Positions 1-64,000 of a stretch of DNA of 64,000 bases are shown here, in pieces. The notes under the pieces are model-generated. The model saw nothing but the letters and a program-made list of their open reading frames with translations. It made no database searches and had not been told where the DNA came from. The number at the start of each line of letters is the position of its first letter. Positions within the stretch are counted from its first letter, which is position 1. Source of the DNA: Heptranchias perlo (taxonomy: Eukaryota); NCBI RefSeq assembly GCF_035084215.1, contig NW_027139637.1, forward strand, positions 62,001-126,000. The letters run 5' to 3'. Both the position numbers and the translations under genes were made by a program.

Positions 1-3000
1 GGACTCTCTCTCTATCCCCGGACTCTCCTTTACCTGGGCCCGGACTCTCTCTCTCTCCCCGACTCTCTCTCTATCCCCGGACTCTCTCTCTATCCCCGGA
101 CTCTCTCTCTATCCCCGGACTCTCCCTTTACCCGGGCCCGGACTCTCTCTCTATCCCCGGACTCTCCCTTTACCCGGGCCCGGACTCTCTCTCTATCCCC
201 GGACTCTCCCTTTACCCGGGCCCGGACTCTCTCTCTATCCCCGGACTCTCTCTCTATCCCCGGACTCTCCCTTTACCCGGGCCCGGACTCTCTCTCTATC
301 CCCGGACTCCCCCTTTACCCGGGCCCGGACTCTCTCTCTATCCCCGGACTCTCCCTTTACCCGGGCCCGGACTCTCTCTCTATCCCCGGACTCTCCCTTT
401 ACCCGGCCCGGACTCCTCTCTATCCCGACTCTCCCTTTACCTGGGCCCGGACTCTCTCTCTATCCCCGGACTCTCCCTTTACCTGGGCCCGGACTCTCTC
501 TCTATCCCCGGACTCTCCCTTTACCCGGGCCCGGACTCTCTCTCTATCCCCGGACTCTCCCTTTACCCGGGCCCGGACTCTCTCTCTATCCCCGGACTCT
601 CTCTCTCTCCCCGGACTCTCTCTCTCTCCCCGGACTCCCCCTTTACCTGGCCCGGACTCTCTCTCTATCCCCGGACTCCCCCTTTACCTGGGCCCGGACT
701 CTCTCTCTATCCCCGGACTCCCCCTTTACCCGGGCCCGGACTCTCTCTCTATCCCCGGACTCTCCCTTTACCCGGGCCGGACTCTCTCTCTATCCCCGGA
801 CTCTCTCTCTATCCCCGGACTCTCCCTTTACCTGGGCCCGGACTCTCTCTCTATCCCCGGACTCTCTCTCTATCCCCGGACTCCCCCTTACCGGCCCGGA
901 CTCTCTCTCTATCCCCGGACTCCCCCTTTACCCGGCCCGGACTCTCTCTCTATCCCGGACTCTCCCTTTACCTGGGCCCGGACTCTCTCTCTATCCCCGG
1001 ACTCTCCCTTTACCTGGGCCCGGACTCTCTCTCTATCCCGGACTCCCCCTTTACCCGGGCCCGGACTCTCTCTCTATCCGGGCCCGGACTCTCTCTCTAT
1101 CCCCGGACTCTCTCTCTATCCCCGGACTCTCCCTTTACCTGGGCCCGGACTCTCTCTCTATCCCCGGACTCCCCCTTTACCCGGGCCCGGACTCTCTCTC
1201 TATCCCCGGACTCCCCCTTTACCTGGGCCCGGACTCTCTCTCTATCCCCGGACTCTCCCTTTACCCGGGCCCGGACTCTCTCTCTATCCCCGGACTCCCC
1301 CATTTACCTGGGCCCGGACTCTCTCTCTATCCCCGGACTCTCCCTTTACCCGGGCCCGGACTCTCTCTCTATCCCCGGACTCTCCCTTTACCCGGGCCCG
1401 GACTCTCTCTCTATCCCCGGACTCTCTCTCTATCCCGGACTCTCTCTCTATCCCCGGACTCTCTCTCTATCCCCGGACTCTCCCTTTACCCGGGCCCGGA
1501 CTCTCTCTCTATCCCCGGACTCTCCCTTTACCCGGGCCCGGACTCTCTCTCTATCCCCGGACTCCCCTTTACCCGGGCCCGGACTCTCTCTCTATCCCCG
1601 GACTCTCCTTTACCCGGGCCCGGACTCTCTCTCTATCCCCGGACTCCCCCTTTACCCCGGGCCCGGACTCTCTCTCTATCCCCGGACTCTCCCTTTACCC
1701 GGGCCCGGACTCTCTCTCTATCCCCGGACTCTCCCTTTACCTGGGCCCGGACTCTCTCTCTATCCCCGGACTCCCCCTTTACCTGGGCCCGACTCTCTCT
1801 CTATCCCCGGACTCTCTCCTCTATCCCGGACTCTCCCTTTACCTGGGCCGGACTCTCTCTCTATCCCCGGACTCTCCCTTTACCCGGGCCCGGACTCTCT
1901 CTCTATCCCCGGACTCTCCTTTACCCGGGCCCGGACTCTCTCTCTATCCCCGGACTCTCCCTTTACCCGGGCCCGGACTCTCTCTCTATCCCCGGACTCC
2001 CCTTTACCTGGGCCCGGACTCTCTCTCTATCCCCGGACTCTCCCTTTACCCGGGCCCGGACTCTCTCTCTATCCCCGGACTCCCCCTTTACCTGGGCCCG
2101 GACTCTCTCTCTATCCCGGACTCTCCCTTTACCTGGGCCCGGACTCTCTCTCTATCCCGGACTCTCCTTTACCCGGGCCCGGACTCTCTCTCTATCCCCG
2201 GACTCTCCCTTTACCTGGGCCCGGACTCTCTCTCTATCCCCGGACTCTCCCTTTACCCGGCCCGGACTCTCTCTCTATCCCCGGACTCTCTCTCTATCCC
2301 CGGACTCCCCCTTTACCCGGGCCCGGACTCTCTCTCTATCCCCGGACTCCCCCTTTACCCGGGCCCGGACTCTCTCTCTATCCCCGGACTCCCCCTTTAC
2401 CTGGGCCCGGACTCTCTCTCTATCCCCGGACTCCCCCTTTACCCGGGCCCGGACTCTCTCTCTATCCCCGGACTCCCCCTTTACCTGGGCCCGGACTCTC
2501 TCTCTATCCCCGGACTCTCCCTTTACCGGGCCCGGACTCTCTCTCTATCCCTGGGCCCGGACTCTCTCTCTATCCCCGGACTCCCCCTTTACCTGGGCCC
2601 GGACCTCTCTCTATCCCGGACTCTCCCTTTACCTGGGCCCGGACTCTCTCTCTATCCCCGGACTCTCTCTCTATCCCCGGACTCTCTCTCTATCCCCGGA
2701 CTCTCTCTCTATCCCCGGACTCTCCCTTTACCCGGGCCCGACTCTCTCTCTATCCCGGACTCTCCCTTTACCTGGGCCCGGACTCTCTCTCTATCCCCGG
2801 ACTCTCCCTTTACCCGGGCCCGGACTCTCTCTCTATCCCCGGACTCTCCCTTTACCTGGGCCCGGACTCTCTCTCTATCCCCGGACTCTCCCTTTACCTG
2901 GGCCCGGACTCTCTCTCTATCCCCGACTCTCCCTTTACCCGGGCCCGGACTCTCTCTCTATCCCTGGGCCCGGACTCTCTCTCTATCCCCGACTCTCCCT

Positions 3001-3019
3001 TTACCTGGGCCCGGACTCT
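1..3019. repeat. ~42-bp composite minisatellite (CCGGACTCTCTCTCTATCC + CCGGACTCTCCCTTTACCYGGGC) in TBC1D25 intron 1
   Basis: Tandem 19- and 23-nt subunits run from the window edge into the 3' end of TBC1D25 exon 1. Confidence 0.95.
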
Positions 3020-3052
3020 AACGACCTCTCGCTGCTCCTCCGCCGCCGCCAT
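3005..3052 (-). CDS. TBC1D25: TBC1 domain family member 25, first coding exon (rest of gene lies left of the window)
   Basis: ATG at 3052 encodes MAAAEEQREVVRVRAQ, followed by a CAG|GTAAAG donor. This matches the recalled human TBC1D25 N-terminus (AAAEEEEREVVRVRVK). TBC1D25 neighbours PORCN and EBP in human Xp11.23. Confidence 0.85.
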
Positions 3053-3059
3053 TCTCCTC

Positions 3060-3140
3060 TGTGTACATTCCCTGCGAAGTGACGTCACCCCCGGATCGCG
3101 TCACATCCGCGGGGCGGGCGGCCGCCGGAAGCGCCGTCCG
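3060..3140 (-). promoter_or_regulatory. CpG-rich TBC1D25 promoter (CRE, GC boxes, ETS)
   Basis: GTGACGTCAC at 3079-3088, GGGCGG boxes and CCGGAAG at about 3125, all directly upstream of the ATG. Confidence 0.6.
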
Positions 3141-3186
3141 ATGGAAGAGTCCACGCGGCCCCTCTCAATAAGGGGGGGGGGGGGGG

Positions 3187-3505
3187 GTGGAATAGTCCAT
3201 TCAGCCCCACTCAATGGGGAAGGTGGAATAGTCCATTCAGCCCCACTCAATGGGAAAGTGGAATAGTCCATTCAGCCCCACTCAATGGGGGGGGGGGGGT
3301 GGAATAGTCCATTCAGCCCCACTCAATGGGGTGGGGGTGGAATAGTCCATTCAGCCCCTCTCAATGGGGGTGCAATAGTCCATTCAGCTCCACTCAATGG
3401 GGGGGTTTGGAATAGTCCATTCAGCCCCACTCAATGGGGGGGTTTGGAATAGTCCATTCAGCCCCTCTCAATGGGGGGTGGAATAGTCCATTCAGCCCCT
3501 CTCAA
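3187..3505. repeat. ~36-40-bp minisatellite (GTGGAATAGTCCATTCAGCCCCACTCAATGGGG)
   Basis: About 9 tandem copies with a variable G-run. Confidence 0.9.
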
Positions 3506-3773
3506 TCATTGGGGGGTGCACCAGTGGGCCATTCCATCCACCAATGGACCAATCCAATCTTTATTCTTTTCGAACTCTTCGCTCGTCCCGTTCTCGCTTC
3601 TCTCTAATCGTCTAATTTGGAGATAAATTCCACTATCGCTCTTAGCCTGAATTTTACCCTTAAAAACAGAAGCGAGTGCTCGGAGTTCAATTCAGAGTGA
3701 CAGCCGCGTCTGGTGAACAATTCGTCAAAATACACAACAGTTACATGAGAATTCACTGATCGAAAAACAGCAC

Positions 3774-4228
3774 GGGTTAGATACAGAGTAAAGCTCCCTC
3801 GACACTGTCCATCAAACACTCCAGGGCAGGTACAGGGTTAGATACAGAGTAAAGCTCCTCTACACTGTCCATCAAACACTCCCAGGGCAGGTACAGGGTT
3901 AGATACAGAGTAAAGCTCCCTCTACACTGTCCCATCAAACACTCCCAGGGCAGGTACAGGGTTAGATACAGAGTAAAGCTCCCTCTACACTGTCCCATCA
4001 AACACTCCCAGGGCAGGTACAGGGTTAGATACAGAGTAAAGCTCCCTCTACACTGTCCATCAAACACTCCCAGGGCAGGTACAGGGTTAGATACAGAGTA
4101 AAGCTCCCTCTGCACTGTCCCATCAAACACTCCAGGGCAGGTACAGGGTTAGATACAGAGTAAAGCTCCCTCTGCACTGTCCCATCAAACACTCCCGGAG
4201 CAGGTACAGCCCAGGTTGGATACAGAGT
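3774..4228 (+). repeat. 63-bp minisatellite family (GGGTTAGATACAGAGTAAAGCTCCCTCTACACTGTCCCATCAAACACTCCCAGGGCAGGTACA)
   Basis: About 7 tandem copies; the same unit recurs at 24031-25055 and 51575-53076. Confidence 0.95.
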
Positions 4229-4499
4229 CTCCCTGCCCACAGATCGAGGCTGCCCTGAGCTCTCTGCACACAGGGACATTCAAGGCTGCAGACTGCGGAN
4301 NNNNNNNNNNNNNNNNNNNNNNNNNNNNNNNNNNNNNNNNNNNNNNNNNNNNNNNNNNNNNNNNNNNNNNNNNNNNNNNNNNNNNNNNNNNNNNNNNNNN
4401 NNNNNNNNNNNNNNNNNNNNNNNNNNNNNNNNNNNNNNNNNNNNNNNNNNNNNNNNNNNNNNNNNNNNNNNNNNNNNNNNNNNNNNNNNNNNNNNNNNN

Positions 4500-5312
4500 T
4501 GAAGGGGAAAGAGAGAGAAGGGGAAAGAGAGAGAAGGGGGAAAGAGAGAGAAGGGGGAAAGAGAGAGAAGGGGGAAAGAGAGAGAAGGGGGAAAGAGAGA
4601 GAGAGAAGGGGAAAGAGAGAGAAGGGGGAATGAGAGAGAAGCGGGAAAGAGAGAGAAGGGGAAAGAGAGAGAAGGGGGAAAGAGAGAGAAGGGGGAAAGA
4701 GAGAGAAGGGGGAAAGAGAGAGAGAAGGGGAAAGAGAGAGAAGGGGGAAAGAGAGAGAAGGGGGAAAGAGAGAGAAGGGGGAAAGAGAGAGAAGGGGAAA
4801 GAGAGAGAAGGGGGAAAGAGAGAGAAGGGGGAAAGAGAGAGAAGGGGGAAAGAGAGAGAAGGGGGAAAGAGAGAGAAGGGGGAAAGAGAGAGAAGGGGGA
4901 AAGAGAGAGAAGGGGGAAAGAGAGAGAAGGNNNNNNNNNNNNNNNNNNNNNNNNNNNNNNNNNNNNNNNNNNNNNNNNNNNNNNNNNNNNNNNNNNNNNN
5001 NNNNNNNNNNNNNNNNNNNNNNNNNNNNNNNNNNNNNNNNNNNNNNNNNNNNNNNNNNNNNNNNNNNNNNNNNNNNNNNNNNNNNNNNNNNNNNNNNNNN
5101 NNNNNNNNNNNNNNNNNNNNNNNNNNNNNNNNNNNNNNNNNNNNNNNNNNNNNNNNNNNNNNNNNNNNNNNNNNNNNNNNNNNNNNNNNNNNNNNNNNNN
5201 NNNNNNNNNNNNNNNNNNNNNNNNNNNNNNNNNNNNNNNNNNNNNNNNNNNNNNNNNNNNAGAAGGGGAAAGAGAGAAGGGGAAAGAGAGAGAAAGCGAG
5301 AGAGAGGGAGAG
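4500..5312. repeat. Purine-only GA-rich simple repeat interrupted by an N gap
   Basis: (GAAGGGGGAAAGAGAGA)n; N runs at 4300-4499 and 4931-5260. Confidence 0.9.
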
Positions 5313-5459
5313 AACAGACAGAGGGTTTTAAATTTAGAATTGATGAGCTCAGACCCAATGCTCCCACTCCCCCGGTCGACACGCACTTTGGAGTAATTTG
5401 AAACCATCTTCCCCAGCTGTAAAAAAACCACATCTTTCAATGATTCCCTTGAAAACACC

Positions 5460-5722
5460 GACTCCCGCCGGGGCGCGGCTCCCCGCGGGCGCAGGCTCCC
5501 GCCGGGGCGCGCTCCCCGCGGCGCAGGCTCCCGCCGGGGCGCGGCTCCCCGCGGGCGCAGGCTCCCGCCGGGGCGCAGGCTCCCGCCGGGGCGCAGGCTC
5601 CCCGCGGGCGCAGGCTCCCGCCGGGGCGCAGGCTCCCCGCGGGCGCAGGCTCCCGCCGGGGCGCGGCTCCCCGCGGGCGCAGACTCCCGCCGGGGCGCGG
5701 CTCCCCACGGGCGCAGACTCCC
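5460..5722. repeat. GC-rich 16-18-bp minisatellite (GCAGGCTCCCGCCGGGGC / GCGGCTCCCCGCGGGC)
   Basis: Tandem alternating units seen directly. Confidence 0.85.
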
Positions 5723-6026
5723 ACGTGCCATCTGATACCTCATGCCCATTCTTCATGCACCTTCCAGACCAGTTCATGACCCAATCTGTCGTCGCATGGC
5801 CGTGCAAGCCTCGCTCGTGCGTTCCGTTCAGTTTCACGGACGCAATTTCAACCTGCGGCGTCCCACAGACCGGTTAAAATAAACCCCCCCCCCTCTCTCC
5901 CTCCCTCCCAACTGCTCATCCTCGGTCCTCCCCCTCCCACTCCCACTCCCCCAAACAACAACCCACCCACCGTTTAATTAGCCACAAATCCGCGGAAGGC
6001 TCCAGTTACAGTCCCGAGGCGCTCAC

Positions 6027-6768
6027 CGTTTTATTGCGGTGCGTGCACGTGGCCGGGCATCTCCGCGAGAGGACGCAGGCGCTAAAGATGGCGGCCAGCT
6101 TCTTTCTCAGCACTGTGGGAAACAACAACCTGCATTGATATAGTGCAGTCAACGCCCCGAGGCGCCGCGCAGGAAGGTAAACCAGACAAGAAATTCCACA
6201 CCGAGCCACAGGAGGAGATGTTAGGACAGGTGACCGAAAGCTTGGTCAAAGAGGGGGAGGTTTTAAAGGAGGAGGGAGAGAGAGAGAGAGAGAGGCGGAG
6301 AGGTTCAGGGAGGGAATTCCAGAGCTTAGGGCCGAGGCGGCTGAAGGTGGAGCTTTGAAAATCGGGGCTTACCGTGTTCCACGTAGGTGATGAATCCAAG
6401 AGAGAAGAGGACTGCACCCAGGTGCAAACTGAGACCCTGCGAGGAAACAAGGCTGGTCAGTAAATCCCATCGGTGTTGGGGTAACGGGGGGGGGGGAAGG
6501 GTGGGAGTGCGGAGACGTAACAAATCGAAACCCTCGCCACGAGGAAAGCCCTCCCTCTCCACTTACTTATGTCGGGCTAACGGAGCGAAGCCGTTCGCAG
6601 CTAGCAAGGAATTCAATTGCAAAGGAGTCGCGTTTGACACGCGAGGCGGGCAATTCAATTCGAGCTGGGACAGACTGGACGGATGACGCAACGTCTTGTT
6701 CCTCTCCGTCATTGTTTGTGTGCCTCGGTGATAAAGGTTACAAGTGAATCCTGCAGGTGGAGAGGGGA

Positions 6769-6804
<36 letters not shown>

Positions 6805-9800
6805 GAGATGGCTCGGGCCTTTGGGATCCATTTCCCTCGGCGCCAAGCGGGGACGGGCAGAGACGATACTCACGTGCAGCAACGCGCTGGCGGCGTAAGT
6901 GACCAGGATGGCCGGGAACGTCCCCAGGCTCAGGGCGCTTTTAAACACATCTGGAGAAGGGAAAAAGGCCGTTAGCAAACGGGACACAGTCGTTATCCTT
7001 TTAACGGCGGACTGGCGGAGGCTCGCGGCAGTGACGCGCCCGACGACCAGCCACATTTGTCACCGTTTCCGAAACGCTCATCTTAAGACTCCGTACAGAG
7101 AAGCGCGCGTGGCCCTGCATCTAGAAAACTCACGTGTAAAGGACTCCCCGGGAATCGCGAGATTACTGTCCAGGCTGCTCACCGTACCTCTCCTTGAAGG
7201 GAGATGGAGCTCCGAACTGAGTTTTGCTTTGTGTCCCTCCTTTAGTGTTTCAGCAAACCAGCACCTTGTCTAATTCTTGGTGAGTTTTAATGCTATCTTC
7301 CCGGTTCCAATGCTATCTCAGCATCCTATCTTAGCCCTTCCTGAACTCAGGAGCGTGACTGTGATGAATGATAGGGTTTGCGAGCACATATTCCTGATTG
7401 CCTTGTGTGGTTTAGCCGTAATTACGTATTGCTCTGTAAAAACGCACAGATTAGTCCTACAGATCCCACCGAGGCAGAAAGCACCAGGAAAGAGGAGACG
7501 TGATAAAGATTAGGAGGAAGGGAAGACTTGAAAGGGGGGGGTGGGGGGGGAGAGAGAGGAGGTCCTGGGAACGGGTGGGCGAAGAGCACGAGATAAATTA
7601 TTTCAACGCGGTGAGGGAGAGCGTGCGGGGCTCAGGAGGGAAATAACGGGGAGGGGGGAAAGGTAATTGGTACGTACACCAGTTCAGCCAGCGAGACATC
7701 GGCACGTTCCAACTGGTCACCACCTCGACCATCGAGCGAGGCAGCTCCACGTTCCAGGGTCTCGAGACCACCAGGTCCCTGAGCATAGCAGACAGAAAAA
7801 CAGGGGTCAAGCAGTGCGGGGCAGGAGGCACTTCTGTACGCACTCCCCCTCTTCAACGTCTCCGAGTCTTCATCGACAGCACCTCCCAAACCCGCCACCT
7901 GGAAGGACAAGGGCAGCAGGCACATGGGAACAACACCACCTGCACGTCCCCCCTCCGAGTCACACACCGCCCCGACTTGGAAATATATCGGCCGTTCCTT
8001 CATCGTCGCTGGGTCAAAATCCTGGAACGGAACTGTGGGAGAACCGTCACCACGCGGACTGCAGCGGTTCAAGGCGGCGGCTCACCACCACCTTCTCAAG
8101 GGGCAACTAGGGATGGGCGATAAATGCCGGCCTCGCCAGCGACGCCCACAACCCCAGAAAGAACACACATATAAAAAGGAGTACCAAAGGTAAATAGTTC
8201 CACATGACAGTTCCACAGCTCACTCTACCTGCTCCTCCGCTGCCGTGGGCTCCAGCGGCTCGACCCCCACCCCCCGATCCCAATTCCTTCCTCTTTCTCC
8301 CCCGCCCCCCCCCTCCCACGATCTCCTCCGTTCCCAGGTCTTTGAAACAACGCAACAGATTCCAGTCTTTCTGGGGGAAGCTGAGCTCCACGTTCTCGCA
8401 AGCCCCCTGCTTCGCTGGGATTGCTTTTTCTCGAGCTTAGTTGAAACAGAGCGACATCAGTCCGATTTGGGGGGAGGGGGAAAGAGAGGAGTTCCGCTGG
8501 GGAGTGTGTCCTGGCTCAGATTCTCGCCACTGTCACCTCATCTTCCCCAATCGATGTGGAAAGATACCGAGCCTCCTCCCGTCCAAGTGGACGAGCCAAG
8601 CAGCCATTCTGCGCACAGCAAGATCCCACAAACAGCAATGACGACGGATGACCAGTTAATCTGGGGTTTTTTTTTTTGGGTTGACCCAATATCGGCCCCC
8701 AGGACGCCAGGGGAGAACTGTCCCCCCTGCCCTCCTTCCAATAGCGGCCGTGGGATCTTTTATGTCCACCCGAGGGGGCAGACGGGGCCTCGGTTTAACG
8801 TCTCATCCGAAAGACGGCAGCTCCGACAGCGCGGCGCTCCCTCGGTACTGACCCTCCGACAGCGCGGCGCTCCCTCGGTACTGACCCTCCGACAGCGCGG
8901 CGCTCCCTCGGTACTGACCCTCCGACAGCGCGGCGCTCCCTCGGTACTGACCCTCCGACAGCGCGGCGCTCCCTCGGTACTGACCCTCCGACAGCGCGAC
9001 GCTCCCTCGGTACTGCACTGGGAGTGACGGCCTGGATTATGGGGCTCAGTCTCTGACCCAGAGGGGAGAGTGACACCCACCGAGCCCTGGCTGACTCCGA
9101 GCAGAAGCAGAATTTCCCCCACGCCCCCTACTTGAGGCACACCTACCATCTGACATTGTCCTTCTCCTCCGTGTAGCCGCTTCCCGCCAGCGTGGCCGTG
9201 GTCTCAGACAGGAAGCCCACGAAGTAGTTGCTGAAGTGGAAGGAGACGGCGCTCTCGTAGGCTCGTAACCACCTGCGGGCGAAGGGCGGGCAGGACGTCA
9301 GCGGGCGATGCGCGAGCTGCACCAGCGCGGTCGGGGCGGAGACGGTTATAAGCCGACGACCCCATCACGCCCGCTCGTTAACCCTCTGGGGCACAAGGAA
9401 CTAGTCGCGTCGAATTACAGGGGACTTTACAGCACGGAAACAGGCCGTTCGGCCCAACAGGTCTCTGTTGGCCCCCCAGCAGCGACGAGATGAACGCACG
9501 CTGCCAGCGCAAGAAGTAGCTCCCCTCGCTGAGGGAGGGAAGGGAGGAAGGATGGGAGGGAAGGGAGGAAGGAGGGAGGAATGAACGAATTGCATTAACA
9601 CAGTGCTTTTCATGGCCTTGGGACGTCCCAACGTGCTTTACCTTGTGTTTAAAAAGGCAATCCCGTGAGACAGAGCCTACGTTAAGAGGAACAAGAAACA
9701 AACACACACCTACCTGACAACAGACCCTCTGAGAAGGCGCAGGAGAGAGAGAGAGAGAGAGAGAGACAAAGCTATTAAGGCACAAGTGTCAACATTTTGA

Positions 9801-12800
9801 GAGTAATTTACCCTCTCCCGTCCTCCCATTGCCCTCGTCCACAACTGGGTCTCGAAGGGACCCCAGGCTGACTTCTGAGTGCCCAAAAGAGGAAAGCAAA
9901 GATTGGAAATGGCGGAGGTACGTGGATGTAATTCGGGAGCTGGGGGGGGGAGGGGTGTTTTTTCCAAAAACATTGAGCTGGAAACCGCCCGGTGTGGCAC
10001 TGAGCCGTGCCCGGCCTGTGCCAAGTTAGCCACAGCAAAATAAAAAGCGCGCCACCATTCCTGCGCCCGGTGCCCGCTGGCGAGGGGCGTTTGTGCGTGT
10101 ACGCTGGACAGTTTACAAAAAAGACCGTCGACACTCGCTGCCTAGGAGGCCCACTTGGTTAAGGGACGCTTGCTGGAGGAACGGTGCCCAGGGTGAGCCG
10201 GGGGGGTTTGGAAGGGAAGGGGACACGGGGAGAACGGAGCCTCCCGCCCCGACCTTTCCCGCCAGAGACGACTTGTATTCGCACCCAAGCATTTAAAATG
10301 GCTGACGGGCGGCCATTTTACCTGATTTTCCTTTTCTTCCTGTTCGAGGACGCAGCGTTCAGAAAAGAGAGAGAAAGGGCAAAGTTAAGAGCGACTCGCA
10401 AGTTTTTGCTCAAAGGTTAGGAGAGACGGGGGCTCGGCAAGGTGCGGAGGGAGGAGAATATCGGAGGAGAGGGGTCGGTTAAGATCGTCTAGTGATGTTG
10501 CTGGTTATCATGTAGTTTGCTTGACCGTTTCAGGGAATTGGGGGAAGACGCTTTCCCTGAGGTTTGGCCACTTTTTCTGCCCTCACCCTGGAGGCCAGGT
10601 TTTTTCTGCCCTCACCCTGGAGGCCAGGTTTTTTCTGCCCTCACCCTGGAGGCCAGGTTTTTTCTGCCCTCACCCTGGAGGCCAGGTTTTTTCTGCCCTC
10701 ACCCTGGAGCAAGCAGCACAGTACCAGCAGTTGGGAGGGCAAAATGCACATGGGGGAGCAGAGATGGGCCCTCATCTCACTCCTCTGGGCACCTCAGTCA
10801 TGCTGCTACCTAGGTCGGGCCAGAACTCGAGCAGAACAACAACCACCTGCATTTATATAGCGCCTTTAACGTCCCGAGGCGCTTCACGGGAGTGAAATCA
10901 GACAAAAATCAGACACCGAGCCACGTAAGGAGATATTCGGACAGGTGACCGAAAGCTTGGTCAAAGAGGGAGGTTTTAAGGAGCGTCTTAAAAGGAGGAG
11001 AGGTTTAGGGAGGGTCGGGCCGAGGCGGCTGAAGGCACGGCCGCCAATGGCGGAGCGACGGAAATCGGGGGATGCGCAAGAGGCCGGAATTGGAGGAGCG
11101 CAGAGATCTGGGAGGGTCGTAGGGGCTGGAGGAGGTTACAGAGATAGGGAGGGGGGGGGGGGGGGGCGCGAGGGCCATGGAGGGTTTGAAAAAGGAGGAT
11201 GAGAATTTTAAAAATGGAGGCATTGCCGGACTTGATGGGTAGGGAGAGAGAGGGACACGGTGAGAAGGCGGGTTACGTGAGGCAGAGAAAGGGGCAGGTC
11301 GGTTGGCCCTCTTTGCTTGACCCTAAAAACTTTTCTGTCCTCAAACACACGAGGAGCTTTTTAAGACAAAAAATGTCATTCGGACTTTTACTCCGAGCGG
11401 AGATTGTCGACGGGCAAACACGCGCGACTCACCTTTTCAGGAGCTTGTCCCCGTACACAGGGATGAAGTAGGGGAAGAGGTAAGGGGCGACACAGGTGGA
11501 GACGACGAGGCAGACGAGGCTTTTCACCATACTCAGGGAAACCTTGGTGAACCAGGCAAAGCTCTACAGAGGGGGGGAAGAGAGAGAAACGTACTTCTGA
11601 ACCAGGGGTAGAAGAGATCATCACGGATGCACAAGTTACGAGAGAGAGCTGCTAAGACTTGGGAACTCTGTTTTACTTTTAAACAGATGGAATAAAGTAC
11701 TGTAATCTAACTAAATCCGCTGTTCTGTTGTTTTTTTGCTTCTGTTTAATCTTACTTCTAAATAAATACCAATTAGTCCTTAGCCTGAGCAAACCACCTG
11801 ACAGTGGGTTTTATCCCCCGCTCCCCAAGATTTGTACTATTTCCAGTGCCTATCTCAGTGGTTAAAAAGGGTTCACTGTTCACCCAGATACTTTGCCCCA
11901 CGATCAAGTTTTGGTTCGCAGGAATCACGGGGTGGCACGCGAAGGCTGACTTTTGCGCCGAGAACGAGTGCGAGAAAGAATCTTGGCGTCCAACAGCCAA
12001 CAGCAGAGGAGACGGGTGGGGGAGATTAACAGGAGGGAGCTGGTGGCCCCTTCTCAGCCCAACACACTCACCATCTTCTTGCTCTCCACTGCCAGCAGGT
12101 AAGTATTGAAGCTAATCCATGGTCCGAAGATCACCGTTCCCACAAAGTAAATGTACCCCATAAACTCGGCCGGAGAGGGCATGGCGCCGACTGAACCCTG
12201 GTCCAGGTCAAACCCCAACGAGATGGCCTTCATGGCGACAATCATCTGCGCTCCTGCAGCAGTTCAAGGGGAGAAGGGGAAGCAAAAAAAAACAAAAAGG
12301 GGATAAGATTGCAGATGCGTTAAGAACACGGGAAATAGGAGCAGGAGGAGGCCACTCGGCCCCTTCGAGCCTGCTCCGCCATTCAATCAGATCATGGCTG
12401 ATCTTCGACCTCAACTCCACTTTCCCGCCCGATCCCCACAGACCCCAAAAAATCTATCGCTCTCAGCCTTGAATGTACTCAACGACTGAGCATCCCCAGC
12501 CCTCGGGGGTAGAGAATTTCAAAGATTCACCACCCTCTGAGTGAAGAAATTCCTCCTCATCTCAGTCTTAAACGGCCGTCGTTGCAAACACAGAATTTGT
12601 CGTTGTTAAAGTCATGCCGACGTCATAGAATCTTACAGCACAGAAGGAGGCCATTCAGCCCGTCGTGCCTGTGCCAGCTCTTTGGAAAAAGCTGTCCAGT
12701 TAATCCCACTCCTCAGCTTTTTCCCCATAACCCTGCCAATTACTCCTCTTCAAGTACACGTCCAATTGTCTTTTTGAAAGTCCCTATGGAATCTGCTCCC

Positions 12801-15800
12801 ACTGCCCTTTCAGGCGGTGAATTCCAGGTCTGTGTGAGGGAAAAAATTTCTCCTCATTTCCCCTCTAGTTCTTCAGCCAATTATTTTAAAATCGACGACC
12901 TCTGCGTCTTGATGCGTCGCAGCAACCAATCCCCGGGTTTAAGAGTCTCCAATTTAAACTACAGGCAGAGTCTCTGTTTGCCCGACATGGAAGGGTTTTG
13001 ATAAGAGCAGAGAGGGAGAAACCGTTTCCAGCGGCAGGAGGGTCGGTAACCAGAGGACACAGATTTAAGGTAACTGGCAGTAGATCCAGAGGGGGGGAAG
13101 ATGAGGAGAATGTTATTTTACGCAGCGAGTTGTTCTGATCTGGAATGCGCTGCCTGAAAGGGCGGTGGAAGCAGATTCAATAATAACTTTCAAAAGGGAA
13201 TTGAATAAATATTTATCTTAGAATCATACAGCACAGAAGGAGGCCATTCAGCCCATTCGTATCTGTGCTGGCTCTTTGAAAGAGCTCTCCAATTGGTCTC
13301 ACTCCCCCCCCTGCTCTTTCCCCACAGCCCTGAACATTTCTCCTTTTCAAGTATTTATCCAATTCCCTTTTGAAAGTCACGACTGAATCGAACATTTTGG
13401 GCCCCGTTATCCCTCCCGAGAATACGGGAACACTCCCTAAAAATCCAGCGGACCAGGCCACGCACAGGCTGACAAGAGAAACAGCGGACCTTGCTCAGGG
13501 GCAGTTGCGTGCCACAGGCGGGTAACTAAAGATCGGGCGCCGACCCAGCCTCACCTCGCATCTTGTGCCAGCTGACGGTGTCCACCATGTGCATCTCCCT
13601 GTTAAAACGCAGAGCGACAACGTTAGTGAGTCTCGGGCAAGAATCACGAATCCCCGCCCCACTCCCACCCAATGCTGGCATGGCGCCCACTTGAACCGCG
13701 ACCTCGCTGATCCCTGACGTTCACGCACGCCACGCGAGAGTGGCTGCCCCCCCCCCTCCGCCCCCAACATCAAGGCAATGCTCGACCAATTACGACGCCA
13801 AGGAGCCCCAGCGAAACGGAGGTCACTAGGGTCAGTAAACGGCTCACGGCGTTGCCCAGAATCCATCGATGAATGCAAGATGGCGGCCGGAGCGGAGACA
13901 CTTCAGGAGCCAACTCCACAGCGCCACCTGCTGGCCGGAACCTGCAACTACACCGTGACTGTTGACATAGCAATTTGCAATGCTGACAGGAAAACGGGAC
14001 CAACAAAATCCAGATAGCAGGAAGCATGGTTTTTGTTTCAAAAATGCATTCTCGGGATGTGGGCGTCGCTGGCAAGGCCGGCATTTATTGCCCGTCCCTC
14101 GTTGCCCCTTGAGAAGAGGCTGGTGGGCCTTCTTCTTGAACCCCTGTGGGGAAGCGACGTTGGGGAGGTAATTCCAGGATTGTGACCCAGCGACCACGAA
14201 GGAATGGCCGATGTGCGTCCAAGTCAGGGATGGCGCGGAGAGACTCGGGGCGGGGAACTTGGAGGTGATGTTGGAGGCGTCTGCTGCCCTTGTCCTTCGA
14301 GGTGGTGGAGGCCACGGGTTTGGAGGGTGCTGTCGAAGAAGCCTTGGGCGAGTTGCTGCAGGACATCCTGTGGATAGAACACATCCGTGGACGTTGCAGG
14401 CGATTTCCTTTGTGCGCGTTTCCCCAGACGAGACCTGGACGAGCGAGGCGGGAACGCGGCCCGAAACAGAGATGGACGTGCGCGGACTCACCCCATGAGG
14501 AGGTAGATGAGGATCGTCACCGACAAGAAGACGCCTTTGTAGCGCGAGTGGCGGCAGAGGAAGAGAACCACATAGCACATGAGGCTCAGCAGCACCACCC
14601 ACACCATCTGCAGCTGGAAGAAGTGGTAGAGGCAGTAAAAGCCACCAGTGACCGTGCTCAGGTGCTTCACCCACTGGGGCAGACCTGAGAGGGAGGAAGA
14701 GGGGGTGAGGGGAAGGGAGAGACATCAACGTTACAACACGGAGGCAGGGGCTCTTTAATAACTACAACCCGTCTAAATAACAAAGTCTCGCCCGCAGGAA
14801 CAGCCCGTCTGGTCAATCCCGGTGTTTATTCTCCACACGAGCCTCCTCCCTCCCTACTCCATCTCACCCTATCCTTCTATTCCTTTCTCCCTCATCCAGC
14901 TTCCCCTTAAATGCATCTGTGCCTCGACCACTCCCTGTGGGAGTGAGTTCCACATTCTCGCCACTCTCTGGGTAAAGAAGTTTCTCCTGAATTCCCGATT
15001 GGATTTATTACTGACTACCTTATATTTATGGCCCCGAGTTTTGGGACTCCCCCACAAGTGGAAACATCGTCTCTACGTCGACCGTTCATAATTTTGAAGA
15101 CCTCGATCAGGTCACCCCCTCACCATGGGAGGAGATGCAAAGTGTAGGGTCCGGGGTTCCACCCCACCTTTGCGCTGAGGGAGCCGATTTCAGGCGGGGA
15201 GGTTTTCGCAATTCACGCCAGCGTCCCAGGTGTCAGCCCTGGCTCAGTGAGGAGCACTCTCTCGCCACAGAGACAGAAAGTCGTGGGTTCGAGTCCCCAC
15301 TCCAGAGGCTTGAGCCCCATAATCCAGGCCGACACTCCCGGTGCGGAGGGAGCGCCGCGCTGTCGGAGGTGCCGTCTTTCGGATGAGACGTTAAACCGAG
15401 GCCCCGTCTGCCCCTCTCAGGTGGGACGTAAAAGATCCCACGGCCACTATTGGAAGAAGAGCAGGGGGAGTTCTCCCCGGTGTCCTGGGGCCAATATTTA
15501 TCCCTCAACTAACATCACTAAAAAACAGATGATCTGTGTCATTATCACATCACTGTTTGTGGGATCTTGCTGTGCGCAAATTGGCCGCCACGTTTCCCTA
15601 CGGTGACCACACTTCGAAAGTACTCCATTGGCTGTGAAGCGCTTTGGGACGTCCTGAGGTGGTGAAAGGGGCTGTGGGAATACAAAGTCTTTCTTTCATT
15701 TTAAGATCGGGGGGCGGGGGTTTCGGGAGGACGAATCAGTCAAGGTTACACTTCCTCAGCAACATCCAGAGACCCCCCCCCAAACCCCGACGGAGGGTGC

Positions 15801-16237
15801 GTCCTGCGGACTTTAAGACGAGCAAATGGGTGTGATGCCCCCTACAGTCGAATAGCCGGAAAGGCACAGGCGGGCGTTTGATGAGCGCCTCGTTTAAGCG
15901 AGGTAGAGGAGGGTCGTCGGTGACCTCAGGAGCGCTGGGGATGGGAGGGGTGGCGGGGGGTGAAACAGCATTAAGATCCTTCTCCGTCATTACAGCAAGA
16001 TTGGGGGTGGGGGCAGTTCACGAGCCCCCCCCCCCCCCCCCCCCCCACCGTAGGGCCAAGCAAGGCTCCGATAAAGGGCCCAGCGCAGTCACGACACTCA
16101 CCCAGCCTCCAGAAGACTCGACACCCGAGGCAGATGAGGAGAAGCTGCCAGACCTGCTCGAAGCCCTGCTCGGCGGTGGGGAGCACGCAGCCTCTGGACA
16201 GCTGCCGGAAGAACTCCTGTCGACTCAGTGCTGCCAT
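6027..16237 (-). CDS. PORCN: Protein-serine O-palmitoleoyltransferase porcupine (MBOAT), 12 visible coding exons; the two canonical terminal exons are not visible
   Basis: Exons, all with GT-AG boundaries: 16102-16237 ([10 protein letters not shown]), 14492-14684, 13555-13598, 12072-12253, 11433-11563, 10322-10339, 9714-9728, 9147-9272 ([17 protein letters not shown]), 7678-7778, 6874-6950 (YAASALLH, catalytic His), 6373-6436, 6027-6112. Sizes 136/193/44/182/131/18/15/126/101/77/64/86 keep one frame (1173 nt) and match the recalled human structure. Confidence 0.97.
6125..6350 (-). mobile_element. L2-type LINE 3'-end fragment
   Basis: Translates to [13 protein letters not shown] and ends in an ATGCAGGTTGTTG tail; related copies at 10840-11230, 23275-23630, 48310-48585 and 49750-49885. 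Confidence 0.7.
7860..8160 (+). mobile_element. CR1/L2-group LINE 3' fragment
   Basis: Peptide [18 protein letters not shown]...[12 protein letters not shown]; same family as 14050-14400 (-) and 53515-54075 (-). Confidence 0.75.
8590..9100 (-). mobile_element. tRNA-derived Deu-domain SINE with ~6x internal 33-bp expansion
   Basis: Deu-like core (TTTGTGGGATCTTGCTGTGCGCA; GATGAGACGTTAAACCGAGGCCCCGTCTG) on the minus strand; tandem 33-mers at 8821-9013. Confidence 0.8.
9714..9728 (-). CDS. PORCN: PORCN 15-nt microexon (GSVVR; human exon 8 equivalent)
   Basis: tctcag|AGGGTCTGTTGTCAG|gtaggt after a long CT tract; corresponds to human GTMVR. Confidence 0.88.
10322..10339 (-). CDS. PORCN: PORCN 18-nt microexon (KKRKIR; human exon 7 equivalent)
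   Basis: aacag|GAAGAAAAGGAAAATCAG|gtaaaa; corresponds to human NKKRKAR. Confidence 0.88.
10572..10710. repeat. 29-bp minisatellite (TTTTTCTGCCCTCACCCTGGAGGCCAGGT)
   Basis: About 5 tandem copies. Confidence 0.9.
10840..11230 (-). mobile_element. L2-type LINE 3'-end fragment
   Basis: Homologous to the 6125-6350 and 23275-23630 copies. Confidence 0.7.
12320..13395. mobile_element. Cluster of CR1 LINE 3' fragments in both orientations
   Basis: CR1 tail motifs (GAATGGCCTCCTTCTGTGCTGTA; TTCAAAAGGGAATTGGATAAATA; FKRELDKYL). Confidence 0.75.
13876..13952 (-). promoter_or_regulatory. Strong CTCF site with upstream motif plus adjacent YY1 motif, PORCN intron 3
   Basis: Minus strand reads TGTAGT-N10-GGCCAGCAGGTGGCGCTG (13919-13952); CAAGATGGCGGC on the plus strand at 13876-13887. 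Confidence 0.7.
14050..14400 (-). mobile_element. CR1/L2-group LINE 3' fragment
   Basis: Peptide [21 protein letters not shown]. Confidence 0.7.
14795..15122 (-). mobile_element. CR1 LINE 3' fragment
   Basis: Peptide KTRGHKYKV...[24 protein letters not shown]. Confidence 0.8.
15238..15698 (+). mobile_element. Near full-length tRNA-derived Deu-domain SINE (SacSINE1/AmnSINE1-like), unexpanded
   Basis: A-box-like TGGCTCAGTG, B-box GGTTCGAGTCC, a single 33-bp unit, the Deu domain and an L2-like tail ending AAGTCTTTCTTTC. Confidence 0.8.
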
Positions 16238-16364
16238 GCCGAGCCTCCAGCGTCATCGGACCTGCGGGAGAGAGGCACAGATCGGTCAGCGCTGCCGCAC
16301 TCTCCCAACATCCTGCGTCCGCTTTCCATTTTACCAAACTCGCTAGATGTGGTGTGACAACCGG

Positions 16365-17167
16365 TGCTGAGGGAGCGCCGCGCCGTCGGAGGGTCGGTAC
16401 TGAGGGAGCGCCGCGCCGTCGGAGGGTCGGTACTGAGGGAGCGCCGCGCCGTCGGAGGGTCGGTACTGAGGGAGCGCCGCGCCGTCGGAGGGTCGGTACT
16501 GAGGGAGCGCCGCGCCGTCGGAGGGTCGGTACTGAGGGAGCGCCGCGCCGTCGGAGGGTCGGTACTGAGGGAGCGCCGCGCCGTCGGAGGGTCGGTACTG
16601 AGGGAGCGCCGCGCCGTCGGAGGGTCGGTACTGAGGGAGCGCCGCGCCGTCGGAGGGTCGGTACCGAGGGAGCGCCGCACTGTCGGAGGTGCCGTCTTTC
16701 CGCTGAGACATTAAACCGAGGCCCCGTCTGCCCCTCTCAGGTGGATGTAAAAGATCCCACGGCCACTATTGGAAGAAGATCAGGGGGGAGTTCTCCCCGG
16801 GGTCCTGGGGCCAATATTTATCCCTCAACCAACATCACTAAAAAACAGATGATCTGCTCATTTACCCCATTACTGTTTGTGGGATCTTGCTGTGCGCAGA
16901 TTGGCTGCCACATTACAACAGTGACCACACTTCGAAAGTACCTCATTGGCCGTGGAGGGCTTTGGGACGTCCTGAGGTGGCGAAAAGCCCTGTTGAAGTG
17001 TGCTCACTGTTGTAATGTGGGGAACGCGGCAGACAATCTGCGCACAGCAAGATCCCACAAACAGCAATGTGATAAATGAGCAGATCATCTGTTTTTTAGT
17101 GATGGTTGAGGGATAAACATTGGCCCCAGGAGCCCGGGGAGAACTCCCCCTGCTCTTCTTCCAATAG
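16365..17167. mobile_element. Deu-SINE with ~10x 33-bp expansion followed by an inverted partial Deu-SINE
   Basis: Tandem 33-mers at 16365-16690; plus-strand body to about 16990; reverse-complement body at about 17000-17167. Confidence 0.8.
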
Positions 17168-17382
17168 GATGAGGAGTCCTGGCTGATTTCCGCCCTAGCC
17201 CGGGGGGGCACTGAGGCCAATTATAGCAGCCCGATGCCTCACCCTCACCCCCACCCCACCAGTGGACTGGGGGGGATCGAGCTGCCCCCTGTCCAGCTCT
17301 GCAAACAGAGCAGCATCTCTGCACTTGGTGGGGAAGCTGCTCTCATTCCCAAAGCCTCTGCACCAACCCCCATCTTTAATTA

Positions 17383-17616
17383 TAAACAATTTTACAACAC
17401 CAAGTTATAGTCCAGCAATTTTATTTTAAATTCACAAGCTTTCGGAGATTTTCTCCTTCCTCAGGTAAATGTTTTCTGAGGAAGGAGAAATGTTTCCTGA
17501 GGAAGGAGAAAATCTCCGAAAGCTTGTGAATTTAAAATAAAATTGCTGGACTATAACTTGGTGTTGTAAAATTGTTTACAATTGTCAACCCCAGTCCATC
17601 ACCGGCATCTCCACAT
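17383..17616. mobile_element. Penelope-like element remnant (inverted pLTR pair) with target-site duplication
   Basis: Palindromic arms homologous to the 41101-42025 element; flanking direct repeat CATCTTTAATTA at 17371-17382 and 17617-17628. Confidence 0.8.
17430..17470 (-). ncRNA. Minimal type I hammerhead ribozyme motif (Penelope pLTR)
   Basis: Minus strand: ATTTAC CTGAGGA A GGAGA AAA TCTCC GAAA GCTT GTGAAT. Confidence 0.65.
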
Positions 17617-18009
17617 CATCTTTAATTAAGCAGACCTCTGATTTTCTGCAACCCTAGTTCTCCTCCGGGCCTTTGGTTAGATTGCACAGTGGGTGCTTTT
17701 GAGCAGACTGCAATCTCTGGGGAAGAGATTGCATTTTATTTTTTTTGGGGAGGGGGGGGAAAAAAATCTTTTCTGCAATTACTTTTTACACTCAAATGCG
17801 CCCACTGGCTTCATTTTGCCCATAACCCCGGGATTTTTTGGCAGTATTTTCTTATTTCCAACAAGTGGGATTGTTTTAGCGAGGTTTGGCTGAAATCTAT
17901 GGAGATTATTTTTTTTTTTGGCCGGCTGGGACCACCTTAACATTAACCCCGGGGACGGGCTCCTCGAGGCCTTTCCCTCGCAGGGCCGCCGATCCCAGCT
18001 CGATTTTAC

Positions 18010-18365
18010 CTCAACAAACGGCCGGCGTCGCGTCTCTTTCTTTCCCCCCCCTCTCTCTCTCTCTCTCACTTCAGACTCGGCCCGATTCTCCGTCTCACCT
18101 CCGACATTATAACCGGTCGAAGGAAAAAGAAAAAAAAGACTCGAAAACAAGAAGGCAGGGAGGCTCGCTGCCGCGCATGCGCCCGCCGGAGCGTCGCGAC
18201 GCAGGCGCAGTTGCTGGGTGCCCCCTGTGGTTGGGGGGGGGGGGGGGGAGGGTGTTTTGACACGCATGCGCCGCTCACGGACCCGGTCTGTATTTGCTGG
18301 GCATGCGCCCCTCACGGACCCGGTCTGTATTTGCTGGGCATGCGCATCCCGCCCGCGCCCGCGCC
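18010..18365 (-). promoter_or_regulatory. PORCN CpG promoter and putative non-coding exon 1
   Basis: GAG|GTAAAA donor at 18009/18010; several NRF1-like GCGCATGCGC/GCATGCGC motifs at 18173-18346; the exon-2 acceptor lies at 16261. Confidence 0.6.
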
Positions 18366-18419
18366 CTTCCCCACCGTGGGCTCCTGCAGCGCAGGAGGAG
18401 GCCATTCGGGCCATCGGTC

Positions 18420-19042
18420 AAATGCAATCCAATCCAGGGGAAAGTGTGGGTTGATGCATTTGGGGAGGGCAAACAAGGCAAGGGAGTACACAATAAATGG
18501 GAGGATGGCGAGAGACCTTGGAGGGCATGTCCACAGATCCCTGAAGGTAACAGGACAGGTAGATAAGGTGGTTAAGAAGGCATACGGGATACTTCCCTTT
18601 ATTAGACTCTATGACTCTATGACTTCCCTTTATTAGCCGAGGCAAAGACTACAAGAGCAGGGAGGTTATGCTAGAACTGTATAAAACATTGGTTAGGCGA
18701 CAGCTTGAGTGCTGCGTACAGTTCTGTTCACCACATTATCACCACATTACAGGAAGGATGTGATTGCACTAGAGAGGGTACAGAGGAGATTTACGAGGAC
18801 GTTGCCAGGACTGGAGAATTTTAGCTGTGAGGAAAGATTGGATAGGCTGGGGTTGTTTTCTTTGGAACAGAGGAGGCTGAGGGGAGATTTAATTGAGGTG
18901 TACAAAATTATGAGGGGGCCTAGATAGAGTGGATAGGAAGGACCTATTTCCCTTAGCAGAGAGGTCAATAACCAGGGGGCATAGATTTAAAGTAATTGGT
19001 AGAAGGATTAGAGGGGAGCTGAGAACATTTTTTTCACCCAGA
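18420..19042 (+). mobile_element. CR1 LINE ORF2 C-terminal fragment (degenerate)
   Basis: Peptides KCGLMHLGRAN and SPHYRKDVIALERVQRRFTR...LGLFSLEQRRLRGDLIEVYKIM. Confidence 0.9.
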
Positions 19043-21852
19043 TGGGGGGAAATGGGATTAAGGGGAGAGCTCTTTCAGGGAGGGGGTACAGGGGGCAATG
19101 GGACTGAGGGGAGAGCTGTTTCAGGGAGAGGGTACAGGGGGCGATGGGGGGAATGGGGACTGAGGGGAGAGCTCTATCAGGGAGAGGGTACAGGGGCGAT
19201 GGGGGGAATGGGACTGAGGGGAGAGCTCTATCAGGGAGAGGGTACAGGGGCGATGGGGGGAATGGGACTGAGGGGAGAGCTGTTTCAGGGAGAGGGTACT
19301 GGGGGCGATGGGGGGAATGGGGACTGAGGGGAGAGCTCTATCAGGGAGAGGGTACAGGGGCGATGGGGGGAATGGGACTGAGGGGAGAGCTCTTTCAGGG
19401 AGAGGGTACAGGGGGCAATGGGACTGAGGGGAGAGCTCTTTCAGGGGGCGATGGGGGGAATGGGGACTGAGGGGAGAGGGTACAGGGGGCGATGGGGGGA
19501 ATGGGGACTGAGGGGAGAGCTCTATCAGGGAGAGGGTACAGGGGCGAGGGGGGGAATGGGGACTGAGGGGAGAGATCTTTCGAGGAGAGGGTATAAGGGG
19601 AGATGGAGGGAATGTGGACTGTGGGGAGAGCTCTTTCAGGTAGAGGGCAATGGTGGGAATGGGACTGAGGGGAGAGCTCTTGAGGGGAGAGGGTACGGGG
19701 GCGATGGGGGGAATGGGACTGAGGGGAGAGCTCTTTCAGGGAGAGGGTACAGGGGGCGAGGGGGGGAATGGGGACTGAGGGGAGAGCTCTTTCAGGGAGA
19801 GGGCAAAGGGGGCGATGGGGGGAATGGGGACTGAGGGGAGAGCTCTTTCAGGGAGAGGGTACAGAGGACGATGAGGGGAATGGGGACTGAGGGGAGAGCT
19901 CTTTCAGGGAGAGGGTACAGGGGGCGATGGGCACTGAGGGGAGAGCTCTTTCAGGGAGGGGGTACAGGGGAATGGGGACTGAGGGGAGAGGGTACAGGGG
20001 CGATGGGGGGGAATGGGGACTGAGGGGAGAGCTCTTTCAGGGAGGGGGTACAGGGGGCGATGGGGGGAATGGGGACTGAGGGGAGAGCTCTTGAGGGGAG
20101 AGGGTACGGGGGCGATGGGGGGAATGGGGACTGAGGGGAGAGCTCTTGAGGGGAGAGGGTACGGGGGCGATGGGGGGAATGGGACTGAGGGGAGAGCTCT
20201 TTCAGGGAGAGGGTACAGGGGGCGAGGGGGGGAATGGGGACTGAGGGGAGAGCTCTTTCAGGGAGAGGGTACAGGGGGCGAGGGGGGGAATGGGGACTGA
20301 GGGGAGAGCACTTTCAGGGAGAGGGCAAAGGGGGCGATGGGGGGAATGGGGACTGAGGGGAGAGCTCTTTCAGGGAGAGGGTACAGAGGACGATGAGGGG
20401 AATGGGGACTGAGGGGAGAGCTCTTTCAGGGAGAGGGTACAGGGGGCGATGGGCACTGAGGGGAGAGCTCTTTTAGGGAGGGGGTACAGCGGGCAATTGG
20501 GTGAATGGGGACTGAGAGGAGAGCTCTTTCAGGGAGGGAGTACATGGGAATGGGGACTGAGGGGTGAGGGTACAGGGGCGATGGGGGGGAATGGGGACTG
20601 AGGGGAGAGCTCTTTCAGGGAGGGGGTACAGGGGGCGATGGGGGGAACGGGGACTGAGGGGAGAGGGTACAGGGGGCGATGGGGGGGGATTGGGGACTGA
20701 GGGGAGAGCTCTTTCAGGGAGAGGGTACAGGGGGCGATGGGGGGAATGGGGACTGAGGGGAGAGCTCTTTCAGGGAGAGGGTACAGGGGGTGATGGGGGG
20801 AATGGGGACTGAGGGGAGAGCTCTTTCAGGGAGGGGCAAAGGGGGCGATGGGGGGAATGGGGACTGAGGGGAGAGATCTTTCAGGGAGAGAGTACAGGGG
20901 GTGATGGGGGGAATGGGACTGAGGGGAGAGATCTTTCGAGGAGAGGGTATAGGGGGAGATGGAGGGAATGGGGACTGAGGGGAGAGATCTTTCTGGGAGA
21001 GGGGAGAGGGTACAGGGGGCGATGGGGGGAATGGGACTGAGGGGAGAGCTCTTGAGGGGAGAGGGTACGGGGGCAATGGGGGGAATGGAACTGAGGGGAG
21101 AGCTCTTGAGGGGAGAGGGTATGGGGGCGATGGGGGGGGAATAGCGACTGAGGGGAGAGCTCTTTCAGGGAGAGGGTACAGGGGGCGAGGGGGGGAATGG
21201 GGACTGAGGGGAGAGCTCTTTCAGGGAGAGGGTACGGGGGCGATGGGGGGAATGGGGACTGAGGGGAGAGCTCTTTCAGGGAGAGGGTACAGGGGGCGAT
21301 GAGGGGAATGGGGACTGAGGGGAGAGCTCTTTCAGGGAGAGGGTACAGGGGGCGATGGGGGGAATGGGGACTGAGGGGAGAGCTCTTTCAGGGAGAGGGT
21401 ACAGGGGGCGATGGGGGGAATGGGGATTGAGGGGAGAGCTCTTTCAGGGAGAGGGTACAGGGGGCGATGAGGGGAATGGGGACTGAGGGGAGAGCTCTTT
21501 CAGGGAGAGGGTACAGGGGGCGATGGGGGGAATGGGCACTGAGGGGAGAGGGTACAGGGGGCGATGGGGTGAATGGGGACTGAGGGGAGAGCTCTTTCAG
21601 GGAGAGGGTACAGGGGGCGATGGGGGGAATGGGCACTGAGGGGAGAGGGTACAGCGGGCGATGGGGGGAATGGGGACTGAGGGGAGAGCTCTTTCAGGGA
21701 GAGGGTACGGGGGGCGATGGGGGGACTGGGGACTGAGGGGAGAGGGTACAGGGGGCGATGGGGGGAATGGGGACTGAGGGGAGAGCTCTTTCAGGGAGAG
21801 GGTACGGGGGCGATGGGGGGAATGGGGATTGAGGGGAGAGCTCTTTCAGGGA
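19043..21852. repeat. G-rich ~55-bp minisatellite (GGGACTGAGGGGAGAGCTCTTTCAGGGAGAGGGTACAGGGGGCGATGGGGGGAATG)
   Basis: About 50 imperfect tandem copies between the PORCN and EBP promoters. Confidence 0.92.
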
Positions 21853-21914
21853 TGGGGCTAAGGGCTGCCCTCCACCACCTTTGCCCTTTGAGCCCGAGGG
21901 GACGGGGGGGTTTG

Positions 21915-22216
21915 ACCATGTTGCGATTGGCCCCGCCCCCCGGTCGTTGCCACAGCAACCCTCGGATGATGCGAGGCTCCCGCGCCAATCAGCGGAATCG
22001 AACGAGGGTGGCGCGCGGGCCGAGCGGCAACCGCCGCTCTCCGACGTCACCGTGACACGTGGGGTGTGACGGACCCTCCCATCGCGACTCGTCAAGGGCA
22101 GCGTCAATCATGCCAAGCGGAGATTTGATTGGTGGATTCGGCTACCAATCAGTCTAGGGCCCGCCCTCTCCCCATGCTGGGTATAAATAGTGGGCGGAGC
22201 GGCTCAGTTCTCAGTC
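21915..22216 (+). promoter_or_regulatory. EBP promoter: four CCAAT boxes, SRE-like element, GC boxes and TATA
   Basis: ATTGG/CCAAT at about 21926, 21985, 22128 and 22145; GTGGGGTGTGAC at 22059-22070; TATAAAT at 22182-22188. SREBP/NF-Y architecture is typical of sterol biosynthesis genes. Confidence 0.7.
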
Positions 22217-22228
22217 CCGCTGCCGGTG

Positions 22229-25200
22229 ATGGAAGGCTCAGGGTCGGCTGTGGTGGGCGAGGCCCACCCCTACTGGCCGCGGGAGCTCAGGCTCCCCGGG
22301 TACCGCAGCAACGACAGGCCCATGTGGAGTATCCTGGCCTTTCTCTTCTCCGTGTCCGGGGCGCTGCTGGCCGGTACCTGGCTGCTGACGGGCCGGGTTC
22401 GGGGGCTGGGCGCCGGCCGCAGGCTCGCCGTCTGCTGGTTCGCCGTCTGCGCCTTCATCCACGGGGTGATCGAGGGCTGGTTCAGCCTGTACTACCGGCA
22501 GATCCCCGGGGACCAGGCCTTCCTCTCCCAGCTGTGTGAGTGGGGGGCCACTGGGGGTCAGAGGGGGTGCCACTGGGGGTCGGGGGGGGCCACTGGGGGT
22601 CAGCAGAAGTGGGGGCGGGAAGGGGGCAATAGGGGTGGCAGAAGTGGGGGTGGGAAGGGGGCAACAGGGGTGGCAGAAGTGGGGGGGTAACAGGGGTTGT
22701 GGGGTAGCACTGGGGGTCAGAAGGGGGTTGGGGCAGAGAGGAGGCAACTGGGGGTCGGAGGGGGAGAGAAGGTGGGGAATATTGAGGCTTAAGGGGGACT
22801 GTGGGGTTGGATGAGAGGAGACAACTGCGGGGGGAAGCCTGGGGTGAAATAGGTGGTAACGTGGGTTGGCGTGCTGTTGCGAGACGAGCAGTATAACTGC
22901 GTCCTGGGTATTTTGAAGTCTGGGTTCAGTTATTCTCCCGTTCTGTTTCTGCAGGGAAGGAGTACGCCAAGGGAGACAGTCGCTATGTCACGTGAGTAAC
23001 TCGAGCCCCATCGCGCGCCCTGCTTGCGGTGTGGCTCTCCCCGCAGACAGCAGGAGCAGAGTCTCGCTCTGTCGGCGGAACTGGTCAGTGCGCCGACCTG
23101 GTTCGCCGCTGTGCAAAATGGCGTCGAGTCACTGGATCGGCTGCATCCAATTCAGTGGGTACCTCCACTCACTGTACAGAATCTGGGATCGAGCCGCCCC
23201 CTAATAACGTTCTCTCGGGAAAAGGAGGGGGAGCTGCCCACTCTGGTGGGAGACTCCTCTTCAAGTCTTGTTTTCCACCCCCCTCCCTATCTCTGTAACC
23301 TCCTCCAGCCCCTACAACCCTCCCAGATCTCTGCGCTCCTCCAATTCTGGCCTCTTGTCCATCCCCCGATTTCCATCGCTCCGCCATTGGAGGCCGTGCC
23401 TTCAGCCGCCTCAGCCCTAAGCTCTGGAATTCCCTCCCTAAACCTCTCCGCTCGCTCTCCTTTTTAAGACACTCCTTAAAACCGACCACTTTGACCAAGC
23501 TTTTGGTCGCCTGTCCGCATATCTCCTGATGTGGCTCAGTGTCAGATTTTTTTTGTCTGATTTACACTCCTGTGAAGTGCCTTGGGGATGTTTCACTATG
23601 TTAAAGGTGCTGTATAAATGCAGGTTGTGGTTTAAGGGGTGAACGTGGACCTGGGTGGGCTTCCAGGCCCCCCCCCCCCCCCCCCCAAGGACCAGGAGGA
23701 GGTGGGGGAAGATTTGGTAATAGTGCCCCAAACCGCTCTTAGTGATTTTTCTCTCGCACTCTCTCTCTCTGCAGTGCCGACAACTTCACCGTGTGCATGG
23801 AGACCATCACTGCCTGGACCTGGGGCCCACTGAGCGCCTGGACTGTCGTGGCCTTCCTGCAGAATAAGCCGTACCGTTTTGTCCTGCAACTCATCGTCTC
23901 CCTCGGTAAGGGCCGGAGGTTTCAGTCAGCACCGGGGTTGATGTTTGCCGCTCTGACCCTGGACCCGCCTCGGGGAGGAATCTGCAATCTTTCCCATCCG
24001 GCTCCAAAGTTACTGCAGGAATGGCAGTCGCAGGGAGTGTTTGATGGGACAGTGTAGAGGGAGCTTTACTCTGTATCTAACCCGTGCTGTACCTGCCCCG
24101 GGAGTGTTTGATGGGACAGTGTAGAGGGAGCTTTACTCTGTATCTAACCCTGTACCTGCCCTGGGAGTGTTTGATGGGACAGTTTAGGGGGAGCTTTACT
24201 CTGTATCTAACCCTGTACCTGCCCTGGGAGTGTTTGATGGGAGTGTAGAGGGAGCTTTACTCTGTATCTAACCCTGTACCTGCCCTGGGAGTGTTTGATG
24301 GGACAGTTTAGGGGGAGCTTTACTCTGTATCTAACCCTGTACCTGCCCTGGGAGTGTTTGATGGGAGTGTAGAGGGAGCTTTACTCTGTATCTAACCCTG
24401 TACCTGCCCTGGGAGTGTTTGATGGGAGTGTAGAGGGAGCTTTACTCTGTATCTAACCCTGTACCTGCCCCGGGAGTGTTTGATGGGACAGTGTAGAGGG
24501 AGCTTTACTCTGTATCTAACCCTGTACCTGCCCTGGGAGTGTTTGATGGGATAGTGTAGAGGGAGCTTTACTCTGTATCTAACCCGTGCTGTACCTGCCC
24601 TGGGAGTGTTTGATGGGACAGTGTAGAGGGAGCTTTACTCTGTATCTAACCCTGTACCTGCCCTGGGAGTGTTTGATGGGACAGTGTAGAGGGAGCTTTA
24701 CTCTGTATCTAATCCTGTACCTGCCCTGGGAGTGTTTGATGGGACAGTGTAGAGGGAGCTTTACTCTGTATCTAACCCGTGCTGTACCTGCCCTGGGAGT
24801 GTTTGATGGGACAGTGTAGAGGGAGCTTTACTCTGTATCTAACCCGTGCTGTACCTGCCCTGGGAGTGTTTGGTGGGACAGTGTAGAGGGAGCTTTACTC
24901 TGTATCTAACCCTGTACCTGCCCTGGGAGTGTTTGATGGGACAGTGTAGAGGGAGCTTTACTCTGTATCTAACCCTGTACCTGCCCTGGGAGTGTTTGAT
25001 GGGACAGTGTAGAGGGAGCTTTACTCTATCTAACCCGTGCTGTACTTGCCCTGGGCTGTGTTTAACCATTGTCCTTGCTCTGCAGGCCAGCTGTATGGCG
25101 ATGTGCTCTACTTTTACACTGAATACCGGGACGGTTTCAGCCACAGCGAGCTGGGACACCCCGTCTACTTCTGGTTCTACTTCATCTTCATGAACTCGCT

Positions 25201-25315
25201 CTGGATCGTCATCCCGGCCGCCCTGATCCTGGACGCCTGGGCCAACCTCAGCGAGGCGCAGCGAGCAGCCGATCGAGGGGCTCCCTGCCCCAGCGGCAAG
25301 TCCAAGACCACGTGA
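22229..25315 (+). CDS. EBP: 3-beta-hydroxysteroid delta8-delta7 isomerase (emopamil-binding protein), complete, 234 aa
   Basis: Exons 22229-22535, 22955-22991, 23775-23905 and 25086-25315 (705 nt, GT-AG). Motifs [52 protein letters not shown] and a C-terminal KSKTT ER-retrieval signal. Confidence 0.97.
23275..23630 (+). mobile_element. L2-type LINE 3'-end fragment
   Basis: GGCCGTGCCTTCAGCCGCCT...CTCTGGAATTCCCTCCCTAAACC and tail ATAAATGCAGGTTG. Confidence 0.75.
24031..25055 (-). repeat. 63-bp minisatellite family, ~16 copies, EBP intron 3
   Basis: Reverse complement of the 3774 and 51575 arrays; ends about 30 nt before the acceptor. Confidence 0.95.
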
Positions 25316-26488
25316 GAGGAGGACGGGGCTGGGCCTGCCTCGTCTTCCCTCCTCTTGCAGCCCTGGCGGTATAACGGGCCCCTCGATACCTTGACCAATG
25401 GCCATGGTCTGGGCTTGGGCCTTTGACCCTTGGTTGCCCAACGGAGCCTGTCTTAAGCAAGAAGATGGCTCTCCAGTCACACTTTTGAGGTTAACAACAC
25501 TGACTCGTTGGGGTGTACTGCGCCCAGTCTCTCATCGATGCTACCATGGTCAGTGCTCCTCTGAACTCTCCTACGTCTGATCGGCCAGACGTCTGACACA
25601 CATAAAAATCCATCACTATTGGCACCACCGATTCAAACTAACTAACCCACAAAGCTTGCCAAGCTCACGTTACCCATAACTGTTGGGGCATTGACCTGGA
25701 GGCTTACTGGAGCCAAGCGGAATGAATGCAGCCTCCCAGGAGGAGTCTGTTCAGCCTGTTCCGCCATTCAGTTAGATCATGGCTCCATTTGCCCATTGTT
25801 GGGTCTACCCCCAAACTCCGATACGGGCCGGTCGCTGACGGTGCCTTGTAGTGCTGCAGGCCTGCCTGGCTCTGAACTCTCCTCTCGTGTTCCTGCTAAG
25901 CTCCATCTCTCGTCCTACCCTCCTCGTCCTCCCCTTGCTGTGTGGAGATTAAGGACCCCCCCCCCCCTTACGTTGTCTCCTACACTCAGTCTTTCTCAGG
26001 ATCTCCAACACATGGAGCTCTTCTCCTTCCTCCTACAATCCATATCCCAAGCTTGGCGTCACCTAACCACTACAATGTACCTGTACCCCAGGGTGGCTGC
26101 TGCCAGTGAACCTCTGCCCCAGTGGGATGCTGGAGGGTGCATGGTGCCTGTGCCCCAGTGGGGTACTGGTAGTATTAGGAAATGAGGGACGGCCAGTGCT
26201 GGTGTAGCCGTACCCCATCAAGAGTCTGAACCTTATTCAGGAGGGATGTAGTACGTAAATCAGTGTCCCCACATTGTAACGTGCAGCTTGAAGGGTACAG
26301 TGGGGGTGTGGTGTTTGAATCCTCATGTCACTCGCTGTCTGGAATCGGATATTTTTAATGGTCTCTGAAGCTCTGCTGGGAGAATGGGACTAACTGGATT
26401 GCTCTTACAAAGAGCTGGCAGGGGTGTGATGGGCTGAATTCTCTTAATAGAGAATTATTAGCTGTCACTGGGACTGAGATATGTGTAA

Positions 26489-26883
26489 TAATAAAGCTAA
26501 TTGTTGCTAGACTTGATGTTGGGCTATTTGCACAATGTGTAGCAGTGGGAGAACCCACCGTCAGCAGTCAAGCTTTGTATGTGCAGAACCCTCTTGCTTC
26601 GGCTAAAGTCTGTTGTAAAACCCAGGGGACCAATCACCGCATTACAACTCAGATCAGTAAGCCAATGGTATGTGTACTGTATGGAGAATACTATTCAAAA
26701 CTTTAGTTAGTTTGTTGATGACTGAAGTGCTGTAATAAAGTTCTCCTAAATTACCATACCACTGCGCGCTGAATCTTTTTATGAGATCTTACAGTTCTTC
26801 TGTGCTGTAACCATTCTATGATTTTGATATTTTAATTTTATTAAATAAAGGTCTTTGTACTGAATGTATCTAATGTTAATAAA
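26489..26883 (+). terminator. Candidate EBP polyadenylation signals
   Basis: AATAAA at about 26490, 26734, 26844 and 26878 in an AT-rich 3' region. Confidence 0.5.
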
Positions 26884-27263
26884 TTATACATGCTGACCAC
26901 AAAAAAACCTCTTGTGCACTGTGCATGTGATGACTTGATGGTTAAGGGAGTGTCTCTAAATTCATACATGATTTAATGGGCACACTGACATCTCCTGAAT
27001 TAAGGGAACTGCTGTAAATGCCCGCTATTGTTGCACAACATCCCTCCCACAAACTTCAAGGGGGAGGGTTGATCTAATATTCCATGGTCTCTTGTAGCTA
27101 ATTTCTGTGGTGAGATTGTCGACTCTCTCTCGCAGCTGCTCTGTCTGGTTTCTGGGCATGTTAACAATGGTTTACCCACATTTATAAACAGGAAAGCTGT
27201 AACTGCAGCAATTTTTAAATAGCAAAGTGCTGTTTGGTGATATATTCCACAGAGGTGCTGACT

Positions 27264-28256
27264 GGTCCTCCCACCAGCAGGGGGCACTGCCACCACCTGG
27301 TGTTTGGTCCTCCCACCAGCAGGGGGCACTGCCACCACCTGGTGTTTGGTCCTCCCACCAGCAGGGGGCACTGCCACCACCTGGTGTTCGGTCCTCCCAC
27401 CAGCAGGGGGCACTGCAACCACTTGGTGTTCGGTCCTCCCACCAGCAGGGGTCGCTGCCACCGCCATGTGTTCAGTCCTCCCACCGGCAGGGGGCACTGC
27501 CACCGCCTGTTGCTCGGTCCTCCCACCAGCAGGGGGCACTGCTACCACCTGGTGTTCAATCCTCCCACCAGCAGGGGTCGCGGCCACCGCCTGTTGCTCG
27601 GTCCTCTCACCAGCAGGGGGCACTGCTACCACCTGGTGTTCAATCCTCCCACCAGCAGGGGGCACTGCCACCCCTTGGTGTTCGGTCCTCCCACCAGCAG
27701 GGGTCGCTGCCACTGCCATGTGTTCAGTCCTCCCACCAGCAGGGGGCACTGCCACCGCCTGTTGCTCGGTCCTCCCACCAGCAGGGGGCACTGCTACCAC
27801 CTGGTGTTCAATCCTCCCACCAGCAGGGGTCGCGGCCACCGCCTGTTGCTCGGTCCTCTCACCAGCAGGGGGCACTGCTACCACCTGGTGTTCAATCCTC
27901 CCACCAGCAGGGGGCACTGCCACCACCTGGTGTTTGGTCCTCCCACCAGCAGGGGGCACTGCCGCCACCTGGTGTTCGGTCCTCCCAACAGCAGGTGGCA
28001 CTGCCACGACCTGGTGTTCGGTCCTCCCACCAGCAGGGGACACTGCCACCATCTGGTGTTCGGTCCTCCCACCAGCAGGGGTCGCTGTCCCCGCCTGGTG
28101 TTCGGACCTCCCACCAGCAGGGGGCACCGCCACCACCTGGAGTTCGGTCCTCCCACCAGCAGGGGGCACCGCCACCACCTGGAGTTCGGTCCTCCCACCA
28201 GCAGGGGGCACCGCCACCACCTGGAGTTCGGTCCTCCCACCAGCAGGGGGCACCGC
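27264..28256 (+). repeat. 42-bp tandem array, 24 units, nearly each containing a CTCF core motif
   Basis: Unit GGTCCTCCCACCAGCAGGGGGCACTGCCACCACCTGGTGTTC; first core at 27271 and last at 28237, exactly 23x42 bp apart. Confidence 0.9.
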
Positions 28257-28345
28257 CCCCGCCCGGAGCCGCTGTCTCCCCGTCTCCGCCCCGGCCCCCA
28301 GACTGTCTGCTTCGCTGGCTGCGTCTGGCTGTGAGTCGGGTCGAC

Positions 28346-28375
28346 ATGGCTGGGCTGCCGCGGCGTATCGTTAAG
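28346..28375 (+). CDS. UBE2N: Ubiquitin-conjugating enzyme E2 N-like, first coding exon only
   Basis: GACATGG start encodes MAGLPRRIVK, followed by AAG|GTAACG. The recalled human UBE2N exon 1 is 30 nt, MAGLPRRIIK. Downstream exons were not found in the visible sequence. Confidence 0.8.
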
Positions 28376-28824
28376 GTAACGGGGCGGGGGTGGAGAGAGA
28401 GAGAGAGGGAGGAGACCGCGGCCTCGGGCCTGGGACTCGAGTAGAGGGGGAGAGGCTGCTCACCCGGGGGGTAGGGCGGGAGGATCGACCCCCTCCTCCA
28501 AACCTGGGCCCTGCAGCTCCCAAAGCCTCGGGCTGGGTTTACACTCCAGCCCGGGTAGGAGTTCCCAGCACCGGACACATGAGCTGGGTTCCCCCCCCCC
28601 CATTAATGAAATATTCAGTGTAAATACAGCCCTGGATTTAATCCCAGACAATTCCTGTTTATAAACTCTGTTTATAATTAAATGCATTCATTAGAAAGTT
28701 GTTTTCTTTAATTAGGACACTTTCCCCTCCAATATCTTTTCTCTTTAATCCGTCCCTGCCCCGACCCCGGATTCCAGAGGGCACTCATTCACCACCCGGA
28801 TGCCCATCGTGTGTCGGCTGGGAC

Positions 28825-29752
28825 TGTTGGGGTGAACGCGAGCCCGGCACCCCATCTATTGGGGGTGAACGCGAGCCCGACATCCCATCTATTGGGGAAA
28901 CGCGAGCCCGGCATCCCATCTATTGGGGAAACGCGAGCCCAGTATCCCATCTGTTGGGGGTGAACGCGAGCCCGACATCCCATCTATTGGGGAAACGCGA
29001 GCCCGACATCCCATCTATTGGGGAAACGCGAGCCCGGCATCCCATCTATTGGGGGTGAACGCGAGCCCAACATCTCATCTATTGGGGGTGAACGCGAGCC
29101 CGGCACCCCATCTATTGGGGAAACGCGAGCCCGACATCCCATCTATTGGGGAAACACGAGTCCAGTATCCCATCTATTGGGGGTGAACGCGAGCCCGGCA
29201 CCCCATCTGATGGGGGGAAACGCGAGCCCGACATCCCATCTGTTGGGGAAACGCGAGCCCGACATCCCATCTATTGGGGAAACGGGAACCCAGTATCCCA
29301 TCTGTTGGGGGTGAACGCGAGCCTGGCATCCCATCTGTTGGGGAAACGCGAGCCCGACATCCCATCTGTTGGGGAAACACGAGCCCGACATCCCATCTGT
29401 TGGGCAAGCGCGAGCCCAGTATCCCATCTGTTGGGGGTGAACGCGAGCCCGGCACCCCATCTGTTGGGGAAACGCGAGCCCGACATCCCATCTATTGGGG
29501 AAACGCGAGTCCAGTATCCCATCTGTTGGGGAAACGCGAGCCCAACATCCCATCTATTGGGGAAACGCGAGTCCAGTATCCCATCTGTTGGGGGTGAAAG
29601 CGAGCCCGACATCCCATCTGTTGGGGAAACGCGAGCCCAGTATCTCATCTGTTGGGGAAACGCGAGCCCAACATCCCATCTGTTGGGGGTGAACGCGAGC
29701 CCGACATCCCATCTGTTGGGGGAAACGCGAGCCCAACATCCCACCTGTTGGG
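28825..29752. repeat. ~31-33-bp minisatellite (CCCATCTRTTGGGG(GTG)AAACGCGAGCCCGACAT)
   Basis: About 28 tandem copies in UBE2N intron 1. Confidence 0.92.
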
Positions 29753-30752
29753 GAGGAGGGGTCAGACGTGTTGGGGTCCCCATATCCCACGCACACACTC
29801 GTATTCTAACAGGGGGTCCTTGGGTAGTGAGAGTGGTCAGTTTTTCCACCTCACATGCCCAGGGGCACTGAGGCCAAATGCAAACCCCCCACTGCCCATC
29901 ATCACTGCCCAGGGATCAGCTCAGAACGTTGTGTGGAGACACCGACACGGTCACCATGCCTCAGACTTGTTTGGGTAACTGGTCGATAAGAAGTTTTCTT
30001 GGGTTTATAGACCTGCACGTTGTGATCCCATAATCATGAGATTATAATCACAAATAATATCGTCACTACTGACCCAGGAAGGGAGAGCGGGATGGGAGAG
30101 GGGGAGAGGCGGATGGAGAGGGGGAGAGGCGGATAGAGAGTGGGAGGAGGTGGATGGAGAGTGGGAGGAGGTGGATGGAGAGTGGGAGGAGGTGGATGGA
30201 GAGANNNNNNNNNNNNNNNNNNNNNNNNNNNNNNNNNNNNNNNNNNNNNNNNNNNNNNNNNNNNNNNNNNNNNNNNNNNNNNNNNNNNNNNNNNNNNNNN
30301 NNNNNNNNNNNNNNNNNNNNNNNNNNNNNNNNNNNNNNNNNNNNNNNNNNNNNNNNNNNNNNNNNNNNNNNNNNNNNNNNNNNNNNNNNNNNNNNNNNNN
30401 NNNNTCCGGGGTCTGCCTCCTGATCTCAGGCAGCCAGCCCAGTTTTGGGACGTCCTGAGGAGGTGAAAGGTGCTGGAGAAATGGGAGTACTATATTGGTG
30501 CTCGGCGCCCCCTGGGCTAGGGAGGGTGGAATCAGCCAGGGTCCCTGCGCTTATACCACCCCCCCCACCCCCGCCCGATCATTCCTCAGTGACCCCGGCT
30601 GATTAACGCATGCACCTGGGGTGTTTGAGGACCGCCCAGGGCTCGACGGTGATGCCCCACACAGTCGGATATCCCGCCGGCCTTCACTAGCTCAGCTCGG
30701 AACGGCCAAGCGGCCATTTGGGCGAGGTGGCAGTGGACTTGCAGGCCGGGAC

Positions 30753-31390
30753 TCACTCCCCCTACCCTTTAATATCCCACCTAGTCTAATCCCACTCTCC
30801 CCCTCACTCCCCGTACCCTTTAATATCCCACCCAGTCTAATCCCACTCTCCCCCTCACTCCCCGTCCCCTTTAATATCCCACCCAGTCTAATCCCACCTC
30901 TCCCCCTCACTCCCCGTACCCTTTAATATCCCACCCAGTCTAATCCCACTCTCCCCCTCACTCCCCGTCCCCTTTAATATCCCACCCAGTCTAATCCCAC
31001 TCTCCCCCTCACTCCCCGTCCCCTTTAATATCCCACCCAGTCTAATCCCACTCTCCCCCTCACTCCCCGTCCCCTTTAATATCCCACCCAGTCTAATCCC
31101 ACTCTCCCCCTCACTCCCCGTCCCCTTTAATATCCCACCCAGTCTAATCCCACTCTCCCCTTCACTCCCCGTACCCTTTAATATCCCACCCAGTCTAATC
31201 CCACTCTCCCCTCACTCCCCGTACCCTTTAATATCCCACCCAGTCTAATCCCACTCTCCCCCTCACTCCCCCGTCCCCTTTAATATCCCACCCAGTCTAA
31301 TCCCACTCTCCCCCCTCACTCCCCGTCCCCTTTAATATCCCACCCAGTGTAATCCCACTCTCCCCCTCACTCCCCGTCCCCTTTAATACC
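30753..31390. repeat. ~51-bp C-rich minisatellite (CCTTTAATATCCCACCCAGTCTAATCCCACTCTCCCCCTCACTCCCCGT)
   Basis: About 12 tandem copies. Confidence 0.92.
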
Positions 31391-31397
31391 CTACCGT

Positions 31398-33510
31398 GCC
31401 TCAGAGGGACTCACTGTCCCCTGAACTCAGAAGGTCGAGGGTTCGAGCCCCCACTCCAGAGACTCGAGCCCCGTAATCCAGGCCCCGACACCCCCCCGGT
31501 GCCGGTACTGAGGGAGCGCCGCACTGTCGGAGGGTCGGTACTGAGGGAGCGCCGCACTGTCGGAGGGTCGGTACTGAGGGAGCGCCGCACTGTCGGAGGG
31601 TCGGTACTGAGGGAGCGCCGCACTGTCGGAGGGTCGGTACTGAGGGAGCGCCGCACTGTCGGAGGGTCGGTACTGAGGGAGCGCCGCACTGTCGGAGGGT
31701 CGGTACTGAGGGAGCGCCGCACTGTCGGAGGGTCGGGTACTGAGGGAGCGCCGCACTGTCGGAGGGGCGGTACTGAGGGAGCGCCGCACTGTCGGAGGGT
31801 CGGTACCGAGGGAGCGCCGCACTGTCGGAGGGTCGGTACCGAGGGAGCGCCGCACTGTCGGAGGGTCGGTACCGAGGGAGCGCCGCACTGTCGGAGGGTC
31901 GGTACCGAGGGAGCGCCGCACTGTCGGAGGGTCGGTACCGAGGGAGCGCCGCACTGTCGGAGGGGCGGGTACCGAGGGAGCGCCGCACTGTCGGAGGGTC
32001 GGTACCGAGGGAGCGCCGCACTGTCGGAGGGGCGGTACCGAGGGAGCGCCGCACTGTCGGAGGGTCGGTACCGAGGGAGCGCCGCACTGTCGGAGGGTCG
32101 GTACCGAGGGAGCGCCGCACTGTCGGAGGGTCGGTACCGAGGGAGCGCCGCACTGTCGGAGGGTCGGTACCGAGGGAGCGCCGCACTGTCGGAGGGTCGG
32201 TACTGAGGGAGCGCCGCACTGTCGGAGGGTCGGTACTGAGGGAGCGCCGCACTGTCGGAGGGGCGGTCCTGAGGGAGCGCCGCACTGTCGGAGGGTCGGT
32301 ACTGAGGGAGCGCCGCACTGTGGGAGGGTCGGTACTGAGGGAGCGCCACACTGTGGGAGGGTCGGTACTGAGGGAGCGCCACACTGTCGGAGGGTCGGTA
32401 CTGAGGGAGCGCCGCACTGTCGGAGGGTCGGTACTGAGGGAGCGCCGCACTGTCGGAGGGTCGGTACTGAGGGAGCGCCGCACTGTCGGAGGGTCAGTAC
32501 TGAGGGAGCGCCGCACTGTCGGAGGGTCGGTACTGAGGGAGCGCCGCACTGTCGGAGGGTCGGTACTGAGGGAGCGCCGCACTGTCGGAGGGTCGGTACT
32601 GAGGGAGCGCCGCACTGTGGGAGGGTCAGTACTGAGGGAGCGCCGCACTGTCGGAGGGTCGGTACTGAGGGAGCGCCGCACTGTCGGAGGGTCGGTACTG
32701 AGGGAGCGCCGCACTGTCGGAGGGTCGGTACTGTGGGAGCGCCGCACTGTCGGAGGGTCGGTACTGAGGGAGCGCCGCACTGTCGGAGGGTCGGTACTGA
32801 GGGAGCGCCGCACTGTCGGAGGGTCGGTACTGAGGGAGCGCCGCACTGTCGGAGGGTCGGTACTGAGGGAGCGCCGCACTGTCGGAGGGTCGGTACTGAG
32901 GGAGCGCCGCACTGTCGGAGGGTCGGTACTGAGGGAGCGCCGCACTGTCGGAGGGTCGGTACTGAGGGAGCGCCGCACTGTCGGAGGGTCGGTACTGAGG
33001 GAGCGCCGCACTGTCGGAGGGTCGGTACTGAGGGAGCGCCGCACTGTCGGAGGGTCGGTACTGAGGGAGCGCCGCACTGTCGGAGGGTCGGTACTGAGGG
33101 AGCGCCGCACTGTCGGAGGGTCAGTACTGAGGGAGCGCCGCACTGTCGGAGGGTCAGTACTGAGGGAGCGCCGCACTGTCGGAGGGTCCGTCTTCCAGGA
33201 TGAGATGTTAAACCGAGGGCCCCGTCAGCCCCTCTCGGGCGGGACGTAAAAGATCCCACGGCCGCTATTGGAAGAAGAGCAGAGGGGGAGCAGGGGGGGA
33301 GTTCTCCCCCGGGGTCCTGGGGCCGATATTTATCCCTCGACCAACATCGCTAAAAAAAAAACAGATGATCTGGGTCATTTATCACTTCGCTGTTTGTGGG
33401 ATCTTGCTGTGCGCAAATCGGCTGAAGCGTTTCGTACAGCGCCCACACTTCGAAACAAGTGCTCCGTTGGCCGTGAAGGGCTTTCGGGGACGTCCTGAGG
33501 TGGCGAGAGG
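31398..33510 (+). mobile_element. Deu-SINE with ~51x internal 33-bp expansion
   Basis: tRNA head (GGTTCGAGCCC at 31440), array (GTACTGAGGGAGCGCCGCACTGTCGGAGGGTCG)n at 31505-33187, then the Deu body. Confidence 0.88.
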
Positions 33511-36284
33511 GGCCGGAGAGATGGGGCGGGGGGGTGGTGGCTGACCCTTAAATCCATCTACGCTATCTGCCTCGACCACTGGGGAGCGAGTTGCAAATTC
33601 TCACCGCTCTCTGGGTGAAGAAGTTTCTCCTGAATTCCCCGATTGGATTTTTTTTTGTTGCGGGACTCTGGAGACATTCTCAGGGAGACAGGAACCCGTC
33701 GGAGAGAGGAGGGAAACTCTCTCAGCTCTGCTCGGGGATGGTTGACTGACCCCCTCGCACTGCGTCGCTGCACAGAACCGAAAACACTTTGCGCCCTCTC
33801 TTTTAACGCCTGCGGTTTGGAGTGGAGAGCGGCGGGATTAAATTATCGCCGTTTCCAGCGAACGTTCCCCGCAGACGCCAGCCCGCCCGCGCCCCCTCTC
33901 AGCCCTCCCGTCCTGGCAGCCACTTTCTCACAAGGATTTATTTTTAGCCGTGTCGCAACTGCGCCTTTAAGAGGCGGAAAACGTCCAGAAGTGTCAGCCA
34001 CCGCCCTGACGCGATGGGTCTGTGATTCTCCCCCCCCCCACACGGTGATGGGACGGGGGGGTCTGTGTCTGTGATTCTCCCCCACCCCACACGGTGATGG
34101 GACGGGGGGTCTGTGTCTGTGATTCTCCCCCACACACGGTGATGGGACGTGAGAGAGAGAGAGGGAGAGGGAGTGTGGGAGAAAGGGGGAGAGTGGGGAG
34201 AGGGAGAGAGAGAGTGGGGAGAGAAGGGAGAGGGGGGAAGAGAGAGGGAGTGAGGGAGAGAGAAGGAGAGAGAGAGAGAGAGAGGAGAGAAAGAGAGGGG
34301 AGAGAGTGGGGGTGAGGGAGAGAGAGGGAGAGAGAGTGGCAAAAAGTGGGAGAGGNNNNNNNNNNNNNNNNNNNNNNNNNNNNNNNNNNNNNNNNNNNNN
34401 NNNNNNNNNNNNNNNNNNNNNNNNNNNNNNNNNNNNNNNNNNNNNNNNNNNNNNNNNNNNNNNNNNNNNNNNNNNNNNNNNNNNNNNNNNNNNNNNNNNN
34501 NNNNNNNNNNNNNNNNNNNNNNNNNNNNNNNNNNNNNNNNNNNNNNNNNNNNNNNNNNNNNNNNNNNNNNNNNNNNNNNNNNNNNNNNNNNNNNNNNNNN
34601 NNNNNNNNNNNNNNNNNNNNNNNNNNNNNNNNNNNNNNNNNNNNNNNNNNNNNNNNNNNNNNNNNNNNNNNNNNNNNNNNNNNNNNNNNNNNNNNNNNNN
34701 NNNNNNNNNNNNNNNNNNNNNNNNNNNNNNNNNNNNNNNNNNNNNNNNNNNNNNNNNNNNNNNNNNNNNNNNNNNNNNNNNNNNNNNNNNNNNGGTGAGG
34801 GAGAGAGGGAGAGAGAGTGGCAAAAAGNNNNNNNNNNNNNNNNNNNNNNNNNNNNNNNNNNNNNNNNNNNNNNNNNNNNNNNNNNNNNNNNNNNNNNNNN
34901 NNNNNNNNNNNNNNNNNNNNNNNNNNNNNNNNNNNNNNNNNNNNNNNNNNNNNNNNNNNNNNNNNNNNNNNNNNNNNNNNNNNNNNNNNNNNNNNNNNNN
35001 NNNNNNNNNNNNNNNNNNNNNNNNNNNNNNNNNNNNNNNNNNNNNNNNNNNNNNNNNNNNNNNNNNNNNNNNNNNNNNNNNNNNNNNNNNNNNNNNNNNN
35101 NNNNNNNNNNNNNNNNNNNNNNNNNNNNNNNNNNNNNNNNNNNNNNNNNNNNNNNNNNNNNNNNNNNNNNNNNNNNNNNNNNNNNNNNNNNNNNNNNNNN
35201 NNNNNNNNNNNNNNNNNNNNNNNNNNNNNNNNNNNNNNNNNNNNNNNNNNNNNNNNNNNNNNNNNNNNNNNNNNNNNNNNNNNNNNNNNNNNNNNNNNNN
35301 NNNNNNNNNNNNNNNNNNNNNNNNNNNNNNNNNNNNNNNNNNNNNNNNNNNNNNNNNNNNNNNNNNNNNNNNNNNNNNNNNNNNNNNNNNNNNNNNNNNN
35401 NNNNNNNNNNNNNNNNNNNNNNNNNNNNNNNNNNNNNNNNNNNNNNNNNNNNNNNNNNNNNNNNNNNNNNNGGTGAGGGAGAGAGAGGGAGAGAGAGTGG
35501 CAAAAAGTGGGAGAGGGGGGACGAGAGGGGGGNNNNNNNNNNNNNNNNNNNNNNNNNNNNNNNNNNNNNNNNNNNNNNNNNNNNNNNNNNNNNNNNNNNN
35601 NNNNNNNNNNNNNNNNNNNNNNNNNNNNNNNNNNNNNNNNNNNNNNNNNNNNNNNNNNNNNNNNNNNAGAGGGGGTTTGACGTTTACTTTCCCTGCTGTC
35701 TCTGTGTGCGGCGGGGTGGTAAACACTGCGGGCCTCCCCTCCTCTCTCTCCCCCCCCCGTGAAACCCCGCTCCCCCCTCCCCGACAGAGGAGGGGGGCCG
35801 CAAACGAGGCCCCCTGGAGAGGGGGCGGGGGGTTAAAGGTCACCGCCAACTTGCGCCTTCGGGGAGGGGGGGCGGATGTTTGCTGTCTGATCTCCCCCCG
35901 GCCGTCTCCCCGTCTCCCCGTCTCCCCCCGTCTCCCCGGTACAAACCTGTCTGGTTGCTCACCCCCCTCCTCAGCTAAGGGCAGGCCGCAGTCCCCGCTC
36001 CCTCTCTCTCCATCCCACCGCCTAGGCCCGAAAAAGCCTCCCGAGCGGTTAGAGCTCCCCCTCATGGCTGGCTCGTTAACAGCTCAGGGCGAAAGAGAAG
36101 TCGGTTTATTCGCGTGCGCGGAGGAGGAGGGAGGGGGAGGGGGGAGGGGGGGGCGGGGGGGAAGAGCCGATATTTCGCACAGCAAGATCCCGCGAGCAGC
36201 CGACCCGACGAGCCACCAGCTGGTCGTCAAGGCTCCCCGCCGCGGGGCTGACGCATCGCTCGCGCCCCCCCCCCCTCCCCCGCC

Positions 36285-37380
36285 TTGGCTCGGCGGGGCC
36301 TCGCTCCCTCCCCTCGGAGACGGAAGGTCGAGGGTTCGAGCCCCCGCCCCCTCCCCTCACTCCAGAGACTCGAGCCCCGTAATCCAGGCCCCGACTCTCC
36401 CCCCGCCGCTCACCGAGGGAGCGCCGCGCTGTCGGGGGGCCGGTGCCGAGGGAGCGCCGCGCTGTCGGAGGGCCGGTGCCGAGGGAGCGCCGCGCTGTCG
36501 GAGGGTCGGTGCCGAGGGAGCGCCGCGCTGTCGGAGGGTCGGTGCCGAGGGAGCGCCGCGCTGTCGGAGGGTCGGTGCCGAGGGAGCGCCGCGCTGTCGG
36601 AGGGTCGGTACCGAGGGAGCGCCGCGCTGTCGGAGGGTCGGTACCGAGGGAGCGCCACGCTGTGGGAGGGTCGGTACTGAGGGAGCGCCGCACTGTCGGA
36701 GGGTCGGTACTGAGGGAGCGCCGCACTGTCGGAGGGTCGGTACTGAGGGAGCGCCGCGCTGTCGGAGGGTCGGTGCCGAGGGAGCGCCGCGCTGTCGGAG
36801 GGTCGGTGCCGAGGGAGCGCCGCGCTGTCGGAGGGTCGGTACTGAGGGAGCGCCGCGCTGTCGGAGGGTCGGTACTGAGGGAGCGCCGCGCTGTGGGAGG
36901 GTCGGTACTGAGGGAGCGCCGCACTGTCGGAGGGTCGGTACTGAGGGAGCGCCGCGCTGTCGGAGGGTCGGTACTGAGGGAGCGCCGCGCTGTCGGAGGG
37001 GCAGTACTGAGGGAGCGCCGCACTGTCGGAGGGTCGGTACTGAGGGAGCGCCGCGCTGTCGGAGGTCGGTACTGAGGGAGCGCCGCACTGTCGGAGGGTC
37101 GGTACTGAGGGAGCGCCGCGCTGTCGGAGGGTCGGTACTGAGGGAGCGCCGCGCTGTCGGAGGGGCAGTACTGAGGGATGAGACGTTTAAACCGAGGACC
37201 CCCGTCCGGCCTCTCAGGTGGGACGTAAAAGATCCTCAGTACTGACCCTCCGACAGTGCGGCGCTCCCTCAGCACTGGTACCGGGGGAGTGTCGGGGCCT
37301 GGATTACGGGGCTCGAGTCTCGGGAATGTGGGCTCGAACCCCCGACCTTCTGACTCCGAGGGGGGAGACAGTGAGACCCC
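36285..37380 (+). mobile_element. Deu-SINE with ~23x 33-bp expansion, joined to an inverted SINE head
   Basis: Head at 36285-36410, array at 36412-37178, inverted head at 37238-37380. Confidence 0.85.
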
Positions 37381-37549
37381 CACTGGGACACGGCCGAGAC
37401 GCGGGCAGACGGTCTCGGCCTTCTCCGGTGGCAGCCTCCTGTCTGGGGTTGTGGCCGACCTTCCCCCCTGCAAGAAAGAAGTGAGAGTCTTGTGAGGCGT
37501 CCGGAGAGTGTGGCTGCCATGGCGGAATAGCTGCTCTGCAAAAGCGAGG

Positions 37550-37970
37550 GTTACATCGAATTTACAGCAGAGAAACAGGCCATTCGGCCCAACTGGTCTA
37601 TCCCGGTGTTTATGCTCCACACGAGCCTCCTCCCTCCCGACTCCATCTCACCCTATCACCCTCTCCTTCGATTCCTTTCTCCCTCATGTGTTTATCGAGC
37701 TTCCCCTTAAATCCATCGATTCTATTCCCCTCGACCACTCCCTGTGGGAGCGAGTTCCACATTCTCACCGCTCTCTGGGTAAAGAAGTTTCTCCTGAATT
37801 CCCCGATTGGATTTATTAGTGACTCTCTTATATTGATGGCCCCCTCGTTCTGGTCTCCCCCTCAAGTAGAGACATCTTCTCTACGTCTACCCTATCGAAA
37901 CCCCTTCGTAATTTTAAAGACCTCGATCAGGTCACCCCTCGGCCTTCTCTTTTTTTCGAGAGATAAGAGC
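37550..37970 (-). mobile_element. CR1 LINE 3' fragment
   Basis: Same family as 14795-15122 and 50355-50745. Confidence 0.75.
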
Positions 37971-38154
37971 CCCTTCTCGAGAAGGCCAGAGGGTTGTCAG
38001 GTGCCGTGTCGGAAGCTGCTCCCCGAGCTTGTGTTGAGCTTCGAAGGCCGAGGATGGAGCAGCCAGAGTGGGACCGAGAGTTAACGTGGGAAACGAGAGT
38101 GGGGTTCCCAATCTTCCCAGAATGACCGGGAGTTTCCCCGAATCGGGGGTCTTG

Positions 38155-38757
38155 GAAATCAGGGGGGGGGCTCTGAAATCAGGGGGTCTCGGAAATCAGG
38201 GGGGCTCTGAAATCGGGGGGGCTCTGAAATCAGGGGGGCTCTGAAATCGGGGGGGCTCTGAAATCGGGGGGGCTCTGAAATCAGGGGGGCTCTGAAATTG
38301 GGGGGGCTCTGAAATCGGGGGGGGCTCTGAAATCGGGGGGGCTCTGAAATCGGGGGGCTCTGAAATCGGGGGGGCTCTGAAATCGGGGAGGCTCTGAAAT
38401 CGGGGGGGCTCTGAAATCGGGGGGGCTCTGAAATCGGGGGGGCTCTGAAATCGGGGGGGCTCTGAAATCGGGGGGGCTCTGAAATCGGGGGGTCTCTGAA
38501 ATCAGGGGGGCTCTGAAATCGGGGGAAGCTCTGAAATCGGGGGAAGCTCTGAAATCAGGGGGTCTCGGAAATCAGGGGGCTCTGAAATCAGGGGGGTCTC
38601 TGAAATCAGGGGGGTCTCTGAAATCAGGGGGGTCTCTGAAATCAGGGGGGTCTCTGAAATCAGGGGGGTCTCTGAAATCAGGGGGTCTCTGAAATCAGGG
38701 GGGTCTCTGAAATCAGGGGGGTCTCTGAAATCAGGGGAGGCTCTGAAATCAGGGGGC
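38155..38757. repeat. ~18-bp minisatellite (CTCTGAAATCRGGGGGG)
   Basis: About 33 tandem copies. Confidence 0.92.
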
Positions 38758-38789
38758 GCTCGAGAGTTGGGGAGAGAGGAAGACTGGAG

Positions 38790-40714
38790 AATGGGAGCTG
38801 GACTGGAGGGAGGGAGACTGGGGGAAAAGGGACTCGGGGAGGGGGGAGATTGGGGAATGGGGGCTGAGGGGGAGGGATGGAGATTGGGGAATGGGGGCTG
38901 AGGGGGAGGGACGGAGACTGGGGAAAAGGGACTCGGGGAGGGAGGGAGATTGGGGAATGGGGGCTGAGGGGGAGGGATGGAGACTGGGGAAAAGGGACTC
39001 GGGGTGGGGGTAGATTGGGGAATGGGGGCTGGGGGAAGGGAAGGAGACTGGGGAAAAGGGGCTTGGGGAGGGGGGAGATTGGGGAATGGGGGCTGGGGGG
39101 AGGGGGGAGATTGGGGAATGGGGGCTGGGGGGAGGGGGGAGATTGGGGAATGGGGGCTGGGGGAAGGGATGGAGATTGGGGAAAAGGGACTTGGTGAGGG
39201 AGGGGATTGGGGAATGGGGGCTGAGGGGGAGGGATGGAGACTGGGGAAAAGGGACTCGGGAGGGGGAGAGATTGGGGAATGGGGGCTGAGGGGGAGGGAT
39301 GGAGACTGGGGAAAAGGGACTCGGGGAGGGAGGGAGATTGGGGAATGGGGGCTGAGGGGGAGGGATGGAGACTGGGGAAAAGGGTCTTGGGGAGGGAGGG
39401 GAGATTGGGGAATGGGGGCTGAAGGAGAGGGATGGAGACTGGGGAAAAGGGACTTAGGGAGGGAGGGGAGATTGGGGAATGGGGGCTGAAGGAGAGGGAT
39501 GGAGACTGGGGGAAAGGGACTCGGGGTGGGGGTAGATTGGGGAATGGGGGCTGGGGGAAGGGAAGGAGACTGGGGAAAAGGGGCTTGGGGAGGGGGGAGA
39601 TTGGGGAATGGGGGCTGGGGGAAGGGACGGAGACTGGGGAAAAGGGGCTTGGGGAGGGGGGAGATTGGGGAATGGGGGCTGGGGGGAGGGGGGAGATTGG
39701 GGAATGGGGGCTGGGGGAAGGGATGGAGATTGGGGAAAAGGGACTTGGGGAGGGAGGGGATTGGGGAATGGGGGCTGAGGGGGAGGGATGGAGACTGGGG
39801 AAAAGGGACTCAGGGAGGGAGATTGGGGAATGGGGGCTGAGGGGGAGGGATGGAGACTGGGGAAAAGGGACTTGGGGAGGGAGGGGAGATTGGGGAATGG
39901 GGGCTGGGGGAAGGGATGGAGACCGGGGAAAAGGGACTCGGGGAGGGGGTAGATTGGGGAATGGGGGCTGAGGGGGAGGGATGGAGACTGGTGAAAAGGG
40001 ACTCGGGAGGGGGAGAGATTGGGGAATGGGGGCTGAGGGGGAGGGATGGAGACTGGGGAAAAGGGACTTGGGGAGGGAGGGGAGATTGGGGAATGGGGGC
40101 TGAAGGAGAGGGATGGAGACTGGGGAAAAGGGACTTGGGGAGGGAGGGGAGATTGGGGAATGGGGGCTGAAGGAGAGGGACGGAGACTGGGGGAAAGGGA
40201 CTCGGGGAGGGGGGGATTGGGGAATGGGGGCTGGGGGAAGGGACGGAGACTGGGGAAAAGGGACTCGGGGAGGGAGGGAGATTGGGGAATGGGGGCTGAG
40301 GGGGGGGAGGGAGACTGGGGAAAAGGGACTCGGGGAGGGGCGTAGATTTGGGAATGGGGGCTGGGGGAAGGGACGGAGACTGGGGGAAAGGGACTCGGGG
40401 AGGGGGGGATTGGGGAATGGGGGCTGGGGGAAGGGACGGAGACTGGGGAAAAGGGACTCGGGGAGGGGGGGATTGGGGAATGGGGGCTGGGGGAAGGGAC
40501 GGAGACTGGGGAAAAGGGACTCGGGGAGGGGGGGATTGGGGAATGGGGGCTGGGGGAAGGGACGGAGACTGGGGAAAAGGGACTCGGGGAGGGGGGAGAT
40601 TGGGGAATGGGGGCTGAGGGGGGGGAGGGATGGAGACTGGGGAAAAGGGACTCGGGGTGGGGGGTAGATTGGGGAATGGGGGCTGGGGGAAGGGACGGAG
40701 ACTGGGGAAGGGGG
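38790..40714. repeat. G-rich ~62-bp minisatellite (GGAGACTGGGGAAAAGGGACTCGGGGAGGGGGGAGATTGGGGAATGGGGGCTG...)
   Basis: About 30 imperfect tandem copies. Confidence 0.92.
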
Positions 40715-41186
40715 AGCTTGTGATTCAGGCGTCACGTGGTCAGAACGCCACCTGATCGAACCTCTGGGAAGGCCTTCCAACTAAAGTTGGCAACGCTAAG
40801 CAGCCGGGAGCACGGGGACAGAAGCGGTAAGCAAAGGGCGGCCATAACGGCGGGCGTGTCGAGTGACGTGAGGGAGGGGGGGGGGGGGCGTGACGTGTTT
40901 ACATAGGGAATTCCCTTTACAAACGTGGGCGCAGGAATTCACAATGGGGAGACAGTCGACCCGGAAAAAAAACACGACAGCAGGAACAGGGCGCCGGGAG
41001 TGGGAAGAAATATGGTTTCCAATAAATCACAGATTGAGGTATTTGGGGTCATTTTGGTTTTGGGTGTGAGGCTGGTGAGGAAAGCAGTCAATCAAGGCAA
41101 GATGTGGAGATGCCGGTGATGGACTGGGGTTGACAATTGTAAACAATTTTACAACACCAAGTTATAGTCCAGCAATTTTATTTTAA

Positions 41187-41227
41187 ATTCACAAGCTTTC
41201 GGAGGCTTCCTCCTTCCTCAGGTAAAT
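41187..41227 (-). ncRNA. Minimal hammerhead ribozyme motif (left pLTR)
   Basis: Exact reverse complement of the 41945-41985 motif. Confidence 0.65.
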
Positions 41228-41944
41228 GTTCAGGAGCTCCTTGAAGCCTACGCATTTATACATATAGAACAATACATGGTGTTTACAGAATGCCCCTGCA
41301 ACTGCCCGTTGCCAAGGCAATCACCGTGTTCAGACAGAGAGGTGTCACCTGCAGAACCCCCGAATACACATTCAACAAAAAAACAAACAGGAAAAAAAAA
41401 GAGAGGCAGAAACATCCGGAAGGCAGAGAAAGCCAGCAAATGACCCATTATATGATGAACGGACACCGCGCAACAATCGCCAAACAGGAGGGTTCCCTCC
41501 CAGTCGGGGAACACTTCAGCAGTCATGGACATTCATCCACCGACCTTCGGGTCAGCGTACTCCAAGGCGGCCTTCGAGACACACGACAACGCAAAATCGT
41601 CGAGCAGAAATTGATAGCCAAGTTCCGCACCCATGAGGACGGCCTCAACCGGGATCTTGGGTTCATGTCACGCTACACGTTACCCCACCAGCGAACAAAT
41701 GTTATCTGTTTTTAATATAATGGGTCATTTGCTGGCTTTCTCTGCCTTCCGGATGTTTCTGCCTCTCTCTGTTTTTTTTTCCTGTTTGTTTTTTTGTTGA
41801 ATGTGTATTCGGGGGTTCTGTAGGTGACACCTCTCTGTCTGAACACGGTGATTGCCTTGGCAACGGGCAGTTGCAGGGGCAGTCTGTAATCACCATGTAT
41901 TGTTCTATATGTATAAATGCGTAGGCTTCGAGGAGCTCCTGAAC

Positions 41945-41985
41945 ATTTACCTGAGGAAGGAGGAAGCCTCCGAAAGCTTGTGAAT
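41945..41985 (+). ncRNA. Minimal hammerhead ribozyme motif (right pLTR)
   Basis: ATTTAC CTGAGGA A GGAGG AAG CCTCC GAAA GCTT GTGAAT; stem I ATTTAC/GTGAAT, stem II GGAGG/CCTCC. Confidence 0.7.
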
Positions 41986-42059
41986 TTAAAATAAAATTGC
42001 TGGACTATAACTTGGTGTTGTAAAATCAAGGCAAGGAATGGGGGGGGGGGCGGGGAACA

Positions 42060-42416
42060 GGGGCCTTGTGGGAATTGTAGTTCCCGCCCTGAGCGGCGGC
42101 CATGCTGGAACCACAGCGAGGCCCCGCCGGCGGACTACATCTCCCGGCGGGCAGCGCGGCGTCGCCCTGCGCGCCGCGGCGCGCTTCGATCGCGTCACGG
42201 CCACCCCCGCGCCCACACCTCCGACCGCGGCGCTTTGTGGGGGATGTAGTCCGCGTCACCCGGGACCTCACATCCGCCTGAACGGGGCGGGCGGGCCGCC
42301 GGGAACTACAAATCCCAGGTGGCAGCGCGCGGGGGGTGGGCGCCGCGCCTGCGCAGTGGGGATCCGCCGAGGGGGGCCACCCTTGTTGACTGGTTGGAGG
42401 CTCCTCTTCTCACCGT
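42060..42416 (+). promoter_or_regulatory. RBSN-like CpG promoter (4x ZNF143/THAP11 ACTACA-TCCC motifs, NRF1) and putative non-coding exon 1
   Basis: Motifs at 42069-42083 (-), 42132-42148 (+), 42238-42252 (-) and 42303-42318 (+); GCGCCTGCGCA at 42345-42355; GTGAGT donor at 42417. Confidence 0.7.
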
Positions 42417-42861
42417 GTGAGTAAACTTTCGCGCAAATAAGCAAATGGCGGGGTTTTAAACCTGCTGCGTTCGGTCCAAAAGAGCGAGGAGGTTTGCCAA
42501 CGGCGAGTTTTTAAAACGAGACGAATGTGACACGAGAAAAGCCCAGCTGTGCCACTGCCCTGCACTGGCATGTTGCCATGGTTACCATTTGCCCCCCTCC
42601 CCCCTCCCCCCTCCTCCCTCCCTCCCTCCACCCCCCCTCCCTCCCCCCGCCTTGGCAGACCGCGCCGTCTGCGTCTGGGGGTTCGCCCGCCCGCCGTTGC
42701 CGGGGGGAGAGAGAGAGAGACGGTGGCTGCCCGCGCCCGACGCTGGGCGCGCAGGCTCGTTTCCTGCCCGACGCTCTGAATTCATCCCCCCGCCCCCCCC
42801 CCCCCCCCTCGGGCGGGACCCCGGGCACCGCCGCCCGCCGATGACAGACCCGTGCCCGCCG

Positions 42862-44632
42862 GTACTGTACCCCAGTGTTATACAGTGACAGACCTGGACC
42901 CACCAGTACTGTACCCCAGTGTTATACAGTGACAGACCTGGACCCCCCAGTACTGTACCCCAGTGTTATACAGGGACAGACCCGGACCCACCAGTACTGT
43001 ACCCCAGTGTTATACAGTGACAGACCTGGACCCACCAGTACTGTACCCCAGTGTTATACAGTGAGAGACCTGGACCCACCAGTACTGTACCCCAGTGTTA
43101 TACAGTGAGAGACCTGGACCCACCAGTACTGTACCCCAGTGTTATACAGAGAGAGACCTGGACCCACCAGTACTGTCCCCCAGTGTTATACAGTGAGAGA
43201 CCTGTACCCCCCAGTACTGTACCCCAGTGTTATACAGAGACAGACCCGGACCCACCAGTACTGTACCCCAGTGTTATACAGTGACAGACCTGGACCCCCC
43301 AGTACTGTACCCCAGTGTTATACAGTGACAGACCCGGACCCACCAGTACTGTACCCCAGTGTTATACAGTGACAGACCTGGACCCACCAGTACTGTACCC
43401 CAGTGTTATACAGTGACAGACCTGGACCCACCAGTACTGTACCCCAGTGTTATACAGTGACAGACCCGGACCCCCCAGTACTGTACCCCAGTGTTATACA
43501 GTGAGAGACCTGGACCCACCAGTACTGTACCCCAGTGTTATACAGGGACAGACCCGGACCCCCCAGTACTGTACCCCAGTGTTATACAGAGACAGACCTG
43601 GACCCCCCAGTACTGTACCCCAGTGTTATACAGTGACAGACCCGGACCCACCAGTACTGTACCCCAGTGTTATACAGTGACAGACCTGGACCCACCAGTA
43701 CTGTACCCCAGTGTTATACAGAGACAGACCCGGACCCACCAGTACTGTACCCCAGTGTTATACAGTGACAGACCCGGACCCACCAGTACTGTACCCCAGT
43801 GTTATACAGTGACAGACCTGGACCCACCAGTACTGTACCCCAGTGTTATACAGTGACAGACCCGGACCCACCAGTACTGTACCCCAGTGTTATACAGTGA
43901 CAGACCTGGACCCACCAGTACTGTACCCCAGTGTAATACAGTGACAGACCCGGACCCACCAGTACTGTACCCCAGTGTTATACAGTGAGAGACCTGGACC
44001 CACCAGTACTGTACCCTAGTGTTATACAGTGAGAGACCTGGACCCACCAGTACTGTACCCCAGTGTTATACAGTGACAGACCTGGACCCACCAGTACTGT
44101 ACCCCAGTGTTATACAGTGACAGACCTGGACCCACCAGTACTGTACCCCAGTGTTATACAGTGAGAGACCTGGACCCACCAGTACTGTACCCCAGTGTTA
44201 TACAGTGAGAGACCTGGACCCCCCAGTACTGTACCCCAGTGTTATACAGTGACAGACCCGGACCCACCAGTACTGTACCCCAGTGTAATACAGTGAGAGA
44301 CCTGGACCCACCAGTACTGTACCCCAGTGTAATACAGTGAGAGACCTGGACCCACCAGTACTGTACCCCAGTGTTATACAGTGAGAGACCTGGACCCACC
44401 AGTACTGTACCCCAGTGTTATACAGTGACAGACCCGGACCCCCCAGTACTGTACCCCAGTGTTATACAGAGACAGACCCGGACCCCCCAGTACTGTACCC
44501 CAGTGTAATACAGTGAGAGACCTGGACCCACCAGTACTGTACCCCAGTGTAATACAGTGACAGACCCGGACCCACCAGTACTGTACCCCAGTGTTATACA
44601 GAGACAGACCCGGACCCACCAGTACTGTACCC
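42862..44632. repeat. 44-bp minisatellite (CCAGTACTGTACCCCAGTGTTATACAGTGACAGACCTGGACCCA)
   Basis: About 40 tandem copies ending about 25 nt before the 44658 acceptor. Confidence 0.95.
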
Positions 44633-44843
44633 GCTGATGATTGCATTGTACCCACAGGCTGCGACACTTGGAGCCGAGCTGATTCCCTGATCCCGGCGGG
44701 CGGGTCGGTCACGGATTCCCGGGGGCAAGGGTGGGCCATGCTGCCCCGGGAACGTGCCTGCGGGAACGGCGCCAGGACGGGAGTGCTGCCAGGAGAGTGG
44801 GCGCGTGTCGGCTGCTGAGGGCTTGGCTCAGAGGGAAGGGAGG

Positions 44844-47800
44844 ATGTGGGCAGGCTCCTCCCCCCCACTGCCCGGCACTGGCAGGGGGGGCACCTCGTCG
44901 TCGGGGGAGATCCGCGAGGGCTTTTTGTGCCCACTCTGCCTGAAGGACCTGCACTCGGTGCAGCAGCTCCAGTCGCACTACGAGGAGGCCCATTCCGGGG
45001 AGGACGATGGGCACATGGTGGGCCAGATCAAGAGTGAGTACCAGGCACCGCAGCTCCCCGTTACTGACCTGCTGGGCGGGCACCTAGTGTGGGTGCCAGC
45101 TGGTGCCGCCGCACTCAGTCGAATAGTCACTGGATTGGGGCCCATTCCGCAACGCATCCTTACAGCCATTACTGTGTGTACGGTAGCATTGCTGGACCGG
45201 TAATCCAGGGTACGGGAGTGTGGGGATTATATTGCTGGACCGGTAATCCAGGGTACGGGAGTGTGGGGATTATATTACTGGACCGGTAATCCAGGGTACG
45301 GGAGTGTGGGGATTATATTACTGGACCGGTAATCCAGGGTACGGGAGTGTGGGGATTATATTACTGGACCGGTAATCCAGGGTACGGGAGTGTGGGGATT
45401 ATATTACTGGACCGGTAATCCAGGGTACGGGAGTGTGGGGATTATATTACTGGACCGGTAATCCAGGGTACGGGAGTGTGGGGATTATATTACTGGACCG
45501 GTAATCCAGGGTACGGGAGTGTGGGGATTATATTACTGGACCGGTAATCCAGGGTACGGGAGTGTGGGGATTATATTACTGGACCGGTAATCCAGGGTAC
45601 GGGAGTGTGGGGATTATATTACTGGACCGGTAATCCAAGGTACGGGAGTGTGGGGATTATATTACTGGACCAGTAACTGGTTCACTCGAGTCCCTTTTAC
45701 GGGGGGGAGCCTGCCGACTGTACCCGGCCTGGGCCTATTCGTGACCCCAGTCCTCACCCCCCAACCTGGTTGCCTCTTCACTGCCCTCTGAAGTGGGCCT
45801 CGCGAGTCACTCAGTATCAAACGGCTGCCAGCCAGTTCAAGAAGGCACCTTCTCGAGGGGCAACTAGGGATGGGCAATAAATGCCGGCCTTGCCAGCGAC
45901 GCCCGCAAGCCCCAGAGTGGAATTTAAATAGGCCAGCAGAAGGAGGAGATGCTGATTCCTTTGCGCTGAGCTGGATTTGACCCTTTTCTTAAAAAAAAAA
46001 TACTTCATATAATTTTTTCCCGTGAATTCCATGCATGTTCCGGAGTTCACAGGATAGCAGAGACGGTGCTTTCTGACCTCTGCTTGCAGGCGTCGGTCAG
46101 GGGAGGCGGGGAGAGTGAGCGATCTCTCTGGTTTCTGGTACCTCCCTCAGGAGGAGATTGTCGGTGCTGCTCGGGGCTGTCCCGAAAGACTCTCGTAGAC
46201 TCGTAGAAACGTCACTACCGACAGGCAGCCGACCCCCTCGTCCCCGTGGTCGCTCCACGTGCAAGCTAACTAATCCCTCTTTCCCCGAACCCTTTGGTAT
46301 TCTCCCTCTCCCTCTCTGTTAAACCCAGGCCCCCCGCCTGCTCTCGGAGGGGGATGTAAAAGATCGCACGGCCACTATTTCGAAACAAAAGCAGTGGCGG
46401 GGGGAGTTCTCCCCGGCGTCCTGGGGCCGATATTTATCCCTCAAACAACGTCGCGTTTTTTTATATAAAAAAAAAACAGACGACCTGGTCATTTATCACA
46501 GTGCTGTTTGTGGGATCTTGCTGTGCGCAAATCGGCTGCCGTGATTCCCTGCAACACAACAGTGAGCACACGCCCAAAAAAAATCGAAGTACTTCAGCCG
46601 CTTCGGGGCGTCCTGAGGCGGCGAGAGGCGCAGCAGCAATTGCGAGTATCTCTCTCCCTGCCGCCCGTTGACGTCCCCGCACCAGATTTGCCGGCCAGCT
46701 TTAATTCTTTGTCCTTCCCCCTGCCCCCTGTGCCAGCGCTTTTCGGCAGAGCGAAGAAGAAGTTACTGAAGAAGGGAGAGGCGGAGCGATCGGACGCCGA
46801 GTCCTTGGACTACATCTGCTCGGGAGGCGTGGACACGAGCAAATGGGAGGCACAGGACCTGGGTGAGTAAAGCTGAGCCCGTCGCTGATCATCGTCCTTC
46901 CCTTGTCACTCCAGGAGAGACTCCGCGGAGCAGAGACGGCTAAGGGGAGATTTAATAGAGGCGTTCGATGGAGTCAGTTAGGAGAAGCTGATTCCACTGG
47001 CAGGACGGTCGGTGACCAGAGGGCACGCAGATTTACGATAATTGGGGAAAGAACCCGAGGGGGAGACGAGGGATTTTCTCTCACAGTGAATTCTGATCTG
47101 GAACTCGCTGCCTGAAAGGGCGGTGGAAGCAGATTCAATAATAACTTTCAAACGGCAATTGGATAAATACTTGAAGGGGAATAATTTGCAGGGGAAAGAG
47201 CAGAGCGGGGGGGGGGCGGGTGTGAGACTAATCGGAGAGCGAACTTGAACTGTCCCGACTGCAGGCGGGCGAGAAGTCCAGCCAGTCTGCCGTCTGAGAC
47301 TGTGACTGCCGTTCCCCTCGGTGGGTGAGGCCGGGCGCCCCTTGCGTTGGGAATGCCTGTGCGAGCCCACGTTTTTATCATCCCCCCCACCCCCCCCCCG
47401 CGTTCCCTGGGGGTAACGGGGCCCGGTCGCTGATATCGGGCGTGAGGTGAGGTGAGGTGATGTGATTCTGCCCTCTGTTTGGTCCGTAGGTGCGACGAGG
47501 AATCTGCGGAGCGAGTTCCAGCGGTGGAGGGCCGCGCGGATCGACCACTACGTGATCGAAATCAACAAACTACTGATCCGATTGGAAAAGGTGTGGGGGA
47601 GGGGTTGGGGTGGGGGGAGAGGGGTTGGAAGTGTGTGTGGGAGGAGGTCTGGAGGAGGGGAGGGAAGGTGGAGTGTGTGTGGAGAGAGCAAGCTTTGCGT
47701 GTTATCTTTTGATTAAAGCACAGTCATCTCGTCCTGGAATGGTGGGCGGGGGCCCCATCGTTTTGTGCAGGCCTCTCCCTATCTCTATAACCTGTGAGGA

Positions 47801-50800
47801 TAAGATGTGAAGGCCTTAGAGAGGGCGCGGGGGACTTTTACTGGAATGGTTCCAGGGATGAGGGACTTTAGTTCCGTGGATAGACTGGAGAAGCTGGGGT
47901 TGTTCTCCTTGGAACAGAGACGGTTGAGAGGAGATTTGATCGAGGTGTTCAAAATCATGAATCCAGACAGAGTAGATAGAGAGAAACTGTTCCCATTGGT
48001 GGAAGGGTCAAGAAGCAGAGGACTTAGATTTAAGGTGATTGGCAAAAAAACCAAAGGCGACATGAGGAAAAACATTTTTACGCAGCGAGTGGTTAGGATC
48101 TGGAATGCACTGCCCGAGGGGGTGGTGGAGGCAGATTCAATCATGGCCTTCAAAAGGGAACTGGATAAGTACTTGAAAGGAAAAAAATTGCAGGGCTACG
48201 GGGAAAGGGCGGGGGAGTGGGACTGGCTGGATTGCTCTTGCGTAGAGCCGGCACGGACTCGATGGACTGAATGGCCTCCTTCCGTGCTGTAACCATTCTA
48301 TGATTCTCCCCGCCTCCAGCCCTGCAACCCTCCCAGATCTCTGCGTCCCTCCAATTCCGGCCTCTTGCGCATCCCCAATTTTCGTTGCCCCACCATTGGC
48401 GGCCGTGCCTTCAGCCGCCTCGGCCCTAAGCTCTGGAATTCCCTCCCTAAACCTCTCCGCCTCTCTCTCCCCTCCTTAAAACCTCCCCCCTTTGACCAGG
48501 CACCTAATGTTTCCTGATGTGGCTTGGTGTCAAATTTTGTTGATTCCCGGGCCTGGGAAGCACCTTGGGACGTTTTACAATGTTCCAAGCTCTGCGTGAA
48601 GAGAGACCAGAGAAGCTGGGATTGCTCGCCTTAGAGCAGAGGAGGTTATGGGGAGATTTAATAGAGGTGCTCAAAAATTATGAGGCGTTTTGATCGAGCA
48701 AATGGAAGCTGTTTCCAGCGGTAGGAGGGTCGGTAACCAGAGGACACACAGATTTAAGGTGATCGGCAAAAGAACCAGAGGGGGAGATGAGGAGTCGAGT
48801 TTTTACGACCGGGAACGCGCTGCCTGAAAGGGCGGAGGAAGCAGATTCAATAATAACTTTCAAAAGGGAATTGGATAAATACTTGAAAAGGAAAAAATTT
48901 GCAGGGCACTGGGGAAAGAGCAGGGGGGAGTGGGACTGATTGGATAGCTCTTTCGAAGAGCCAGCACAAGCACGTTGGGCCAAATGGCCTCCTTCTGTAC
49001 TGTAAGATTCTGTGAACTCTGACTGCTTGTCGCAAGAAGGCACGATTTGCCCTCCCTCCTCCCTGCGTATCAGGAATGTTGAGTGTTACGGACAGATAAT
49101 CAGTTGTTGGTCTGAGTCATGGTGAAGTGAACTTACCCCAGATAACGTTGTGTCTTTTTTAAATTTCCAGTTGACTGCATTTGACAGAGCTTCAACAGAC
49201 CCAGCAAAGAGGAAAGGTTTGTGGTGTTACGATTGTCTCTATCTCCCCCCCCGATACTTCATTTTTATTCAGGCTCAAAAGTCAGCTTTCGTAGAGAAGC
49301 AGTCACATCCCACGAACCGTGGCCTCACCTTGTTTTAGGATCGAGGGGTCTATCCGGGCAGACGGTGAACCATTCTACAGTTGTCGGGCTATGGACTAGA
49401 TAGTAATAGTGGGACACCACCTTACTACTCCCGATCTCTCTGACTGACCCCAGAAACCACATCTGGCAGCCTTTTTGCTCAGGCTAAAAACGACCAATTG
49501 GTGTTTATTGAGAAGTAAAGTTATACAGAAGCACGAGCCAGTGGGCAGAAGGCGAGGTTGATCATACTTAAAGTTACATCATCTCGTCCTTAACAATAAA
49601 ATCATCCGTGATGGGTGAACGGGACTCGATGTGTGACGTCATTAGTGTGACTGTAAAACGATGCAAAGAAGAAGAGCACACAGGACTTTGAACATATTAT
49701 AGGTATTCGTATTATTATATTATAGATGTTTGTATATTTCTGACCGACATTGGCAACACCTCGATTTTAAAATTCTCATCCTTCCCGAATCCCTCCCAAG
49801 GCCCCGTTCCTCTCTCTCTCTGTAACCTCCTCCAGCCCCCACAACCGTCCGAGATCTCTGCGTTCCTCCGATTCTGGCCTCCCCGATTTCTTTCACGCCA
49901 GATAGAAAGAAAGACTTGCATTTGTATAGCGTCTTTCGTGACCTCAGGACGTTTTGCAGCAGTATTCAATAATTTTAGATTGATAGATTTTTGCTAGCTC
50001 AGGGTTACTGAACCTAGGCGGGCGGATGGAGTCAGGATACAGATCAGCCATGAATGGCGGAACACACTCGAGGGGCTGAATGGCCTCCTCCTGTTCCCAT
50101 CGGGCGAACTCCCCGGCTCTTCTTCGAAATAGTGGCCGCGGGAACTTTTACGTCCACCTGAGAGGGGCTGTCGGTTTAAAATCTCAACCGGAAGACGGCC
50201 CCTCCGACTGTGCCAGCGCTCCCTGAGTACTGGCACCGGGGGGGGGGAGTGTCGGGTCGGGGCTCGAGTCTCTGGGGTGGGGGCTCGAACCCCCGACCTT
50301 CTGATTCTGAGGTTGAGAGTGAGAGCCACTGAGCTTGACACGGTGTGATAGATGTGGGTTACATCGAATTTCCAGCACAGAAGCAGGCCATTCGGCCCAA
50401 CTGGCCGATGCTCCACACTCCGACTTCATCTCACCCTATCAGTACAACCTTCTGTTCCTCTCTGCCTCATGTGTTTATCGAGCTTCCTCTTAAATGCATC
50501 TGTTATTCACCTCCAACCACACCATGTGGGAGCGAGTTCCACATTCTCACCGCTCTCTGGGTAAAGAAGTTTCTCCTGAATTCCCCTATTGGATTTACGA
50601 GTGACTCTCCTATATTGATGGCCCCCGAGTCTCCCCCGGCCCCCCACAAGTGGAAACATCTTCTCCACGTCTACCCCATCGAACCCCTTTCATAATCAGG
50701 TCACCCCTCAGCCTTCTCTTTAGAGAAGAGAGCCCCGGCCTGTTCGGCAGTCCCAGAGGTGCACGGCCCGGAAAGGGAGTTAAATCCAGTAACGATTCTG

Positions 50801-53800
50801 CGGAGACGATCTCCCCGAGCGAGCGGTCGTTCTCACGGACCGGCCGACGGTGGAAGCAGTCGGCCTCGATTCATCCAAAGGCAAGTTGCTCGTTCTGCAG
50901 GCACTGAACTGCTTTCCTTTTCTCCCCCCACTCCCCCCCCCACTCCCTCTGCAGCGTTGGAGAGGTCGGTGGTGACCTGGGTGAACGACAGAGACGTCCC
51001 CTGCTGCCCCGACTGCGGGGCCACCTTCACCATCACTCTCCGTCGTCACCACTGCCGCCTCTGCGGCTCGATTATGTGCAAGAGATGCAACCAGTTCCTC
51101 GCCGTGTCTTTCGCACGTAAGTAGGCTCGTTCGCGCGGCCGGGGTGGGGGGCGACGGGTTTTGGGCGGGGGGCGCGCGGGGGAGAGAGAGATACAAACTC
51201 GTTTTCTGACCCCCCCCGACCCCCCCCCCTCCTTGCCGGAGGGACGGTTCATGCAGCAGGTCGATCACCTCGGGCCCGTTCCATCAGTCAGTCAGAGCGC
51301 GACTGACCTGCGTCTTCCTGTGCCCTGTACAGAGAAGCTGACGAGCGCGGTGAGGGCCTCGGTGACGGCCGGGGGAAGCCCGTGTGCTGCCGATCAGACG
51401 GCAGGCAGCGGCGAGAGTGCGCGGAGGCTGAGTGTCGCCAGCGTCAGCTCGCTGCTGGAGGAGAAGGAGGACGATCGGATTATGTCCTGTCAGCACTGCA
51501 GAGGGATCCTGGAGCAGCGGGAGAGGCGGCTGGAGGAGAAGGACAGCTCGCCCGTCATCGCACAGCTCTACGAGGTTAGATAAAGCTCCCTCTATACCGT
51601 CCCCATCGAACACTCCCAGGGGCAGGTACAGGGTTAGATACAGAGTAAAGCTCCCTCTATATCGTCCCCATCGAACACTCCCAGGGGCAGGTACAGGGTT
51701 AGATACAGAGTAAAGCTCCCTCTACACTGTCCCATCAAACACTCCCAGGGCAGGTACAGGGTTAGATACAGAGTAAAGCTCCCTCTACACTGTCCCATCA
51801 AACACTCCCAGAGCAGGTACAGGGTTAGATACAGAGTAAAGCTCCCTCTACACTGTCCCATCAAACACTCCCAGGGCAGGTACAGGGTTAGATACAGAGT
51901 AAAGCTCCCTCTACACTGTCCCGTCAAACACTCCCAGGGCAGGTACAGGGTTAGATACAGAGTAAAGCTCCCTCTACACTGTCCCGTCAAACACTCCCAG
52001 GGCAGGTACAGGGTTAGATACAGAGTAAAGCTCCCTCTACACTGTCCCATCAAACACTCCCAGGGCAGGTACAGGGTTAGATACAGAGTAAAGCTCCCTC
52101 TACACTGTCCCATCAAACACTCCCAGGGCAGGTACAGGGTTAGATACAGAGTAAAGCTCCCTCTACACTGTCCCATCAAACACTCCCAGGGCAGGTACAG
52201 GGTTAGATACAGAGTAAAGCTCCCTCTACACTGTCCCGTCAAACACTCCCAGGGCAGGTACAGGGTTAGATACAGAGTAAAGCTCCCTCTACACTGTCCC
52301 ATCAAACACTCCCAGGGCAGGTACAGGGTTAGATACAGAGTAAAGCTCCCTCTACACTGTCCCATCAAACACTCCCAGGGCAGGTACAGGGTTAGATACA
52401 GAGTAAAGCTCCCTCTACACTGTCCCATCAAACACTCCCAGGGCAGGTACAGGGTTAGATACAGAGTAAAGCTCCCTCTACACTGTCCCATCAAACACTC
52501 CCAGGGCAGGTACAGGGTTAGATACAGAGTAAAGCTCCCTCTACACTGTCCCATCAAACACTCCCAGGGCAGGTACAGGGTTGGATACAGAGTAAAGCTC
52601 CCTCTACACTGTCCCATCAAACACTCCCAGGGCAGGTACAGGGTTAGATACAGAGTAAAGCTCCCTCTACACTGTCCCATCAAACACTCCCAGGGCAGGT
52701 ACAGGGTTAGATACAGAGTAAAGCTCCCTCTACACTGTCCCGTCAAACACTCCCAGGGCAGGTACAGGGTTAGATACAGAGTAAAGCTCCCTCAACACTG
52801 TCCCATCAAACACTCCCAGGGCAGGTACAGGGTTAGATACAGAGTAAAGCTCCCTCTACACTGTCCCATCAAACACTCCCAGGGCAGGTACAGGGTTAGA
52901 TACAGAGTAAAGCTCCCTCCACACCGTCCCATCAAACACTCCCAGGGCAGGTACAGGGTTAGATACAGAGTAAAGCTCCCTCTGCACTGTCCCATCAAAC
53001 ACTCCCAGGGCAGGTACAGGGTTAGATACAGAGTAAAGCTCCCCCTACACTGTCCCATCAAACACTCCCAGGGCAAGTTCCCTCCACAGGAGTCCGGTGC
53101 GAGCTTTGAGGTGAGGGGCGCCCACGAGCTGCGGTTTTAATCCGATCTGTTTGTTGCTGTCGATTCACAGAAGCTGCGCTCGTGCATCGGGAAGGTGGAA
53201 CAGCTCGCCCCAGAGTACTTGAAGATGGCCGAGTCGTTGAAGTAAGTGGTGGGGAGCCGGCACGTGATATTCTCCGATAAATCCCGGACGCAGTCTTTCA
53301 CACGAGCCCGTGAAGCGTTCGCGAGCCGTGAACATCGGAGAGCCGGTCTGCAGGCAGTTGTGCGAAGATCCCCCGCCCTAAATACCCTTTTCCCCCAGCT
53401 TGACCCTGCGGCCTCTTTGCCCGACAGTTCACAATTCACTTTGAGACCAAGCCCTGATGTTCATCTATCCTGGTCACCACTTCATCAAACCTGATATGAT
53501 AGGATTTTGCTGAAGGTTCGTTCGTGGGATGTGGGAGTCGCTGGCGAGGCCGGCATTTATTGCCCATCCCTAATTGCCCCTTGAGAAGGTGGTGGTGAGC
53601 CGCCATCTTGAACCGCTGCAGTCCGTGTGGTGAAGGTTCTCCCACAGTGACGTTAGGAAGGGAGTTCCAGGATTTTGACCCAGTGACGATGAAGGAACGG
53701 CCGATATATTTCCAAGTCGGGATGGTGTGTGACTTGGAGGGGAACGTGCAGGTGGTGTTGTTCCCATGTGCCTGCTGCTCTTGTCCTTCCAGGTGGTAGA

Positions 53801-56800
53801 GGTTGCGGGTTTGGGAGGTGCTGTGGAAGAAGCCTTGGCGAGTTGCTGCAGTGCATCCTGTGGATGGTGCACACTGCAGCCACGGTGCGCCGGTGGTGAA
53901 GGGAGTGAATGTTTAGGGTGGTGGATGGGGTGCCAATCAAGCGGGCTGCTTTATCTTGGATGGTGTCGAGCTTCTTGAGTGTTGTTGGAGCTGCACTCAT
54001 CCAGGAAAGTGGAGAGTATTCCATCACACTCCTGACTTGTGCCTTGTAGATGGTGGAAAGGCTTTGGGGAGTCAGCACAGCACAGAGGGAGGCCACTGGG
54101 CCTATGGTACGGGCTCGTCCACTGCTGCTGCGCTCCCAGCCTAACTGAGTCCCCCTGAGGCTGGGCCTTTCTCTGCACCCCCAGCCTTCCCACCCCGGGT
54201 CTTCAACTGCCTCCCCCGTCTCTCCGTGACCAGGATCATCCCTGCCCTCCTGGCGAGGAGCGAGCGGAGGGAGGGGCGAGGGGCGAGCGGAGGAACGGCC
54301 CAGTGTTTTTCGCGTGACGTCCTGTGCCCTCCACTGCGCTGTGTGGGCGACAGATTCGAGCGCGTGAGGAATCGGCTGGGCTCGCAGATCGTGCGGCTGT
54401 GTTCAGATTGACCGTGGGGTTAGTCTGTTATTTTCTCCTCCTTTTCTGTTTCTGTCCTGTGCCTCTGTCTAACACTCTGTGCCTCTGTCTAACACTCTGT
54501 GCCTCTGTCTAACACTCTGTGCCTCTGTCTAACACTCTGTGCCTCTGTCTAACACTCTGTGCCTCTGTCTAACACTCTGTGCCTCTGTCTAACACTCTGT
54601 GCCTCTGTCTAACACTCTGTGCCTCTGTCTAACACTCTGTGCCTCTGTCTAACACTCTGTGCCTCTGTCTAACACTCTGTGCCTCTGTCTAACACTCTGT
54701 GCCTCTGTCTAACACTCTGTGCCTCTGTCTAACACTCTGTGCCTCTGTCCAACACTCTGTGCCTGTCGCTCTCTTTCTCCCTGTTTCTGTGTCTCTATCT
54801 CCCTGTAGTGTCTCTGTCTGTGTTCGTGTATCTCTCTCTCTATCTCCCCGTAGTGTCTCTGTCTGTGTTCCTGTATCTGTCTCTCTATCTCCCTGTAGTG
54901 TCTCTGTCTGTGTTCCTGTATCTCTCTCTCTATCTCCCCGTAGTGTCTCTGTCTGTGTTCCTGTATCTGTCTCTCTATCTCCCCGTAGTGTCTCTGTCTG
55001 TGTTCCTGTATCTGTCTCTCTCTATCTCCCTGTAGTGTCTCTGTCTGTGTTCGTGTATCTGTCTCTCTATCTCCCCGTAGTGTCTCTGTCTATGTTCGTG
55101 TATCTGTCTCTCTATCTCCCTGTAGTGTCTCTGTCTGTGTTCGTGTATCTGTCTCTCTATCTCCCCGTAGTGTCTCTGTCTGTGTTCGTGTATCTGTCTC
55201 TCTATCTCCCCGTAGTGTCTCTGTCTGTGTTCGTGTATCTGTCTCTCTATCTCCCTGTAGTGTCTCTGTCTATGTTCGTGTATCTGTCTCTCTATCTCCC
55301 CGTAGTGTCTCTGTCTGTGTTCCTGTATCTGTCTCTCTATCTCCCCGTAGTGTCTCTGTCTATGTTCGTGTATCTGTCTCTCTATCTCCCTGTAGTGTCT
55401 CTGTCTATGTTCGTGTATCTGTCTCTCTATCTCCCCGTAGTGTCTCTGTCTGTGTTCCTGTATCTGTCTCTCTATCTCCCTGTAGTGTCTCTGTCTGTGT
55501 TCGTGTATCTGTCTCTCTATCTCCCCGTAGTGTCTCTGTCTGTGTTCCTGTATCTGTCTCTCTATCTCCCCGTAGTGTCTCTGTCTGTGTTCGTGTATCT
55601 GTCTCTCTATCTCCCCGTAGTGTCTCTGTCTGTGTTCCTGTATCTGTCTCTCTATCTCCCTGTAGTGTCTCTGTCTGTGTTCGTGTATCTGTCTCTCTAC
55701 CTCCCCGTAGTGTCTCTGTCTGTGTTCGTGTATCTGTCTCTCTATCTCCCCGTAGTGTCTCTGTCTGTGTTCCTGTATCTGTCTCTCTCTCTCCCCGTAG
55801 TGTCTCTGTCTGTGTTCCTGTATCTGTCTCTCTATCTCCCCGTAGTGTCTCTGTCTGTGTTCGTGTATCTGTCTCTCTCTCCCCCCGTAGTGTCTCTGTC
55901 TGTGTTCCTGTATCTGTCTCTCTATCTCCCCGTAGTGTCACTGTCTGTGTTCGTGTATCTGTCTCTCTCTCTCCCTGTAGTGTCTCTGACTGTGTTCCTG
56001 CATCTGTCTCTCTATCTCCCCGTAGTGTCTCTGTCTGTGTTCGTGTCTCTGTCTGTGTTCCTGCATCTGTGTCTCTATCTCCCCATAGTGTCTCTGTCTG
56101 TGTTCCTGTATCTGTCTCTCTATCTCCCCGTAGTGTCTCTGTCTGTGTTCGTGTATCTGTCTCTCTATCTCCCCATAGTGTCTCTGTCTGTGTTCGTGTC
56201 TCTGTCTGTGTTCCTGCATCTGTCTCTCTATCTCCCCATAGTGTCTCTGTCTGTGTTCCTGTATCTGTCTCTCTATCTCCCCGTAGTGTCTCTGTCTGTG
56301 TTCGTGTATCTGTCTCTCTATCTCCCCATAGTGTCTCTGTCTGTGTTCCTGTATCTGTCTCTCTATCTCCCTGTAGTGTCTCTGTCTGTGTTCCTGTATC
56401 TGTCTCTCTATCTCCCCGTAGTGTCTCTGTCTGTGTTCCTGTATCTGTCTCTCTATCTCCCCGTAGTGTCTCTGTCTGTGTTCCTGTATCTGTCTCTCTA
56501 TCTCCCTGTAGTGTCTCTGTCTGTGTTCCTGTATCTGTCTCTCTCTCTCTCCCCGTTGTGTCTCTGTCTGTGTTCCTGTATCTGTCTCTCTCTCTCTCCC
56601 CGTTGTGTCTCTGTCTGTGTTCCTGTATCTGTCTCTCTATCTCCCCGTAGTGTCTCTGTCTGTGTTCCTGTATCTGTCTCTCTATCTCCCCGTAGTGTCT
56701 CTGTCTGTGTTCCTGTATCTGTCTCTCTATCTCCCCGTAGTGTCTCTGTCTGTGTTCGTGTATCTGTCTCTCTATCTCCCCGTAGTGTCTCTGTCTGTGT

Positions 56801-64000: not shown

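What the first reader, a model, noticed from the sequence alone, without database searches (positions are those of the whole stretch)
27264..28256. Array of 24 co-oriented CTCF motifs at 42-bp pitch between EBP and the UBE2N-like promoter
Seen: most units contain CCAGCAGGGGGCAC, a near-perfect match to the CTCF core. The common variants (CCAGCAGGGGTCGC, ACAGCAGGTGGCAC) remain motif-like. There are no indels across 24 units, the pitch equals four helical turns, a 252-bp (6-unit) higher-order duplication is present, and most cores lack CpG. A weaker reverse motif (CACCAGGTGG) also occurs in many units. The array ends about 90 bp before the UBE2N ATG. Known: tandem CTCF repeats such as DXZ4 and FIRRE form super-loop anchors and strong boundaries in mammals. 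Inference: a minisatellite-built super-insulator or loop anchor, possibly length-polymorphic. This is the best candidate for an undescribed system in the window.
Basis: partly seen in the sequence, partly recalled or inferred. Interest (0 to 1): 0.8.

Follow-up and report, generated by a model that had tools for sequence, protein, structure and literature searches.

The report
Amplified promoter CTCF site in shark
In a repeat-saturated stretch of a shark genome, a 42-base piece of promoter carrying a binding motif for the genome-folding protein CTCF has been copied 24 times head to tail, and the copies show modest signs that the motif is being preserved, though binding and any insulator effect are untested.

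Summary
The array is real: 23 full and 1 partial 42-bp units at 27264-28257, no indels, a 6-unit duplication. All 24 units carry a strong co-oriented CTCF core (16-22 of 26 bits, recalled matrix); 0 of 20,000 shuffles and 0 of 26 other arrays come close. New here: each unit also has an upstream-module-like 10-mer at linker 6 (7-8/10 in 23 of 23 junctions), so one unit is about one full CTCF footprint. The window is shark DNA (EBP exon identical to Heptranchias perlo), 46% tandem repeat. The last unit merges with the GC box of a UBE2N-like promoter, the place and orientation of an ordinary promoter-proximal CTCF site. Best reading: local minisatellite amplification of that site, with modest constraint (motif damage p 0.015-0.07; no indels p 0.001-0.008). 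The helical-pitch argument and the reverse motif are not supported. 'Super-insulator' is untested. CTCF-site minisatellites beside promoters are known (DXPas34), so this is a variant, not a new system.

The parts
27264..28257 (+). 42-bp minisatellite, 23 full units plus 1 partial, no indels, 29 distinct substitution alleles
27271..27289 (+). First forward CTCF 19-mer (unit positions 8-26); repeats every 42 bp to 28237-28255; 16.1-22.2 bits in 24 of 24 units
   Evidence: matrix MA0139.1 recalled
28237..28255 (+). Last forward CTCF 19-mer, the likely ancestral promoter-proximal site, in direct orientation with the UBE2N-like gene, ending 90 bp before its ATG
   Evidence: class described; ancestry is inference
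27297..27306 (+). First internal upstream-module-like 10-mer (unit positions 34-42 plus 1 of the next unit), 6-bp linker before the next 19-mer; 7-8 of 10 at all 23 junctions; the last is 28221-28230
   Evidence: consensus from PMC12885311; not protected from substitution
27372..27390 (-). Example of the reverse CTCF-like motif (unit positions 25-43), 16.0 bits in the consensus, 12 bits or more in 13 of 24 units, overlapping the upstream-module-like 10-mer; decaying freely
27432..27893 (+). 252-bp higher-order duplication: units 5-9 repeated as units 11-15
28253..28264 (+). GC box (Sp1-type, label recalled) where unit 24 runs into the promoter; CpGs retained here that internal units have as TG/CA
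28346..28375 (+). UBE2N-like coding exon 1 (10 codons) followed by a GT donor; later exons not found in the sequenced part of the window
22229..25315 (+). EBP gene (four coding exons), upstream neighbour on the same strand
26490..26883 (+). Four AATAAA/ATTAAA hexamers, candidate EBP poly(A) signals; the last lies about 380 bp before the array
   Evidence: use as signals is inference
13919..13937 (-). Single strong CTCF site (23.6 bits, upstream module 7 of 10 at linker 6) in a PORCN intron; internal comparison, not part of the array
60201..60219 (-). Strongest reverse-oriented motif to the right (17.8 bits), a possible convergent partner, but several N gaps lie between
   Evidence: partnership is inference

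Best explanation
A lineage-level minisatellite expansion of an ordinary promoter-proximal CTCF site. The promoter of a UBE2N-like gene carried one CTCF site in direct orientation just upstream of its GC box. In this repeat-prone region a 42-bp piece holding that site was duplicated and amplified by slippage or unequal exchange (one 252-bp event is visible), and internal copies lost CpGs. Because 42 bp holds upstream module, linker, core and a short tail, each unit is still a usable site and CTCF molecules could sit head to tail without sharing bases. CTCF probably binds at least the promoter-side units and works as it does at such promoters: it marks the edge of the nucleosome-free region, damps upstream antisense or incoming EBP read-through transcription, and is a one-way cohesin barrier facing the gene. 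Shown: repeat anatomy, motif strength, orientation, position, substitution and indel patterns. Inferred: origin, binding, every functional step.
For: 24 of 24 units score 16.1-22.2 bits; 0 of 20,000 shuffled units reach 21.5 and none of 26 other arrays has a 12-bit site. The motif is the same in lamprey, chicken and mammals (PMC5504073) and oriented CTCF motifs mark skate TAD borders (PMC10115646), so the mammalian matrix applies to a shark. CTCF-dependent promoters carry the site about 60 bp upstream of the TSS, 90% in direct orientation (10.1101/095802); proximal sites suppress upstream antisense transcription (10.1101/2021.10.30.465508). Unit 24 joins the GC box, is closest to units 21-23 (3-4 differences against 5-9; weak clade 89/80) and CpG o/e rises from 0.30 in units 1-23 to 0.77 in unit 24 plus promoter; two columns show CG with both TG and CA. 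The 19-mer occurs nowhere else in the window. Constraint: summed motif loss -16.8 bits against -36 to -44 expected (p 0.015-0.029; copy-weighted p 0.021-0.067); 0 indels among 29 alleles against 58 of 247 in 17 other arrays (p 0.001-0.008); upstream-module match p 0.008.
Against: No binding, chromatin or cross-species data. The count test alone is not significant (9 of 29 alleles in the 19-mer, p 0.087) and the damage of those 9 alleles is not significantly low (p 0.06-0.13). The upstream-like module is not protected (4 matches lost, 4.9 expected, p 0.43) and misses its fourth base in every unit. CpG-type transitions are only weakly enriched (p 0.06-0.10). The array was picked because its motifs look intact, the tests are post hoc, and indels in control arrays may include sequencing error. 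The TSS is unknown and the gene is seen only as a 10-codon exon. The matrix is recalled.
Confidence: 0.55

Rival explanations
1. Neutral passenger: same origin, but only the last site (or none) matters; the other 23 copies are methylated, nucleosome-covered repeat like the window's other arrays, and the apparent sparing of the core reflects uneven mutation along the unit plus selection of this array by the reader.
For: 27 arrays, 46% of sequenced bases. Strong single sites occur at about 2-3 per 33 kb of non-repeat DNA, so by rough estimate 2-6% of such windows would have an array seeded on one (my arithmetic). Signs of CpG decay in internal units. Conditional and count tests not significant; module unprotected. 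In a reporter assay, gains shrink beyond two sites and some 6-15-site clusters do not insulate (10.1101/2020.07.07.192526).
Against: Forward motif spared while the reverse motif of similar length is not; no unit below 16 bits; most diverged indel-free array of 18 examined.
Confidence: 0.25
2. Selected super-insulator or loop anchor: the copy number itself is functional, the array is densely loaded with CTCF and forms a strong rightward boundary.
For: All constraint signals above. Tandem sites add insulation (PMC7087399); the upstream module marks insulator-grade sites (PMC12885311); human HRNR VNTR length tracks predicted CTCF site number and predicted folding (PMC10234305). A reverse site lies to the right.
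Against: No Hi-C or ChIP. Known superloop anchors have 3-5 kb units. Returns diminish beyond two sites. Neighbours look like housekeeping genes with no evident enhancer to block (inference). Pitch argument fails.
Confidence: 0.13
3. A recombination-type GC-rich minisatellite, or a site for another zinc-finger protein (ZIC-type motif, recalled), whose likeness to CTCF is incidental.
For: The unit contains the Chi octamer on the minus strand (intact in 20 of 24 units, read), and Chi-like motifs are listed as recombination and minisatellite motifs (PMC2408603). The unit is an imperfect palindrome, 12 of 15.
Against: Chi explains 8 of 19 motif bases; the G-rich 3' half and the module register are CTCF-specific. 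No other array here has Chi. Folding is no better than shuffles (z -0.83).
Confidence: 0.05
4. A coding 14-residue repeat (for example an N-terminal extension of the UBE2N-like protein), which would explain the lack of indels.
For: 42 is a multiple of 3; all three plus frames are open and one is in frame with the ATG at 28346.
Against: No synonymous excess in any of 6 frames (p 0.16-0.88); no upstream ATG in the in-frame ORF; no homolog among the 8,000 candidates scored for that frame (other frames not searched).
Confidence: 0.02

Closest known systems
Promoter-proximal, direct-orientation CTCF sites (10.1101/095802; 10.1101/2021.10.30.465508)
   Same: Strong motif just upstream of a CpG-richer promoter, pointing with transcription.
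   Different: Those are single sites, and Nora et al. found no enrichment of tandem sites at affected promoters; here there are 24 copies.
DXPas34 minisatellite beside the mouse Tsix promoter (PMC3149622)
   Same: Short tandem unit (34 bp), a CTCF site per monomer, next to a promoter, lineage-restricted origin by local amplification.
   Different: DXPas34 is CpG-rich, its sites were called with loose consensuses and vary in number among rodents, and it acts in X inactivation; this array is CpG-poor with near-optimal cores and sits at an apparent housekeeping gene in a shark. No sequence comparison was made.
DXZ4 and ICCE macrosatellite superloop anchors (PMC6125249); FIRRE (recalled)
   Same: Tandem repeat with CTCF motifs in each unit.
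   Different: Units of about 3 and 5 kb, inactive-X-specific superloops, motif conserved across mammals; here 42-bp units, 1 kb in all, no loop data.
Subtelomeric TERRA-promoter CTCF sites (PMC5727389) and 2xCTS clusters (PMC4562119)
   Same: Closely spaced co-oriented motifs (about 35 bp apart at the 17p family) upstream of a transcription start, needed for its activity.
   Different: Two sites, not a 24-unit array.
Human HRNR VNTR (PMC10234305) and HSV-1 CTRL2 cluster (PMC5801469)
   Same: Repeat-borne multiple CTCF sites linked to folding, insulation or expression.
   Different: HRNR is a coding repeat with long units; CTRL2 is viral (its short-repeat structure is recalled, not seen in the passages read).

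Membership tests
Vertebrate CTCF binding site | Strong match to the core motif | tested here: met
   16.1-22.2 of 26.1 bits in 24 of 24 units, p 3e-6 to 3e-8 (recalled matrix); 16 of 24 exact to the recalled consensus
Vertebrate CTCF binding site | Upstream module (ZF9-11) at the proper linker, found in about 13% of sites | tested here: inconclusive
   7-8 of 10 at linker 6 in 23 of 23 junctions, p 0.008; fourth base always wrong and no protection from substitution, p 0.43
Vertebrate CTCF binding site | Occupancy by CTCF in chromatin | not testable with these tools
   No ChIP or footprint data available
Promoter-proximal direct-orientation CTCF site | Motif in direct orientation with the downstream gene | tested here: met
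   Plus-strand motifs and plus-strand exon
Promoter-proximal direct-orientation CTCF site | Within about 100 bp upstream of the TSS | tested here: inconclusive
   Last motif ends 90 bp before the ATG, TSS unknown; gene seen only as exon 1
DXPas34-like CTCF minisatellite | Short tandem unit with a CTCF site in each monomer, beside a promoter | tested here: met
   definition
DXPas34-like CTCF minisatellite | CpG-rich monomers | tested here: not met
   CpG o/e 0.30 in units 1-23
DXPas34-like CTCF minisatellite | Motif kept in orthologous arrays of related species | not testable with these tools
DXZ4/ICCE-type superloop anchor | Kilobase-scale repeat units (macrosatellite) | tested here: not met
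   42 bp against about 3 and 5 kb
DXZ4/ICCE-type superloop anchor | Anchors long-range loops on an inactive X | not testable with these tools
   No Hi-C or allele-specific data
Chi-core hypervariable minisatellite | Chi or Chi-like core in the unit | tested here: met
   Chi octamer in the consensus, in no other of 27 arrays
Chi-core hypervariable minisatellite | High allelic length variation | not testable with these tools
Coding tandem repeat | Synonymous excess in one frame | tested here: not met
   p 0.16-0.88 in six frames

The most novel reading that the evidence does not exclude
A naturally evolved CTCF lattice: the repeat unit is exactly one full two-part CTCF footprint, so up to 24 CTCF molecules pack head to tail over 1 kb, kept in register by selection against indels. 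It would act as a methylation-insensitive, copy-number-tunable barrier that shields a housekeeping promoter from read-through and repeat-borne silencing on a minisatellite-saturated shark chromosome, and such arrays might recur at other promoters of these chromosomes.
Probability: 0.15. Interest if true: 0.72.

Novelty: new variant of a known kind. Interest (0 to 1): 0.45.

Why it matters
If CTCF loads several units, this is a natural test of how site number and minimal spacing set insulation and cohesin blocking, at a density far above engineered arrays (139-bp units in 10.1101/2020.07.07.192526), and the 1-kb fragment can go straight into EMSA and reporter assays. It would also show that minisatellite turnover can amplify architectural sites in cartilaginous fish, beside the transposon route described for lamprey and mammals. 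If only the last site is bound, it is an ordinary promoter site with a repeat tail.

Tried and rejected
Helical phasing: 8 of 26 other arrays are equally near whole turns. Reverse motif as a second functional site: unprotected. Coding repeat: rejected. Structured RNA or hairpin: no Rfam family at gathering score in 25300-42500; two units fold as DNA no better than shuffles. Older degenerate copies in the flanks: not significant (p 0.18 and 0.59). Run-length stability of the core G run: inconclusive, since 2 of 10 control runs are also invariant and the shorter runs in the array come from substitutions. A test that none of 9 core alleles costs over 4 bits gave p 0.006, but the threshold was post hoc and three alleles cost 3.5-3.8 bits, so I do not rely on it. 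Unit tree: 12 of 15 branches open, no firm polarity. The matrix could not be verified in print (0 papers); its column sums are consistent, 908-913. Two papers were not held. No supplementary files were read; shark CTCF ChIP-seq peak lists in supplements or in papers outside the library could bear on binding.

Full report
Observation. TRF finds the array at 27264-28257, period 42, 23.7 copies, 87% matches, no indels. Cut at 42 bp, all units stay in register and unit 3 equals the consensus. A reverse motif at positions 25-43 scores 16.0 in the consensus and 12 or more in 13 of 24 units. None of 20,000 shuffled units reaches 21.5 bits and none of the other 26 arrays holds a 12-bit site. Units 5-9 recur 252 bp later as units 11-15.

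Context. EBP exon 1 is identical to an NCBI protein of Heptranchias perlo on a 129-kb contig; the next hits include other sharks at 80-86%. The cluster has a second H. perlo copy on a 3.9-Mb sequence with two substitutions. Gene order is PORCN on the minus strand (one exon tested), EBP, the array, a UBE2N-like first exon, and a FYVE-domain gene (rabenosyn-like by my reading). The UBE2N label rests on 10 codons, 9 equal to UBE2N, followed by a donor site; 15 of 16 PDB hits were UBE2N but at E about 0.8. Later exons were not found by short-motif search and may lie in the 200-N gap at 30205 (inference). Tandem repeats cover 28,304 of 61,694 sequenced bases, so arrays form readily here. Four poly(A)-type hexamers lie at 26490-26878, which places the array between the probable EBP 3' end and the next promoter.

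PMC12885311 (passages) gives the ZF9-11 module as CTGCAGTTCC or CAGCTGTTCC-like, typically 5 bp (range 2-7) before three bases and the core. At linker 6 all 23 internal junctions match 7-8 of 10; shuffling the 23 non-core bases gives 8 of 10 at linker 5 or 6 with p 0.008, at any linker 2-7 with p 0.024. The single strong site in the PORCN intron has 7 of 10 at the same linker. Module, linker and 19-mer take 35 of the 42 bp, so one unit is about one CTCF footprint. This accounts for the pitch better than helical turns, which 8 of 26 other arrays share. Against it: the fourth module base is wrong in every unit, and the module loses matches at the random rate (p 0.43).

Origin. The last unit runs into a GC box and is closest to units 21-23. 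CpG o/e is 0.30 in units 1-23 and 0.77 in unit 24 plus promoter, and two columns show CG beside both TG and CA, though CpG-type transitions are only weakly enriched (p 0.06-0.10). The 19-mer has no other copy in the window. In mouse ES cells, promoters that need CTCF carry the site about 60 bp upstream of the TSS, 90% in direct orientation (10.1101/095802, passages), and proximal sites block upstream antisense initiation without acting as enhancer blockers (10.1101/2021.10.30.465508, passages). Unit 24 fits this class. The motif is shared by lamprey, chicken and mammals (PMC5504073, passages) and oriented motifs mark skate TAD borders (PMC10115646, passages). I infer local amplification of a pre-existing promoter site. 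With 2-3 strong sites per 33 kb of non-repeat DNA and 10-27 arrays, roughly 2-6% of such windows would seed an array on a site by chance (my arithmetic), so existence alone does not show selection in a genome-wide scan.

Constraint. There are 29 distinct substitution alleles in units 1-23; the partial unit 24 was left out of these counts. Nine fall in the forward 19-mer (13 expected, p 0.087). Their summed cost is -16.8 bits against -36 to -44 when alleles are re-placed at random, p 0.015-0.029; weighting by copy number gives p 0.021-0.067 (8 null models). The reverse motif loses more than expected (p 0.78-0.97), an internal contrast. Given nine alleles inside the motif, their cost is lower than random but not significantly (p 0.06-0.13). 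No indel occurs, against 58 of 247 alleles in 17 other arrays that I chose from the TRF list (p 0.001 beta-binomial; 0.008 after dropping the four most homopolymer-rich); six of the 17 are also indel-free but have 12 or fewer substitution alleles. These tests are post hoc, the array was chosen for its intact motifs, and control indels may include read errors. I take them as modest evidence of constraint. A coding explanation fails, as does RNA or hairpin structure.

Mechanism and rivals. Most likely (0.55) CTCF binds at least the promoter-side units and does what promoter-proximal sites do, with extra copies adding redundancy; most cores lack CpG, so methylation need not block them (established property of CTCF, recalled). 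A neutral tail on one working site is the main rival (0.25). A selected super-insulator is possible (0.13): tandem sites add insulation (10.1101/2020.07.07.192526, passages; PMC7087399, passages), but gains shrink after two sites and depend on flanks. The unit also holds the Chi octamer (PMC2408603, passages), which explains only part of the motif (0.05).

Comparison and novelty. DXPas34 is a 34-bp minisatellite described with a CTCF site per monomer beside the Tsix promoter (PMC3149622, passages): the closest kind, but CpG-rich and tied to X inactivation. DXZ4 and ICCE have 3-5 kb units (PMC6125249, passages), so membership fails on unit size. Paired sites at TERRA starts (PMC5727389), 2xCTS clusters (PMC4562119), HSV-1 CTRL2 (PMC5801469) and the HRNR VNTR (PMC10234305) were seen as passages only. 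PMC9974502 (passages) describes GC-rich, methylated, housekeeping-gene-rich dot chromosomes in chicken; that this locus lies on a similar chromosome is my inference. Searches for a shark or short-unit CTCF array (listings only) showed no report of this locus; the library lacks most subscription papers. Verdict: a real and unusually clean CTCF-motif minisatellite, a new variant of a known kind, function untested; interest 0.45.

Noticed in passing
window 28376-42100: No later UBE2N exons found; the 200-N gap at 30205-30404 may be a scaffold join of unknown size that hides them, so distances to the right are unreliable.
   Followed up: partly
window 22229-25315: The H. perlo EBP cluster has two members differing at two residues, on 129-kb and 3.9-Mb sequences: a second haplotype or a duplicate, useful for comparing array length.
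   Followed up: partly
window 6000-25315: PORCN next to EBP, the same neighbours as on human Xp11.23 (synteny recalled; one PORCN exon tested).
   Followed up: partly
window 13919-13937 (-): Single near-optimal CTCF site (23.6 bits) with upstream module in a PORCN intron; with the array it forms a divergent pair around the PORCN and EBP promoters.
   Followed up: partly
window 8821, 16362, 31503, 36415 (33 bp) and 3774, 24033, 51581 (63 bp): The same two repeat units recur at several loci; the 33-bp arrays sit inside copies of a dispersed SINE-like element (element label from reading).
   Followed up: no
window 41110-42025: Long inverted duplication flanking a short frame that resembles the endonuclease end of Penelope-like retroelements (label recalled).
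   Followed up: no
window 42070-42320: CpG-rich promoter with several ACTACA-type elements (ZNF143-like, recalled) upstream of the FYVE gene; a minus-strand splice-acceptor-like site near 37456 hints at a divergent transcript.
   Followed up: no
window 33800-34010 and 35670-36400: CpG-rich non-repeat islands between gaps with no gene assigned; possible promoter or enhancer.
   Followed up: no
window 22545-22605: A short 20-22 bp repeat at the start of EBP intron 1 holds three weak plus-strand CTCF-like matches, 10-13.5 bits.
   Followed up: no
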